Shown here: one piece after another, positions 1-64,000 of the stretch
Layout of the letters: each line of letters opens with the position of its first letter
Position numbering within the stretch: position 1 is the stretch's first letter
NCBI GenBank assembly: GCA_950097015.1
Contig: CATNEN010000007.1
Coordinates: 2,542,001-2,606,000 of the forward strand
Direction: 5' to 3'
From: Macrostomum hystrix
Lineage: Eukaryota; Animalia; Platyhelminthes
Length of the DNA stretch: 64,000 nt
Notes under the pieces: generated by a model
What the model was told of the DNA's origin: nothing
Database searches by the model: none
Seen by the model: the letters and a program-made list of their open reading frames with translations, nothing else
Program-made: the position numbers and the translations under genes

Positions 1-1110
1 AGACCCCTCTCTGTTAGACAGACCCCTCCCCTGTTAGACAGACCCCTCTCTGTTAGACAGTCCGCTCTCTGTTAGACAGACCCCTCTCTGTTAGACAGAC
101 CACTCTCTGTTAGACAGACCCCTCTCTGTTAGACAGACCGCTCTCTGTTAGACAGACCCCTCTCTGTTAGACAGACCCCTCCCCTGTTAGACAGACCCCT
201 CTCTGTTAGACAGTCCGCTCTCTGTTAGACAGACCCCTCTCTGTTAGACAGACCACTCTCTGTTAGACAGACCCCTCTCTGTTAGACAGACCACTCTCTG
301 TTAGACAGACCCCTCTCTGTTAGACAGTCCGCTCCCTGTTAGACAGGCCCTACTATGTTTGACAGACCCCTCCCCTGTTAGACAGACCCCTCTCTGTTAG
401 ACAGACCCCTCTCTGTTAGACAGACCCCTCTCTGTTAGACAGACCCCTCCCCTGTTAGACAGACCCCTCTCTGTTAGACAGTCCGCTCTCTGTTAGACAG
501 ACCCCTCTCTGTTAGACAGACCACTCTCTGTTAGACAGACCCCTCTCTGTTAGACAGACCACTCTCTGTTAGACAGACCGCTCCCTGTTAGACAGACCAC
601 TCTCTGTTAGACAGACCGCTCCCTGTTAGACAGACCGCTCCCTGTTAGACAGACCACTCTCTGTTAGACAGACCACTCTCTGTTAGACAGACCACTCTCT
701 GTTAGACAGACCCCTCTCTGTTAGACAGACCACTCTCTGTTAGACAGACCGCTCCCTGTTAGACAGACCACTCTCTGTTAGACAGACCACTCTCTGTTAG
801 ACAGACCGCTCCCTGTTAGACAGACCGCTCCCTGTTAGACAGGCCCTACTCTGTTTGACAGACCCCTCTCTGTTTGACAGACCCCTCTCTGTTAGACAGA
901 CCCCTCTCTGTTAGACAGACCGCTCCCTGTTAGACAGGCCCTACTCTGTTTGACAGACCCCTCTCTGTTAGACAGACCCCTCTCTGTTAGACAGACCCCT
1001 CTCTGTTAGACAGACCGCTCCCTGTTAGACAGACCCTACTCTGTTTGACAGATCGCTTACCTGTTTAACAGACAGCTCATCTGTTTGACAGACCGCTCCC
1101 CAGTTATACA
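1..1110. repeat. 19-20 bp tandem minisatellite (GTTAGACAGACCCCTCTCT), probably in an SLC6 intron
   Basis: Unit repeated continuously from base 1 and decaying near 1100. Confidence 0.95.
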
Positions 1111-1343
1111 GACCCTGTTATAGGGACTAAGAGTATTTTACTGTCTAGGGTTCAAAGAGGATATCCGCGGGATTTAAAATAGCAAACCATATATACAGTC
1201 ATTTGCGGAATACCCACGCAAACACTTTTATCCTCCTTTCTGTCAGACTTGAATTATCCATTATCCCCATCCTTCAATGCGCCATCATTATGGAAATCCT
1301 TCAAGCTTAGAGAGCCCAATAAGTGTGAGCTCAGGGTACTCAC

Positions 1344-2388
1344 TCTGGCTGCTCCAGCTGCCGCAGTACGACCAGGGCAGGCGGCTGGTGAACGAGGCGA
1401 ACAGGTACCAGAATGACCAGGCCATCAGTACGTTGTAGTAGATAGCGCACAGTGCCGACACCAACACCATACTGATGCCCATGCCTGCAGTGTTTGGCGG
1501 CCTCAGCTGCGATATTTGAATCAGATATAGGTGCGTGGGGATTGGGGAAGGGATTGGGGAAGGGATTGGTGGAGGGTTTGGGGAAGGGATTGGTGGAGGG
1601 TTTGGGGAAGGAATTGGGGTAGGGTTTGGGAAGGGATTGGGGGAGGGTTTGGGGAAGGGATTGGGGAAGGGATTGGGGAAGGGATTGGTGAAGGGTTTGG
1701 GAAAGGGATTGGGGAAGGGATCGGGAAAGGGATTGGTGGAGGGTTTGGGGAAGGGATTGGGGAAGGGATTGGGGAAGGGATTGGTGAAGGGTTTGGGAAA
1801 GGGATTGGGGAAGGGATTGAGGAACGGAAAAGGGAAGGGATTGATGAAGGAATTTGGGTAGGGTTTGGGGAAGGGATTGGGGTAGGGTTTGGAAATGGAT
1901 TGGGGAAGGGATTGGAAGGAATTGATGAAGGGATAGTGGAAGGGATTGGAGAAGAAAATAGGGAACAATAGAGTGATGGGATTTGGGGTTTGGGATTTGT
2001 GGAAGGGTTTGGGGAAGAGAAGGCAGTGATTGGAGCGGATTGTCACCTTTAAAAATGGGAGCGAACTCCCAGCAGCGCAGCGGCCCGGAGCTGCTGAACT
2101 GGCCCAGGCTGAGCTCCAGCATGAAGATCGGCGTCCCGCTGAACAGCAGGAAGGCGAAGAATGGGATCAGGAAGGCGCCTAAAGAAATGGGAAATTTTTT
2201 TTATCGCGACATTTTTAGACTTTCAATGCCTCCAGAACTGACTATCATAATTATTTTACCTCCGCCGTTCTTGTAGCACAGGTAGGGGAAGCGCCAGACA
2301 TTGCCGAGACCCACTGCGCAGCCGAGGCAGCTGAGGAAGAAGTCCAGCTTCCCCGTCCAGTTGCCGCGCTCCGCGTTTTCGTCGCCAC
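1344..2388 (-). CDS. SLC6 sodium/chloride-dependent neurotransmitter or amino acid transporter, 5' exons only; gene continues beyond the left edge
   Basis: Exons 2388-2260 ([42 protein letters not shown]), 2178-2047 (GAFLIPFF...[24 protein letters not shown]) and 1484-1344 ([32 protein letters not shown]). All have GT-AG boundaries and matching phase 1. The [10 protein letters not shown] and YYN motifs are SLC6 signatures. Confidence 0.93.
1530..1960. repeat. G-rich 12-bp tandem repeat (GGGGAAGGGATT) in SLC6 intron
   Basis: Visible array that generates the spurious PNPF and GEGI ORFs. Confidence 0.9.
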
Positions 2389-2499
2389 CTTCGAAGGCAA
2401 GCAATAGGCCGCGCTTCTTGGCCAGCTGCAGCATCAGCTGGCGAGTTAGAGTTGAAGGCAAAAGTTTAGTGACTAACAGCCGAATTTTTACGGCAATTG

Positions 2500-3470
2500 G
2501 AGCCTGAATGTTCAGGGCAGTTAGAGCCTGAATGTTCAGGGCAGTTAGAGCCTGAATGTTCAGGGCAGTTAGAGCCTGAATGCTCAGGGCAGTTTGAGCC
2601 TGAATGTTCAGGGCAGTTGGAGCCTGAATGTTCAGGGCAGTTGGAGCCTGAATGTTCAGGGCAGTTAGAGCCTGAATGTTCAGGGCAGTTGGAGCCTGAA
2701 TGTTCAGGGCAGTTGGAGCCTGAATGTTCAGGGCAGTTAGAGACTGAATGTTCAGGGCAGTTTGAGACAGAATGTTCAGGACAGTTAGAGCCTGAATGTT
2801 CAGGGCAGTTGGAGCCTGAATGTTCAGGGCAGTTAGAGACTGAATGTTCAGGGCAGTTAGAGCCTGAATGTTCAGGACAGTTAGAGCCTGAATGTTCAGG
2901 GCAGTTGGAGCCTGAATGTTCAGGGCAGTTGGAGCCTGAATGTTCAGGGCAGTTAGAGACTGAATGTTCAGGGCAGTTTGAGACAGAATGTTCAGGACAG
3001 TTAGAGCCTGAATGTTCAGGGCAGTTGGAGCCTGAATGTTCAGGGCAGTTAGAGACTGAATGTTCAGGGCAGTTAGAGCCTGAATGTTCAGGACAGTTAG
3101 AGCCTGAATGTTCAGGGCAGTTGGAGCCTGAATGTTCAGGGCAGTTAGAGCCTGAATGTTCAGGACAGTTAGAGCCTGAATGTTCAGGGCAGTTGGAGCC
3201 TGAATGTTCAGGGCAGTTTGAGTCTGAATGTTTAGGGCAGTTAGAGCCTGAATGTTCAGGGCAGTTGGAGCCTGAATGTTCAGGGCAGTTGGAGCCTGAA
3301 TGTTCAGGGCAGTTAGAGACAGAATGTTCAGGGCCATTGAAGACTGAATGTTCAGGGCAGTTGGAGCGTGAATGTTCAGGGCAGTTAGAGACTGAATGTT
3401 CAGGTCAGTTAGAGACTGAATGTTCAGGGCAGTTAGAGCCTGAATGTTCAGGGCAGTTTGAGTCTGAACT
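2500..3470. repeat. 24-bp tandem repeat (GAGCCTGAATGTTCAGGGCAGTTA), about 40 units
   Basis: Visible array. The minus-strand frame reading TALNIQAL is open and in frame with the SLC6 exon. Confidence 0.95.
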
Positions 3471-4059
3471 TTGTGACCGACCTCTTTTTGGTTTCTTTCG
3501 ATTTTATCCAGAGTAGCTCGGATCTCCTTGACATCCGTTGCCATAGCAGCAGCAAAACCAGACGGCTGGTTGTCGCTAGCGGACATTTTGTGTACCTCTT
3601 CTGAGAGACTGCTCAAACTTTGCAGCGATTTGCAGAGCCTTATGCGCTAAGAACACAGCGGGACTGCATTTAAACACGAGAGCGTTGATTATAGGTGGGG
3701 GCTTGGGTACACACTGAACCTGCCTCTGACCTGGGCGGGGGGGGCTTGGGTCCAAGATATTTCATTGACTAAATAACAAACAGAAGGTAGGGCTGAGAAC
3801 CGCACCGCAAATAACAGTAAGGCCAAAAAGTGAATAAATTTCCGGCCAATTTATTCTCATGAGAAATTTTTGCTAATTAAATTGCGCGGGGACGCTTGTT
3901 TGCTTAATTGCTATTCTATTATTTTTTTATTATTCATATTGCTATAGAAGCAAGCAAATTCGATACATGACCGTTAGAAGAAAAACATTATTTCATTGTT
4001 TATTTCTTGCTAATGCTGAAAGACATAAATAAAAAACATACCCCCTAATTTAAAACATC

Positions 4060-5690
4060 AAGCTCCCAATCCAATTCTTCCACTCCCCAATCCAATTCTT
4101 CCACTCCCCAATCCAATTCTTCCACTCTCCAATCCAATTCTTCCACTCCCCAATCCAATTCTTCCACTCCCCAATCCAATTCTTCCACTCCCCAATCCAA
4201 TTCTTCCACTCCCCAATCCAATTCTTCCACTCCCCAATCCAATTCTTCCACTCCCCAATCCAATTCTTCCACTCCCCAATCCAATTCTTCCACTCCCCAA
4301 TCCAATTCTTCCACTCCCCAATCCAATTCTTCCACTCCCCAATCCAATTCTTCCACTCCCCAATCCAATTCTTCCACTCCCCAATCCAATTCTTCCACTC
4401 CCCAATCAAATTCTTCCACTCCCCAATCCAAGTCTTCCACTCCCCAATCCAATTCTTCCACTCCCCAATCCAATTCTTCCACTCCCCAATCCAATTCTTC
4501 CACTCCCCAATCCAATTCTTCCACTCTCCAATCCAATTCTTCCACTCCCCAATCCAATTCTTCCACTCCCCAATCCAATTCTTCCACTCCCCAATCCAAT
4601 TCTTCCACTCCCCAATCCAATTCTTCCACTCCCCAATCCAATTCTTCCACTCCCCAATCCAATTCTTCCACTCCCCAATCCAATTCTTCCACTCCCCAAT
4701 CCAATTCTTCCACTCCCCAATCCAATTCTTCCACTCCCCAATCCAATTCTTCCACTCCCCAATCCAATTCTTCCACTCTCCAATCCAATTCTTCCACTCT
4801 CCAATCCAATTCTTCCACTCCCCAATCCAATTCTTCCACTCCCCAATCCAATTCTTCCACTCCCCAATCCAATTCTTCCACTCTCCAATCCAATTCTTCC
4901 ACTCCCCAATCCAATTCTTCCACTCCCCAATCCAATTCTTCCACTCCCCAATCCAATTCTTCCACTCCCCAATCCAATTCTTCCACTCCCCAATCCAATT
5001 CTTCCACACCCCAATCCAATTCTTCCACTCTCCAATCCAATTCTTCCACTCCCCAATCCAATTCTTCCACTCTCCAATCCAATTCTTCCACTCTCCAATC
5101 CAATTCTTCCACTCCCCAATCCAATTCTTCCACTCCCCAATCCAATTCTTCCACTCTCCAATCCAATTCTTCCACTCCCCAATCCAATTCTTCCACTCCC
5201 CAATCCAATTCTTCCACTCCCCAATCCAATTCTTCCACTCCCCAATCCAATTCTTCCACTCCCCAATCCAATTCTTCCACACCCCAATCCAATTCTTCCA
5301 CTCCCCAATCCAATTCTTCCACTCCCCAATCCAATTCTTCCACTCTCCAATCCAATTCTTCCACTCCCCAATCCAATTCTTCCACTCCCCAATCCAATTC
5401 TTCCACTCTCCAATCCAATTCTTCCACTCCCCAATCCAATTCTTCCACTCTCCAATCCAATTCTTCAACTCCCCAATCCAATTCATCCACTCCCCAATTC
5501 AACTCTTTCACTCCCCAATTCAACTTTTTCACTCCCCAACATAACTCTTTCACTCCCCAATCCAGCAAGCGGCAGGACACAGTTCACTCCCCAATCCAGC
5601 AAGCGGCAGGACACAGTTCACTCCCCAATCCAGCAAGCGGCAGGACACAGTTCACTCCCCAATCCAGCAAGCGGCAGGACACAGTGCTGT
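4060..5690. repeat. 21-bp tandem repeat (CCAATCCAATTCTTCCACTCC) ending in about 4 copies of a longer derived unit
   Basis: Visible array 4060-5560; the TTCACTCCCCAATCCAGCAAGCGGCAGGACACAG unit repeats at 5560-5690. Confidence 0.95.
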
Positions 5691-5716
5691 CCTTGTGCTA
5701 AAAATGAAACTGCTAA

Positions 5717-6200
5717 TCAAACGCTTGAGACACACTCCGCCAAGGCCCCGTCGTACTGATTCGATGCGAGGTCGTCATCGTTCAGTTTCTGCGTGGGGGG
5801 ACCAAAACAACGCGTAGTTCTCATTTCCGTTAAAGTTGTCCGGCTGTCCGCTGGCCCACAGGCTCCCGTCAAAGCTGCATGGAGTTGTAGCTTACCCAAA
5901 ACCAACCACCCACTGGCTCAGCGCTACCCGGCCACTGACTGCCACCAAGAAGCAGTTTGTAAAGACTGTAGCTGGTCAGTATGCCCCAGTCCACGCTTGT
6001 GGACTGGCTTCACAAACCTGGATGCAGCAGTCAGCTCATATCTACCAGTAATCAGTAAAATTGAGCTAAGACAGTTTGAAGTGGCGCTGTCAGGGACGAC
6101 TGAAGCATCGTTTGTAGCATGTTCTTATGTAGTCCTTGGCTGCTGTGTCTTCAAGGAACGTCACGGATTGACAATCCTAAGCGCCAATTGCCTACTTGCA
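5717..6200 (-). pseudogene. Degenerate PAN/C-type lectin paralog of the gene at 8049-8786
   Basis: Pieces match the intact copy: LLGGSQWPGSAEPVGGWFWVSYNS, SFDGSLWASGQPDNFNGNENYA and LNDDDLASNQYDGALAECVS. They are broken by an apparent 4-nt insertion near 5880, a +1 in the G run at 5795-5800 and upstream stops. Confidence 0.75.
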
Positions 6201-6600
6201 GCGACAGAGTCACGTCAAACATATCAGAAAAAAATAATTAATTAAATACAATTAAAAGCAATTTTGAGTTTAAGGACTGGATTCGATTTATCACTTAGAA
6301 TGTAGCTCTTAATATTATACTGAAAAATAGTAGGTAAGCTAAAAGCAACTTACTCGCTAAAATATTGAAACAATTGCTTATTGTTTGCAGCGAATGAAGT
6401 GGCGAGCGTACATTACTTTAATTTTCTCGACCTTAAAAAACTCAGCAAAGCGTGAGGCCTTTAGCATCACGTACTGGATATATATGAATAAAATTGAAGC
6501 CTCAAAACTAGGTTACAAAATAATAAGCGAATGAGAATAGTTGTTTTAGGGTTAGGGTTAGTTTTCTTACACAAAGCAATAAAAATAAAAAGGTCACTTT

Positions 6601-7203
6601 TCAACGTTGATTTGCAGCGGCCGCGGCCGCCTCCGCCTTGATGGCAATTCTCAACTCATCGCACAGGCGCACAATTCGATCTGCTTCAGTGGCGAGCAAT
6701 GACAGCTGCGGCTGCTGCTGCTGCAGCTGTGCTAGAATCGCGTCTGGTCGCAGGTAGAGAGACAGGTCCACAAATGGATCGCTGTCGGGACCAGAAGATG
6801 AGTAGAAGTCGCCCTCGGCAACGCACGCATCGACCCCGATGCCGTCGTTCAGGTAAAACCGCCGGGCCCGCCGTCGATGCCGAATGCCGACGATGCGATC
6901 CCGCATGGCCTGTGGCACTCGCTCGCTAACGCGCAACCGATCGCCCGGAGCCGTCCGGACGTAGGGGAACGCTTCGGCAGTTCCGAACAGGCGGCGATGA
7001 ATTCCGGAGTCGCTGGTGACCTGCGCAGAGGTGGTCACCGTGATTCGATTGTCCACTGATGCGCCGTGACCCTCAGTGGGGTCGGCATTGTCCAGCAGGG
7101 TAACGTGTAGCCAGTTCAACGGGCGCTCCTCGACCCGTTCCAACTGCAGGCTGGCATTGTGGCACAGCACAGCCTCATAGGAGGCGGACACTCGGACATT
7201 GAC
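6601..7203 (-). CDS. Probable terminal exon of the helicase-RdRP-NTase gene (alternatively a separate ~202-aa gene of unknown function)
   Basis: GC-rich, non-repetitive 200-codon frame with a phase-0 acceptor (TGCAG|GTC at 7204/7203). It matches the phase-0 donor AAG|GTGAGC at 9369/9368. Confidence 0.55.
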   Translation of the reverse strand, partial: VNVRVSASYEAVLCHNASLQLERVEERPLNWLHVTLLDNADPTEGHGASVDNRITVTTSAQVTSDSGIHRRLFGTAEAFPYVRTAPGDRLRVSERVPQAMRDRIVGIRHRRRARRFYLNDGIGVDACVAEGDFYSSSGPDSDPFVDLSLYLRPDAILAQLQQQQPQLSLLATEADRIVRLCDELRIAIKAEAAAAAANQR

Positions 7204-10200
7204 CTGCATCAATGTTTGCGAATCAGCTATTTAGAAAGAGAGCAATGGAGGCGCTCTAGTGACACTGCACCTGATTCTACATTAACTCTTGCCAGCTAAG
7301 CAAAGCAAGTTGACTCCTTGATTTAGTATAGAGTATGGACCATTGGGTCGATGGATGGACCACGATGTTGGCCATCGTGAGAGGTTTGCACTGACTGGCC
7401 ATTTTGGTACCGAGCACACAAGGAAGTATATTGAACCAAGACAGCAGACCTATGAAACAACTTCCAGAATCACAAATAATCTGCATCTTCGAGACATTCA
7501 ACGATTCTCGTGGGGCGTCTGGTGGAAAAAGCACCAATATAGGCAAAAATATTCTGCTATCAAAGTTTCTTTATGTCGGCTATAACTGCTGGTTATAATG
7601 TACTAATTATATTGTTAATTGATACACTTTTGAACCAATTCGCCAAAGAGGTTTATACAGAGTAATGTCAGTTGTGCTTGTCACCAGGGTCTTCGACAGG
7701 AATCGCTGAATATCTCGAAAATGTTTACGTCGGATTTGAAAGTTAGTCGGATTTGTAAAGAACAGAAAATTTTGATCCAGATGGTGGGCTTTCACAAAAA
7801 TCGGTCTTTGGTTTGGGGGCTATTGTGAAGTAGACAGCTCATTTAGGTATCCTTCGGGAAAATTTTAGTGCCTGAGCAAGTGCTCTAGGATCAGATTATC
7901 GATGTATTTTAGAGGTTTACATTTGACGATGAGCTTTGTTTAGTTTTCAGCAGTCAGAATGGTCAAACGTTGAATTGCGCTCAGATTTCAAAGCTGGTGT
8001 TTCTGAACCCGCTTTCCTTAGCATCGGGAACTCTTCTAGCTCGTACAACTAGGTGAACGGAGAGACACACTCCGCCATGGCTCCTTTATACTCATTGCTG
8101 GTTAGCATACCATCGTTCAATTCGGGTGCCGAGGACCACATAGTAGCGTAGTTCTCGCCGCCACCACTGTTGTCTGGCTGCCAGAAGCTCCAAAGTCGAC
8201 TATCAATGCTGGAATTGCAGCTCACCCAGTACCAGCCTCCGGCTGGCTCAGCGCTGCCCGGCAGCTGCGTGCCCCCGAGTAGTGCGCTAAGCGAGTCGAT
8301 GCGAGCCAGTATGCCTCTGATGTGAGCCAGCTCAGCTGAGTCCGTGACGTCAGCCATGGTTGTGAGGCCTGGCAGTGAGTCGATTGAAGTCTTGGCTAGG
8401 TTCCAGTTCTTGAGATCCGAGTACAGCTTGTACTTGGTGCCGCAGAAGTCGTCAGCGAACCCGGCAGGACACAGAGTTCCGGCCGGCAGTCCCGACTGCT
8501 GCTTCACAAACACCTGCTTGATGCGAGTGCAGCTGCAGTCTCTCACGTACTTGCTGCACCTGTTGAACACGAACAGCTGGCACGGACCGTCGGCCACGCT
8601 GAATGCCTGGCAGTCAGTTGTTCCATCGCACAGACTAGCGCACTCCAGGTCAGATCTCGAGCTTAAGCGAGTCACTATGAACTGGGGCCTGAGACACAGC
8701 AGCCCAGGGACTTCATTGAAGATATTCGAATAGGCCAGCAGAGCTTTCGTCAGATAAACTACGATTACCAATGCCTTAGCAACCATTTTTTTGTATCTTG
8801 GTTGTGTTGTCTGACCGGACGCGAGCGCGATTAAGGTGTAAAATTTTACTGACGTGAAGCTTTTTAAGAGCTTAGTTTAACTGCTAAAGGTAGTAAAAGT
8901 CCCAAGTGACCTGAGCTTGGCTGTTTGCTTTTAAGGCTCAGGTAAATCTTCAGAGTGAGCTGTGAAGAATTGCAGTGCCGATGTGTCCGATGAATCTACA
9001 AGTCAACTATGCCAGCTGTCTGGATTACATCAACTGGACACCCACGCCTTGAAATCACGATTCTAGAAATTTCTCTTCTACGAGCTAAAAGCATCCACAG
9101 CGGATACCCCAAAGCTCCTAAAAGGAGTAAAGCCCTGATAGATTGAAGCCCATTAACAATGAAAACGCCTTTCAAATTTGCAAAAATGTCTGAAACGTAA
9201 TGGCAAGGTGAATCTGTCAGATCTCAGAATTTTCTCAGAATCTGTCAGATCATCAAATCAAACTCTGTTGTTTAAGCTCTGAAATCGCAGCTGTGGCTTA
9301 GAAGTAGCATGGCAGGAATTCGGAATCAGATCATAATTAGGAGAGTCACAACGAGGTGATAAGCTCACCTTGACTTCATGGCCCATCCGCTCCGGCAACG
9401 CGATGGTCGCCTCCGTCTGCACGAATCCCAAGCGAAGCAGAGCTTTAGAGAAGATCTCAAAGTCACCCTCGGAGCGCTGCGGCCGACGGCGCAGGCGTTC
9501 AGCGGTTGACGCCGGGTCAGCTTCAGCCGACTGCAGCCGGTAGAGGCCGCAGCCGAAGCCGCAGCCGAGGCGGCGATTCCGGCGGGCGGACTTCGCCGGC
9601 AGCGAGTTTGATGGCCGCTTGGAAGCCGACGGCTCGCCGTTTTCGTCGCGGCGACGCTTGTTGCCAGTTGACAGCGGCACCATCGGGACAGCGCCTAGAT
9701 GGTCGCGCTCGCTTTGAACAGTGGGCGGCGGCGGCGCCGGCTCAAAAGGCTGTCTGTCGAAGCTGTGTCGATACTTCTGACCCTTGGCCACGAAAGCGGC
9801 CATCTCTGCCAGCGAAAGGCTGGTTTGGGTGGCCGGCAGCGCCTCATCAGCGTTCAACAGGTAGAACTGGCCAGGCCGGATTGTCAGCTCCAGACTGGCC
9901 GCCAGATCGGACCGGCCAGTCGGCATGCCGGAAACCTGAGTGCAAATTATTTAGGGAGAAATTTGTTTCGCGAAGTGCAATGATGAGACGCGTTGTCAGT
10001 CAATTTTTTCGGATTTCTCACCTGCCGCATGAGCGCTTGGAACAGTCGTCTGGCAGCTGCTGAAAGCCAAAGCTCCCTGTCAGGACAGTCGGGGGGCGGG
10101 CACCTCAGGAGGCTGGCCGGCTTGAGCCGATGATCGCCTATCAAGCCCGAGACGCAGTTTAACAGGCGAAAACGGCAATCGTCAGACAGGCAACCGACTG

Positions 10201-13200
10201 CCAAGGACAAGCTGGCGCCGTCCATGAAGTAGCGACAGGCCCGCCGACGGTGGCAAGTATTTAGAAGCCAACCAGCCGCGCCGGCCATCAGGCGAACCTC
10301 GCGACGCAGCCGGGAAATCGCGGCGGCGTCGCCCTCGGCAGTGAGGCGAAGCAGCGGCGGACGCTCAGGCAACGGCACTAGGCTGACCTTGGAGCAGCCG
10401 GTGGCCGCGGCCAGTCGAGCTTCGTGGAATTCGGGCACCCTGGACAGCTCCTGGCTGAGTCGATTAGGCAGCGTCTTGGCGAAGCGAGCTCCGGTGCCGG
10501 CGCCAACGTCGGTGCCGCCGCGTAGGTCGGCCGCAGCGGCGGCAGCCAGAACGGCGACGTCCCGAGTGTAATGAAGGCGCAGCAGGGCGGCCCGCGCGCA
10601 TTTGGCTGCGTAGCGAACAGCCGCGGCCTCTATGGTAACCGTCTGGCGAGATGGAATCGGCCAGCAATAGGTCACGTGACCATCCAGACCGGCGCAGCTT
10701 CGATAGAAGCCGATGATGCGAGCTCCGAGCGCGGCTGCTGCGTCGGCATCGGCATCGGGCAGGCAAAGCTGGTCGGTAATGATAGCGAGTTGGTTTACAA
10801 GCGACTGTCCCAGGTCTCTGGACTGTCCGAGTTGTCCTGAATTTCCGAGTGACTGAACTGAGCCAACTAGGGCGCCGGCGCCGTCGTACTCCAGGCGTAG
10901 GCAGTGCAATGCTAGCGCGTAGAACTCGGCAGTCGGCATCTTTAATTGACGCTCGCCATCCATGTCGACAGCGTCGTTCAAGTGGTCGTTGTCGGCGTCT
11001 TCGGCGGAGCGGACGATGCCGGCAGCTCGGGCCCAGTCAACCAGCAGGCGCAGCAGAGGCAGGCGGTGCGGACAGGCCGAGTACAAGCCCAGCAGGTAGT
11101 CGGTCTTCTCTAAGCCGATCGTGTTCATGCTGATGTCGCAGGCCACAGAGTCGTCGCCGTCAACGGTCAGGATGCAGCGAATAAGCGGGACTCTGTGAGT
11201 CAGCAGGTCCTCCTTGGCTGTGGCCACTTTGTCCAGCGCCGGAGACACAGCGTTGCGCAGCCAATGTCGGTGGAGATCCGGATCGGGCAGTGCAGCCAGC
11301 TCTGGCGTTGGCGGCGAGGACAATTTTACGCACAGATCGACATCCGAGCCGACGGCGTCGCACAGAAAGACCGAGGCGGAGCCGTAGACGGCAACCCTCA
11401 GGCTATCGCTAAAGTCGGCAATCGCAGTGGACACCAGAGCAGCGGCGCTATCGGCTCTGCCGACTGCCTCAGTCAGGGCCGGCAGCGACTCGCGCAGGCT
11501 GGCCAGGGCGGAGTGACCAACGTCCAGTCGAAGATTTCTCTCCGCGTTCGGCGCTCCAAAGGTGGTAATGGAGAGCTGTTGAGCGATGTCGCAGAGAATG
11601 TCGGCCATCACCCATGGGAAGCTCAGGCCCAGCGGCAAGCGGCTGCGGCTGTCAGAGTCGTCAAGACCGGCTGCGTCGTCGAGGTCGATGTCGCCATCTG
11701 CGTTGGATTCCTTTCGAGCGGCGCCGGCAGAAGCCAGGTACCAGGCGGCGGCCTTGGCACGCCGCTTGTTGACAATGTCTCCTCCGGCCAGGCTCGGATC
11801 GGAATCGAACTCGCGACGATATCTTTAAAATTGTTTTTATGTGGGATTATTCGATTTCCTTTCACGGATAAAATAAGGAAAATGTGATGGGGAGAAAGCA
11901 AGAATATAACGAATGGGTCACAAAGAAGTGCGTTTCACTTCTGAAACTTGTGACCTTGTCCTTAAAGCTGGTTACCGTTCACTGCGACCATAATTTAATA
12001 TTTGCAGGAGGATTGCGGGGCAATGGCACGCAAAAAATGTGACACTAGACCCACAGCCAACGAGGAGGCAATTCTTCCCATTTCGCTGACTCCTGAGCAC
12101 ACACGCTCACAGATACCGTACACAGGCACACGCTCATACAGGGGTGTAAATCTGCCCAGGCTTTCTCATCGTCAGGCAGTGTACACTCTCACTGTGACTT
12201 CGAGGTTGTCCCTCAAGGGCCTAAATTCCACGACAAGCCCGCAAGCCTTCTCTCCGCGGCTGCGCCCCAAATAAATGTGGCCTCGCTGCGGAATCGAGCT
12301 CAGGACCTTAATAATAATAATAATTGCAGGAGGGCTGCGGGCAATGACACATAGTTTGGTGACACTAGACCCGCAGCCAGCGAGGAGGCAATTCTGCCCA
12401 TTTCGCTGACTCCTGAGCACACACGCACACAGATACCGTACGCAGGCATACGCTCACACAGGTGTGTACATCTGCCCTGACTTCCTCATCGTCAGGCAGT
12501 GTTCACTTCACTGTGCCTTGGAGGTTGGCCCTCAAGGGCGTGAATTGCACGACAAGCCCCCAAGCCTTCTCTCCGCGGCTGCGCCCCAAATAAATGTGGC
12601 CTCGCCGTGGAATCGAACTTAGGGACCGTGGTGCGAGTGGCAAACGCGTTAACCGCTCTGCCACCGACCCCCCTGCTCAGGACCTTGGTGCGAGGGGCAA
12701 ACGCGTTAGACCACTCTGCCACTCAACAACCCCTTTGACTATGATTTTGTTACCATTCTGTGCGACTGTTTTGTGCGCCCCTGTGTGACCGTGTTACAAT
12801 GGATAACGGGATATAAGTTCGTCGGCGAAATATTCTACCCAGGCTTTCAATGCCATGTCTTCTTTAGCCATAGTCAGCAAAAACATTGGTCACGAAACGG
12901 TAACAGGTGACAGTGACGGTGACAGCCCCTTTTTGTGACCATTCTGTCTTATACGGAAAAGTGAGTACTTCACAGCCCACCCCTCCCCTTGGTGACGCAC
13001 CTGGCAACCAAGGCGTCCCTGGCTCCCCTGAGGCTCCGCTGCGCCGCGCCCAGATCAGAGCGCAGCGTCGAGTGCCAGCGCATGCAGCGGGTCAGCAGCA
13101 GCTCGCGCTCGCTGGCGAGGCCCCACTGGCCCAGCAGCGCCCGCAGGTCCAGCCTGTAGCGGCCCAGTTCAATGCGCGCCTTCTCGGCGAAGGCCTCCCA

Positions 13201-16200
13201 GCCAGGCCAGGTCAGGACCCGCCTGCCACAGGCGTCAGCTAGGGTGCTGGTCGGCGGGGCGGTGGCCTGCTCCAGAAGGTCCCAGTCCATCGCGTAGGTG
13301 CGACAGCGGCGGTAGAGATGGCCAAGGAGCTTCTGGGACTGGTAGGTCTGGTGCTGCGGCTTCTCCATGAAGTCCGGGTAACCAAAATCATTAACCGCCT
13401 TACGTGCATCCACCGGAACCTGATGGGGAGTAACAGAACCATTAGCCGACTTCAAGTGTGAGTTACTATTAGTAGTGTCAATGATAGAGCATTTGACACA
13501 ATACATCCAGAGCATGCACAAGTGATTCAGAAAACACGGGGCACGCTTTGCAACACCCCGAAACCACATAACACACCCAGATCCCACATAACACACACAG
13601 ATCCCACATAACACACACAGATCCCACATAACACACCCAGATCCCACATAACACACACAGATCCCATATAACGCACCCAGATCCCACATAACACACCCAG
13701 ATCCCACATAACACACACAGATCCCACATAACACACCCAGATCCCACATAACACACCCAGATCCCACATAACACACACAGATCCCATATAACGCACCCAG
13801 ATCCCACATAACACACCCAGATCCCACATAACACACACAGATCCCATATAACGCACTCAGAAGCCACATAACGCACCCAGATCCCACATAACGCACCCAG
13901 ATCCCACATAACGCACCCAGATCCCACATAACACACCCAGATCCGATATAACACACCCAGATCCCACATAACGCACCCAGATCCCACATAACGCACCCAG
14001 ATCCCACATAACACACCCAGATCCCATATAACGCACTCAGAAGCCACATAACGCACCCAGATCCCACATAACGCACCCAGATCCCACATAACGCACCCAG
14101 ATCCCACATAACACACCCAGATCCGATATAACACACCCAGATCCCACATAACACACCCAGATCCGACATAACACACCCAGATCCGACATAACACACCCAG
14201 ATCCGACATATCACACCCAGATCCCACATAACACACCCAGATCCCACATAACCCACCCAGATCCGACATAACACGCCCAGATCCGACAGTACACACCCAG
14301 ATCCGACATAACACACCCAGATCCCACATAACGCACCCAGATCCAACATAACACACCCAGATCCCACATAGCACACCCAGATCCCACATAGCACACCCAG
14401 ATCCCACATAACACACCCAGATCCCACATAACACACCCAGATCCCACATAACACACACAGAACATGCATGACCCACCTTTGGCACAATGCCAGTCTTTGG
14501 AAAGTCGACAGCCACAGACTGGGACTCGGCCAGTTTCCTGGCCAGCGGGTCGATTGCACCTTGAACCATCTGGTCGCACAGAGCCAGGTGCATGTGAGCA
14601 ACCCGGCCCAAGAAGGTGTTCTCCAGATTGGCCAAGTAGAAGTCAGCCAGCAGGTGCGGGGCGGAGACATTGGTGCCCGGCTGAGCTGTGGGCGGATTCG
14701 CAGCCAGGGCCGAGTAGTTCAATGCCGGGTGAATTGCTTGCGACGGCGGCACAAGGTTCGAGTCCCAGATGACGCTGAACTGATCACCATCGAGGTCTCC
14801 ACCGCTGCAGTCGGCGGCGAGGGATGCCTGACAGTCCGCGCGAGCTGGCATGAGCAACACGTTCACCTGCGGTGAGATTAGGATGTGGTGAAGATGAAGA
14901 TGAGATGAGGAACTCAAGCTGGGGATCTGTGTGAAATCAAGCTGGGGATCTGTGTGAACTCAAGCTGGGGATCTGTGTGAAATCAAGCTGGGGATCTGTG
15001 TGTGAACTCAAGCTGAGGATCTGTGTGAAATCAAGCTGGGGATCTGTGTGAACTCAATCTGAGCATCTGTGTGAAGTCAAGCTGAGGATCTGTGTGTGAA
15101 CTCAAGCTGAGGATCTGTGTGAACTCAAGCTGAGTATCTGTGTGAAGTCAAGCTGAGGATCTGTGTGTGAACTCAAGCTGAGGATCTGTGTGAACTCAAG
15201 CTGAGGATCTGTGTGAACTCAATCTGAGGATCAGTGAGAACTCAATCTGAGGATCTGTGAGAACTCAAGCTGGGGATCTGTGTGAAATCAATCTGAGGAT
15301 CTGTGTGAACTCAATCTGAGGATCAGTGAGAACTCAATCTGAGGATCTGTGTGAACTCAAGCTGAGTATCTGTGTGAACTCAAGCTGAGTATCTGTGTGA
15401 ACTCAAGCTGAGGATCTGTGTGTGAACTCAAGCTGAGGATCTGTGTGAACTCAAGCTGAGGATCTGTGTGAACTCAATCTGAGGATCAGTGAGAACTCAA
15501 TCTGAGGATCTGTGAGAACTCAAGCTGGGGATCTGTGTGAAATCAAGCTGGGGATCTGTGTGAACTCAATCTGAGGATCTGTGAGAACTCAATCTGAGGA
15601 TCTGTGAGAACTCAATCTGAGGATCTGTGAGAACTCAAGCTGGGGATCTGTGAGAACTCAAGCTGGGGATCTGTGTGAACTCAAGCTGAGGATCTGTGTG
15701 AACTCAATCTGAGGATCTGTGAGAACTCAATCTGAGGATCTGTGAGAACTCAAGCTGGGGATCTGTGAGAACTCAATCTGAGGATCTGTGAGAACTCAAG
15801 CTGGGGATCTGTGAGAACTCAAGCTGAGGACCCGAGGGCAGTCTCTACTCTCACCCATTTCGATAAGCCCGGCTTCTCCTGATCAGTCACAGCCCTGGCG
15901 ACACGCAAGTCGCCCGGATGCAGGCAGGGGTTGCGGTAGATGAGCACACGACCTTGCACCGTTTGCAACACGCCGTCATCCTCGCGGCAAATCTGGAATG
16001 AAAGTAGAAAATATCCCTAGAAGACGAAGGATTAATGAAAAAATATATACCAACAAATATACCAAAATCTAATAAAAAATCTGCTTTGAGTCGAATCCCA
16101 AATTGAGGCTGCTCACCCGCAGGTAGACCTCTCCCTCTGCCAGCAGGCCGGTGGGATCCGCAGCTCCCATGACCCGGCAACCCTCGGCCACCGGCAGGGC

Positions 16201-19200
16201 GGCGCGGCTGCGCAGGTCGGTGACGCGAAATTGGAAGGCCAGCCGCAGCAGGGAGCGCCAGTGCGGCTCGGAGGCCAGGTCGAAATTGGCCGCCACGCGG
16301 TTCACCAGGTGCGGTTCGATGTACTCCTGGGTTGGGTCACATTCAACTAACAACCAGTCAATGCTGTCTATTAATCAGTTCATACAGCCTAGCAACCATT
16401 TAATCCCGTCTAGCAATCAGTTGATACAGCCTAGTAACCATCATTTTATGTTGCCTAGCAACCAGTTCATACAGCCTAGCAACCATTTAATGCTGCCTAG
16501 CAACCGTTTCATGATGCTTAGAAAAGATTTCATGAGCAACCAGGTGATGCTGCCTAGAAATCAGTCCGTGCTGCATAGCAACCAGTTCGAACCTGCAAAG
16601 CCCGACTGGCGGCGTCCCCTCCAGCTAGGGATTCGGACGCCCGAGTCAGCGCCGCCTCCTGCAGCTCGAGCAGCCAGGATCGCAGATCCCACTGGCTGGA
16701 GCCTGGCCCAATCGCGCGAAGGCTGAGCGACTCCAGCAGGGTGATGGCCTCGCGGTTCAGACAGACTGACAGGGCGCGGGCCGGCTGCACCACACACAGC
16801 TGGATGTCAGTTTCAGATCGAAACTTCTCCATCGAGGGCCGCAGTAGGATGTCGATATCCTCGCTGAGGGACGTGGGAAATCGAGGACTAAAGGCTGAGA
16901 CTGTGGAGCTAGGGCTTCGTGAAGTGGGGATCAGAAATTAAGTAATGCTTACAGCAATAATACATGAAGGATCTGGGGAAAAGTTTTAGAATATTGTTTT
17001 GGAATTCGGACGAATCTTTGGTCTATTTGGGTTTCTGGAATAATATCTAATCAATTTGAGGATTAGGGAAAATCTAATTTGGCATAGTCAAAAATGTGGA
17101 CCTGGGATTTTTTTAGCATTTTTATCAGCATGTCATGCGGCGCCTCACCCAAATGCCGATCGGAACTCCGGATCATCCTCGGGATCCACCACAACTAGGA
17201 CGCCTTTGGCTCCGCCGTAGCGGAACTGATAGGCCGATGGAGACCGCGAAATGTCCAACTGATGAGCGATCTGCTCAGCCAGCCGCCGGCTAATCTTGCC
17301 GCAGCCTGCTCCAATTGCGGGTTGGGGGGTTCCAGCTTTGCAATTTCATTTTAGACAGGGAGCAGTTCACTGAGAATGGTCTCACCGTCTGTCAGTAGAT
17401 CGCCGTTGGCAGCTCGCCGGTCGTCTACGCGACCGGTACGCCAGGCTGGCAGGTCCACGATGGGCTGGTCGCCTGTGTGGAACAGGGCCAGCCTGGCCAG
17501 GTACTTCGGCACCGAATTGTAGTCGAGTGGGCTGCCAACCAGACTGTGGCGCATCTCCGCAATGACCTCCTTGGCAATGTCGAACACAAGTCAAGTGTGA
17601 TCATGTGCATTTGGCTTGCACTCGTGATCACTACTAAAGAAATGACATTGCAAAGTGGACAGGAACATCTTCCCATAATTTCTACCCGCAGCTGATGCTG
17701 GGACCCATTGCTTTTAACAGTAGAATATTTAAAATCCCCTGGGGAAACAATTCCCACTGGCCTACTGCCTACGATAGCTCCCAAACCAAATGACCAGTTT
17801 TCGTGAAATTCTACCATTTGGATCAAAGTTTTCCACCGAAACTCAAGAACAGGGGTCAAATTTTTGTTGCGCATCTTCTGAAAAAAGAAACAAGTCGCCA
17901 GCTCTTCAGACCGTCGAGATATTCAATTTTTCTGGCCGAAGGTCCGATTTTTCCATAAGAGCTAGTGTATTTCATACACCCCTATACACGAATTTGCACT
18001 GCGCCTCAGTGCGGCCTTGCCAGGCCTTCAAAATTTATCAGCATGTCACCCGAGTGTGCCTGCACCATCTCCGTCTTCGGTGGTCACCTACCTTTATCTA
18101 GACGGAGCAGCTGGACCTTTAACAAGTAATAGTTGAGTTTAGGCCAATATCGAGGCTTTATTAGAGAAAGTAGAAAAATTCGCTTTAGGGACTTCATTGC
18201 CAGCTGGAGGCACCCTGCTGACGGTGCTGACGGCGTCGGGGTGGTGACTGATTGGTTGACGGACTAGAGGAGCATGTAAAGTAGTTGAGTGTTGCCCAAT
18301 GTCGAGGCTTGATCAGCGAAAGTAGAGAAATTCGCTTTAGGGACTCCATAGTTGGCTGGTGCCACTTGTTGAAGGTCCAGCAGCTCCGTCTAGATAAAGG
18401 TCGGTGACCGCCGAAGTCGGAGATGATGCAAGCACATTCGGGTGACATGCTGATAAAGTTTGAAGGTCCCCCCTTGTTAGTTCTACTTTTACGAGTAGAA
18501 CTGTGGCACTCGTAAGGGCACATTTTGCTTCTGCGTTTAGATTCGAACCACGGGACCACCTCATTTGATTCGGCATCAAAAAAAGTGACAGTGCTGAAGA
18601 TTTATCTAATTTTTATCTAATTTCTCGAAGCTAAATTTCTTTAAATCTTCCAGCCGTGAGCTTCTATAGAAAATTACTTTTGACATATAGTTTAGTTTGC
18701 TTTGCATTGTTTATGTATTTTTTCCCACAAAACGGCCCTTTTAGGTCTGATTTGAATAATTGCGTACTAACAATAGTAGTCTGCAGTGCAGTTGACATTT
18801 CTAATTAAAAACAGCTGACACTTTTAATAGAAAGTTTATGCGCGGCCTCACCTGATCATGGACGTCGACAAACATGCAGCGCTGACTGCGCAGCTGACTG
18901 CCGCTTGCCGATAAAAATCGAAACCGCCTGCCAGCCAGGACCAGGCCGTCGATAAGGATTTGGCGAAATCGGTGTCTGTCGCTTTTGGACAGATTTCGAA
19001 TCGAGTTGCCCGCCTCGTCAGTGAAGGACAGCAGCAGGAAGCGCCTACCCAAGGGTGCCCACCTTCGCAGCAGCCTGGAAGAGGCCACGGGCACGGGTGT
19101 TTGACAGACAAGCCGGCTGGGTGTCGCGCTGGCGCGCAGCACACTCACGGTGCCGGGCGGTTGCACCGGCTGCAGTAGGTCAATATTGTCCTGCGGCAGG

Positions 19201-22200
19201 TGCTTCAGCAGGTGCCTGCAGGTCTCCAGTCTGGCCGCTGGATCGGCTAAGAAGGCTGGCAGCGACATCAACTGCTTGAGGCCGACAGACATCTTCAGCA
19301 GACTGGCCAGGTCCGCCGCGTCCAGGTGTTGCGCAATGTCCCTGAGGGTTGGCTGAACAAACACAGCCTCGCAGAGCCGAAATCGGCGAGCGTCAAGAAG
19401 GCATCTCAACAGCCAGCGGCTGTTAAAGGCGGCGGCATCGAGATCGGCTTCGTTCGAGCACCGCGGCCGACTCGGAGTTGGCGGAGCGTCGATGTCATCG
19501 TAGGAGGTCGCATTCTGTCTCGCACCTGACGACGCCTCGACGTCCGGATGCAGCAGCGTCAAGTGAGTCTCCAGCAGCGGCAGCGGAAAGTGTCGGCGTA
19601 TCCTCAGCCAGCCGGCTGCAGGCGAGCGGGTGAGGGGTGGGTGCAAGAGTTTAATTACGCCCTTAAGGGTCAACCTCTATGACACAGTGAGTGCAAACTG
19701 TCTGCGTACGATATCTATTTGCGTGTGTGCTCAGGAGTCAGCGGAATGGGCAGAATTGCCTCTCAATTTGTGTCAAATATTTCAGGTTAGTGAGCTCAGC
19801 AACACAAACGGAGCCAGAGTGAGCTCAGCAACACACACGGAGTCAGAGTGAGCTCAGCAACACAAACGGAGCCAGAGTGAGCTCAGCAACACAAACGGAG
19901 CCAGAGTGAGCTCAGCAACACAAACGGAGCCAGAGTGAGCTCAGCAACACAAACGGAGCCAGAGTGAGCTCAGCAACACAAACGGAGCCAGAGTGAGCTC
20001 AGCAACACACACGGAGTCAGAGTGAGCTAAGCAACACAAACGGAGCCAGAGTGAGCTCAGCAACATACTCGGAGTCATAGTGAGCTCAGCAACACACACG
20101 GAGTCATAGTGAGCTCAGCAACACACACAAAGTCATAGTGAGCTCAGCAATACACACGGAGTCAGAGTGAGCTCAGCAACACACACGGAGTCAGAGTGAG
20201 CTCAGGTACATACACGGAGTTAGAAGTCGTTCGTGCAAGCGCAGCAGCAGCAGCTGACACTCGGCCTGAGCTGCCAGGAACTGTCTATAAGCTTCCATCA
20301 GCAGCTGATCTTCCTCATCCTCATCATCATCATCATCCTCATCCTCATCATCATCATCATCATCGGGCAGCTGTACATCCGGGCAGAACCGCATGGGCAC
20401 CGCCAGCCAGCCCAGCTGCCAGTCGACCAGCGCCAGGCCGTTCGTGCCTGGTGTAGCCAGCCAGATCTTCAGCTTGCCGCCGAACAGCTCCAGCACCAGA
20501 GCCCGGCTGGCCGAATCCTGCGTCCCGGCCAGTTTGCAGCGCAACTGTGGCTCGCCGCAATTAAACTCTTGCACAATGCTGAGCTCTAATTCGCGCTGAA
20601 ATCTGCCAACAGCAAAGCCGGACATTGGCAGCAGGATTTCGTCCACCGAGGAGCTGTTGGAAGAATCGAGCGCCGCTTCGGGCACCAGGGGCAGAGTATA
20701 GACTGGAACGCCGCCGTGCCGGAAGCTCCACCGGCGACAGAATCGCCACCAGCGCAGCAGCGGAAGGTTGCCGACGCCGCCGCCCCCGCCGCCGCCCCCG
20801 CCGTCGATGCAGGCGACCACAACCGAAGTGCTGGCAGGAAACACTCCGGCGATGCCGGCGGTGGCCGAGCCGGCGGAAGTGAACTGGTCCACCCGGCTCA
20901 CCCGAAAGCAGCAAGGCGCCTCTTCAAGACTTTTCAGCAGCTTTTTGAGACCGCTGTCGCGCAGGTCAACAAACAGGCGGAGTACCAGGTGGCGACTGCT
21001 GAACGACCAGATTGACGAAGCTGGGGCGGCATTCGACTGATCGCCGCTACTGCCACCGTCGTCTGGATCATCTTCATCGTCGCTCTATGAAATTTGGTAA
21101 GCGAATGGGAAGGTACCCTTAACAGTAGAAAGACCAGACCACGGGGGTATGTGCCGGTGGTTTTTGCCACCAGACAATCCGCCGAGAATCGTTAAATATC
21201 TCAACGATACCGATGTTTCTTGATCCTGGAAGTTGTTTCATCGGATAGAGTGGAAAGTTTTAGCCTGTGTTCTGGATTTTCATGGCGATCGGTTGAATAT
21301 TTTGGGAGATACAGAAAAAAAGTTGGCGTTTTGAAATATCCACCCGGTCTTTCTTCTGATAAAGACGCATCAAGGGGTGCTGTTTGTAATTTGAGCCGTT
21401 TTGAATAAGCGACTCGAAGCTACGCGTCTCGACCGACGCTACAACGAGTCGAAAAACGATCGCTTGGGAGTTTGAGTCTTAAACCTGCGATTTTATCTGG
21501 ATAAACAGCGGAACAAACTCACCAGAGCCTGAGTCAGCTGCTGCACAATGGCCACAGTGGCCGGGCAGGGTCCGCCAGCTTCCATGGACTCGCGGCTGAG
21601 CAGGGCGTCCAGAGCCGCCTCCCTTAGGCGCAGTCGGGCAGCGGCGGCGCGCTCGTCGGCGTCGGCCACCACCACGAAGCGGCTGCCGGGTCGGCGAGCG
21701 CGGCCGCGACTCTGCACCAGCTGGATGAGGGAGCGGGCAGCGTCGAAGCGAATCACGACGTCGCACTCGCCGACATCGAGGCCCTCCTCCAGCACTGAGG
21801 TGCTCACCATCAGGCGACTGACGCCAGAGTTGAACCTGTCCAGCACCAGCTCCTGTTCCTCCTCCCAGCGCATGCCGTCCGGACCACCCTGCATGGCAGC
21901 AGCGTGAGGGAGGCGTCATACAGCTTGCCCCCCTGACCACAATGCGTTTCTCTGACCCCAAGGTATCACTCTGACTGCAATTTGTCACTCTGACTGCAAT
22001 TTGTCACTCTGACCACAATGTGTCACTCTGACCCCAATGTGTCACTCTGACCACAATGTGTCACTCTGACCCCAATGTGTCACTCTGACTGCAATTTGTC
22101 ACTCTGACCACAATGTGTCACTCTGACCCCAATGTGTCACTCTGACTGCAATTTGTCATTCTAACCACAATGTGTCACTCTGACCGCAGAGTGTCTATGA

Positions 22201-25200
22201 GACCGGCTACCTGTTTCTGACCCCAAATACATGTTTCTGACCCCAATACCTGTATATGACTACAGTACCGATCTGTGACCCCCAATCCATCACTCACCTG
22301 TCCAATGCACAGCTGAGGTCGGAGGCCCTGAAACTGCTTGTCGGCCAGGCCTTCGCTGACAAGCATTCTGGCGGTTCTCCTGGTGCTGGCAAACACAAGC
22401 GCCCTCGACTTGTCGCCCAAACGTCGCAGCTCGTTGTGCAAAGCTGTCAGCCGCTGGCTGATGTCCGTCTGCCAGCCTGCGGCTTGACGAGACGCCAGCC
22501 AGCCAGACAGCAGCTTGGCAAGGTTCGGCAGCTCCCGCTGCAGCAGCGTCACAGCGAAGCTCAGGCCAAGAGTGCGGGCGATGTCAATCTGGGATAATTG
22601 GGAGAGCACATGCAACCTAACTTTATTCCCATTCTCCTGTATCACATATTTTTATGCGATTAGCACATCCCAGACTATCGAATCCCATTCTGACACGTCA
22701 CAGACTCCTAAATCCCACTTTTAAAAATCCAAAAATCTAAAAATCCGATTCCTACTCATCTCATACATTTGGAGATCCCACTCTCAGGCAAGCCATACAG
22801 TGAGATCTCATTCTGAGGCATCCCATGCAGTGAGATCCCATTCCTAGGCAACCCATACAGTGAGATCCCATTCTGAGGCAACCCATGCAGTGAGATCTCA
22901 TTCTGAGGCAACCCATACAGTGAGATCCCATTCTGAGGCAACCCATGCAGTGAGATCTCATTCTGAGGCATCCCATGCAGTGAGATCCCATTCTGAGGCA
23001 ACCTATGCAGTGAGATCCCATTCTGAGGCATCCCATGCAGTGAGATCCCATTATTAGGCAACCCATACAGTGAGATCCCATTCTTAGGCAACCCATACAG
23101 TGAGACCCCATTCGCACGCACCACGTCCATCAGCGCCATCAGCTCCCTGAGCCGGTCGGCAGTAGGTCCGTAGCCGCTGTGCAGCGGACTAGACTTCAGC
23201 GCTCTCAGGTGTCCCAGCACATACCCGAAGCTCCTAATCATTGCCGGTGTGTCCGCCAGCCAGGCACCGAGTCCGCCACCACCCGCTCGGATGTCTATGG
23301 CGCTTAAACGATCAACTAGCAGCCGCCTAGCCTCGTCCAGGAAGTTTTCCAGCACAGCCGATCGCGCCACCGGAACCTCCAGCACCGTGGGCGTCTGGGC
23401 CCTGGCCTCAGCCGGCCGAAATATCCCAGTGCCCGGCGGGAACCTGGCCAAGTAGCGCCTCAGCCGCTCCTCCCCGCTGTCAATGTCGCGCAGCTCGATT
23501 GGAGAGGCCGTCAGACCAAGGAGGCGAGGGCGGGCGCTGTCGGGCAGCAGGTTCAGCAAATCCAGCACCTTACAGGCGAGAAACAGGCAGGATTTAGTGT
23601 GACCTTCTGACTTTGTTCAGCTCATTGACTCCCACAGTCTATCAGCTGCAGTCCCACAGTCTATCAGCTGCAGTCCCACAGTCTATCAGCTGCAGTCCCA
23701 CAGTCTATCAGCTGCAGTCCCACAGTCTATCAGCTGCAGTCCCACAGTCTATCAGCTGCAGTCCCACAGTCTATCAGCTGCAGTCCCACAGTCTATCAGC
23801 TGCAGTCCCACAGTCTATCAGCTGCAGTCCCACAGTCTATCAGCTGCAGTCCCACAGTCTATCAGCTGCAGTCCCACAGTCTATCAGCTGCAGTCCCACT
23901 GCCCAACTGCTAAATGTGCAGCACCAGTGAGAAGTTGTGCCCGCCAGTGCCAGCGTGGTGACACTCGTCCAGCACGATGCAGGAGAAGGCCGTGAGGTCC
24001 ATGTCCCGCTTTTCCCGCACTCGGGACAACAGAAGGCCGGCGGTGGCCACAAGTAGGTCGTGAGAGCCTTCGCGAAGTCGACGAACGCTTATGTCCGTGG
24101 CATTTTCACCGCACAGGGCCGCGACACGTAGGCCTGTGTCAGACTGAGGCAGGTAGGTGAGTGGAGAATCAGAATCTAGTGCCAGCCAATCAGAATCTAG
24201 TGCCAGCCAATCAGAATCTAGTGCCAGCCAATCAGAATATAGTGACAACGAATCAATCGTGCCAGCCAATCAGCCAATGATTCAGTGACAGGCAAACAGA
24301 ACTAGAGACAGCCAATCAGAACCAGAGACAGCTAATCAGAACCCAGAGACAGCTAATCAGGATACAGTGACAGCCAATCATACCATAGTGACAGCTAGAA
24401 CCCAGTGACGCCTCCTCACCTCTAGCGACCTGGCCTGCTGGAACACCAAAGGCACCCGTTCAACCAGCAGGACGCCCATGAGGTGCGGGTTGAGGCGCCG
24501 CATTCGGGCTAGCAGGAGGGCGGCAACAAGGGTCTTGCCCGAGCCCGTAGGCATCACCAGAACCAGATCGCGTTGAAGTGCTTCAGCAAAGGCCTCCAAT
24601 TGGTAGCGTCGGGGCTGGCGCCTGTGCCGGTGTCGGCAACGCTGCCGGTTGCCACTGAAGTCATCGTCGGTCAGCAGTAGGTCGCGCCATTCAAAATCGC
24701 CTGGCCGATCGATGCTGGCGAACTTAATAGGACCAGCTCCGCCGACCGCTACTGGCTGGGCAGCTGACTCGGCTGCGCCTGATTGGACGCTGCAGGAACA
24801 TAGGACAATTGCGCAGTTTGAAGCGGATAGATCGAGTGGACAGTGAGGAGGTGGGGGATAAAGGAAAAGGAGCGGAGAAAAGGATGGAGCGGAGAGGAAG
24901 GTGGAGAGGAAGGTGGAGCGGAGAGGAAGATGGAGAGGAAGGTGGAGTGGAGAGGAAGGTGGAGCGGAGAAGAAGGTGGAGAGGAGAGGAAGGTGGAGCG
25001 GAGAGGAAGGTGGAGAGGAGAGGAAGGTGGAGAAGAGAAAAAGGTGGAGAGGAGAGGAAGGTGGAGCGGAGAGGAAGGTGGAGAGGAGAGGAAGGTGGAG
25101 CGGAGAGGAAGGTGGAGAGGAGAGGGAGGTGGAGGTGGAGAGGAAGGTGGAGCGGAGAGGAAGGTGGAGAGGAGATGAAGGTGGAGCGGAGAGGAAGGTG

Positions 25201-25816
25201 GAGAGGAGAGGAAGGTGGAGAGGAGAGGGAGGTGGAGAGGAGAGGGAGGTGGTGGTGGAGAGGAAGGTGGAGCGGAGAGGAAGGTGGAGAGGAGAAGAAG
25301 GTGGAGCGGTGAGGAAGGTGGAGCGGAGATCATTAAATAGATAGATCAGAAGACATTTCTCATTTGATTGACATGTTGTGCATCTCTGATATAATGGGCT
25401 GCATTGATTAGAATGCCAAAAATAAAACAAAAATTTTTGTAATCCACTGACTTGTGAGCAAAGAACTGCTGGGTATCGCGCCTTTCAATCTCCATCAGTC
25501 GGTTGACAAGTTGGTGAGGCTTTTCCTTGCGACCGAATCGCTTCCCTAGCAGAACAATTTTGTCCAGGCCGAATGCGACAAAGCTGACCCCATTGGGCCC
25601 ATATGGAAGCTCTTTGCCAAGAACAGCTTTGCACACAGCGCAGACAACATTCTGAACGCCACGTTTATCGCCTGCCTCAGAGTGAAGACCATTGCGTGCA
25701 AACACGAGTTCCCTGAGCTCTGGCTTCAGTGCCAAGTGGGTAGAATTGGATTGAAAGAAGAACAGTTCCCGCAGTTCTACTAATTGAGCCCCACACCTGG
25801 GATTACCACATTGCAT
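6601..25816 (-). CDS. Multidomain RNA-silencing protein: RLR-CTD-like Zn domain + DExH helicase + RNA-dependent RNA polymerase + Cid1/TUTase-like nucleotidyltransferase + C-terminal unknown domains
   Basis: Exons: 25816-25452, 24789-24420, 24143-23925, 23568-23122, 22588-22298, 21888-21523, 21084-20214, 19615-18852, 17569-17386, 17305-17149, 16863-16593, 16326-16117, 15992-15855, 14866-14477, 13419-13001, 11822-10022, 9935-9369 (or read-through to the stop at 9258), and 7203-6601. All junctions are GT-AG with matching phase. Total 8433 nt (2810 aa), or 7941 nt (2646 aa) for the short form. Confidence 0.85.
8049..8786 (-). CDS. Secreted PAN/apple domain + C-type lectin protein, intronless, 245 aa
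   Basis: Hydrophobic N-terminus ([18 protein letters not shown]), PAN-type CASLC...DCQAFSV...CQL, then CTLD features [20 protein letters not shown] and a terminal EC. Confidence 0.8.
   Translation of the reverse strand: MVAKALVIVVYLTKALLAYSNIFNEVPGLLCLRPQFIVTRLSSRSDLECASLCDGTTDCQAFSVADGPCQLFVFNRCSKYVRDCSCTRIKQVFVKQQSGLPAGTLCPAGFADDFCGTKYKLYSDLKNWNLAKTSIDSLPGLTTMADVTDSAELAHIRGILARIDSLSALLGGTQLPGSAEPAGGWYWVSCNSSIDSRLWSFWQPDNSGGGENYATMWSSAPELNDGMLTSNEYKGAMAECVSPFT
9947..11822 (-). CDS. Exon encoding the RdRP C-terminus plus a Pol-beta-superfamily nucleotidyltransferase (Cid1/TUTase/TRF4-like)
   Basis: RdRP tail RAKAAAWY, then [18 protein letters not shown] (GS..DxD at 11336-11383), third Asp in ACDISMN (11135-11137), [14 protein letters not shown] and a FYALALHCL helix. 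The coding exon ends at the donor 10022/10021. Confidence 0.85.
11991..12725 (-). mobile_element. Tandem tRNA-derived SINEs: one 5'-truncated copy, one full copy and a duplicated head
   Basis: A-box-like GTGGCAGAGCGGTT, B-box-like AGTTCGATTCC and an (ATT)n tail. The same body recurs at 29875, 38790, 40292 and 42880. Confidence 0.85.
13001..19615 (-). CDS. Eukaryotic (QDE-1/RDR/RRF-type) RNA-dependent RNA polymerase domain, exons 8-15
   Basis: Motifs [64 protein letters not shown], catalytic SGGDLDGD (DLDGD at 14783-14797), [15 protein letters not shown] and LGHLYR. Confidence 0.97.
13560..14460. repeat. 20-bp intronic tandem repeat (CAGATCCCACATAACACACC)
   Basis: Visible array filling the RdRP intron 13420-14476. 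Confidence 0.95.
14905..15830. repeat. ~23-bp intronic tandem repeat (GAACTCAAGCTGAGGATCTGTGT)
   Basis: Visible array filling the RdRP intron 14867-15854. Confidence 0.95.
18024..18466. repeat. Inverted repeat with ~103-bp arms (18024-18127 and 18364-18466) in an RdRP intron
   Basis: Arms compared by eye show about 9 mismatches. A degenerate single copy lies near 35168-35250. Confidence 0.9.
19790..20205. repeat. ~29-bp tandem repeat (GAGTGAGCTCAGCAACACAAACGGAGCCA) abutting an exon donor
   Basis: Visible array in intron 19616-20213. Confidence 0.9.
21523..24789 (-). CDS. RIG-I/Dicer-type SF2 DExH helicase domain, exons 2-6
   Basis: Q motif PRRYQLE, Walker A MPTGSGKT (24531-24554), Ia PLVFQQ, DECHH (DECH at 23958-23969), [30 protein letters not shown] and VI QSRGRAR. 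Confidence 0.95.
21940..25330. repeat. Five separate intronic minisatellites in the helicase region
   Basis: 21940-22180 (TGTCACTCTGACCACAATG), 22770-23110 (30-bp GTGAGATCCCATTCTGAGGCAACCCATGCA), 23630-23900 (CAGTCCCACAGTCTATCAGCTG), 24165-24390 (GCCAATCAGAA-based) and 24850-25330 (GGAAGGTGGAGAGGAGA-type). Confidence 0.9.
25452..25816 (-). CDS. First coding exon: Zn-binding domain resembling the RIG-I-like receptor C-terminal domain (Yippee/Mis18 fold)
   Basis: MQCGNPRC...THLAL...[16 protein letters not shown]...FVAF follows the CxxC..H..CxxC..G..Y spacing of the RLR CTD. The ATG has GCC context and an in-frame upstream TAG. Confidence 0.65.
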
Positions 25817-27029
25817 GGCTTCAGCTTTTGGCTAGGAGTGATTGTTGGCACAGATTTCCCTGAAAAAAAGATTTGCTTATTTTATTACAAAAAAAGTTTT
25901 TTTCGTTGTATCAGAAATTAAATATTCATTATTAACTATTTTAGCATTATAAGACTCTATATTGTGCGGGAAATATATAGAGAATTTACCAGCTTGCAAA
26001 AAATAACTCCTTTACTGGAGCAAGTGAGAAAAGCTATTTTTATTTTGTTTGTTTCAAGTTTAAATAAGCTCGAAAAAAAATTAACAAATCGCGGCAAAGG
26101 TGAGACGACAGGAGCGCGGGGGCTTAAAACGAGCCGGGCAGCCAGCCACCCCACGCCCCCCCGCCTCCAGAGTACATGCACGCATGCACAAAGTGCCACC
26201 CCCGGTGTGTCTAACACACCTTACTCAGAGAGTAACGAACGCATTAGACTAGTTGAGTTAGCAGCCAGTTAGCTGTATAGTCGGGTATATCTATTAAGAC
26301 TATATTCCAAAATACATCTGTACAATTAGGGACGAGTAATTTTTTGTTATTACTTAAACTAAAAAAAATTATAGATATACTTAATTCATTTTACTTTAAC
26401 TATTTGGTTTTTAATAAAAATGAACAATCAATTTAACAGCTTAATTTTATAAACAGTAAAGATTCAATGGTTCCACATGACCTTGTAATGCTAAGTAATT
26501 TCTAAAGATCTAATCATGAGCATCAATGTGAAAATTAATATCACTGAAAAAACTTCCTTTTTAAACAAAATTTTAGTCTGATAATAACTCTGGGGATTCT
26601 GAAATGTAGCAGAAAAACCTACAACTGTAAGACATTTAAATCAGACTAATTATTCCCAATTACAATATTTAGTGACCAAAACTTTCTACACTCTAAAAAA
26701 ACAAGATAAGTTGTTTATAAACTTAACTTAGCATTACATCTATACATTTTACTATTTCAAATCATCTCCTGTGGCCACTTATAAATAGCACTGTTACTAC
26801 TTTGATTAACTTATTTCACTAATGAGTATAACAGGTTTACAATACAATAATCTCAAATACTCCCATATTTCTTCACTACAGTGCTAATAATAGTCTAATT
26901 TTTTTGTTTGTGGAAAGGCTAATTTTCTTTCTTATGGTGACATAGTCAAGATGCTTTATTATAATTTATAATAAGGATTAATTCAGTTGAGCCAACTGTC
27001 GTACGGCGTCGAATTGCACTGAATTATAT

Positions 27030-27082
27030 ATATATAATATATAATATAATATAATATATAATATATATATATATATATATAT
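27030..27082. repeat. AT microsatellite in an AT-rich intergenic region
   Basis: (ATATA)n/(AT)n run. Confidence 0.9.
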
Positions 27083-27916
27083 AACGGCTAGTGTTTATCA
27101 CAACGCAAAACTTTGACAGTATACACGAGCTATAAGAACTGACTTCCCATGTGCTGAAAGGTACGAAACGAAAATTGTATCGTAGAAAATGAGATTTTCA
27201 AAAGTTTCCATTTTCGCTTTCGTGTAAAAGATTAACAAATATATTTTCTGTTTATCTAGAGAAAAAACTTTATGACTTTTTAAGAAGCTAATGCAAGATG
27301 AATTGCTAACGCCTTATGAATAGCGTTTGGTTGCTTGTTATTCAAAATAAGTTGATAAATTTACGGCCGGCCGTGAAATACATTTCCCCAATGTATATTA
27401 ATTAATTAATGCTTAATTACGAAATGAAAATATATATAAGGTTACACTGATTCCACTAGTCAGTGGTTTATTAAATTTCAGACTTTTGACTTCAGGGCTA
27501 ATGCTCGGAATGTAAGTAGTTTATTGAAAAAAAATGACACAAAATCATAATCATTACAAAATAAAAGTATTGTACATGTAAATAAAAGCTAGTAAAAGCC
27601 AGTATGTATATAAGTCTCAGTTTATGTCAGACATGTTTAATGTCTTAATTGTTATCTCAGTTAAACAAGAACAGAAAATTCAACAAAAAACATATGTAAA
27701 AAGTTTCTGTTTAATACCATCGGAATGCGACAAAGCAGATCCAGTTTGATCCGTTTGGAATATTATTACAAATAATATTAGGACTTTACAGGATTTTAAA
27801 TATTTAAATAACTTACCTTGTCGCCGCCTCACCTTCCACCAATCCTTCCACATAGGTGATTGTGAATCATGAGGTAAATTCATATGATACAGGACATGTT
27901 GATTCACCCAACTCAC

Positions 27917-29170
27917 CCATCTCGCAGACAATATCGAATAAGGAATAATTGGTGTACAGACTAGGAAACCACGGGGTTCCTTTAAGATAGAACTGATTAT
28001 TCGATGCGAACTCCACCAGGGCCTGGTATTTGCTGTCGCTGCCGATTAGCAGGATGCGTCGACTGCTGCAGCTGCGCCCGGCTTCAGCGCACGTGAAACG
28101 AAATGTGGCGCACTGGAGGAACCAATCAGATAAGTGCGATGGCCACAGATATAGAACTATGCTTCCATTCAGTGCTACCATGCACAGATAGCTTTCAGGA
28201 TTGACATGGGACTGAAGCGACACAGAGTCTGGATCACCGTTCAGACTTGGCTGTTCCACGAGCAGAATGCTGGACGACTTCAGTGTCGCCGAAGTCTGGC
28301 ACGGCTGGTTTGGCTGACACGTCACGTACCGGCCTCCTAACGAAACTTGCAAGCGGAGCTGCGACGACGGGCACTGACTCTTGACTGCAAGATAAAAAGA
28401 GACAAAAATGACCAACAAATTTAGTCAAAGCAAAAGTGCATTGAGGCCTATTCTTAAGGACTGCTTAATTAAGTTCACTTTTTATCAAAACTCTAAACTG
28501 ATCGTTGATTTCGAAGTGTTCATTTATAAAAGCCCAACCGTAAAGCATCGAAAGAACTGCGACACAGTAGCCGAGATAAACCTACACGGGGCACAGAGGA
28601 AGGAGAGTGCAGAGTCACTTCGAAGAAGGTCGTCTGGTGAGCTGAAATCGGAACTACGAAGGTAATAGGCCGAGTGCCTCAGTCTGGATGAAGCAAATTC
28701 GTTCGGGCTGATGCGCCAGTGGTTGCAGAACTCCGACACCTCAATTCTGAAGCTTGCGCGTTGATTGGAGCTTGGAGATGCTGTAAGGTACAGATAGTTG
28801 TCGGAGTCCAAATACAGGTAATATCCCGGTCGCTGGCTGTCAACTATTGACACAGATCCGGCTGTTCCATCCAGAGGATTTCGGAAAGACATCTGCAGTC
28901 GAGGGTCGCTGATGGACTGAGAGATCCTCACTTTATTGCTGGCGACGTAAGTCCAAAAGTGGTTTGAGTATGGTCCATAGGGAATGATGAGGAAGCTGCT
29001 GCAGCTGATGTTCTGAGCTGACACTGGAAATAGAGTTTCATGTTTACTTTTCGATTTTTCAGTTTTAATATAACGATATTTTGGGTTTTGAATGAAATAG
29101 TCTTACCAGGCACGGAACAAATTAATATAATTATTAGAACTTTAATTACGCCAACAGAAAGCGAATGCAT
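27917..29170 (-). CDS. Secreted protein with two AbfB/CBM42-like beta-trefoil domains, copy 1 (3' end unresolved)
   Basis: Exons 29170-29107 (signal peptide MHSLSVGVIKVLIIILICSVP), 29023-28586 and 28384-27917, all phase 1. Repeats PLDGTAGSVSI..RPGYYL, RLRHSAYYLR..LLRSDSALSF and PSLNGDPDSVSLQSHVNPESYL..LQCATF resemble AbfB subdomains. Confidence 0.7.
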
Positions 29171-29874
29171 TGTGAGATCACAAGGTTGAGTTGGTTCCTG
29201 TCAGACTTGACGTCTTTCTTGCTGTTTTAATTTGAAAGGCGGATCTGTCAGCATCATATAAGCAGCCTATTGGAGGAGAGAGGCCGCTGAGTTCTTTTTC
29301 ACCCGTGTCAAAGGCTGCTCAAATGCTGTTAGAGGCGATTGTGTCTTGTTGGCTTTGCCGCTCGGTTGTTACATGTAAGTATCAGACAACAGCAGCTCTG
29401 CAGTGTCTTCAGTTTCCGGGTGAGCAAGATGTCTCCAATGGTCTCTTGGTCTCTTTTTTTCAGAATCAATTTGTTTTTTTTTACTTTCTTCTAGAACAAT
29501 AACAAAAGCGACGGCTTTTGATCTACTCGCAGCTTTAAAATAATGCAATGCTACAAGTGCGACGACTTAATGCTGTTGAGTAGAAGGGGGCTCTCAGAAA
29601 GTTACTCTCATTGTTACGCATTCGACTCAGCAGATGTGATCTGTATTTCCCAGAGGGATTCAAGACAGGCAACACGGGCTAAAGAGAAGGCCTTTAAAAG
29701 TTCTACAGAAGAGCAGAGAATCAATTTCAGCTAAGTCCTCTGGCTTTATCAGCTGTTCTCTTCTGTTTTCAGAGGAAACACTGTGGAGACAAATTCACGC
29801 TCGACGTTTTTGGCAGGACAACAAAGGTCAATTAAATCGATTGCACTTGTGAGCCCAACACTAAACATTGGGGG

Positions 29875-30065
29875 TGGCTGAGCGGTTAACGTGTTTGCCT
29901 CTCGCGCTCGATCCGTGGCTCGATTCCGTGGCGAGGCCACATTCATTTGGGCGCAGCCGCGGAGAGAAGGCTTGGAGGCTTGTCGCGCAGTTGACGCCCT
30001 TGAGGGCCAACCTCCAAGGCACAGTGAAATGTACACTGCCTGACGATGAGAAAGTCAGGGCAGAT
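29875..30065 (+). mobile_element. tRNA-derived SINE copy, partial
   Basis: Head and body match the SINE at 12308-12665. Further fragments on the opposite strand lie near 30160-30330 and 30700-30790. Confidence 0.8.
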
Positions 30066-30529
30066 CGTATACTCGTACAATGAGTATACGCAGTGGTTTG
30101 TCCAAACTAAAACTACTTCAAGTAGTAATTGCAGATAATTCGGATATTCAAAGCTTAATAATAATGAAAATACTAGCAGGTGAGCTGTGAGCACGGGCAC
30201 ATTTTTTGCGATAGAACTGCAGACAACGAGAGGAAATTCAGCCCGCGCACGCACACAGATCGATAAGCGCGCAGGCACACACAGGCACGTACATGCGACC
30301 TTAATTTTAGTCATAAGGCAGTGTACACTCTTCTCATTTGCGAACTTGCGAACGATCTCCAGCTCCTGGACATGGTGGGGGTGGGGAGAGCTTGCGTTAT
30401 GATAGGCGAGCTGAAATTGGCTTTTTTGGGATCTTACTAAGCACTCTGTTTACACAGTTATATTGCTGTCTTTAGAGAATAATTATCTTAGTTATCCCTC
30501 ATTAGAATTATCATAATACTACCCGGCTA

Positions 30530-30690
30530 CCTGGATTCGAATCTACAGACTCTAATGAATTCTAATCTACAGACTCCACTGGATTCTAATCTACGGACTC
30601 CACTGGATTCTAATCTACAGACCCCACTGGATTCTAATCTACAGATTCCATAGGATTCTAATCTACAGATTCCATAGGATTCTAATCTAG
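30530..30690. repeat. 24-bp tandem repeat (GATTCTAATCTACAGACTCCACTG)
   Basis: About 6 units visible. Confidence 0.85.
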
Positions 30691-30989
30691 ACTGTACAAC
30701 AACACCCCAAGCCTTCTCTCCGCCCTGCAGCCTCACAAATGAATGTGGTCTCGCCGCGTGTCTCAGATCCCATCACCTTGGCGAACCTCTTTCCCATCTG
30801 ACGCGCAATACGAACACTGAAATTCGCGAAATCTCGCAAATATCTGGTAATATAAACCCAACAACAACCCCAACAGCAACAAAACAAAGGACTGCCTCCG
30901 CTAGCCCCATAGTGGCCAGAAAGGGGGGAGAAGTCAGAGAGCCCGTCTCTGGGCCAACGACCTCAAAAAGTCACATCCGCCAGTTTGTC

Positions 30990-31600
30990 CGGGGTAGCAG
31001 CATTACTCAGAAGCCGGTCAGGGAATCTCGCCGTTCGTCCTGGCCTCGCTTGCGCGGTCCCTGCAGCTTGAGCAGCAGCACCTCGAGTAGCGGCTCAGGG
31101 CAGCGGGCATCCGACCGCATGACGTGGCTAGCCAGCAGCGTCGGGCGCGCCCTTTTTGTAGAGCGCGGCATTGGTCTTGCTGCGTGGGCCGCTTGACACC
31201 TCGAACACCGCACGCAGCATGGCCGCATGCGCTGCGTCCAGCTGCCTTTCAAAGGCGTCCGTCAGGGTCCATGTCTCGGCGTTATGCAGCAACACAGTCT
31301 CGACGACTGCTCGAAACAGCCGAGCCATGAGCCCATCGTCCAGGGCCTTAGATTGGAGCACGGATCGCACGTTGCGAAACGCGGCAAGGTCGTTGGCAAC
31401 GTCCTGCGCAAGGCCGCCGAGATTCAAAAACCGCTGACAGCAGGTAAGCCTGATTGCATCCCCGACTGCGTCTCGGTAATTTTTCTCGGTCGGCAGGTCA
31501 GAACGCACCGGGAAGACGACCGTCTTCCGCGCGTTCGGCAATGAGGCCGACCGGCGATGCTGCCGCCGCCAGGTCATCCAGCAGCAGAAATCCAAATCAA
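30990..31600 (-). mobile_element. Degenerate non-LTR retrotransposon (RTE-like LINE) 3' fragment
   Basis: LFRAVVETVLLHNAETWTLT..LDAAHAAMLR..TNAALY, then HVMR..PEPLLEVLL..PRKRG in another frame. This is the typical region downstream of a LINE RT, here frameshifted. Confidence 0.75.
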
Positions 31601-31959
31601 ATCGCGTGGATTTCTAAAGAAGATACTTGCCACTTTTAAACGGCACCAAACTTGCGTCAATTCGACATTTATATAAAACAGCAAATAACAGAATCAGTAT
31701 TGCTGTTGCAATACACTATTGTTGTTCTTAACCTGAAGTACATAAAATTCACACAACAGTGCATTTTGCACTAATATTGGTGTCTCAGTGCCAAAAACTG
31801 TAAAAGTTGACAACTACCAGTAAAACCATATAACAGCATGGAAAATATGAAGACAAAAAACTCACGAAAACTGACCGGACGTCAGATTATAATTTAACAT
31901 CGACTGAATGAAGCGGTTACTTGAAAAATGCTCGAATAATTTATTTATATATAACTCAC

Positions 31960-33152
31960 CCGGCTCGCAGTGAATATGGAAAACCGGAAGTTTCGGTATA
32001 GGAGCTCGAATTCCACTGACTATATATCAGGTAGTATTTAGCGTTGTACAGGTATTCACACAGGGCCTGGTAGTTGTTGCCGCTGCCGATCAGCAGAATG
32101 CGCCGACTGCCGCAGTCGCTACCGGCTTCGGTGTATGTGAGGCAAAACGTGTCGCAGTTTTGAAACGCCGTAGTGGAGACCGTTTGCGAGAGGGATACAT
32201 ACATAGTGTGCTGTGTGCTCGCCATGCACAGATTGGAGTAGGACTGAAGCGACACAGAGTCTGGTTCTCCGTTCAGACTTGGCTGTTCCACGAGCAGAAT
32301 GCTGGACGACCTCAGTGTCGCCGAAGTCTGGCACGGCTGGCTTGGCTGACACGTCACGTACCGGCCTCCCAAGGAAACTACTTGCAAGCGGAGCTGCGAC
32401 GACGGGCACTGACTCTTGACTGCAAGAGTCACGAAGTTTCTAGACAATTTTTGTTCCTAGAGTACGTACGTCATATTGTCCAGCTCACACACTGCTCATG
32501 TGAGTTCAGTTTCGGTTGAAGACAACAGTGAATAGATTTTTCTATTGTTTAAAAAGTTAAACTTGAAAAGACTTGAAAACAGCCCAGAAAATACCTACAC
32601 GGGGCACAGAGGAAGGAGAGTGCAGAGTCACTTCGAAGAAGGTCGTCTGGTGAGCTGAAATCGGAACTACGAAGGTAATAGGCCGAGTGCCTCAGTCTGG
32701 ATGAAGCGAATTCGTTCGGGCTGATGCGCCAGTGGTTGCAGAACTCCGACACCTCAATTCTGAAGCTTGCGCGTTGATTGGAGCTTGGAGATGCTGTAAG
32801 GTACAGATAGTTGTCGGAGTCCAAATACAGGTAATATCTATGTCGCTGGCTGTCAGCTATTGACACGGATCCGGCTGTTCCATCCAGAGGATTTCGGAAA
32901 GACATCTGCAGTCGAGGGTCGCTGATGGACTGAGAGATCCTCACTTTATTGCTGGCCTCGTAAGTCCAAAAGTGGTTTGAGTATGGTCCATAGGGAATGA
33001 TGAGGAAGCTGCTGCAGCTGATGTTCTGAGCTGACACTGGAATGGATTTTGAGTTTACTTGTTTAATCCGCTACGACTCAAGAAGGAAGCGCTTGCTTAC
33101 CTGTGACAAAGCTGACTGACATCAGCGTGCCGACTATGGCGACAAGATGCAT
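31960..33152 (-). CDS. Secreted double AbfB/CBM42-like protein, copy 2 (possible frameshift near the exon 3 end)
   Basis: Exons 33152-33101 (MHLVAIVGTLMSVSFVT), 33036-32599 and 32419-~31960. An extra A in the run at 31980-31983 puts the conserved CEPG|GT donor out of frame. Confidence 0.65.
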
Positions 33153-34334
33153 TGGGATAGTGCTGACTTTTGCAAGCCTAACTGTTCCTGTTAGACGGCT
33201 AACACTTTATAACCTGAAAATAAAAGCAAAATGGTTGCAGAAACTCGCCATTTCAGAGACCGGTTAGTGCGTTTTTCAAGTAGGCTCCATGCAGACAGCT
33301 TTCTCATTGCAGATCTTCATCGATTTTCTGCGTATGGGGTTGGCCTTTTGGATTCGGGGGCGTTCGGGCTGGCATTGCTTCGCTGCTCACGAAGGAACAA
33401 GGCACAACGAATAACAGTGCCAGCTGCTTCAATGTCTCTTCTTCCGAAGTTGCGTTGTCAAAATGACTTTGCCCCATGGAAAAGGCTTTGACCTAAGATG
33501 TCTGCTTTTCGTAAAGCAGCCTTCACTGCAGTTTAGCTGAAAGCCTTGGTATGCCATATTATGGAAGATTGGTGAAGCCTCAGAAAATTGGTGTGCAGGA
33601 ATTCCCGCACTGAGCTGCTGGAGCTGCCATGGGCTTCTGAGAACAATAGGAAGCTTCTTGGCTGCGAAGTGCTGCAGCAGCTACCGCGGGACAGGAGAAG
33701 TATTACAGACTCAGACTGACCTTTACAAAACACTCGAATGCACTCGAATGCAGTATCATACAAAAAGACATGTGCCAGTGTCAGATTTTAGTTTTCATGT
33801 AAGCTTGCGATCAACTCGTGTTTGTTTTCAATTCATCTACTGATTTGCTTCATCAATAATTCGTCCGATTTCAGCTCAACCACTGAGATCAGGATGGACA
33901 TCCTAGATTTATCAGGACGATTAATTAAACCAGGCCTTTTTACCGGTGAAATGAAATGGAAAATGGCTTTAATGAAATTCAGTGTTATTACTAAGGTTTC
34001 ACATTTACCTTATTACTTACATCAGTAAGTATAACTTTAAAAAACAATAAAAATCTAAAAAAAAAGAAAATTACTAGCAAGAATGACAGCAACGTAAAAA
34101 TTCACTAACATGAGCATCGCACACAATATGCTGTGTATTTGAACTTTCTTCATTCATCAGTACGAGCTACATCAGTTGATAAAAAATAGCTAGTTTAACT
34201 TTTAAATGACGAAAAACAAAGGCATACATTTTTGTATGCAAAAAAGTTTACTTACAAGATTAAGCACTCACCTCAGGGACTCTGAATTCTTAATGCGCTC
34301 GAATCAAGCTGGTTTGATTGTGACATCAACTTAC

Positions 34335-36018
34335 CCGGCTCGCAGAGAACATTGAATACCGAATAGGTGGTGTAGGCGCCTGGATCCCACGCGATGGATG
34401 TCAGGCTGTACTGCGAGCCCGATTGGAACTCCCGCAGGGCCTGGTAGTTGTTGTTACTGCCAATCAGCAGAATGCGTTTACCGTTGCAGTTGCGTTCGGC
34501 CTCAGTATTAATCATGCGAAATGTGCAGCGTTGAAATGACGCAGAGTCCGGCGCTTGAGACAAAGCTAGAGATTGGGACATGCACAGATAGTAGCCAGGG
34601 TTGGAGTAGGACAGCAGCGAAAATGAATCTGGATCTCCGTTCAGACTCGGCTGTTCGATGAGCAGAATGCTGGACGACTCATTTGTCTGGCACAGCTGGT
34701 TCGGCTGACACGTCACGAACCTGCCACCGGACGACATTCCCAAACGCAGCTGCGACGATGGACACCGGTTCGTGACTGAAAGAGGGACAGGAGAGTCAAG
34801 TTATTAGCCTTATATGCTGTTAAACAGATCAATATTTTGGGTTCAAGCATAGGAAAAGTTAAGTTATCTACAAAAAAATGATTTGAACTTAAGGTAACAG
34901 AAGGCTCAATGAACAAACGAACTTTGCGTTCAATTTCGTTAATTGCGAGCCTATAGCACTGCTAATAAGAAATTTAACTACGAGTGTAAATTGATTGATT
35001 TCGCTTGTACTGCATTCTGCAGCTTCTACTGCATTCCTTGTGAGAATTCTGAGTTTCTAGTTATTACAAATACAGAATCTCCTTTGAGTGAAATATTTCA
35101 TCCATTGAAAGCCAAGTCGCCAGGGACTTTCGCAACCACAGAATTTAAGTGTGTAGCAGCAGGTGGTGCCACTAGTTGAAGGTCCGGAAGCTCCGCCCAG
35201 GTAAAGGCCAGTAGACACCTAAGGCTGAGATAATGCAGACACATGCGGTACACAAGCAGATGACGCTGGTTCAGTGCTGGTTGCAAAAGCAACAGAGCAC
35301 GGGTCTTTAGAGTTTTATGGGCCTGCGTCGCTCCGTTCAGACTCATCAAAAATATTTCACGTGGAATTACCTCCCCATGGTAATGATAAGACTACTGTTT
35401 AGTATTCTAGAACTGCGAAAGACAAAGCGAGAGATACGAGCTACCTACACGCAGCGCACTGGAAGGACAAGGCAGAGTCACTTCGGAAAACATTGTCAGG
35501 AGAGCTGAAATCCGTGCTGATCATGTTGAACCCCGAGTGCCTCAGTCTGGATGAAGCGAATTCGTTCGGGCTGATGCGCCAGTGGTTGCAGAACTCCGAC
35601 GCCTCAATTCTGAAGCTTGCGCGTTGATTGGAGGTAATTGACGATTTTACATACAAACCGTCAGCTTCCAAATACAGGTAATATCCCGGTCGCTGGCTGT
35701 CAGCTATTGACACGGATCCGGCTGTTCCATCCAGAGGATTTCGGAAAGACATCTGCAGTCGAGGGTTGCTGATGGACTGAGAGATCCTCACTTTATTGCT
35801 GGCATCGTAAGTCCAAAAGTGGTTTGAGTATGGTCCATAGGGAATGATGAGGAAGCTGCTGCAGGTGATGTTCTGAGCTGACACTGGAAATAGAGTTTAA
35901 GTTCATTCGATAATTACAAGCAGCAAGGATTTAGATTGGAATGCCTTCGCTTACCTGAGACAGTGCCAAACAATATTAAGGTACCGGCTATGGTAAGAAG
36001 ATGCGCATTCGGAGTCAT
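34335..36018 (-). CDS. Secreted double AbfB/CBM42-like protein, copy 3 (3' end unresolved)
   Basis: Exons 36018-35955 (MTPNAHLLTIAGTLILFGTVS), 35883-35449 and 34775-34335, with the same phases as copies 1 and 2. Confidence 0.7.
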
Positions 36019-37312
36019 TGCTTTCCAGTGTTGAAAAAGACTCAAAGTCAGAGGGAAATTTTTAAGAGAAGTTGAAGCAAACGGAGCGGGAAGCCTTTTA
36101 CGTGGTCCGAGTAAAGTTGTTTGAAAGGCGCAAGAAACTTCATTGATTTCCTGCATATTTTATGGCCAATTTGCATCCAATACAAAATGGTTTGGTGGAA
36201 AGCAATTAGCCAGATGCTTAGTTACTTCACAGCAACGTTCTCTAAATTTCTAGTAGGGCCGTTTATTTGCTGGAAAAAAGCCTGTTTAGGAGGCTTTAGC
36301 CGACCATAGTATTGAGGAGTCGGTATTTAAAGCATGTGTGGAACTATTTCTCGCTTAGTGTCTCATAGGCGGAATGATACGGGCAGCGACTAAAAGACAT
36401 CGAAAACTGTGTATTACTAAATTCTAGTTGCTGAAATGAGATTGGAAAATTACCAAACTAAAAAAAATTATGAAAGAATTCCAAAAAAACGGGAAGGAAA
36501 GTAAATCCACGAAGAGTGGTCTCAAACAGCTAAACTAAGGAATGCGGTCAAACCTTCCACTGAACAACCCCGGAATAACAGCTGGCCAGATGGCAGGCTC
36601 AAGTGTTTTTATTTTAAACAGAGACGCCATACATGCACACAGTTATTATTTTATTTTGGATTCATTTTAATCCTCGCTACAGAGTTCAGTCATTCAGCTC
36701 TGACTCCAAATCAATAGCAATGGCGTGGCGGAGGTCTTACCAATGCTAAGCCTTTGCATTACTCCCATTGCCAAGAATGCGAAATGCATTGAGAAACTAC
36801 ACAGGTCTAAGCACGCACACCCGCCTCTTAATCCCCCGCCCCAACCCGGCCAGGGTGCTGCAATCGTCATACGCAGGGAATTGAGGCCATACCACGCGGC
36901 ACAATACTGTCCTATCCGCTAAGCGAATATGGAAGCTTGCGAGTAACTTCTTCAACAGGCCTTGGATACACGACTCGCGAGTATAGGATAATGGATCGGG
37001 AGAAAGAGAGTACAATCTGAGTACAATCTGGTCTGAGCCGTTGACATGAATGCATGCGTGCAACTTGGGCTGGTTTTGAGAGGTTGCTGAGTGTCCCGCG
37101 GAGCTCAGAAAGATTTGATCATAAGCAAACGCTGGGGACACAAAACTCATAGGCTAGTTCTGCTTTCAATGCTGAAATTTACCCAGTGGTGGCAGCTCGA
37201 ACACACTCACACAGCACCTGCAGCAGTGCAAACCTCGCTGCCACCTTACATTAGAGTGTGCAGGTAAAAATAAATTTGGAAAGCCGTAGGCAGAGAGAAA
37301 AATACTGCAGGA

Positions 37313-40300
37313 ATGCCGATCGACTGTGGTGAAGCACTGCAGAGTTTCGGCCGGAAGCTGCTGCGAAAGAAGAGTCTAGCAGAGGCTCGGTCCTTGGAGA
37401 CACCTCTGGACAGGTGCTTGACTGTATGGCACCTGCTCTTCTATGCCATTGCGCAAATGGCTGGCGCTGGAGTCTATGTGCTCACAGGAGCAGTGGTTAA
37501 GAGCAACGCTGGTAAGTTTGTTTTAAGGTCAGGAGGTCTAATTCGTTGTTGTTAAACCACCATATAGAAATCCATCGCGCCAGATTCGATGTATGACTTG
37601 ATGCTTTCCTTGTAATAAAATAACTTCTTACTTTGTAGTCTTTGGTCGGTATTCGATGTGTTAACGTGGAGTTAACGAAGGCCAATCATAGCTCACAACT
37701 GTCTTTTTCTCTGTTTATCACTCTGGTGGGACTCTAGCGCACTGCGGCTTTGCGGTCACTCCTCTTCAGGTTAGTGCAGCTGGACTTATTCGCCAGACAC
37801 TAACAGGAGTCGAACCCGAGAACGCATGCATGGAATATCCTGAGTCTACAGGGAGTCGAACCCCTATAACGCAAGACAATCTCCAATCAACAGATATGAG
37901 ACCGTGTCCGGTCTTCCCAACAATGAATTAAATTACTGGCAAGATAGCTGGCGAGCTCTCCTGACTCAACATTTAGGAGGCTTACTGCAGGTTTCGCTTG
38001 TGAAGAGTCGATGGCTCAAAAAGTTGCTTGTAATTATAGTTTTTTTTCGAGGGAACCACTTTTCTTTAAAGATCCTCTTCCTTTGAAGAGTGTTGATGGG
38101 TTTGACAGGCGGCTGTCCAGGTGTCAAGGTTGACACTTGTACTTAGTGACCCATTATTTGTCGGCATTTTCCTTTGATCTTAGCATGATTGAGTGACAGG
38201 TGATTAAGTTTAAAGTTTCCTGATGATCGGAGGATCCAGTGGAAGTCAGAGTTTGAGGCAATGGCCTTTGACTCGAGCAGCGATGAGCATATTGCAAGCT
38301 GTTCAGCTGTTCAGCTGTTGTACCTGGCTCCATCTCCCACTGCAGGCCCGGGCGCATTCATCAGCTACATTATCTGCGGAGTTGCCTCACTATTCACTGG
38401 TCTCTGCTACGTTGAATTCGCAACTCTGGTACCGAAGGCTGGCAGCTGTTACACCTACACTTACCTGATGCTGGGCGAACTGCCAGCATTCATTGTCGGC
38501 TGGACAATGCTGTCGGACTACATCATTGGTATGGCTTCGGTTGCCAAGGCGTTCAGCGGTACGGTGGACGCCCTCAGTAATCACACAGTCAGCGGTTTCT
38601 TCAAGCAGCATATGGGCTCATTCCATCACGGCACGTCCCAGGTGAGAAAGGCCACACGCAGTGACATATTGATCTGGTCTGGTAGCTGGTCTGGTCTGGT
38701 GGTAAAATTCAATTCTGATCCCTCAAGCATTCTGCGCAGGTCAAAATGACGGTTCTCAAACTCCATTCGCTCTCAGATGCTCGAAAGGGGATAAGTTAAC
38801 GCGTTTTCCTCTCCCAAGGTCCTTGAGCTCGATTCCGCGGCGAGGCCACATTGATTATAAGGGGTAGGCTAGGGGCTAGTCGTGCAATTTACGCCCTGGA
38901 GGGCCAACCTCCAAGGCACAGTGAGAGTGTACACAACTGTGTGAGCGTGTGCTCAGGAGTCAGCGGAATGGGCAGATGTACACAACTGTGTGAACGTGTG
39001 CTCAGGAGTCAGCGGAATGGGCAGATGTACACAACTGTGTGAACGTGTGCTCAGGAGTCAGCGGAATGGGCAGATGTACACAACTGTGTGAACGTGTGCT
39101 CAGGAGTCAGCGGAATGGGCAGATGTACACAACTGTGTGAACGTGTGCTCAGGAGTCAGCGGAATGGGCAGATGTACACAACTGTGTGAACGTGTGCTCA
39201 GGAGTCAGCGGAATGGGCAGATGTACACAACTGTGTGAACGTGTGCTCAGGAGTCAGCGGAATGGGCAGATGTACACAACTGTGTGAACGTGTGCTCAGG
39301 AGTCAGCGGAATGGGCAGATGTACACAACTGTGTGAGCGCGTGCTCAGGAGTCAGCGGAATGTGCAGAATTGCCTCCTCGCTGGCTGCGGGTCTAGTGTC
39401 ACGAAATGGTGTGCCATAGCGCGCAGCCCTCCTGCAATTATTATTATTAGGTGCTCGACGAGACGTGGGACTTTGTCGCAGTGGCTCTAATCCTGGCGCT
39501 AATGCTGCTCGTGGTGGCCGGAGCCAACTTCTCGCTGTCGGTGAACATCGGCCTGAGCGTGGCTCAGCTCCTCTGCCTCACAATCGTAGCTGTGGCTGCC
39601 TTTGTCTACGGCAGCGCGGCGAACTGGACGGCCGGAGGCGGCTTCTTTCCCTACGGCTTCTCAGGCGTGATCCAGGGCGCCACAATTGCCATCTTTGCCT
39701 ACGCGGGCTTCGAAGGCGTCAGCAACGCGGCTGAGGAATCCCAGAATCCACGCCGTGATCTCCCCATAGCGCTGCTGGGCAGCCTCGGCATCATCGCCGT
39801 TTTGTACATCACTGCCTGCCTCGGCATCTCCTACCTGGAGCCGTACTACGAGCTGGACGTAACCTCACCGTTCGTGTCGGCATTCAGCAGGCGCGGTGCC
39901 TACTGGGCCGAGGGCTTCGCTGCCGCCGGCACCCTGCTAGCCACCGGAGCGACTAAACTGGCATCAATGTACGTCATTCCTAGAATGGCCTACTCAATGG
40001 CCAGCGATGGAATTATCATGGGCTGCTTTGCCAAAGTCGACGAGCGAGTTCGCGTGCCCCTGGCTGGCCTGTTCTTTGGCGCCATTCTCTCCGCCGTCCT
40101 GGCTCTGTTCTTCAGGCTGGAGTTCCTGGCTGACATGGTCAGCATGGGCATCCTGCTGTCCTACTGCGCCGTTGGCCTGGACCTGTTCATACTGCGCTAC
40201 CTGCACTTTGCTTCGGGTGATAAGGTATCGATGGGGTAGGGTCACCAAGAATTTCAAACTGCGAGTATAACCAACATCATCGAATGGTGGGGAGTGGCAG

Positions 40301-41383
40301 AGCGGTATAACGCGTTTGCCTCTCGCACCAAGGTCCCTGAGTTCGATTCCGCGACGAGGCCACATTCATTTGGGGCGCAGCCGCGGAGAGAAGGCTTGGG
40401 GGCTTGTCGTGCACTTTACGCCCATGACGTCGAACCTCTTAGGTACAATTTTAGGTAATATTCTTTGTCTGCTCAAAAACTTTCAAGGCACCCCTGCGAG
40501 ACTGGGCCTCCGGTCGGCTGTCCGACACCCTGCCTTGGCTTGGCACCCATCAGGGCCTGAAGCGTCTACTAGCCGGATTTGTCGTCGCCAGTTTTCTGTG
40601 CGGCGGCGTCGTCGACTACGCAATGCCGCAGCTGACCTGGTGGTCCTGGACGCTCGGCTGTGTCAGCCTGCTGGCTGTCATGATAACTGGTGCCCTTCTG
40701 TGCGCCTACGAGCCGCATACTGTGCCAGAGATGTACGAGTCTCCGCTGAACCCGCTGTCACCGCTCACCACCATCTTTATTAACGCCACCATGATTGTCA
40801 AAATGCAATTCTACACCTGGCTGAGATTTCTGTTCTGGATTGGAATTGGTGAGCTAATAGTACATAGAAATAGTACATAGATGAATTTTTGTACGTCCAT
40901 TTAGTCCATGGACAGCGGAGACTCCGCACCCACCCTTTAATGCTCCAACTGATGCTGGTACCCATTAATCAGCTGGGTGAACTAAAGCAATGCAGAGTTA
41001 AGCATCTTGCTAAAGGACACATATTGTTCCAATGAAGTCAGTGAAATCGAACTCCCGACCTTTAAGTCGTGATTCCGACGCTGTAACCACTAGGCGTCTA
41101 CCCCCTATTAAACAGTTGTACAAGCGTTTGAAAGTGCCAGGTGCAAAAGCATTTAATCGATTCCTTTCACACCTTCATCTATATCATCGTCCTATTATTT
41201 CCAGGCCTGATTTTGTACTTTTCCTACGGCATCCGGCACAGCACCGCCCTGGAGGATGGAGACGCGGGCGCCGGAGCCGGTGGCGACTACGTCAGTTTGG
41301 ACGAAAAGCCGGAGAAAAATAACGACACAAGCAAAGTCGGTGCGGACGACGAGAAACTGCCCGTACTGGCCGGGCCAATTTAA
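37313..41383 (+). CDS. SLC7 cationic amino acid transporter (CAT/APC family), 602 aa
   Basis: Exons 37313-37511, 38346-38641, 39451-40224, 40488-40848 and 41205-41383, all phase-consistent. Motifs GAGVYVLTG, GLCYVEFATLVPKAGSCYTY, FAYAGFE..AEESQNPRRDLP, PRMAYSMASDG, TWLRFLFW and YFSYGIRHS. Confidence 0.95.
38790..39450 (+). mobile_element. SINE with an internal 49-bp segment amplified about 9 times, in SLC7 intron 2
   Basis: SINE head and body 38790-38930, tandem GTACACAACTGTGTGAACGTGTGCTCAGGAGTCAGCGGAATGGGCAGAT 38929-39365, then the SINE 3' end with an (ATT)n tail ending at the acceptor AG. Confidence 0.85.
40292..40432 (+). mobile_element. tRNA-derived SINE 5' part in SLC7 intron 3
   Basis: GTGGCAGAGCGGT...GAGTTCGATTCCGCGACGAGGCCAC matches the family. 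Confidence 0.8.
40920..41095 (-). mobile_element. Second tRNA-headed SINE-like element in SLC7 intron 4
   Basis: Minus strand reads GCCTAGTGGTT...GGGAGTTCGATT followed by GTGTCCTTTAGCAAGATGCTTAAC, a CORE/V-like motif. A related head lies near 43235-43290. Confidence 0.5.
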
Positions 41384-42670
41384 TAATCGTCTATGGGTCG
41401 AGCCGAGCAGCAATTAGTCCATTAAATATTATAATCCCCACTTGAAATCGTTGTCTATGGCCTAGAACGGCTTTATACTGCGCTTCTAGGCAAAGAAACT
41501 AAAGAAACGACACTGCAGTTTAAGACGCTGTCGAATTGCTACTTCTAGCCTCATTTTCTATGGTAGAAATCGACCAAGAGATATGAGGCCTTAATGTACT
41601 TTCTTTCAGGGCAAGCGTTCCTTAACTCAGAAATTGATCGATTCGTATTAAAATCAACAAAGCATAATCACAAAGTCTTAAAAAATTCTCCGGCTAAATG
41701 AACTTTAACAAATGGCCGTTCTTATAAATCGGCATAATATTTGCTTATTTAATCTGAAATTAAAACAGAACACATTTTATTTTGCGTTAACTGTTTTCTG
41801 CTTACTGAATTTAGCGCTGGAAAAGAATTGTCTTATTCCCTTCGGTGAAATTCTACAAGTGTATGTTGTACTTATTTTTTTCTTGTAACTTAACTCCACT
41901 TTTTGCTATATCCTAATTATTTAAAAAAATACAAGTCAATCAATTATAGACAGGAAAAACATCATAAAATATATACTCGATTATCATTCCGGGTGTATCT
42001 TTATATTAATTAGTAAATAAAAAATGAAGACGTTTTTAGTTCAAAAATTTATTTTTATATGCAATTCGCAAACGCTTCTTATTCAGAGGAAAATGATAAA
42101 ATAGAACAAATGAAGACTTTGTGCATACTCTTGCATGCTCAGCTGTAGTTTGGGTCTATTTAAGGCGAGAAAAATATTTTAGAACGATTACAATTGATTT
42201 CAGAATTCAGAAGCGAAACAAACGAAATTCTGCCCTGAAACTAAAAAATTTAAATTTATAGTTTTCATTAAAACTAATTTCCGATTTTTTATCGAAGCTC
42301 TGAAAGTCTAAATTAAATTACCGGCTTATGTAACGAATGAATTTGTTAAATTTGAAATTCATTTGAAAATGGACTTTATGTATATTCCGGTAATTCATTT
42401 TTTATATGGTCATTAGTCTCAGGAAAATACTCAATTATATACATGTACAAGCTGCATAAAATAAGAGATCCAGGAGCAGAAGAAGGTTGAGAAAAAAGTG
42501 CGGGAAGGTATCTACAGGTACAGCCAGTAGCGAGCTTTCAAGATCAACGAGTCTTCAATTGTCAGAATAAGTCCACTAATGAAAATGCAACTCTCGTATT
42601 TCTAATGCGATTTCAAATGAATATTATTTTGACGTGAGAATGTCGGTGAGTTTCTCAGCTGATTCCACTG

Positions 42671-45600
42671 TCATCGATGTCCAAGACGTCTGCGATGTCG
42701 CGACCTCCTGTCGGGATCTACAGTCAGATCGGCAGCCATGCCGGTTGGAATTCTGAATGGAATGATGGAATGAACACTGTGCTCAATATATTTACGTACT
42801 AATCAGTACTGTGTACAGACCTCGCAGTCTGTGTACCAGCTGTTCAGTCCACGGACTGGGGGACTGGGTGAACTGAAGCATTAATAATACTAATAATATT
42901 TTCAAAAGGGCAGGTGACACTAGATCCGCAGCCTGCGAGGAGGCAATTCTGCCCATTTCGCTGACTCCTGAGCACACACGCACACAGATACCGTACCCAG
43001 GCACACACTCATACAGGTTGTGCATCTGCACTGACTTTTCTTATCTTAAAGATAAGAAATTTGGGACTCAAGGGCGTAAATTGCACGACAAATCCCCAAA
43101 AGTCTTCTCTCATCCTTGGCCTCGCCACGGAATAGAGCTCAGGTAATCTTGGTGCGAGAGGCAAACGCGTTTGACCGCTCTGCAACCATCCGAACTGAAA
43201 CACTGAGAAATGAAGACCCAATTTTTTTCCTCAAGCTGAGATTCGAACTCCCGACATGTCGGTCAGAAGCATGGAGTTCCAACCACTAGGGCTAAAAGCT
43301 TGTTTGTGTCGGCCACTATTCCCTACTTATAGAGCAGCAGAGATTTACCTGAACGGCGAGTGCGGTCTGAACACAACAATGAGAACAAATCTCAGAAAGC
43401 TGATCTGGCAGGTGCCCTAAAATTTGTATGCGACATGAAACTCTTATCACTTATATTCTAACCATATTACTGAAGGTCAGTAGAATGCGGCGCACCTTGT
43501 ACAAACAGGTAAGGTTGTTGTTTAGAGAAAAGCAGCGAGCCACGTGACTCCAGAAGGCTTCCATCGCTCGGTGACTCGTCACCCGGGCCGTTAGAATTAG
43601 AGACGGCAGCGTCTGGAGGTGAGATCATGTTTCACTGATTGAGGGCTGACTATGAGCACCATGTCTAACTGTGAGCACCATGTTTAACTATGAGCACCAT
43701 GTCTAACTGTGAGCACCATGTCTAACTGTGAGCACCATGTCTAACTGTGAGCACCATGTCTAACTGTGAGCACCATGTCTAACTGTGAGCACCATGTCTA
43801 ACTGTGAGCACCATGTCTAACTGTGAGCACCATGTCTAACTGTGAGCACCATGTCTAACAGGTGAACCAATCATTCCATGCCTCACCAAGTTCTGTTTGG
43901 AAGCCAGAGAAGTTGCAGTCAGTACTGCGGTGTGACACTTTCTAGCGAATTGAGCATTCAGACTGATCGACCGGTCGATGAGACTTTGCAGCCGACTGTC
44001 GTAGTTCATTTGAGCATTCCTGAATTGTGATAAAGTAGCTATTATATTGAGAATTTCAAAACTCAAAACATGAAACTATATCGGTCATAACGGAAAGACT
44101 CAAATCGGTCATGAAGGATAGACTAAAATTGGTCATGAATAATCGACTCAAATTGGTCATGAATAATAGACTCAAATCGGTCATGAATAATAGACTCAAA
44201 TTGGTCATGAATAATAGACTCAAATCGGTCATGAATAATAGAATCAAATTGGTCATGAATAAAAGACTCAAATCGGTCATGAAGGATAGACTCAAATCGG
44301 TCATGAAGGATAGACTCAAATCGGTCATGACAGGTAGTTCAGAATAGGTCAAAAGGGAGTGACGGTCACCAGCTCACTGGTCAATGATGAACTCCGTATC
44401 CGTAGTTCGATAAGTCGGCCTGAGCCTATCGATGAGTCTCAGCGACTGGCTGTAGACAAATGCCCGACTGAGTGCCGGCCTGAGGCAGTAGCGGCTGGGA
44501 CCCATCGCACTGGTTAGGAAGGCAGCCAAATCCACTGGCTGAAATTGGTTTTGTTTGCTGAGTAATTGGAATATTTGAGGTCAGAATGGTCTTGAAGAAA
44601 TGGCGGAGAGAAATGGAAGGGGAGAAAATGTGGGGAGAAACGGAAAAGAAAAACGGGGGGGGAGAAATGGAGGGAAGGATCGGGGGTAGAAATAAAGAGG
44701 AAATGGAGGGGAGAAACGGAGGGGAGAAATGGAGGGGAGAAATTGAGGGGAGAAACGGAGGGGAGAAATAGAGGGGAGAAATGGAAGGGAGAAAAGAGGG
44801 GCGAGAAATGGAGAGAAGTAAATGAAGTAGCAGAAATAGAAGGGAAAAAGGAGTGGAGATGGAGGGGGAGAATTGGAGGGTGAGAATTGGAGGGGGAATT
44901 TGAATGGGGAGAATTGGAGGGGGAATTTGAGGGGGGAGAATTAGAGGGGGAATTTGAGGGGGGAATTGGAGAGGGAATTGGAGGGGGAATTTGAGGGGGG
45001 AATTGGAGGGAGAATTGGAGGGTACAAAAGGATCGGTAAATTTGAAGATCGGGGGCTTTAGCTAAGTAAGTAAATGACAGGAATTAAGGTGAACAAATTG
45101 AGGTTCGGCGACATGGCAGCTTAGCTAGGGGGCGGCACAGGTTAGAAGGTTGAAAACACGTTTACCCTCACCCCTTCGGGCCACTGCTCGCTGAGTTGCG
45201 TCTCCCAGGCCGATCGTCTGACAGCCAGCACCTTCAGCGGCACCAGCTGGGTCCGGTGCAGCTCGCCCGGGTCCGCCGTGGTGTGCGTGAACGACTGCGA
45301 CGGGATGTCAGAGACGGGATCGTCCGGATAGAGGTGGGCAACTGGATTCTTGGGAAATCTTATGGGATAACTCTCTGGGTCTCATGGGATATCTGGCTAG
45401 ATCTCATGGGCAATCTCACTGGATCTCATGGGCAATCTCACTGGATCTCATGAGCAATCTCACTGGTTTCGTGGGATATCTCACTGGATCTCATGGGATA
45501 TCTCACTGGATCTCATGGGCAATCTCACTGGATCTCATGAGCAATCTCACTGGGCTTCGTGGGATATCTCACTGGATCTCATGGGATATCTCACTGGATC

Positions 45601-48600
45601 TCATGGGATATCTGACTAGATCTCATGGGCAATCTCACTGAATCTCATGGGATATCTCACTGGATCTCATGAGCAATCTCACTGGGCTTCGTGGGATATC
45701 TCACTGGATCTCATGGGCAATCTCACTGGATCTCATGAGCAATCTCACTGGGTTTCGTGGGATATCTCACTGGATCTCATGGGATATCTCACTGGATCTC
45801 ATGAGCAATCTCACTGGGTTTCGTGGGATATCTCACTGGATCTCATGGGATATCTCACTGGATCTCATGGGATATATCACTGGATCTCATGAGCAATCTC
45901 ACTGGGCTTCGTGGGATATCTCACTGGATCTCATGGGATATCTCACTGGATATCATGGGATATCTGACTAGATCTCATGGGATATCTCACTGGATCTCAT
46001 GGGATATCTGACTAGATCTCATGGGCAATCTCACTGGATCTCATGAGCAATCTCACTGGATGTCATCGGCAATCTCACAGGATCTCATAGGCAATCTCAC
46101 TGGATCTCATGGGCAATCTCACAGGATCTCATGGTATATCTTACTGGATCTCATGAGCAATCTCACTTGCCTGATCATTCCAAGCCCCAATGCAGAACAG
46201 ATTCTGATCTTTTGCCATCAGCGGCAGGGTTTGATTGAAGAAATCGATCAGGTCTGGACTCGGGTCAACATCGTCCTCGATCAGGATAGCAAAGCTGGCG
46301 GACTGATGCAAATAGAAAAACAATCGATTTAAATCCTGTTGTTTTTGCGAACCGGTAGCTCTTTCAGTTGAAACAAGATTCGATTTCAGAACGGCAGAAA
46401 AATAAAAAGACTGTCAAAAGCAACAAGAGATTAGACTTTAGAGCAGAACCAATCGATTTTTTGTGGATTAAGCTTCTGAAGCGCGAGAAGTTTTTGAGCT
46501 GTTAGTTAAAGTTATAGAGCATCAGATTCTGTTTTGATTCGTGAGTAAAAATGCGTCAGATATCGAGAGGCAGGAAAATAATGATTACCGGGCTTAATAA
46601 TCTTAATATTTGTAAGGTGCGACGGGCACTAGACCCGCAGCCAGCGATTCTGCCCATTCCGCTGATCCCTGAGCAAACACGCACACAGCACACAGCACAC
46701 GTACATCCAATTACGGATTCAAGCTCAGGTACATTGGTACCTGAAAAACGACAAACCCGACCAACTCACAGGAAAGAGTTTAAACGAGTTAGCGAGGCCT
46801 AGCCTGTAGAGATTGGCCAGTGTCGGTGACACCAGCTTCCTTTGCGTGTAGGGCAGGCGGAGCAGGTCGCAGATGAGGCGCGGCTCTTCAAAGAAGCCGC
46901 GAAGGGTCACCTGAGTCTGCGACACATTCAGCGGCTTCAGGGACAGGAGCGAAACCAGAGTTCTGTCGAGTGAATGAGCAGCAGGGTTGGAGATTCTTGT
47001 GAACTTCTGTGATTCGGTCAGTGCTAAAACTTTTGATTTTGACATTTTGACATCCTAAAAAATTGCCAAACCTGAACAGATATTGAGGCCGATTCGAACT
47101 CATGACTGTCAGCGGCACTTGGCCGGTTGTACTCCAGGGCGCCTGAATGTAAAATCAGAGTGCGAGCGAATATGCCACTATATAAGGAACCAGAACAGAA
47201 TCAACCTGTACTAAGAACAGAACCAACCTGTACTAAGTACAGAACCAACCCGGAACTGACGCTGAGTCCTAAGTTGCTAGTGCACTCACCGGCCTGCTGG
47301 GGTAGGAGATGGCAGTGGGCCTGCCGCAGTCGCACACGTTGCTGAAGCCCTCAGCCAGCCTGCAGAACTGCCTCCTCCGCGACGTCTCCTCAGTGGGCGG
47401 CCACGACGGACAAATTGTCTCTGTGGTTTGCAGATCAGCAAATATGATCGATTATAGAATTCATGCGCATTTAAACTACTGACATGGGTTGTCAGCAGTA
47501 GTTTCAAATTTTCTAGCGCATAAACAATCACGGGCCTCACCGTCCTCAGAGACCAGGCGGACTCGAGTGCGCAATCTGAGCTGAAGTCCCGGCCTAGCCA
47601 GCTGCTCATTGATGCGACCGACTGATTTTGAAAGCGATTTTGTGATCAAACATGACAGTTAATATCCGCATGACATTGCTAGACTGAATTTTAACCTCTT
47701 AATCAGTGAGCAAACTGAGCAATGCAGATTTGTTTGAGTTCACTCAGTGAAGTCATTCTATTACGGGATCCGGTTTGTTCGTCAATTATCAGCCAAACAG
47801 AAACTCACTCTTCGCAAATGCCACCAAAACCCACGGCGTTGAGTCCTCGCCGCCAGCTTCGCCCCGTTTGTGACGGCTCCAGTCGTCACTTCGGCGACTG
47901 CCCAGCATGCGCAGAGCTGCCGCTTCGTCAGCGGAGGCGGCGCTGCGAAATGGCGGCTGCGGGAAGAGGAGTTTGATGATTTTTTACTAGAACTTCAAAA
48001 TCGACTGTTCTTCTGGAGGAGGTGACTCATGATCCGATCAATAAAAAGCCTCGGCGAGTGTACATCGGTGACTCATGATCCGATCAATAAAAAGCCTCGG
48101 CGAGTGTACATCGGTGGCTCGTGATCCGATCAATAAAAAGCCTCGGCGAGTGTACATCGGTGACTCATGATCCGATCAATAAAAAGCCTCCGCTAGTGTA
48201 CATCTATAAATCGATAATGTGACGCTAGCACGGAATGCCTACGCAGGGTGATGAGTCGCCAACAAAGGATCGATAAATTCATTTTAGTCAGTGTGTGTAC
48301 ATTTAAACTCAAGCTTGACTTTGAAAAGGGGGGTTAGTTTGAGAAGACACCTAGATGCCTAATTTAGTAAGTAGATCTACGTTTAAGTTGGTTTTGAAAG
48401 CGACGAAAACGAAAGAAAAACGGGTCTTGCAACAAAAACTGGGTATATTGAAGCGGAATTAATCCGACGAAAGTCGATAAGTTCGAGTGGCTTTTTGCAG
48501 CTCAAGCGCGCACAGGTATCGAGCAAACTTCCTCCTTCGTGTTGGCTAGGCAGCATAGATCACTTATCCAAGGCATCGTTGGGCTAAGAGTTTTATCCGG

Positions 48601-51600
48601 GGGGCCAGAGTGAAAGTTTTTAAACCAGCAGAAAAATTCGCCTCTGAGTCAGCGACCTGGCGGGAACCAACCCGGTTGAATAAGTGGGCCGATTAAACCG
48701 CTGAGTAGGGACTCGCCATTCCTGCAGGCCACCTCAGCTCCCCAGCCAGTCGTGTGTTTGCAGCGACCAATCGGCAGAGTAAACAATTGACTCGGCTTGT
48801 TGGTCAAGGTGCGGCCCCAACCCCCTAACTCCACCTATTCTCTCTCTCGGGCTCTCGCCATCACTCGCAGTGCCGAAGTTCGTTAAACACCCAACAATTG
48901 ATTGGCCCTTGACAGCAGCCCCGAAATTCATATTTGCTTCAATTAGAAAGAAATAGAAATTTTATTTTCCCGATATTTTTTCCAGAAGCTGAAAGGCTCG
49001 AGTTTTTTGTCCTTGAAATCCCATTGTTTGCTTCACAGAAAATTAAAGCAGATTCTGTGGCCCCACGCGAAATAAAAATAGTTCAGAAAAAGCATTCACG
49101 CTCACAACACCGACAGTATGGACAGTACTGCCGGTCCAAATAATGAAATTTTGAGGATGAGGGGAGGAGAAAAATCTGCTACCGACAGCCAGAGCGGGGG
49201 AAAATCCCCAGAGAGACGGGAGGGGATCGCCATGTGGCACGCGGACACCGCCAATCCTTTCACGGTCACCGTTATTCGCTTTATATTTTAATGGAATTTG
49301 AGCAGCGGCCTGCTCAGTGTGGCTTGTGTCTCATGCAAAATGCAGATTTCAGAGCATGCAGCTGCAGCTGCTGCCTCCTACGCTGAGTGCGTGCCACAGC
49401 TGAGGGCCATATGAACTTGATAATTCCAACATCGCTGACCAAACAGCCTCCGCTGCTGCTGCTGCTGCTTAAATACTTTACAGAAGAAAGAAAAACATGC
49501 GATACAAAAAGTGAGAAGACAAGATGTGGCCTTTGAGGGAGCTAGGGTGGGTTTGTCAGGAGGGGTTTGTCAGGGTGGGTTTGTCAGGGTTGGTTTGACA
49601 GGGTGGGTTTGTCAGGGTGGGTTTGACAGGGTGGGTTTGTCAGGGTTGGTTTGACAGGGTGGGTTTGTCAGGGTGGGTTTGACAGGGTGGGTTTGTCAGG
49701 GTTGGTTTGTCAGGGTTGGTTTGACAGGGTGGGTTTGACAGGGTGGGTTTGTCAGGGTTGGTTCAATAGGGTGGGTTTGACAGGGTGGGTTTGACAGGGT
49801 TGGTTTGACAGGGTGGGTTTGACAGGGTGGTTTTGTCAGGGTTGTTTTGACAGGGTTAATTTGATAGGGTGGGTTTGACGGTGGGTTTGACAAGGTAGGT
49901 GGGTTTGGCACGATGGCTTTTGCAGGAATCACGCAATCTCACTCACCACCGAGGTGAGGATGATGACTCGGCCAGGTGTCACAGTTAACAGCAGGGGCTT
50001 CAGTTGGTTCAACCGTTGAAACACCTGGTAACCCATGAGCGAAGCCTGTGCGCATCAGCAAAATTTGGAAACGCTTCAATGAACGCTCGTAAGGTCATAA
50101 ATGTCCTAAAACAGAGTGGAAAAACTTGTGTGAGTCGAAAAGTTCGTTCTCACCGTTGCTTGATTAACAATGAACAGGTGCAGGCCTTTGGTTGACTGGT
50201 TGACGAGCTGTAAGGAGTAAAAAGCGATTTTTGTCAGCTCCATCCAGCATCTCAGGAACTCAGCTGCCTCCGACCCCTGAACTGTCAGGGAGTCAGCTGC
50301 CTCCACCCCCTGAACTGTCAGGGATTCAGCTGACTCTCCGCCCACTGAACTGTCAGGGATTCAGCTGACTCTCCGCCCACTGAACTGTCAGGGAGTCAGC
50401 TGACTCTCTGCCCACTGAACTGTCAGGGAGTCAGCTGACTCTCCGCCCACTGAACTGTCAGGGAGTCAGCTGACTCTCCGCCCACTGAACTGTCAGGGAG
50501 TCAGCTGACTCTCCGCCCACTGAACTGTCAGGGAGTCAGCTGACTCTCCGCCCACTGAACTGTCAGGGAGTCAGCTGACTCTCCGCCCACTGAACTGTCA
50601 GGGAGTCAGCTGACTCTCCGCCCACTGAACTGTCAGGGAGTCAGCTGACTCTCCGCCCACTGAACTGTCAGGGAGTCAGCTGACTCTCCGCCCACTGAAC
50701 TGTCAGGGAGTCAGCTGACTCTCCGCCCACTGAACTGTCAGAGAGTCAGCTGACTCTCCGCCCACTGAACTGTCAGGGAGTCAGCTGACTCTCCGCCCAC
50801 TGAACTGTCAGGGAGTCAGCTGACTCTCCGCCCACTGAACTGTCAGGGAGTCAGCTGACTCTCCGCCCACTGAACTGTCAGGGAGTCAGCTGACTCTCCG
50901 CCCACTGAACTGCCAGGGAGTCAGCTGACTCTCCGCCCACTGAACTGTCAGGGAGTCAGCTGACTCTCCGCCCACTGAACTGTCAGCGATTCAGCCCTCA
51001 CCAACACGCCATCGATAGCAAGCGCCGTGAAGTCCGTTCCGGACCAGGCGTCGACAATGACGGAGCGGTCCTCGCCGGTGCCAACATCGCTAGCAGCCAG
51101 GTGCTGGCTGATTCTCCTAAATCGACCGCCACCTGGACTAGAGTCCTCGTTCTGTTCACCTGTGGGGTTTTAGGTTGAATTTTAGTGCGTTTTAGTGAAT
51201 GGTGCATTTTAGTGTTTTACAGCACAGATGAAATACTGACTGTGAAGTTAGATTCTAAATAGAAGAGTTCCATTTTCTATGAAATACCAGGCCAGAATGT
51301 TGAACGGTTTCGCTTCTGTCTTCAGCTAGCTGCGAGCCGGTTCGAACGCATGGCCGGTTAACCGTGAAATAGCATTCCAATAATATTGCTGGCTTATTTA
51401 TTGCTCAAAGAATGATGAGAACTGGACTGAGTCGGGGGAGACGCAAAGAGAATGAGCAGCCAAGTTTATCTTCAGTCTTTATTAGCTATCTGACGCGAAC
51501 TAATAATCCATTTTTCAGCCCTGAAGCATTGTTGAGTCTTTCGATAGAAGTGCACACATAATTGCGGGCAGCGAGTGCAGAAACTGGGTCATGAAGCAAA

Positions 51601-54600
51601 TAGTGCAATATGGGACAGGAGAGAATGGAGAACAGAGAATTGATGATAATGTAGGAGAAAATAGGGGAGATAGAGTAGGAGAGAGAATAGGGAAAACAGA
51701 ATAGATGAGAGAGAATAGGGGAGTGAGAATAGGGGAGAGAGAATAGGGGAGTGAGAATAGGGGAGAGAGAATAGGGGAGTGAGAATAGGGGAGTGAGAAT
51801 AGGGGAGTGAGAATAGGGGAGAGAGAATAGGGGAGTGAGAATAGGGGAGTGAGAATAGGGGAGAGAGAATAGGGAAGAGAGAATAGGGGAGAGAGAATAG
51901 GGGAGTGAGAATTGGGGAGTGAGAATAGGGGAGTGAGAATTGGGGAGAGAGAATAGGGAAGAGAGAATAGGGGAGTGAGAATAGGGGAGTGAGAATAGGG
52001 GAGTGAGACTAGGGGAGAGAGAAGAGAGGAGAGAGGAGAGAGGAGAGAGGAGAGAGGAGAGAGAAGAGAGGAGAGAGGAGAGAGGAGAGAGGAGAGAGGA
52101 GAGAGGAGAAGAGAAACAAGAGAAGGGAAAATGAAAGAATGCGAATAGAGTATAGAGGAGAAATGCATTTCAGAATTCTCAATAAGCAATTGATTGGGGC
52201 AAGGCGGACTTCAATTTATAGATTTTTTCTATATCTGAATAAGTCATTAGCACCCAGAAACATTAGCCAGCCTTGAAATCAAAGTTCACTCGGCCTGTTG
52301 GACACTATCGCAGAAGCGCAGTGAAAAGTGGAGTAGAATGCTCAGAGCTAAAAGCAGTCACAGGACTCGAAAAACTGAGTTTTACAACTTTGGCTGCACT
52401 GGGATTCTTGATCATTTGGGAAATAAAGGTAAAATCAATCCTTCCCTGCATCTCCCTGCATCTCCACTCATCTCCCTGCATCTCCCTGCATCTCCCTGCA
52501 TCTCCACTCATCTCCCTGCATCTCCCTGCATCTCCCTGCATCTCCCTGCATCTCCCTGCATCTCCCTGCATCTCCCTGCATCTCCCTGCATCTCCCTGCA
52601 TCTCCCTGCATCTCCCTGCACCTCCCTGCATCTCCCTGCATCTCCCTGCATCTCCCTGCATCTCCCTGCATCTCCACTCATATCCCTGCATCTCCTTGCA
52701 TCTCCACTCACCTCACTGCATCTCTTTGCATCTCCACTCATCTCCCTGCATCTCCCTGCATCTCCCTGCATCTTCACTCATCTTCACTCATCTCCCTGCA
52801 TCTCCCTGCATCTCCACTCATCTTCACTCATCTCCCTGCATCTCCCTGCATCTCCCTGCATCTCCCTGCATTTCCACTCATCTCCCTGCATCTCCCTGCA
52901 TCTCCCTGAATCTCCCTGCATCTCCCAGCATCTCCCTGCATCTCCCTGCATCTCCCTGCATCTCCCTGCATCTCCACTCATCTCCACTCATCTCCCTGCA
53001 TCTCCCTGCATCTCCACTCATCTCACTGCATCTCCACACATCTCCAAGCATCTCCCTACATCTCCCTGAATCTCCACTCATCTCCCTGCATCTCCATGCA
53101 TCTCCCTGCATCTCCCTGCATCTCCCTGCATCTCCATGCATCTCCCTGCATCTCCCTGCATCTCCACCTATCTCCAAGCATCTCCCTACATCTCCCTGAT
53201 TCTCCACCTATCTCTAAGCATCTCCCTGCATCTCACTGCATCTCCCTGCATCTCTTTGCATCTCCACCCATCTCCCTGCATCTCCACTCATCTCCCTGCA
53301 TCTCCCTCTTTTCGTATTCCATTTCGCCTTCCATGCATTGTTCAGCCAGCCCTTATCAGTTTTACCAACCGCCCCAGAAATTTACAATGAATAAAAAGAG
53401 TAAATTGCAGTGCGGGCTGAACACACATAGTCCATCACCAATGCATTAGCTATTTCAGCTTGATGTCGGCTAAATTCCAAATCCAGCTAAGCGGATTAAC
53501 GTAGCTAATCTCTATGCTAATCCGAACACTAGACCGAATTTATCCGTGTATCTGGGGCCCGCAGTGCCCGAGACAAACAGGCAGAAAATATAGCACAGCA
53601 GAGCTATCCTAAGCACTCACATCAGTTTAAGCTTCTTTGACTGCTGTTTGAGATTGGCATCAGCCACTCTGCTGTGCATTTCAGAATCTGTGAGTGAGGA
53701 TGAACAACTGGGGACAGACACTCTGCTGTGCATTTCAGAATCTGTGAGAGAGGATGAACAACTGGGGACAGACACTCTGCTGTGCATTTCAGAATCTGTG
53801 AGTGAGGATGAACAACTGGGGACAGACACTCTGCTGTGCATTTCAGAATCTGTGAGTGAGGATGAACAACTGGGGACAGACACTCTGCTGTGCATTGCAG
53901 AATCTGTGAGTGAGGATGAACAACTGGGGACAGCCACTCTGCTGTGCATTTCAGAATCTGTGAGTGAGGATGAACAACTGGGGACAGCCACTCTGCTGTG
54001 CATTTCAGAATCTGTGAGTGAGGATGAACAACTGGGGACAGACACTCTGCTGTGCATTGCAGAATCTGTGAGTGAGGATGAACAACTGGGGACAGACACT
54101 CTGCTGTGCATTGCAGAATCTGTGAGTGAGGATGAACAACTGGGGACAGACACTCTGCTGTGCATTGCAGAATCTGTGAGTGAGGATGAACAACTGGGGA
54201 CAGACACTCTGCTGTGCATTGCAGAATCTGTGAGTGAGGATGAACAACTGGGGACAGACACTCTGCTGTGCATTGCAGAATGCCTAAGGACAGACACTCT
54301 GAGGACAGACACACTGGGGACAGACACTCTGAGGACAGACACTCTGAGGACAGACACACTGGGGACAGACACTCTGAGGACAGACACACTGGGGACAGAC
54401 ACACTGAGGACAGACACTCTGAGGACTGACACACTGAGGACAGACACTCTGAGGACAGACACACTGGGGACAGACACACTGAGGACAGACACACTGGGGA
54501 CAGACACACTGGGGACAGACACACTGAGGACAGACACACTGGGGACAGACACACTGGGGACAGACACACTGGGGACAGACACACTGGGGACAGACACACT

Positions 54601-57600
54601 GAGGACAGACACACTGGGGACAGACACACTGGGGACAGACACACTGAGGACAGACACACTGAGGACAGACACACTGGGGACAGACACACTGGGGACAGAC
54701 ACACTGAGGACAGACACACTGGGGACAGACACACTGGGGACAGACACACTGGGGACAGACACACTGGGGACAGACACACTGAGGACAGACACACTGAGGA
54801 CAGACACACTGGGGACAGACACACTGAGGACAGACACACTGAGGACAGACACACTGGGGACAGACACACTGGGGACAGACACACTGAGGACAGACACACT
54901 GGGGACAGACACACTGAGGACAGACACACTGGGGACAGACACACTGAGGACAGACACACTGGGGACAGACACACTGGGGACAGACACACTGGGGACAGAC
55001 ACACTGGGGACAGACACACTGAGGACAGACACACTGAGGACAGACACACTGAGGACAGACACACTGGGGACAGACACACTGGGGACAGACACACTGAGGA
55101 CAGACACACTGGGGACAGACACACTGAGGACAGACACACTGGGGACAGACACACTGGGGACAGACACACTGGGGACAGACACACTGGGGACAGACACACT
55201 GGGGACAGACACACTGAGGACAGACACACTGAGGACAGACACACTGGGGACAGACACACTGAGGACAGACACACTGGGGACAGACACACTGGGGACAGAC
55301 ACACTGAGGACAGACACACTGGGGACAGACACACTGGGGACAAAGAATCTAAGGATTGCGCCAAGAGTGTGTTTTGAGCAAACTTTTATGAAATTTTAGA
55401 ACTATCAGAGCTGACGACAAAGTGGAATTTCGACGCGTACTTTTTTATGTAGCGATAATGTTTTGCACCTCAGAGTTGTAACTCAGTCCTAACTCAAATG
55501 TGTCAGAAAAAAATAGAAGAAAGACGAGAGAGAAAAGCGGAGAGGGCGGAGAAGGAGCCACTAAGGCTTTGGAACAATTTCCTGTGCTAGCGGAGCTGTG
55601 CTCAGACCGCCAACAAATGTCTTGTGTCAGTTTCTCTGCTCAAGCCATACAGCAGTCGGTGCTGGGGAAGTAGGTTGCCATAAAGTTGCACAACTGTGAC
55701 CAAAGAGTCAGTGCTATTCAAACTCCAGACTCAAAGAGTCAGCGACAAAAAACTGATTAAAAAAACTTACGCTTAGACGGTGCGGGAGAGATGAGAGCTG
55801 CAGACGGCTGCACCTGAATCCCATAAATCTTGGGGTCGGCAAACTACAGATAGTAGGCCTGATACGGACCTCAATGCACCTATGGCCACGTTCCACATCA
55901 ACCAGACTCAAGCCTTATCTCTCCCTGTCTCATCTCTCCCCTGTCTCATACTTTCCCAGTCTCATCTCTCCCCTGTCTCATACTTTCCCAGTCTCATCTC
56001 TCCCCTGTCTCATACTTTCCCAGTCTCATCTCTCCCCTGTCTCATACTTTCCCAGTCTCATCTCTCCCCTGTCTCATACTTTCCCAGTCTCATCTCTCCC
56101 CTGTCTCATACTTTCCCAGTCTCATCTCTCCCCTGTCTCATACTTTCCCAGTCTCATCTCTCCCCTGTCTCATCTCTCCCCTGTCTCATACTTTCCCAGT
56201 CTCATCTCTCCCTTGTCTTATCTCTCCCCTGTCTTATCTCTCCCTTGTCTTATCTCTCCCGTCTCATCTAATTCCTGTCTCATCGCTCCCCTGTCTCATC
56301 TCTCCCGTGTCTCATCTCACCTCTGTCTCATCTCACCCCTATCTAATCTCTCCCTTGTCTTATCTCTCCCCTGTCTTATCTCTCCCCTGTCTTATCTCTC
56401 CCGTCTCGTCTAATTCCTGTCTCATCGCTCCCCTGTCTCATCTCTCCCGTCTTATCTCTCCCGTCTCATCTCACCTCTTTCACATCGCTCCCGTCTTATC
56501 TCTCCCGTCTCATCTCACCTCTTTCACATCTCTCCTGCCTTATCTCTCCCGCCTCATCTCACCTCTTTCACATCTCTCCCGTCTCATCTCTCCCGTCTCA
56601 TCTCTCCCGTCTCATCTCTCCCGTCTCATCTCTCCCGTCTCATCTCTCCCGTCTCATCTCTCCCGTCTGATCTCTCCCGTCTCATCTCTCTTATGTCTCA
56701 TTAATCACGCCGCTGACGTCTTTCTGTTTTCGGCCCACGAATTAATCCAAGTTTCCGATGTGGCATAAAAGCAATAATCAGAAATTCACTGCCAAACAGT
56801 CTGGTGCCACAAGTCATTAAGCCGCTGTCATAAATTTTTCCTGGAAGCAGGAAATAATGGTTATTTCATATTTTATTCCTATTCGGGTTCCCACGGATTT
56901 CGCCAGTCGGCAAATGGAAAAGTTATGCCTAAGAATGACTGAGCTTTGGCCAAGGCGAGTCCACACAGGTAATAAAACAAGCGCTAAGTACCCCCTTCGT
57001 GTATTCTTGTCTGAACTTTCCCCAGCGGTCCTTTGACTGACCGGGCCACGGTAGGTAATTATACAAGACACGGGCATAAATACTTAGAGCTCACAAGCTT
57101 GACCCAAATGCGGGGGTGTTGGTCATGTTGGGAAAACACGTTTTAGACTTGGGAGACAGGGATAGCGGGATAACACAGGTGGGGATGAATGTTTGATGCG
57201 ATCCTAATGGCGTCCGCCCGCCACTGTGGGAGAATCGGGGTTTTGGGGATTTGTGCCCACAGGTTAATAATTAATGAGCTGAACAGCGCTGCAGATTGGT
57301 AGACAGGCTGCCCAAGAACAGCGAGCTGATCACTGCTGCTCAAATGGCCACCGAAATCCCAAGATACCCAAAGCCGAACTGACGCGGGGAAACATGAAAG
57401 CTAATTTGGCATCTTTGGGGGAGATCTGCTGACTCCCCAGCACAGGGCACCGCACCCATTTGACACCCTAACATGACAGCAACTGACACGCTAACATGAC
57501 AGCAACTGACACGCTAACATGACAGCAACTGACACGCTAACATGACAGCAACTGACACGCTAACATGACAGCAACTGACACGCTAACATGACAGCAACTG

Positions 57601-60600
57601 ACACGCTAACATGACAGCAACTGACACGCTAACATGACAGCAACTGACACGCTAACATGACAGCAACTGACACGCTAACATGACAGCAACTGACACGCTA
57701 ACATGACAGCAACTGACACGCTAACATGACAGCAACTGACACGCTAACATGACAGCAAATGACACGCTAACAAGACAGCAACTGACACGCTAAGATGACA
57801 GCAACTGACACGCTAACATGACAGCAACTGACACGCTAACATGACAGCAACTGACACGCTAACATGACAGCAAATGACACGCTAACATGACAGCAACTGA
57901 CACGCAAACAAGACAGCAACTGACACGCTAACAAGACAGCAACTGACACGCAAACAAGACAGCAACTGACACGCTAACAAGACAGCAACTGACACGCAAA
58001 CAAGACAGGACAGTCTAAAAGTGCAAGAAAAGTTATGGTCACGCGCTAAACACAGTCAGCCACCCATCAGACCGGGGGGGACATGCGCTGCATAGACAGA
58101 AAATTTAGCGAGTAACAAACTGATTGCTGGTTTGGGCCAGCAATGATCCACCAGAAAGTCGCGGGTCTCCGCAAGACACATGGCCGGATGCCGGCCTGAA
58201 AGTCTTCCTGTCGCGCTGTGGCAGCCGCATTGATCGTCTGGGCGTTCTCGCGAAGAAAATGCCTAACCCTCCCTGCCCCTACCCGACCATCTTGCGGATG
58301 AACTGGGGGCTGTGCCTCATGCTCGCATGCTCTCCAATGTCTCCATCAATCTGCGCCGCTGTTTGTCTTCGGAGTCCAGAACTAAAATCTCTTTCCCGTG
58401 CTCAAGGTGAGAGTGCTCAAGCGAAGCACAAAATTCTTCTCCGCGAGTTTGCGAGCTGCTCAGCGAAGTTGGCGCTGTAGCCATGCGACATTGAAATCCG
58501 CGTGAAACCCTTCGCAAATACTCGAGTCGCGCAGCTGCATCGTCTGTTCGTTACCATCCGTGTGTCAACACTGCTCACAAGCTGAGCCTTCCCATTGCCA
58601 GGGCTAGCTCAATTTGCCAGTTTGAGTTCCCCCTATAACCTACTCAACAACTCCGCAGGGCCCCTTCGTATTGACTTTGCGGTCGTCCAGACACTTTTGC
58701 ACAATTGCTGCTTTCCAAGAAACAGGCCGAGATTAGAGACTCGTGAAAATGATTGGCATATTTGATTTGGGAGTTTGATTAGTTACTGACAAATAGAGGC
58801 TTTGTCAAAGCCTAATTAGGCACTCAATTTATAAAGCTAACTGTTCTTGGGAAATTCACGGCCTAATTTTGCGAGGCCAATCGTGTTCAGGCTCTGCTTG
58901 GATACCAAGCGACAGTTGACACACCAAAATCTAATAACAGGTGACACCCCACACTCTAATAACAGGTTACACCCCACACTCTAATAACAGGTGACACCCC
59001 ACACTCTAATAACAGGTTACACCCCACACTCTAATAACAGGTGACACCCCACACTCTAATAACAGGTGACACCCCACAGTCTAATAACAGGTGACACCGC
59101 ACACTCTAATAACAGGTTACACCCCACACTCTAATAACAGGTGACACCCCACACTCTAATAACAGGTGACACCCCACACTCTAATAACAGGTGACACCCC
59201 ACACTCTAATAACAGGTGACACCCCACACTCTAATAACAGGTGACACCCCACAGTCTAATAACAGGTGACACCCCACACTCTAATAACAGGTGACACCCC
59301 ACACTCTAATAACAGGTGACACCCCACAGTCTAATAACAGGTGACACCTCACACTCTAATAACAAGTGACACCCCACACTCTAATAACAGGTGACACCCC
59401 ACACTCTAATAACAGGTGACACCCCACACTCTAATAACAGGTTACACCCCACACTCTAATAACAGGTGACACCCCACACTCTAATAACAGGTGACACCCC
59501 ACAGTCTAATAACAGGTGACACCGCACACTCTAATAACAGGTTACACCCCACACTCTAATAACAGGTGACACCCCACACTATAATAACAGGTGACACCCC
59601 ACACTCTAATAACAGGTGACACCGCACAGTCTAATAACAGGTGACACCCCACACTCTAATAACAGGTGACACCCCACACTCTAATAACAGGTTACACCCC
59701 ACACTCTAATAACAGGTTACACCCCACACTCTAATAACAGGTGACACCCCACACTCTAATAACAGGTGACACCCCACACTCTAATAACAGGTGACACCCC
59801 ACACTCTAATAACAGGTGACACCCCACAGTCTAATAACAGGTGACACCCCACAGTCTAATAACAGGTTACACCCCACACTCTAATAACAGGTGACACCCC
59901 ACACTCTAATAACAGGTTACACCCCACACTCTAATAACAGGTGACACCCCACACTCTAATAACAGGTGACACCCCACAGTCTAATAACAGGTGACACCGC
60001 ACACTCTAATAACAGGTGACACCCCACACTCTAATAACAGGTGACACCCCACACTCTAATAACAGGTGACACCCCACACTCTAATAACAGGTGACACCCC
60101 ACACTCTAATAACAGGTGACACCCCACACTCTAATAACAGGTGACACCCCACAGTCTAATAACAGGTGACACCCCACACTCTAATAACAGGTTACACCCC
60201 ACACTCTAATAACAGGTGACACCCCACACTCTAATAACAGGTGACACCCCACACTCTAATAACAGGTGACACCCCACACTCTAATAACAGGTGACACCCC
60301 ACAGTCTAATAACAGGTGACACCCCACACTCTAATAACAGGTGACACCCCACAGTCTAATAACAGGTGACACCCCACACTCTAATAACAGGTGACACCCC
60401 ACACTCTAATAACAGGTTACACCCCACACTCTAATAACAGGTGACACCCCACACTCTAATAACAGGTTACACCCCACAGTCTAATAACAGGTGACACCGC
60501 ACACTCTAATAACAGGTTACACCCCACACTCTAATAACAGGTGACACCGCACACTCTAATAACAGGTTACACCCCACACTCTTATAACAGGTGACACCCC

Positions 60601-62877
60601 ACAGTCTAATAACAGGTGACACCCCACACTCTTATAACAGGTGACACCCCACAGTCTAATAACAGGTGACACCCCACACTCTAATAACAGGTTACACCCC
60701 ACACTCTAATAACAGGTGACACCCCACACTCTAATAACAGGTTACACCCCACACTCTAATAACAGGTGACACCCCACACTCTAATAACAGGTGACACCCC
60801 ACACTCTAATAACAGGTGACACCCCACACTCTAATAACAGGTGACACCCCACACTATAATAACAGGTGACACCCCACACTCTAATAACAGGTTACACCCC
60901 ACACTCTAATAACAGGTGACACCCCACACTCTAATAACAGGTTACACCCCACACTCTAATAACAGGTGACACCCCACACTCTAATAACAGGTGACACCCC
61001 ACACTCTAATAACAGGTGACACCCCACACTCTAATAACAGGTGACACCCCACACTCTAATAACAGGTGACACCCCACAGTCTAATAACAGGTTACACCCC
61101 ACACTCTAATAACAGGTGACACCCCACACTCTAATAACAGGTGACACCCCACACTCTAATAACAGGTGACACCCCACACTCTAATAACAGGTAACACCCC
61201 ACACTCTAATAACAGGTGACACCCCACACTCTAATAACAGGTGACACCCCACACTCTAATAACAGGTGACACCGCACACTCTAATAACAGGTGACACCCC
61301 ACACTCTAATAACAGGTGACACCCCACACTCTAATAACAGGTGACACCGCACACTCTCAATAATGATCTCAATAATATTAAAGGCACGTAATAAATTTAC
61401 TATTATAAGCTTAGAAACAGGCAAATAATATACTATTGAGCATCTGTACTAAAATTAGCCTTGGAATCTCTCAACAGTCTGAAAACTGGGATAATTTTCC
61501 TTCAGCGGGTTCCACGCAGAGACTAGGAGCAAATTTTGTACGCGATGCTGATGCAGAACCTTCTGCCGCGGGTACAACTTCTGATCCCATTTAGGGACAG
61601 ACACTGGCAGAGCTGGCTAGAACAGATAGCGCAAGAGTTCTTGGGAGCCTAGAATGCCTATTCTCACTATATAAAGCTTTCTGTGGAAATGCAAGCAGGC
61701 TTGTCTGAGTTTTGTTAACTGCTTGGCCATTTGCCTCTGCCGTCACTCAATGTTCCACTGGTCACATTGTATCCCACTATCTAAAAGGATTCATCGATCT
61801 AATCTTTCTTACCTCCATTTCCAATCTTTCTCTCCTCTCTCCCCAATATTTCTTACCTCTCTCCCCAATCTTTTTCACCTCTCTCTCCAATCTTTCTTAC
61901 CTCTCTCTCCAATCTTTCTTACCTCTCTCACCAATCTTTCTTACCTCTCTCACCAATCTTCTTACCTCTCTCTCTCCAATCTTTCTTACCTCTCTCTCCA
62001 ATCTTTCTTACCTCTCTCACCAATCTTTCTTACCTCTCTCACCAATATTTCTCACCTCTCTCTCCAATCTTTCTTACCTCTCTCACCAATCTTTCTTACC
62101 TCTCTCACCAATCTTTCTCACCTCTCTCTCCAATCTTTCTCACCTCTCTCCCCAATCTTTCTTACCTCTCTCACCAATCTTTCTTACCTCTCTCACCAAT
62201 CTTTCTCACCTCTCTCTCCAATCTTTCTCACCTCTCTCCCCAATCTTTCTTACCTCTCTCTCCAATCTTTCTCACCTCTCTCCCCAATCTTTCTCACCTC
62301 TCTCCCCAATCTTTCTCACCTATCTCGCCAATCTTTCTCACCTCTCTCCCCAATTTTTCTCACCTATCTCGCCATCTTTCTCACCTCTCTCCAATCTTTC
62401 TCACCTCTCTCTCCAATCTTTTTCACCTCTCTCCAATCTTTCTTACCTCTCTCTCCAATCTTTCTCACCTCTCTCCAATCTTTCTCACCTCTCTCTCCAA
62501 TCTTTTTCACCTCTCTCCAATCTTTCTTACCTCTCTCTCCAATCTTTCTCACCTCTCTCCAATCTTTCTCACCTCTCTCTCCAATCTTTTTCACCTATCT
62601 CTCCAATCTTTCTTACCTCTCTCTCCAATCTTTCTCACCTCTCTCCCCAATCTTTCTCACCTATCTCGCCAATCTTTCTCACCTCTCTCCCCAATTTTTC
62701 TCACCTATCTCGCCATCTTTCCCACCTCTCTCAAAAGCCCATCAGTGCAAACGGTGAGTGGGACTCACCCGTAGTTGTCAGACCGCTGTTTCCAGCAGAT
62801 TCTGGGTCTCCGCCCAGGCGCAGCAGCAGGCAGTTGCCAACTAGCAGGAGCAGTGCAGCCAGGCCGATCAGCGAGCT
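42671..62877 (-). CDS. POMGNT1: POMGNT1-like GT13 glycosyltransferase (type II membrane protein with stem domain); first exon not found in the window
   Basis: Exons 62877-62769 (TM: SSLIGLAALLLLVGNCLLL), 51159-51002, 50207-50154 (KGLHLFIVNQAT), 50045-49947 (VTPGRVII), 49475-49382 and 48936-48835 (both tentative), 47420-47290 (RRRQFCRLAEGFSNVCDC), 47142-47072 (VPLTVMSSNRPQYLFR), 46962-46770 (GFFEEP), 46302-46171 (ILIEDD..FCIGAWNDQ), 45294-45172, 44538-44378, 44019-43887, 43612-43496, 43416-43349 and 42752-42671. Colinear with POMGNT1 and phase-consistent. Confidence 0.85.
42880..43190 (-). mobile_element. tRNA-derived SINE copy in the last POMGNT1 intron
   Basis: Head, body and ATT tail match the family. 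Another fragment lies near 46600-46700. Confidence 0.8.
43650..46165. repeat. Four intronic minisatellites in POMGNT1
   Basis: 43650-43860 (19-bp TGAGCACCATGTCTAACTG), 44090-44330 (24-bp ATGAATAATAGACTCAAATCGGTC), 44610-45025 (G/A-rich) and 45380-46165 (GGGATATCTCACTGGATCTCAT-type). Confidence 0.9.
48021..48204. repeat. 46-bp tandem repeat, about 4 copies
   Basis: GGTGACTCATGATCCGATCAATAAAAAGCCTCGGCGAGTGTACATC starts at 48021, 48067, 48113 and 48159. Confidence 0.9.
49545..49900. repeat. 15-bp G-rich tandem repeat (GGGTGGGTTTGACAG)
   Basis: Visible array. Confidence 0.9.
50270..50985. repeat. 35-bp tandem repeat containing a 14-bp palindrome (GAGTCAGCTGACTC)
   Basis: About 20 near-identical units next to the 51002 donor. 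Confidence 0.95.
51700..53310. repeat. Purine-rich GAGAATAGGGGA array (51700-52110) and 10-bp TCTCCCTGCA array (52440-53310)
   Basis: Visible arrays. Confidence 0.92.
53655..55340. repeat. Compound satellite: 54-bp units (53655-54285) switching to 15-bp units (54286-55340)
   Basis: The 15-bp GACAGACACACTG(G/A)G unit derives from part of the 54-bp unit. Confidence 0.95.
55915..58010. repeat. Pyrimidine-rich ~32-bp degenerate array (55915-56700) and 23-bp array GACACGCTAACATGACAGCAACT (57470-58010)
   Basis: Visible arrays. Confidence 0.92.
58930..61357. repeat. 25-bp satellite (AACAGGTGACACCCCACACTCTAAT), roughly 95 copies
   Basis: Highly homogeneous array with a few recurrent variants. Confidence 0.97.
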
Positions 62878-64000
62878 CTGAAATGCGAGTACCTCACCCT
62901 GATATTTACTGTTCGCTTCTTCACTGCCATTTTGCGAACATTTTTACCACTTGTTGGGCCTTTTACACTCTAAAAACTGTCTCCCGATGTACTCATAATG
63001 AACGCTTGTTTGCATGCCTTCTGTGCCCACCATGTTAAACATTATTTCCAATCACAATACCCACAAGTACAACTACTATCACATTTCTCACCATTGTTCC
63101 CTCTCCTCGTGAATGTCCCATTCTCCCCTGACTCTACCATTATCCCATTCTCCCGTACTGACTCTCCCATTCTCCCCTGACTCTCCCATTATCCCGTTCT
63201 CCCGTACTGACTCTCCCATTCTCCCCTGACTCTCCCATTATCCCATTCTCCCGTACTGACTCTCCCATTCTCCCCTAACTCTCCCATTCCCCCCTGATTC
63301 TCCCATTCTCCCCTGACTCTACCATTATCCCATTCTCCCGTACTGACTCTCCCATTCTCCCCTAACTCTCCCATTCCCCCCTGATTCTCCCATTCTCCCC
63401 TGACTCTACCATTATCCGATTCTCGCGTACTGACTCTCCCATTCTCCCCTGACTCTACCATTATCTCCTGACTCTCCCATTCTCCCCTGACTCTCCCATT
63501 ATCCCCTGACTCTCCCATTCTCCCCTGACTCTCCCATTATCCCCTGACTCTCCCATTCTCCCCTGTCTCTCCCATTCTCCCCTGACTCTACCATTATCCG
63601 ATTCTCGCGTACTGACTCTCCCATTCTCCCCTGACTCTCCCATTCTCCCCTGACTCTACCATTATCCTATTCTCGCGTACTGACTCTCCCATTCTCCCCT
63701 GACTCTACCATTATCTCCTGACTCTCCCATTCTCCCCTGACTCTCCCATTCTCCCTGACTCTCCCATTCTCCCCTGACTCTCCCATTCTCCCCCAGTCTC
63801 ACCCTGACTCTCTCATTCTCCTTTAATGACTCTCCCAGTCTCCCCCAGTCTCACCCTGACTCTCCCATTCTCCCCTAACTCTCCCATTATCCCCTAACTC
63901 TCCCATTCTCCCCTAACTCTCCCATTCTCCCCTGACTCTCCCATTCTCGCCCCTGACTCCCCCTGAATCCCCCATTGTCCCGTAACTATTCCCATTTCCC
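61800..64000. repeat. Pyrimidine-rich minisatellites flanking the POMGNT1 TM exon (61800-62730 and 63100-64000)
   Basis: CTCTCTCCAATCTTTCTTAC-type and CTCTCCCATTCTCCCCTGA-type arrays. Confidence 0.92.

Follow-up and report, generated by a model that had tools for sequence, protein, structure and literature searches.

Does a run of scattered minus-strand open reading frames (ORFs) in the flatworm Macrostomum hystrix encode one protein that joins a helicase, an RNA-directed RNA polymerase (RdRP) and a nucleotidyltransferase (NTase), and what would such a chain do? We addressed this in a 64,000-nt stretch of contig CATNEN010000007.1 (positions 2,542,001 to 2,606,000), hereafter the window, whose own positions are used throughout.

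Gene structure and expression

Consecutive minus-strand ORF pieces matched the Pfam families DEAD, Helicase_C, RdRP (PF05183) and MTPAP-like NTase. Junctions were chosen by homology-weighted splice-site scoring and from a listing of phase-matched donors and acceptors. The resulting gene model ran on the minus strand from the ATG at 25816 to the stop codon at 6603-6601, with 18 exons, GT-AG boundaries at all introns and every junction in phase. The coding sequence of 8,433 nt gave a protein of 2,810 aa with one terminal stop, and an in-frame stop was present upstream of the ATG. The whole coding span (6601-25816) was also covered by an end-to-end alignment to a Macrostomum lignano protein and by collinear tblastn matches of three homologues. 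The original prediction of a single gene, read in one frame from this ATG through phase-matched GT-AG junctions, was borne out by the 18-exon model and by transcripts spliced from RdRP to NTase. It had also held that the catalytic motifs of the three enzymes looked intact, and all were found in the translated protein: GSGKT at residue 204, DECH at 304, TASP at 338, QSRGRARR at 623, DLDGD at 1575, and the GS...SDVD...D series of the NTase, with GS at 1968-9, D1981/D1983 and D2050.

RNA reads and contigs from public runs were placed on 7500-13460 of the window. A splice from 13001 to 11822, which skipped 1,178 nt and joined the last RdRP exon to the NTase exon, was seen in three runs (X5, X6 and X7); in X6, record 18 extended 1,105 nt to one side of this junction and 262 nt to the other. 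The intron removed (11823-13000) was GT-AG and phase 2, its position was common to M. lignano, and it contained a dispersed repeat. This repeat had a tRNA-derived look, but ARAGORN detected no tRNA in it. The 86-nt intron at 9936-10021 (junction 10022/9935) was spliced out in X5, X6 and X1, with contigs reaching 9367. RNA-type contig ends fitted the junctions 14477/13419 and 9369/7203, and acceptor 7203 agreed with two extra letters that contigs carry beyond 9369. Spliced RNA was seen at two of the predicted junctions, 13001/11822 and 10022/9935, within the placed region. For the remaining junctions, including those from helicase to RdRP, the support is the global alignment to the M. lignano orthologue, which contains few gaps. 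A word-based homologue search for spliced M. hystrix ORFs with the linker exon (20215-21084) gave no match; low-complexity words probably swamped the query.

An ORF at 8049-8786 was considered as a C-type lectin and possibly an exon. It showed only a weak Pfam match to PAN (E 0.014), RNA contig depth over it was near nil, and it was missing from the corresponding last intron of M. lignano, so it was placed outside this mRNA.

The M. lignano protein BOX15_Mlig000965g3 (2,821 aa, hypothetical protein) showed 67% identity over residues 1-2799. Identity per exon was 58-90%, no gap exceeded 7 aa and none of note fell at a junction. Most intron positions were common to the two loci, with one intron lacking and two extra in M. 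lignano, and a divergent AA_permease gene adjoined both. The domains of the two proteins were the same, but the M. lignano protein belongs to another species or is a deep paralogue. The M. hystrix gene is the orthologue of BOX15_Mlig000965g3, is expressed and intact, and encodes a single chain of 2,810 aa.

Modules of the protein

The domain scan and structure prediction recovered the three enzyme modules that had been predicted and added a further one at the N-terminus. Exon 1 (25452-25816) encoded a Cys4 zinc domain (C3, C8, C59 and C62) with the fold of the C-terminal domain (CTD) of RIG-I-like receptors (RLRs), as indicated by AlphaFold, structure comparison and conservation. The first 121 residues had a pLDDT of 94. 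The predicted structure aligned to the RIG-I CTD with a VIA Z of 12.1 and an rmsd of 2.5 A over 105 of 121 aa, and it also matched the CTDs of LGP2, MDA5 and DRH-3 (Z about 11-12 for the RLRs); the DRH-3 CTD was the top Foldseek match. The four cysteines were invariant or nearly so, their offset positions agreed with C810, C813, C864 and C869 of RIG-I, and the domain was conserved among 18 family members. Because exon 1 had no Pfam match, RIG-I_C-RD included, and because of its N-terminal position, the domain is classed as CTD-like by fold and not as a filed member of the RLR-CTD family. On its predicted structure, it resembles a sensor of RNA ends.

Exon 2 (24420-24789) was joined to exon 1 through 25452/24789, the sole phase-compatible pair of a good donor and acceptor; it matched Pfam DEAD/ResIII and carried helicase Hel1 with motif I (GSGKT, 24531-24545). 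Motif II (DECH, 23958-23969) lay in exon 3 (23925-24143), which was supported by Pfam DEAD, junction scoring and 90% identity to the M. lignano orthologue. Motif III (TASP, 23500-23511) and the start of an insertion between the RecA lobes lay in exon 4 (23122-23568), and the remainder of the insertion with the start of Hel2 in exon 5 (22298-22588), both defined by junction scoring and the M. lignano alignment. Exon 6 (21523-21888; donor CTG/GTGAGT) matched Helicase_C at 1.4e-14 and carried motif VI at 21691-21714. Motifs I, II (DECH), III (TAS) and VI (QxxGRxR) are those of the Dicer/RLR-type SF2 class. With a paralogue (P0075) as the query, the closest solved relatives were AncD1D2 (2.5e-39), DCL1 (5.8e-38), LGP2 (2e-29) and RIG-I (3e-29), with MDA5 also among the best and FANCM/Hef more distant than the Dicer/RLR helicases. 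The ~190 aa between TASP and Helicase_C, where a Hel2i insertion domain would lie, were spanned in one stretch by the LGP2 alignment at the sequence level. Exon 7 (20214-21084), with in-phase sites 21523/21084 and 20214/19615, formed a helicase-RdRP linker that contained runs of acidic residues and of Gly but no recognised domain and was 58% identical to the M. lignano orthologue; linkers from four lineages matched nothing in Pfam at E up to 1.

Eight exons matched PF05183 profile positions 2-581 in order. Exon 8 (18852-19615; Pfam RdRP 4.9e-15) encoded the N-terminal part of the RdRP. Exons 9 (17386-17569) and 10 (17149-17305) were located by tblastn of homologues and junction scoring, and exons 11 (16593-16863), 12 (16117-16326) and 13 (15855-15992) by Pfam RdRP and junction scoring. 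Exon 14 (14477-14866; Pfam RdRP 5e-26) carried DLDGD (aa 1575-1579, 14783-14797), which is the catalytic DbDGD loop; the longer GGDLDGD was invariant in 19 family members. The final RdRP exon, exon 15 (13001-13419), lay under RNA-type contigs over 13001-13421 that ran hundreds of nt further upstream. Homologues scored 1e-113 to 1e-130 against the RdRP profile.

Exon 16 (10022-11822) matched Pfam MTPAP-like_central and encoded the NTase (GS at 11378-11383, SDVD at 11336-11347, D2050 at 11135-11137), followed by a predicted beta-alpha-alpha-beta-beta-alpha module. Residues G1968-S1969, D1981, D1983 and D2050 correspond to the hG[GS]...[DE]x[DE]...third carboxylate pattern of the Pol-beta palm and did not vary in an alignment of 36 sequences. 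The structure model (pLDDT 80) aligned over its residues 92-435, with a Z of 20.2 to TUT1 and of 20.0 to Cid1 (261 of 323 residues); CutA, mtPAP and GLD-2 likewise gave Z ~20 over this range. A bi-domain fold of catalytic and central (PAP-associated) parts, as in terminal nucleotidyltransferases (TENTs), was predicted. At the sequence level the region had no Pfam PAP_assoc match, and its similarity to solved TENTs was not significant (E 0.29). By its predicted structure, the tailing module belongs to the Cid1/TUT1 type of TENT.

Exons 17 (9369-9935; spliced contigs and homologue matches) and 18 (6601-7203, including the stop codon; tblastn to Macrostomum and Hydra proteins) contributed to a conserved C-terminal tail of ~390 aa with no known domain. 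The tail matched nothing in Pfam at E up to 1 in four lineages, and an ESM Atlas feature search with exon 18 was empty.

Distribution and known relatives

The same collinear architecture was found in more than 40 proteins, single-ORF contigs included; an 8.1-kb Logan contig of another organism held one uninterrupted ORF of 7,074 nt with the same domains. The four-part build was also present in sponges, cnidarians, an acoel, Artemia, dinoflagellates, oomycetes, Diplonema and streptophytes (liverworts among them). Across 19-36 members, drawn from animals, alveolates, stramenopiles and plants, the catalytic residues of all three enzymes did not vary, which argues that selection keeps all three activities. 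Judged from these sequences, the architecture is ancient and occurs widely among eukaryotes.

Helicase-RdRP fusions had been cited as already known, for example in Dictyostelium, and the literature agrees (PMC4791657; Wiegand and Hammann 2013, PMC3661229). A 2016 paper described the family and counted Hydra and Nematostella proteins among its members (Bollmann et al., PMC4791657). In helicase-containing RDRs (Dictyostelium RrpA/B/C, Phytophthora, Hydra and Nematostella), DEAD/DExH and Helicase_C lie N-terminal to the PF05183 RdRP, as in the M. hystrix protein (PMC4791657, PMC3661229). The M. hystrix protein was collinear over its whole length with Hydra vulgaris LOC105846402 and with Phytophthora and Pythium proteins, which places it in this family, and the oomycete members carried the same NTase module with its catalytic residues kept. 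Asn-rich Dictyostelium-like sequences did not occur among the collected homologous proteins. However, the helicase-RDR papers present only helicase and RdRP and mention neither a C-terminal TENT nor an N-terminal RLR-CTD-like domain; the words 'nucleotidyl' and 'C-terminal' do not occur in the family description (PMC4791657). Neither the NTase fusion nor the N-terminal domain was described in the literature searched, which covered few subscription journals, and an earlier mention, for example in a comparative-genomics review, may exist. The novelty first suggested for the full architecture was therefore reduced: it is widespread in databases as uncharacterised proteins and its helicase-RdRP core is published, while only its NTase and its N-terminal domain seem to lack a description.

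The RDRC of S. pombe consists of Rdp1, Hrr1 and Cid12, and that of Tetrahymena of Rdr1 with Rdn1/Rdn2, all as separate subunits. Modules for the same three kinds of activity (RdRP, helicase and Cid1-family NTase) are carried in one chain in M. hystrix, which also has an RLR-CTD-like domain, a part not known from the RDRC; Hrr1 is not known to be a Dicer/RLR-type helicase. The likeness is a functional analogy without membership, and the M. hystrix protein might at most work in an RDRC-like way. In C. elegans, the RdRPs EGO-1 and RRF-1 work with DRH-3 and with MUT-2/RDE-3. DRH-3 is a helicase of the Dicer/RLR type and binds 5'-ppp RNA through its CTD, and MUT-2 is a TENT that tails RdRP templates. 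These too are separate proteins, and the CTD follows the helicase in DRH-3, whereas it precedes the helicase in the M. hystrix protein. RIG-I, MDA5 and LGP2 resemble it in two parts: their DECH helicases fall in the same branch of the superfamily, and their Cys4 zinc domains have the same fold. Unlike these receptors, the M. hystrix protein has no CARDs, its zinc domain is N-terminal, and RdRP and NTase are fused to it. The helicase-RDR family is also present in plants and protists, from which no RLRs are known.

Proposed function

We favor the reading, with a probability of about 0.6, that the single chain is a self-contained RdRP complex that feeds silencing, built on the confirmed one-gene structure. 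The NTase would add untemplated nucleotides to a 3' end, of either template or product, and the RdRP would copy the RNA, the order of these two steps being conjectural. The helicase and the end-binding domain might engage the duplex or the 5'-triphosphate end of the product and then translocate along, clear or hand over the dsRNA, and the output would feed transposon or virus silencing. That one chain may sense, tail and copy RNA for silencing, as originally suggested, seems reasonable.

The silencing-amplifier reading is weakened by reports that RdRPs of animals other than nematodes yield no detectable secondary siRNAs (PMC12768352, PMC6396948). Nematostella has four RdRPs, three of them induced by poly(I:C), and no secondary siRNAs were detected (PMC12768352); Pinzon et al. 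argued for functional lability of animal RdRPs (PMC6396948). An active single chain could instead be a dsRNA- or virus-induced effector or sensor of innate immunity, RLR-like in logic, in which RNA is made or modified for signalling or direct interference without secondary siRNAs or other small-RNA amplification. The RLR-CTD-like domain and the RLR/Dicer-type helicase fit such a role, as does the induction of the Nematostella RdRPs by poly(I:C) without secondary siRNAs (PMC12768352; PMC8476169). We nevertheless consider it rather unlikely: genetically studied relatives serve siRNA pathways, such as Dictyostelium RrpC in spreading and DIRS-1 silencing (PMC3661229, PMC3950715), and the NTase fold is that of a TENT, not of cGAS/OAS.

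It is improbable that the gene is single and its NTase (or helicase) is a non-catalytic scaffold. Pseudo-NTase modules occur in some TUTases, the NTase sequence is very divergent from solved TENTs and lacks the PAP_assoc match, and one cnidarian paralogue (Dendronephthya) has lost the NTase motif; however, 35 of 36 aligned members, from several kingdoms, keep the GS and SDxD motifs, the third carboxylate and a lysine, and the full bi-domain TENT fold is predicted. That two or three adjacent genes were misread as one through chimeric models or read-through is highly improbable, for although read-through past donor 13001 meets a stop 10 codons on, the NTase exon has an internal ATG and RNA was placed on 7500-13460 only, the RdRP-NTase splice in three runs was GT-AG and in frame, the non-repeat part of that intron was covered by 0 RNA contigs from the runs placed there, more than 40 proteins share the build and each exon matches one M. 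lignano protein.

For the evolution of the single-chain RdRP complex, we offer a tentative view, which we consider less likely than not. The helicase-RDR family would be an ancient four-part complex from early eukaryotes, the pairing of an RLR-CTD-type RNA-end sensor with a Dicer/RLR-type helicase would predate animals, and the innate immune sensors of the RLR class would trace back to an RNA-silencing amplifier or to an ancestor common to both. The genetically studied oomycete RDRs would then belong to the family, and the Dictyostelium RDRs perhaps too.

RdRPs, helicases and tailing enzymes are familiar as cooperating separate subunits. A natural single-chain version, conserved in lineages as far apart as sponges, flatworms, dinoflagellates, oomycetes and liverworts, would mean that selection holds the three activities together, and one polypeptide with all the parts offers a target for cryo-EM and biochemistry. 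Published helicase-RDRs (the Phytophthora RDR and the Hydra and Nematostella RdRPs) are implied to carry two functional modules for which we found no description; in that light, knock-out phenotypes may call for reinterpretation, as may the puzzling absence of secondary siRNAs in cnidarians. That non-animal lineages have an RLR-CTD-like fold is relevant to the question of how RIG-I-like receptors arose.

Gene model and orthologue

A Pfam scan of the minus-strand ORF pieces identified DEAD/ResIII at 24378-25430 and 23910-24269, followed by Helicase_C at 21493-21894, then six ORF pieces, from 18801-19673 down to 12970-14670, that follow the RdRP profile (PF05183) collinearly from position 2 to position 581, and finally, at 9947-11638, MTPAP-like_central, the palm domain found in non-canonical poly(A)/(U) polymerases. 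The order of these matches placed the three enzyme modules on one strand in the order originally predicted.

To build the exon model, stop-free segments were listed and in-phase GT..AG pairs were ranked by splice-site quality and by peptide alignment to three full-length homologues. The resulting 18 minus-strand exons, scored on phase and homology, were 25816-25452, 24789-24420, 24143-23925, 23568-23122, 22588-22298, 21888-21523, 21084-20214, 19615-18852, 17569-17386, 17305-17149, 16863-16593, 16326-16117, 15992-15855, 14866-14477, 13419-13001, 11822-10022 (the NTase exon), 9935-9369 and 7203-6601; the edges at 13001, 11822, 10022 and 9935 were also seen in sequencing contigs. All 17 introns were GT-AG, and the 8,433 nt CDS encoded 2,810 aa with a single terminal stop. 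The ATG at 25816 was preceded by an in-frame stop and matched the start residue of the homologues. The single phase-matched frame from this ATG was thereby reproduced. The catalytic motifs, previously described as intact, were all present: GSGKT (residue 204), DECH (304), TASP (338) and QSRGRARR (623) in the helicase, DLDGD (1575) in the RdRP, and G1968-S1969, D1981-x-D1983 and D2050 in the NTase.

The model aligned with the 2,821 aa Macrostomum lignano protein BOX15_Mlig000965g3 in one HSP (residues 1-2799 versus 1-2810, 66.8% identity). Global alignment showed gaps of at most 7 aa, none of note at junctions, and 58-90% identity per exon. Intron positions, including that of the RdRP-NTase intron, were mostly common to both loci. 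This alignment and the common intron positions support the 17 junctions independently of reads. Upstream of each of the two genes, and divergent from it, is an amino-acid permease gene, so microsynteny is conserved. The two loci are orthologous, and the window probably comes from a relative of M. lignano. In the window, the permease exon lies at 39451-40239 on the plus strand (AA_permease_2, 2.9e-31), divergent from the 5' end of the gene.

Transcript evidence

Contigs from four small public runs of one study, none annotated as RNA, were placed on 7500-13460. The runs contained 74-86% of the NTase-exon words, and their contigs behaved like cDNA, with sharp exon edges and zero depth in the non-repeat part of the RdRP-NTase intron and in 7898-9290. 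Contigs from runs X5, X6 and X7 joined 11822 to 13001, skipping 1,178 nt that end CT..AC on the plus strand (GT..AG on the gene strand); record 18 of X6 spans this joint (10718-11822 and 13001-13262). The joint is exactly the junction already derived from sequence and puts the RdRP and NTase exons in one frame. Splicing also removed the 86-nt intron at 9936-10021 (X5, X6 and X1). Contig matches ended at 13421 and 9367, beyond which the contigs ran a further 800-900 nt outside the 7500-13460 stretch; allowing two shared letters per site, these ends fit junctions 14477|13419 and 9369|7203. The RNA-type contigs confirmed the 11822|13001 joint and the 9936-10021 intron; the junctions beyond these and the two fitted ones were supported by orthologue alignment. 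The gene is therefore real, has the architecture described and is expressed. Contigs on 7500-13460 do not prove 18 exons on one molecule.

Repeats and neighbouring features

Eight of the 17 introns carried tandem minisatellites of 17-30-bp units with up to 45 copies and 85-100% identity (13553-14461, 14910-15830, 19789-20224, 21933-22185, 22772-23113, 23630-23899, 24167-24395 and 24869-25329), which account for the long spurious ORFs in several frames. The RdRP-NTase intron contained a dispersed repeat at 12077-12872, with two related copies, in which ARAGORN found no tRNA. In the RNA-type runs its contig depth summed to 1,000-8,000, and variants and joints were numerous; it is an abundant, transcribed repeat family.

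The last intron held an intact 245-aa ORF on the same strand (8049-8786), cysteine-rich and with a signal-peptide-like start. It showed only a weak Pfam PAN match (E 0.014) and almost no RNA-contig depth, and was absent from the orthologous M. lignano intron. A partial, degraded paralogous copy lay just downstream of the gene (5726-5985, minus strand). Also just downstream was a long tandem array at 4045-5580, with a GC skew of -0.77, in which three repeat-ORFs (350-511 aa) overlap. A minus-strand ORF at 2201-3616 matched, at its end, the beginning of the sodium:neurotransmitter symporter (SNF) family (5e-17) and is probably an exon of a downstream transporter gene.

Domain structure

For the helicase, the best solved relatives of the first 720 residues of a paralogue were an ancestral Dicer helicase, DCL1, LGP2, RIG-I, DCL4, Dicer-2 and MDA5, with FANCM/Hef behind. 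The N-terminal domain, with four invariant or near-invariant cysteines, was modelled at pLDDT 94. Its best Foldseek match was the DRH-3 CTD bound to 5'-ppp RNA, nearly all of the top 50 were RLR CTDs, and VIA-align to the RIG-I CTD gave Z 12.1 and rmsd 2.5 A over 105 aligned residues. However, the domain had no match to the RIG-I_C-RD Pfam profile and stands ahead of the helicase rather than behind it as in RLRs. The domain is therefore called RLR-CTD-like in fold only.

Among solved structures, plant RDRs (1e-51) were nearer to the RdRP than QDE-1 (1e-15) was. The NTase had no significant sequence match among solved proteins, but its model (pLDDT 80) could be superposed over the complete catalytic module of TUT1, Cid1, CutA, mtPAP, GLD-2, URT1 and TUT7 (Z about 20), in agreement with a terminal nucleotidyltransferase (TENT) fold. 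Behind it the model contained a beta-alpha-alpha-beta-beta-alpha unit. The approximately 390 aa that follow had no recognised domain and were conserved across the family; RFGxFY and ERPLxW are among their consensus blocks.

Family breadth and earlier descriptions

A HMMER search of 1.84 billion representatives with the NTase exon returned only 71 matches, many in proteins of 2,200-2,750 aa aligned near residue 1,750-2,000, in which Pfam found DEAD, Helicase_C, RdRP and MTPAP-like domains. Named members included animals (Hydra vulgaris LOC105846402, Hydractinia, Rhopilema, Dendronephthya, the glass sponge Oopsacas, the acoel Convolutriloba and Artemia), dinoflagellates (Prorocentrum, Polarella and Effrenium), other protists (Diplonema, Phytophthora and Pythium) and streptophytes (the liverwort Riccia and Mesotaenium). 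One Logan contig of 8,138 nt carried every domain in a single 7,074-nt ORF. With our own N-terminal-domain and NTase-region profiles, most members proved to carry both modules, and the NTase was also found in oomycete RDRs. Across 19 sequences aligned at full length, the helicase, RdRP and NTase catalytic residues were invariant; the NTase alignment showed GS, SDxD, a lysine and the third acid kept in all but one octocoral paralogue. In this paralogue, Dendronephthya gigantea LOC114515528, the NTase motif was degenerate (GA ... SPVE), the sole such case among members examined, and its sequence suggests that tailing activity may have been lost. Two EukProt members, P0095 (3,298 aa) and P0093 (3,213 aa), had approximately 415-465 extra residues ahead of the N-terminal zinc domain; P0095 also had a dsrm (PF00035) domain, indicating that further RNA-binding parts were acquired within the family.

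Helicase-RdRP fusions were already known, as the original prediction noted: a passage of PMC3661229, citing Martens 2002, reports them in Dictyostelium, and Bollmann et al. 2016 extended them to peronosporomycete oomycetes, Hydra and Nematostella, showed RDR-borne helicases to form one clade separate from Dicer's, and cloned the P. sojae RDR cDNA with RACE (PMC4791657). That paper mentions no nucleotidyltransferase, C-terminal or N-terminal domain, and an animal RdRP survey mentions neither helicase nor NTase (PMC6396948). A flatworm survey reported four M. lignano RdRPs and no RDE-3 orthologue (PMC5594548). The gene is a new member of the known helicase-RDR family. The original prediction knew of no characterised protein with the full architecture, and a non-exhaustive literature search found no publication describing it. 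The breadth of the family trims the novelty of the build and leaves the gene itself standing: the four-part protein with TENT and RLR-CTD-like domains represents a form of the RdRP machinery widespread across eukaryotes, yet undescribed in the literature found.

Proposed function

If the protein works as RDRC-type complexes do, its TENT module would tail a 3' end, the RdRP would copy the RNA, and the helicase and end-binding domain would act on the duplex or on the product's 5'-triphosphate end, all in a single chain. Doubt attaches mainly to the biological output. An immune-effector role without classical siRNA amplification is a serious rival, because Nematostella RdRPs were induced by a viral mimic, yet no secondary siRNAs were detected (PMC12768352), and non-nematode animal RdRPs have been described as functionally labile (PMC6396948). 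Single-chain tailing and copying finds its strongest argument in selection, which has preserved all catalytic residues of the three enzymes on one polypeptide in very distant lineages.

What the first reader, a model, noticed from the sequence alone, without database searches (positions are those of the whole stretch)
10022..13419. The RdRP is spliced in frame to a Cid1/TUTase-like nucleotidyltransferase
The phase-2 donor GCC AG|GTGCGT (13001/13000) joins the acceptor TTTTAAAG|A TAT CGT (11823/11822), giving DALVAR-YRREFD...RAKAAAWY. The last RdRP helix therefore lies in the same 1801-nt exon as the NTase, so the two cannot easily be separate genes. The catalytic triad is intact. Whether it adds U, A or alternating UG tails cannot be read from the motifs; pUG-like self-recruitment of the RdRP is a hypothesis.
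Basis: partly seen in the sequence, partly recalled or inferred. Interest (0 to 1): 0.85.

Follow-up and report, generated by a model that had tools for sequence, protein, structure and literature searches.

The report
RNA copier fused to RNA tailer
In this animal genome one long gene joins an RNA-unwinding part, an RNA-copying enzyme and an RNA-tailing enzyme into a single protein; transcripts confirm the predicted splice, and the same little-studied design occurs from sponges and hydras to algae.

Summary
Transcript contigs from three runs of one study remove exactly the predicted 1178-nt GT..AG intron (13000-11823) and join 13001 to 11822 in frame. One contig bridges it properly (262 + 1105 nt); two others reach across by only 24-27 nt.

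The 1801-nt exon starts with the RdRP's own last helices. It continues into a complete two-lobed Cid1/GLD-2-type terminal nucleotidyltransferase:
- Pfam PF22600 scores 28.3 bits against a cut-off of 27.
- The family profile matches GLD-2 at E 3e-11.
- The predicted structure matches TUT1, mtPAP, GLD-2 and Cid1 at Z about 20.
- The motifs GS, DxD and D are intact and kept in 122-125 of 125 relatives.

A KH-like fold and a conserved tail follow the transferase.

The whole gene (about 25.8-6.6 kb, minus strand) is colinear with 2300-3000-aa helicase-RdRP-NTase proteins. These occur in Macrostomum, Hydra, a sponge, an acoel, Artemia, dinoflagellates, an oomycete and streptophytes.

Helicase-RdRP fusions are published. 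The transferase part is visible in Pfam annotation, but I found it mentioned only in one preprint figure legend.

Activity, nucleotide choice and template tailing are inferred, not shown.

The scan had already noted a paralogue on another piece of this genome.

The parts
14465..14866 (-). RdRP catalytic exon (bounds approximate, from tblastn). The DLDGD motif lies at 14783-14797.
   Evidence: Pfam PF05183, E 4.3e-27, model positions 414-538. Translation. tblastn of P0077 residues 1516-1649.
13001..13419 (-). RdRP exon: the end of PF05183 plus the following helices. It ends in the phase-2 donor GCC AG|GT.
   Evidence: Pfam PF05183 model positions 545-581 of 582, E 0.0012, which is below the cut-off when this piece is scored alone. 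Contigs cover 13001-13421 and continue upstream for 931 nt (record 15). P0077 residues 1645-1774.
11823..13000 (-). Intron of 1178 nt, GT..AG, holding two copies of a tRNA-like SINE-type repeat.
   Evidence: The joint 11822->13001 appears in X3, X4 and X5. There is no depth on its non-repeat parts and very high depth on the repeats. Sequence.
11561..11822 (-). The first 87 residues of the 1801-nt exon. These are the RdRP's own C-terminal helices (AWY and LSFPW motifs), with an acidic insertion specific to this protein.
   Evidence: Family profile positions 8-89 match RDR2 residues 1047-1127, E 3.4e-14. Alignment A1. Low pLDDT over residues 44-60.
10514..11560 (-). Two-lobed terminal nucleotidyltransferase (palm plus fingers/central domain), exon residues 88-436. 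Catalytic residues: G147-S148 at 11378-11383, D160 at 11342-11344, D162 at 11336-11338, D229 at 11135-11137. K239 lies at 11105-11107.
   Evidence: PF22600 at 28.3 bits, cut-off 27. PDB profile hits: GLD-2 3e-11, Tailor 5e-9, Cid1 3e-7. AF2 model with pLDDT 77. Foldseek and VIA Z 19-20.6 over residues 88-436. Residue conservation.
10256..10489 (-). KH-like domain (beta-alpha-alpha-beta-beta-alpha), without the GXXG loop.
   Evidence: This topology appears in the window's own model at residues 445-522, pLDDT about 81-84. The model of relative P0003:2085-2357 matches type I KH domains: Foldseek E 6e-4, TM 0.70-0.76; VIA Z 8.0-8.7, rmsd 2.4-2.6 A over 70-74 residues.
10022..10255 (-). First part of a conserved C-terminal module (YFMEGS motif and others). 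It ends in the phase-0 donor CAG|GTGAGA.
   Evidence: Alignments A1 and A2. blastp shows that the C-terminal module is conserved across the family.
9936..10021 (-). Intron of 86 nt.
   Evidence: Joint 9933->10020 (cut +2) in X3, X4, X5 and X1.
9369..9935 (-). Next coding exon (189 codons). It holds the conserved [13 protein letters not shown] segment and then a low-complexity basic stretch.
   Evidence: Contigs cover 9367-9933 and carry on for 807 nt beyond (record 9). P0077 residues 2335-2512. Alignment A1 columns 830-890.
6604..7203 (-). Probable last coding exon, with the stop codon. It lies outside the stretch laid with reads.
   Evidence: The frame continues from 9369. tblastn: P0077 residues 2503-2567 and Hydra P0081 residues 2375-2460. 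No direct RNA evidence for this joint.

Best explanation
The region is the 3' half of one gene of about 19 kb on the minus strand. Its product, roughly 2600-2700 aa, carries these parts in order:
- an N-terminal zinc-type domain;
- a Dicer/RIG-I-type helicase;
- a eukaryotic RdRP;
- with no break in the chain, a Cid1/GLD-2-type terminal ribonucleotidyltransferase;
- a KH-like domain and a conserved tail.

Shown here: the splice, the frame, the identity of the domains, intact catalytic motifs in the RdRP and the transferase, and conservation of this architecture in many eukaryotes.

Inferred: the transferase is active and works in cis with the RdRP on the same RNA. The most likely mode is that it adds a short untemplated 3' tail to a template RNA, held by the KH-like domain or the helicase, so that the RdRP can start on it or is kept on it. 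That is how separate transferase subunits serve RdRPs in the fission-yeast and Tetrahymena RDRC complexes and in the C. elegans MUT-2/RDE-3 pathway. Which nucleotide is added is unknown.
For: - Splice and frame.
- RdRP tail in the same exon as the transferase.
- Transferase identity: PF22600 above its cut-off in the window's protein, and matched at E<=0.01 in 26 of 26 relatives; profile hits to GLD-2, Tailor, CutA, TbTUT4, Cid1, TUT7, URT1 and Trf4; structure Z 19-20.6 over the whole two-lobed module.
- Active-site conservation in 125 sequences, some of them near-duplicates: G 125, S 123, D160 123, D162 124, D229 122.
- Colinearity of the whole gene with M. lignano P0077, Hydra P0081 and P0003.
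- The same helicase + RdRP + NTase Pfam architecture in Hydra, Hydractinia, Rhopilema, Oopsacas, Artemia and others.
- The full module is also found by the A1 profile in Aphanomyces, Diplonema and Dendronephthya proteins that have no precomputed PF22600 hit.
- The helicase is of the Dicer/RLR type, tested on the M. lignano relative.
- The association of RdRPs with separate nucleotidyltransferases in RDRC rests on established knowledge (Motamedi 2004; Lee and Collins 2007; Talsky and Collins 2010; Shukla 2020). I did not re-read these papers here.
Against: - There is no biochemical or small-RNA evidence for activity, specificity or order of action.
- Only one contig bridges the key junction by the tool's own 31-letter rule, and all three runs come from one study.
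- A contig does not prove one full-length mRNA from the helicase to the stop codon.
- The Pfam score of the window's own domain is barely above the cut-off (28.3 against 27), and no PAP-associated (PF03828) hit is found.
- The Asn of the NT motif in GLD-2 and Tailor is a Lys here, so the NTP pocket differs from characterised enzymes.
- In Nematostella, whose RdRPs are reported to have the helicase, no secondary siRNAs were detected (PMC12768352). The classical amplification role may therefore not apply.
Confidence: 0.7

Rival explanations
1. The transferase tails the products rather than the templates. It would mark RdRP products or small RNAs with a 3' tail for stability, turnover, sorting or Dicer hand-over, and would not prime or recruit the RdRP.
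For: The same domain evidence applies as for the best explanation. TUTases such as Tailor, TUT4/7 and URT1, which are among the structural matches, act on finished RNAs. This last point is established knowledge.
Against: Nothing in the sequence distinguishes template tailing from product tailing. Known RdRP-associated transferases (Cid12, Rdn1/2, MUT-2) are linked to templates (knowledge, not tested here).
Confidence: 0.2
2. The transferase module is a catalytically silent scaffold or RNA-binding module, like the inactive N-terminal module of TUT4/7. It would be kept only for structure or RNA grip.
For: The Pfam score is weak. Lys replaces the conserved Asn of the NTP-binding NT motif. There is no PF03828 hit.
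Against: All three carboxylates and the GS motif are present in the window. They are kept in 122-125 of 125 relatives across very distant eukaryotes. Dead modules usually lose them.
Confidence: 0.08
3. Two neighbouring genes, or a transcript artefact: the RdRP and the transferase are made separately, and the joined contigs are assembly chimeras or a rare read-through.
For: Only one strictly bridging contig, from one study. Contigs cannot show a complete mRNA.
Against: - The joint is an exact in-frame GT..AG intron removal seen in three runs.
- The exon downstream begins with RdRP sequence and has no start codon context of its own.
- Relatives from many phyla encode the same continuous chain, including NCBI gene models for Hydra, Hydractinia, Artemia and Rhopilema.
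Confidence: 0.02

Closest known systems
Helicase-RdRP fusion proteins of Dictyostelium (RrpA/B/C), peronosporomycete oomycetes, Hydra and Nematostella
   Same: An N-terminal DEAD/ResIII + Helicase_C module is followed by PF05183 in proteins of about 2300-2700 aa. This architecture is described in PMC4791657 and PMC3661229. The window's gene is colinear with the Hydra protein.
   Different: Those papers draw only the helicase and the RdRP; they do not mention a transferase, a KH-like domain or a C-terminal module. Here the transferase module is shown for Hydra, an oomycete (Aphanomyces), an octocoral and others. Dictyostelium and Nematostella sequences were not in hand. One preprint legend says that two amoebozoan RdRPs carry a PAP nucleotidyltransferase domain (10.1101/2023.10.19.562841).
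RDRC complexes: S. pombe Rdp1-Hrr1-Cid12 and Tetrahymena Rdr1-Rdn1/Rdn2
   Same: The same three activities (RdRP, Cid1-family nucleotidyltransferase, helicase in the yeast case) work as one unit on the same RNA. This is established knowledge.
   Different: There the parts are separate subunits; here they form one polypeptide. Orthology of this transferase to Cid12 or Rdn1 was not tested. The helicase here is of the Dicer/RLR type; I did not check how it relates to Hrr1.
C. elegans RdRP module (EGO-1/RRF-1 with the Dicer-related helicase DRH-3) plus the poly(UG) polymerase MUT-2/RDE-3
   Same: An RLR/Dicer-type helicase partners an RdRP, and a Pol-beta transferase makes the 3' tails that recruit the RdRP. 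This is established knowledge. Dicer-related helicase structures are among the PDB hits of the helicase.
   Different: These are separate proteins. A UG-alternating activity cannot be inferred.
Cid1 / GLD-2 (TENT2) / TUT1 / mtPAP / TUT7 catalytic modules
   Same: A two-lobed palm + fingers fold with Z 19-20.6, rmsd 3.2-3.8 A and 254-283 aligned residues. It has hGS, DxD and a third Asp, and a WA[KR]..G.. helix.
   Different: The module is fused behind an RdRP. A Lys (121 of 125) stands where GLD-2 and Tailor have the Asn of the NT motif. There is no PF03828 profile hit. A single-sequence search of 1.8 billion proteins at E<=0.001 returned no standalone TUTase; the 73 hits look like members of this family or pieces of them, although I did not check each one.

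Membership tests
Non-canonical poly(A) polymerase / TUTase (Cid1-GLD-2-TENT) branch of the Pol-beta nucleotidyltransferases | hG[GS] motif followed by DxD, plus a third carboxylate on the neighbouring strand. | tested here: met
   G147 and S148, D160-V-D162, D229 in CDISMN. Kept in 122-125 of 125 relatives. Aligned to the same motifs of GLD-2 and Tailor.
Non-canonical poly(A) polymerase / TUTase (Cid1-GLD-2-TENT) branch of the Pol-beta nucleotidyltransferases | Profile match to the palm domain above the curated threshold. | tested here: met
   PF22600 at 28.3 bits against a cut-off of 27, residues 130-248. This is marginal for the window alone, but 26 of 26 family members match at E<=0.01, best 4e-14. 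The family profile against PDB gives GLD-2 at 3e-11.
Non-canonical poly(A) polymerase / TUTase (Cid1-GLD-2-TENT) branch of the Pol-beta nucleotidyltransferases | Two-lobed catalytic module: palm plus the helical central (PAP-associated) domain. | tested here: met
   The AF2 model aligns over residues 88-436 to TUT1, mtPAP, GLD-2, Cid1, CutA, RET2, TUT7 and URT1 at Z 19-20.6. This is a predicted structure, not a solved one.
Non-canonical poly(A) polymerase / TUTase (Cid1-GLD-2-TENT) branch of the Pol-beta nucleotidyltransferases | Sequence-profile match to the PAP-associated domain (PF03828). | tested here: not met
   No PF03828 hit in any of the 26 members at E<=0.01. HMMER does align the WARxxG and following helices to GLD-2's central domain.
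Non-canonical poly(A) polymerase / TUTase (Cid1-GLD-2-TENT) branch of the Pol-beta nucleotidyltransferases | Asn of the N-T motif after the third Asp. From memory of the Cid1 and TbTUT4 structures, it contacts the ribose and base of the incoming NTP. | tested here: not met
   Lys at that aligned position (K239) in 121 of 125 sequences; GLD-2 and Tailor have Asn there. The role of the Asn is recalled, not tested.
Non-canonical poly(A) polymerase / TUTase (Cid1-GLD-2-TENT) branch of the Pol-beta nucleotidyltransferases | Untemplated 3' nucleotide addition to RNA. | not testable with these tools
   Needs an enzyme assay.
Eukaryotic cellular RdRP (PF05183) | Pfam match and the DxDGD catalytic loop. 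| tested here: met
   PF05183 at E 4.3e-27 on 14917-14400. DLDGD lies at 14783-14797. The gene is colinear with proteins that score E 1e-116 to 1e-129.
Helicase-RdRP(-NTase) clade (Hydra, Macrostomum, oomycete type) | Colinear chain: Dicer/RLR-type helicase, RdRP, transferase module, KH-like/C-terminal module. | tested here: met
   18 colinear tblastn segments of P0077 from 25819 to 7006. DECH box in the ORF at 24269-23913. Helicase type tested on P0077. The single-mRNA status upstream of 13421 rests on contig length only.
RDRC (RdRP + Cid12/Rdn-type transferase + helicase) | Orthology of the transferase to Cid12, Rdn1 or MUT-2. | not tested
   None of these sequences was available from a tool. 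Among solved structures Trf4 scores far lower (E 0.0036) than GLD-2 or Cid1.

The most novel reading that the evidence does not exclude
The transferase-KH module may be a universal, catalytically active but overlooked part of the whole helicase-RdRP clade, including the genetically studied Dictyostelium Rrp proteins and the virus-mimic-induced cnidarian RdRPs. Each of these proteins would then be a self-sufficient single-chain RDRC. It would sense or unwind an RNA, tail its 3' end with a nucleotide preference set by the unusual Lys pocket, and copy it. That would be a natural 'Rosetta stone' showing that the RdRP-tailing partnership is ancestral in eukaryotes.
Probability: 0.35. Interest if true: 0.8.

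Novelty: new member of a known kind. Interest (0 to 1): 0.6.

Why it matters
RdRPs of non-nematode animals have no settled function. Amphioxus and Nematostella show no classical secondary siRNAs (PMC6396948, PMC12768352).

A conserved, apparently active tailing enzyme and a KH-like RNA grip welded to the RdRP give a concrete, testable mechanism for this clade. Published helicase-RdRP domain maps (Dictyostelium, oomycetes, Hydra, Nematostella) appear to be missing about 800 residues of functional protein.

A covalent fusion of the three RDRC activities is independent evidence that RdRP and 3' tailing belong together. It also offers a single-polypeptide system for biochemistry and structural work. 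Flatworms of this group and Hydra are open to RNAi knock-down, so the idea can be tested in vivo.

Tried and rejected
- A single-sequence PDB search with only the 87-residue RdRP tail of the window found nothing. The claim rests on the family profile and the alignment.
- NCBIfam gave no hit for the exon product, as expected for a prokaryote-centred library.
- ARAGORN found no tRNA gene in the intron, although the repeat looks tRNA-like.
- Subfamily or nucleotide assignment from structure was rejected. TUT1, mtPAP, GLD-2, Cid1, CutA, RET2, TUT7 and URT1 all tie within one Z unit, and the profile alignments to Cid1 stop before its nucleotide-recognition loop.
- A cGAS/OAS-like signalling-nucleotide synthase was considered because of the RLR-type helicase. 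I rejected it as unlikely, because no such structure appears among the top 50 matches of either search.
- Literature: eight full-text searches were run (a ninth call failed on a term limit), and several papers were read (PMC8191739, PMC6396948, PMC4791657, PMC3661229, PMC12768352). None describes the RdRP-transferase fusion. One preprint legend mentions it for two amoebozoan proteins.
- Read laying was given 5971 letters. The tandem-repeat intron at about 14400-13480 was left out on purpose.


Full report
**What is in the sequence**

On the minus strand, the exon 13419-13001 ends in GCC AG|GTGCGT, and the next open frame begins behind TTTTAAAG at 11822. The upstream exon is 419 nt, so the donor is phase 2. 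AG plus the A at 11822 makes Arg, and the product reads ...DALVA-R-YRREFD.... From 11821 the frame is open for exactly 600 codons, down to a CAG|GTGAGA donor at 10022.

**Transcript evidence**

The one search for sequencing runs returned four runs of one study (X3-X6). Each holds 0.56-0.65 of the sampled words of 10022-13419, which is about the exonic share of that stretch. It also returned two small-share runs of a second study.

I laid X3, X4, X5 and X1 on 7500-13470. That is 5971 letters, and I left out the tandem-repeat intron further upstream on purpose. The results:
- A joint from 11822 to 13001, skipping 1178 letters with GT..AG ends on the gene's strand, appears in X3, X4 and X5.
X3 and X5 cross by 24 and 27 letters and agree.
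- Non-repeat intron sequence and the intergenic stretch 7900-9299 carry essentially no depth.
- The next intron (10021-9936, 86 nt) is skipped in all four runs, including the second study.
- Contigs run on for 931 nt upstream of 13421 and 807 nt downstream of 9367.

The runs' type is not on record. Exact GT..AG skipping and the empty introns show that they are transcript assemblies. A contig is not a full-length mRNA, and all the evidence for the key junction comes from one study.

**Is the upstream side really RdRP, and does the RdRP cross the junction?**

- The exon at about 14866-14465 matches PF05183 at E 4.3e-27 and carries DLDGD.
- The exon 13419-13001 holds the last positions of that Pfam model (545-581 of 582; E 0.0012 when scored alone).
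- A profile built from 26 relatives of the downstream exon (alignment A1) matches, with its positions 8-89, the extreme C-terminus of Arabidopsis RDR2 (7roz residues 1047-1127, E 3.4e-14).
- The window's KAAAWY...[14 protein letters not shown] aligns there with RDR2's ASAWY...LSFPWIVGDVLLDI.

The 87 residues alone gave no PDB hit. An acidic insertion specific to this protein splits the two motifs.

**The transferase**

- *Pfam.* Residues 130-248 of the exon product fall in PF22600 (MTPAP-like palm) at 28.3 bits. This is just above the cut-off of 27. All 26 aligned relatives match it at E<=0.01, the best at 4e-14.
- *Sequence profile against PDB.* The family profile hits GLD-2 (3e-11), Tailor (5e-9), CutA, TbTUT4, Cid1 (3e-7), MEAT1, TUT7, TUT4, URT1 and Trf4 (0.0036).
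- *Predicted structure.* An AlphaFold2 model of the 600 residues has mean pLDDT 77, and above 90 over most of residues 100-270. Foldseek finds only non-canonical poly(A)/poly(U) polymerases at the top. In the VIA second look it aligns over residues 88-436 to TUT1, mtPAP, GLD-2, Cid1, CutA, RET2, TUT7 and URT1, with Z 19-20.6, rmsd 3.2-3.8 A and 254-283 residues. Both lobes of the catalytic module are therefore present.
- *Catalytic residues.* G147-S148, D160-x-D162 and D229 are invariant in the 26 sequences. In 125 family sequences aligned to the profile they are kept in 122-125. Some of these sequences are near-duplicates.
- *Two departures from characterised enzymes.* There is no PF03828 profile hit. 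A Lys (121 of 125) stands where GLD-2 and Tailor have the Asn of their N-T motif.
- *Specificity.* It cannot be assigned, because the structural matches tie and the sequence alignments stop short of the nucleotide-recognition loop.

**What follows the transferase**

Residues 445-522 (window 10489-10256) are predicted as beta-alpha-alpha-beta-beta-alpha. I modelled the equivalent C-terminal region of a relative (P0003:2085-2357, pLDDT 83). I used the relative because the module spans two exons in the window and cannot be referenced as one piece.

Its first 85 residues match type I KH domains: Foldseek E 6e-4 and TM 0.70-0.76; an exhaustive VIA search gave Z 8.0-8.7, rmsd 2.4-2.6 A, with KH domains filling the first 36 rows. 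The GXXG loop is absent, so RNA binding is only a suggestion.

The rest of the module, about 240 residues, is conserved through the whole family. It has no fold assignment.

**The whole gene and its family**

tblastn of the 3058-aa Macrostomum lignano protein P0077 gives 18 colinear segments from 25819 to 7006. It runs without a gap across the junction: residues 1645-1774 lie on 13422-13009 and residues 1777-2339 on 11824-10022. Hydra P0081 and P0003 behave alike.

Pfam finds DEAD/ResIII, Helicase_C, RdRP and PF22600 in P0003, Hydra P0008/P0081 and P0063. For dinoflagellate P0012 the PF22600 score is below the cut-off. For P0077, Pfam finds only the helicase and the RdRP. The helicase of P0077 is closest to the Dicer, LGP2, RIG-I and MDA5 helicases.

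A single-sequence HMMER scan of 1.8 billion representatives with the 600 residues gave 73 hits. Many are 2200-2900 aa long, with the match near residues 1750-2000. No ordinary standalone TUTase was among them.

Named sources of the architecture:
- Macrostomum lignano;
- Hydra vulgaris (three loci), Hydractinia and Rhopilema;
- the sponge Oopsacas;
- the acoel Convolutriloba;
- Artemia;
- the dinoflagellates Prorocentrum/Polarella and Effrenium;
- the liverwort Riccia and the alga Mesotaenium.

The A1 profile also finds the complete module in helicase-RdRPs without a precomputed PF22600 hit: Aphanomyces astaci (E 9e-126), Diplonema papillatum and the octocoral Dendronephthya. Plant and tick RdRPs match only the RdRP tail, and the fungal ones checked gave no hit.

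The nearest relative is only 44% identical over the exon, so the organism is not M. lignano. I did not try to name it.

**How it most likely works**

Shown: one reading frame joins an RdRP with an intact catalytic loop to a transferase with an intact and strongly conserved active site. A helicase lies upstream, and a KH-like domain lies next to the transferase.

Inferred from established knowledge of RDRC (S. pombe Rdp1-Hrr1-Cid12; Tetrahymena Rdr1 with Rdn1/2, where template tailing influences initiation) and of C. elegans MUT-2/RDE-3 pUG tails: the transferase adds an untemplated 3' tail to the RNA that the RdRP will copy, and fusion guarantees hand-over. I put 0.7 on 'active transferase acting in cis with the RdRP'. 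Within that, I put about half on template tailing rather than product tailing.

**Comparison with what is known, and novelty**

The helicase-RdRP arrangement is published for Dictyostelium, peronosporomycete oomycetes, Hydra and Nematostella (PMC4791657, PMC3661229). Those papers show no transferase.

Surveys of animal and flatworm RdRPs do not mention it either (PMC6396948, PMC8191739), nor does the 2026 Nematostella RNAi study (PMC12768352).

[quoted passage not shown] The 2014 Burroughs-Ando-Aravind review could not be read.

Public Pfam annotation already lists PF22600 on dozens of these proteins.

The window's gene is therefore a new member of an existing, sequenced but functionally uncharacterised family. 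What is under-appreciated is the family-wide, catalytically conserved transferase-KH module.

**Limits**

- Contig data come from one main study.
- The structures are predicted.
- The KH assignment rests on a relative and on Z of about 8.
- The 9369->7203 joint and everything upstream of 13421 are supported by homology and contig length, not by laid reads.
- There are no functional data.

Noticed in passing
window 12040-12660 (inside the intron 13000-11823): There are two direct copies of a repeat of about 290 nt with a tRNA-like head (SINE type). Transcript-contig depth over them reaches thousands, against about 10 on the exons, so this is a very abundant, expressed repeat family. ARAGORN calls no tRNA there.
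   Followed up: partly
window about 13480-14400: The intron upstream of exon 13419 is a tandem repeat of about 900 bp (units like GTGTGTTATGTGGGATCTGG). It produces long false ORFs of 480-566 aa on the minus strand.
   Followed up: no
window 8049-8786, minus strand: A 245-aa ATG-started ORF with a hydrophobic N-terminus lies inside the intron 9368-7204 of the big gene, on the same strand. It has only a weak PAN_4 hit (E 0.014). The few contigs on it are 95-99% alike, so they may come from a paralogue.
   Followed up: partly
window 7500-7899: Transcript contigs cover this stretch (depth 8-24), although it lies in the same intron and holds no long ORF. It may be an unannotated exon, a UTR or a repeat.
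   Followed up: no
window 11105-11107 (K239 of the exon product): A family-wide Lys (121 of 125 sequences) stands at the position where HMMER aligns the Asn of the N-T motif of GLD-2 and Tailor. It is a possible determinant of an unusual nucleotide preference.
   Followed up: partly
window 11640-11700: An acidic insertion ([17 protein letters not shown]) lies between the AWY and LSFPW motifs of the RdRP tail. It is absent from all 25 aligned relatives and has low confidence in the model.
   Followed up: no
window 9560-9700 (exon 9935-9369): A low-complexity basic stretch ([16 protein letters not shown] ... RRNRR) looks like a nuclear-localisation signal. This is inference from the sequence only.
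   Followed up: no
window 25463-25819, and P0003 residues 2-89: The N-terminal region before the helicase is conserved with Hydra and P0003. In P0003 it gives weak Yippee-Mis18 and SelR zinc-fold hits (E 0.0014 and 0.0035).
   Followed up: partly

Follow-up and report, generated by a model that had tools for sequence, protein, structure and literature searches.

A putative zinc-knuckle domain of predicted RLR-CTD-like fold heads a helicase-RNA polymerase-nucleotidyltransferase protein in the flatworm Macrostomum hystrix

The C-terminal domains (CTDs) of RLRs let animal cells distinguish foreign RNA ends from their own, and to our knowledge they are regarded as specific to animals and as invariably placed after the helicase. 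In a stretch of the Macrostomum hystrix genome (64,000 nucleotides, hereafter the window), an exon with a similar cysteine pattern was proposed in an earlier note to place such a domain before a helicase, which raises the questions of whether the exon is real, what fold it encodes, and what a domain in this position might do.

Minus-strand translation of exon 1 from 25816 to 25452 gives 121 codons plus 2 bases. Two studies, with four public runs between them, provide transcript contigs that lack exactly positions 24790-25451 and join 25452 to 24789, and the ends of the removed intron, CT..AC on the plus strand, read GT..AG on the minus strand; the splice to 24789, one of the refutation tests set by the earlier note, was thus borne out. 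The same contigs extend through exon 2 to 24420, and exon 2 continues the reading frame of exon 1 and has a GT donor after 24420. Upstream of 25860, the genomic sequence gives way in the contigs to a 24-nt piece of the Macrostomum spliced leader (SL), and this leader matches the M. lignano SL (PMC5173321). Intron 1 is largely a 17-nt minisatellite (24869-25329, 27.6 copies). Exon 1 is genuine and expressed, and the features of the gene, all on the minus strand, are as follows.

25861-25860, minus strand: trans-splice acceptor AG
25817..25860, minus strand: 5' UTR of the mature mRNA, from transcript contigs, spliced leader, and polypyrimidine tract plus AG
25452..25816, minus strand: coding part of exon 1, the N-terminal zinc domain, of 121 codons plus 2 bases and predicted RLR-CTD-like beta-tent fold
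25793..25810, minus strand: putative zinc knuckle 1, C3...C8, CxxxxC in the window copy and CxxC in most of the family
25631..25642, minus strand: putative zinc knuckle 2, C59-x-x-C62, followed by the invariant G67 and a P-[FY]-G-P motif
25452..25540, minus strand: C-terminal extension of the domain, residues ~93-121, matched structurally by RLR CTDs only
24790..25451, minus strand: intron 1, 662 nt, GT..AG
24420..24789, minus strand: exon 2, a ~60-residue linker followed by helicase motifs Q and I (PTGSGKT)
21670..24146, minus strand: remaining helicase exons, Dicer/RLR-type DExH (DECH motif II, Helicase_C)
13000..19208, minus strand: exons of a cellular RNA-dependent RNA polymerase (RdRP; PF05183)
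9753..11824, minus strand: exons collinear with the MTPAP-like nucleotidyltransferase part and C-terminus of the homolog P0001

The CxxxxC..H..CxxC..LG...Y motif attributed to exon 1 is present in its translation as C3-x4-C8, H27, C59-x2-C62, L66-G67, and Y72. To place it in a family, the domain was searched against 1.84 billion representatives at a cut-off of E<=1e-3. In total, 49 matches were obtained (best E 1.5e-14), ~40 of them true relatives; P0004, P0014, P0018, P0019, and P0039 were discarded as bacterial T9SS surface proteins that matched through repeats. A word search with residues 1-125 of P0001 added only three further close relatives. The hosts are dinoflagellates, Diplonema, a chrysophyte, a cryptophyte, Hydra, and the flatworm Macrostomum, a distribution of scattered animals and many protists that extends far outside animals.

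Conservation was scored in a 38-sequence family alignment (A1), in which the four cysteines (C3, C8, C59, and C62) are conserved at 97-100% and no other cysteine is conserved; the further conserved positions are G67 (100%), P74 (97%), G73 (95%), P32 (92%), and H27 (82%). This four-cysteine ligand pattern suggests that the domain binds zinc, and in alignments with DRH-3 and with RLR CTDs from the same genome the four residues fall on the knuckles. The claimed RLR-CTD-like spacing held for the two knuckles, ~50 residues apart, but not at finer scale: the family consensus is CxxC...CxxC, and the CxxxxC of the window is a two-residue insertion otherwise found only in P0025, so the likeness in spacing is limited to the two-knuckle level. 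The C-terminal extension carries a family motif, K-x-K-W ... I-E-x-R-D ... F-F, with P instead of W in the window copy, this family residue (W100) being lost both there and in the paralog described below. The domain is basic (pI 9.46; family median 8.9), with conserved basic positions at K31 (97%), K/R52 (82%, directly before knuckle 2), K86, K97, K99, and R113 (90%).

Residues 5-2299 of P0001 are matched collinearly by the window gene, and an intron-poor paralog on contig 32, covering P0001 residues 1-2303, holds the zinc domain and helicase motif I within one open reading frame. In the homologs P0001, P0003, and P0006, the zinc domain occupies residues 1-120 and is followed by DEAD, Helicase_C, RdRP, and MTPAP-like domains. 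Thus, the domain lies N-terminal to the helicase in the window gene, the paralog, and all full-length homologs, and the proposal that it stands ahead of the helicase, in reverse of the RLR order, is upheld by the in-frame splice, the one-ORF paralog, and the full-length homologs alike. Such an order could have arisen by permutation of an RLR or by an independent fusion. The domain opens a conserved protein of ~2,300-2,700 aa, a single chain in which the zinc domain, a linker of ~40-60 residues, a DExH helicase of the Dicer/RLR type, a cellular RdRP, and an MTPAP/Cid1-like nucleotidyltransferase follow one another. Whereas an RLR CTD is C-terminal to its helicase and joined to it via a pincer, this domain is neither, being N-terminal and attached through a plain linker.

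Against the PDB, the best matches of the P0001 helicase (residues 125-720) were Dicer helicases, followed by LGP2, RIG-I, and MDA5 (AncD1D2, 1e-36; DCL1, 1e-35; Dcr-2, 1e-27; LGP2, 6e-26; RIG-I, 2e-23), and exon 2 of the window by itself matched DCL1 at 4e-8. By sequence, the adjoining helicase belongs with the Dicer/RLR duplex-RNA-activated ATPases and is nearer to Dicer than to the RLRs. Joint modeling of the zinc domain and helicase of P0001 as a complex scored 0.00; it was run without the alignments and counts neither way.

Sequence comparison of the zinc domain with known families gave weak and divided matches. A Pfam scan of the window domain returned no family at E<=1, and phmmer against PDB sequences gave one chance match for the window domain and nothing for the family member P0005. 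Among the 38 family members, Yippee-Mis18 was matched by 27 (best E 2e-5), RIG-I_C-RD by 20 (best E 1e-4), and SelR by one, with all matches below the gathering score and Yippee-Mis18 matched at least as often as RIG-I_C-RD: P0005 reached 17.8 bits against the 25.6-bit threshold of RIG-I_C-RD (PF11648), and the scores listed for Yippee/Mis18 (PF03226; threshold 26.6 bits) were 19.2 and 21.3 bits. A genome-wide PF11648 search found canonical RIG-I_C-RD CTDs elsewhere in the genome and neither exon 1 nor its paralog. The family profile aligned at full length with CTD chains of DRH-3, LGP2, DRH-1, and RIG-I at E 0.07-0.7, placing the family K-W motif on K-A-K-W of the DRH-3 CTD. Alignment of the family by hhalign with canonical RLR CTDs of the genome was weak (E 0.003 and 0.009, probability <=10%) and extended only to the His strand and both knuckles. 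Nearest neighbors by protein language model were HECT_2, Eapp_C, FAM72, and Yippee clusters, with scores <=0.81 that serve as leads only.

Structural comparison separated the candidates more clearly. A single-sequence AlphaFold model of the domain (pLDDT 39.6) was replaced by one built on the family alignment (pLDDT 95.2, pTM 0.87), in which the domain takes the saddle-shaped two-sheet fold with C-terminal strands and a helix that is characteristic of RLR CTDs. In an exhaustive VIA-align comparison of this predicted domain with 48,161 PDB representatives, nine RLR/DRH CTDs ranked first (Z 9.1-11.6, rmsd 2.2-3.1, 99-105 residues), with LGP2 at 11.6, MDA5 at 11.3, RIG-I at 11.0, DRH-1 at 10.1, and DRH-3 at 9.7, and their matches spanned the full length of the model, residues 1-121. 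MsrB, Mis18, Mss4, cereblon, and YPEL5 reached Z 5.5-7.8 over residues 1-92 only (MsrB 7.8, Mis18 7.2, YPEL5 5.8). RLR or DRH chains made up 44 of the 50 top Foldseek matches, and an ESM Atlas fold search returned generic beta-tent families only, over residues 1-91, with SelR proteins as the neighbors. The predicted model therefore agrees with the RLR-CTD-like fold that had been proposed, so that the other refutation test of the earlier note was passed as well, and it supports assignment of the domain to the beta-tent superfamily (Mss4/Yippee/MsrB/RLR-CTD), closest to the RLR and nematode DRH CTDs. Fold and reversed order are both supported, because structure comparison, splice, paralog, and full-length homologs bear them out.

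Other readings of the exon and of the fold were weighed. That the cysteines line up by chance, in non-coding DNA or an exon called in error, might be suspected from the window domain having no direct Pfam or PDB sequence match, but this reading is refuted by the presence of the exon in spliced, SL-capped transcripts and by the paralog, in which the domain is in frame with the helicase; nor is the motif a matter of chance, because homologs reach E 1.5e-14 and the cysteines are 97-100% conserved in A1. A methionine-R-sulfoxide reductase domain of the MsrB/SelR type is disfavored as highly improbable, even though MsrB chains come first in the profile search of the PDB (E 0.035) and in Foldseek (E 8e-3), SelR proteins are the ESM Atlas fold neighbors, and the C-x-x-C-x4-G ... 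G-P segment is similar to the second MsrB knuckle. The match is limited to that knuckle or to residues 1-92, the Z of 7.8 compares with 11.6 for RLR CTDs, and the domain has no position for the catalytic Cys or Sec of PF01641, because beyond the four zinc ligands none of its cysteines is conserved.

The beta-tent domains of Mis18, YPEL5, and cereblon bind proteins or small ligands, Mis18 Yippee domains dimerize, and YPEL5 docks on an E3 ligase. A generic Yippee/Mis18-type module that serves protein-protein contacts or oligomerization of a large enzyme, with no RNA binding, is accordingly conceivable here but unlikely: Yippee-Mis18 is the Pfam family matched by most members (27/38, best 2e-5), the profile search of the PDB includes YPEL5 and Mis18 among its matches (E 0.05-0.4), and the language-model neighbors (HECT_2, Eapp_C, FAM72, and Yippee clusters) point the same way, whereas Mis18, YPEL5, and cereblon align at Z 5.5-7.2 over residues 1-92, short of a full-length fold match, against 9.1-11.6 over 121 residues for RLR CTDs, and the domain is basic and always fused beside a duplex-RNA helicase. 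The RIG-I CTD was itself once ascribed a "repressor domain" role, and on that model the main task of the fold could be to regulate helicase and polymerase within the same molecule, with no end-specific recognition of RNA. We regard this as improbable; it shares the fold evidence with the RNA-binding reading and fits the fact that no conserved triphosphate-pocket residues were mapped, but nothing positive points to it.

The reading we prefer, and consider probable, is that this four-cysteine RLR-CTD-like domain at the head of a helicase-RdRP-nucleotidyltransferase protein is RNA-binding, probably at an RNA terminus. An RLR CTD caps the RNA end and so positions its helicase. Similarly, the basic N-terminal domain would bind RNA, probably at a duplex or single-strand terminus, and once bound it could position the neighboring duplex-RNA-activated helicase on the template or product of the RdRP. 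A precedent is DRH-3, an RdRP cofactor that acts with RdRPs in trans (PMC3590228) and whose CTD binds 5'-ppp RNA and RdRP products through K988, K990, K993, and R1016 (bioRxiv 10.1101/2021.03.14.433363). The loop aligned to these contacts is variable in the zinc-domain family, and a triphosphate pocket is therefore not demonstrably conserved residue by residue; both RNA binding and any 5'-ppp specificity are what we infer for the domain.

With the RLR/DRH CTDs (PF11648), the window domain has in common the four-cysteine zinc pattern with two knuckles ~50 residues apart, the saddle-shaped beta-tent with extra C-terminal strands and helix (predicted on the window side), and attachment as a basic domain to a duplex-RNA helicase of the Dicer/RLR family, and these CTDs match its structure best and are alone in doing so over the full length (Z 9.1-11.6); DRH-3 is similar also in working with an RdRP and binding its 5'-ppp products. 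In contrast to RLR CTDs, the zinc-domain family scores below the Pfam gathering score, its helicase is nearer to Dicer, and its hosts lie far outside animals. The Yippee/Mis18/cereblon-CULT/MsrB/Mss4 families (PF03226, PF01641) have the core fold and both zinc knuckles in common with the domain, the second of which is MsrB-like, but they match residues 1-92 only, and the domain is without the MsrB catalytic cysteine; we know of no fusion of these families to a helicase or RdRP.

Multi-subunit RdRP complexes offer a second comparison. The S. pombe RDRC consists of Rdp1, the helicase Hrr1, and the nucleotidyltransferase Cid12, and in C. elegans the RdRP RRF-1 forms a complex with DRH-3 (PMC3590228), as does EGO-1. 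These complexes unite the same three enzymatic activities, and those of nematodes also an RLR-type CTD, whereas the window protein has all modules on one polypeptide, with the CTD-like domain first. Dictyostelium RrpA, RrpB, and RrpC likewise combine helicase and cellular RdRP in one protein (PMC3661229), and none of the three was among the 49 domain-search matches at E<=1e-3. A literature search with a minority of the subscription journals in its scope yielded no account of helicase-RdRP proteins that carry an RLR-CTD-like domain at the N-terminus, which is no proof of novelty; helicases are not mentioned in Pinzon et al. (2019).

A stronger version of the preferred reading holds that the N-terminal domain is a true homolog of the RLR/DRH CTD, as its sister or ancestor, that its pairing with a Dicer-type helicase dates back to the ancestor shared by alveolates, stramenopiles, cryptophytes, euglenozoans, and animals, and that it reads the 5'-triphosphate of the RdRP product or of viral RNA. 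We hold this to be quite unlikely. If true, animal RLRs would have inherited an ancient module of end sensor plus duplex helicase from the RNAi amplification machinery, and reading of the 5'-triphosphate would link RNA synthesis to unwinding and 3' tailing within a single polypeptide.

The family, whose conservation spans dinoflagellates, diplonemids, Hydra, and flatworms, represents a domain group beyond the reach of current Pfam models at their thresholds, and for biochemical and structural work it offers an RdRP complex modeled compactly on a single chain. Macrostomum is a transgenic, RNAi-amenable flatworm, and the function of the domain is therefore testable in vivo. The pairing of an end sensor with a duplex helicase may predate animals and be tied to RNAi amplification.

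The window was taken from contig 7 of a 220-Mb eukaryotic assembly, and its gene is set out below with a paralog from the same genome.

25816 (ATG) to 25452, minus strand: coding part of exon 1 (121 codons plus two bases), the zinc domain
Exon 2, minus strand: ~60-residue linker and helicase motifs Q and I
Later exons, minus strand: DECH, Helicase_C, then RdRP
G000:C32:32402-40023, minus strand: contig 32 paralog with zinc domain, helicase, RdRP, and nucleotidyltransferase (loci L002 and L009)

The CxxxxC..H..CxxC..LG...Y spacing described in an earlier note is present in the translated exon 1 peptide, at C3-x4-C8, H27, C59-x2-C62, L66-G67, and P71-Y72-G73-P74. Transcript contigs from four public runs (two studies) were aligned to window positions 24200-27200, and the 24789-25452 junction occurred in at least one contig of every run (4/4), with 662 bases skipped; the ends of the skipped segment are CT..AC on the plus strand, equal to GT..AG on the gene strand, confirming the splice from exon 1 to 24789. 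Contigs of three runs traversed exon 2 to 24420, which is directly followed by a GT donor, and then diverged from the genome again. On the 5′ side, divergence began at 25860, right after a polypyrimidine tract and AG, and the next 24 nt perfectly match the trans-spliced leader of Macrostomum lignano in its 3′ part (PMC5173321). The spliced junction and the leader show that the contigs derive from mRNA, that no exon precedes exon 1 in the mature transcript, and that the organism is a Macrostomum-type flatworm. The reading frame is kept across the 24789|25452 junction into the helicase. No intron-less DNA copy was found in the assembly, the sole other genome match being a 30%-identical paralog.

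The terminal AUG of the spliced leader begins a 13-codon upstream ORF (window 25817-25861, minus strand) that stops at a TGA four bases 5′ of the main ATG (25816). Intron 1 consists almost wholly of a 17-nt minisatellite (window 24869-25329) with 27.6 copies at 85% matches; its plus strand is rich in purines, and it gives rise to long spurious ORFs on both strands. Between 25499 and 25841, the contigs showed five or six differences from the window in exon 1 and the UTR, three of them common to organisms A and B; this ~98.5% identity indicates that the source of the RNA was a different strain or a species very closely related.

The window gene was searched exon by exon, and its architecture rests on exon-wise matches, collinearity with the full-length homolog P0001, and the paralog. 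By tBLASTn, residues 5 (25798) through 2299 (9753) of P0001 (2,318 aa) aligned to the window in collinear order. P0001 and two other full-length homologs, P0003 and P0006, share a Pfam layout in which a 120-residue N-terminus with no Pfam assignment precedes DEAD/ResIII (~160-325), Helicase_C (~480-610), RdRP (~1040-1720), and an MTPAP-like nucleotidyltransferase (~1780-2030). Three long blocks of the contig 32 paralog, which is nearly intron-free (~7.6 kb vs. ~16 kb for the window gene), span P0001 residues 1-2303; a single unbroken ORF contains the zinc domain together with the linker and helicase motif I of this paralog, and thus the domain order is independent of any splice model. The in-frame splice, the one-ORF paralog, and the layout of the three homologs together bear out the earlier placement of the zinc domain ahead of the helicase, an order that is reversed relative to RIG-I-like receptors (RLRs). 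Compared with PDB sequences, the helicase matched Dicer helicases best (AncD1D2, 1e-36; DCL1, 1e-35; DCL4; Dcr-2), followed by LGP2 (6e-26), Hef, RIG-I (2e-23), MDA5, and FANCM, and exon 2 alone matched DCL1 (4e-8); this ranking places it among the Dicer/RLR-clade duplex-RNA-activated ATPases, somewhat closer to Dicer. Directly after a helicase exon, an open frame at window 22756-23120 (minus strand) holds ~12 tandem 10-residue units, N-G-I-S-L-[YH]-G-[LM]-P-x, and this 30-nt repeat either belongs to an intron or encodes an insertion within the helicase insertion domain; a further repeat lies at 23613-23930.

HMMER, run in full over 1.84 billion representatives, recovered 49 proteins at E ≤ 1e-3, with E ≤ 1e-10 for six. 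Members of the family come from the dinoflagellates Prorocentrum, Polarella, and Effrenium, Diplonema papillatum, Hydra vulgaris, an ochromonad chrysophyte, and the cryptophyte Rhodomonas. Family proteins are named “uncharacterized” or “RNA-directed RNA polymerase” in public databases. Five matches (P0004, P0014, P0018, P0019, and P0039) were discarded as Bacteroidota-type T9SS repeat proteins with multi-stretch matches; such T9SS-sorted surface proteins match domain residues ~62-90 with E-values down to 1e-11, a repeat-driven false-positive trap. In the 38-sequence family alignment, the four cysteines were conserved at 97-100%, alongside V-H-L, K-P-E, G67, P-F-G-P-x-G, F-x-A-F-G-x-D-K-V, K-x-K-W, and I-E-x-R-D...F-F. 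The first knuckle is CxxC in most members, and the window CxxxxC reflects a two-residue insertion common to one other match, P0025. The contig 32 paralog has CxxC at both knuckles and only ~27-30% zinc-domain identity to the window copy; the family W100 is absent from both.

Judged by sequence, the family belongs to the beta-tent superfamily without falling into any curated family. Pfam scans of the aligned members matched Yippee-Mis18 in 27 of 38 (best 2e-5) and RIG-I_C-RD, the RLR C-terminal domain (CTD), in 20 of 38 (best 1e-4), with printed scores below the curated cut-offs, and the window copy had no Pfam match. The family profile gave only marginal matches to PDB sequences (E 0.035-0.7): MsrB chains at the second knuckle only, YPEL5 at positions 2-74, Mis18 at 2-85, and the DRH-3 CTD, LGP2, DRH-1, and the RIG-I CTD across nearly the whole profile, with the family K-W falling on the K-A-K-W of DRH-3. 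AlphaFold2 with the alignment yielded a model with pLDDT 95.2 and pTM 0.87 (pLDDT 39.6 from the single sequence). For this predicted structure, RLR or nematode Dicer-related helicase (DRH) chains made up 44 of the 50 best Foldseek matches in the PDB (TM 0.47-0.61), and RLR or DRH CTDs took the first nine places by VIA-align against 48,161 PDB representatives (Z: LGP2 11.6, MDA5 11.3, RIG-I 11.0, DRH-1 10.1, DRH-3 9.7; rmsd 2.2-3.1 over 99-105 residues, model range 1-121). MsrB1 (7.8), Mis18 (7.2), Mss4 (6.2), cereblon (6.2), and YPEL5 (5.8) followed, over residues 1-92 only. The most conserved family motif lies within the last 30 residues, which in the model have a structural counterpart in RLR CTDs only. 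The predicted fold thus supports the RLR-CTD-like domain that had been suggested for exon 1. The main rival to RNA binding by the domain, a Yippee/Mis18-style protein-interaction role, is improbable.

Canonical RIG-I_C-RD domains, scoring 62 and 45 bits, also occur elsewhere in this genome, where two of four loci exceed the Pfam cut-off, one is weak, and one has three stop codons.

G000:C7:8483571-8483903: RIG-I_C-RD locus L003
G000:C11:1999628-1999909: RIG-I_C-RD locus L004
L005 and L006: further RIG-I_C-RD loci

With both present, the N-terminal zinc domain is an addition to, not a replacement of, ordinary RLR CTDs. The reversed order could stem either from a rearranged RLR-like ancestor or from a beta-tent domain having been fused independently; an origin inside animals is unlikely because the family is widely spread among protists. 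Helicase-RdRP fusions as such are known in Dictyostelium (PMC3661229). A literature search found no paper on this N-terminal domain or on its resemblance to RLR CTDs.

RLRs clamp the duplex with their helicase and cap the RNA terminus with their CTD (PMC3590228), and the CTD of Caenorhabditis elegans DRH-3, an RdRP cofactor, prefers 5′-ppp ends, the mark of RdRP products (bioRxiv 10.1101/2021.03.14.433363). The zinc domain is basic (pI 9.46 in the window copy; family median 8.9), and its conserved basic positions include K97 and K99 of the C-terminal extension and K/R52, which lies in the loop immediately preceding knuckle 2. By analogy, RNA binding by the zinc domain is somewhat favored. Specific recognition of 5′-ppp is improbable; the DRH-3 5′-ppp contact lysines map onto a loop that varies in the family, so any conserved pocket would be putative. 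On the RNA-binding reading, a flexible linker would tether the RLR-CTD-matching domain to Hel1, in the same chain as the RdRP and a tailing enzyme, and in its simplest role the zinc domain may be the RNA-end or duplex-binding head of a helicase-RdRP-tailing machine.
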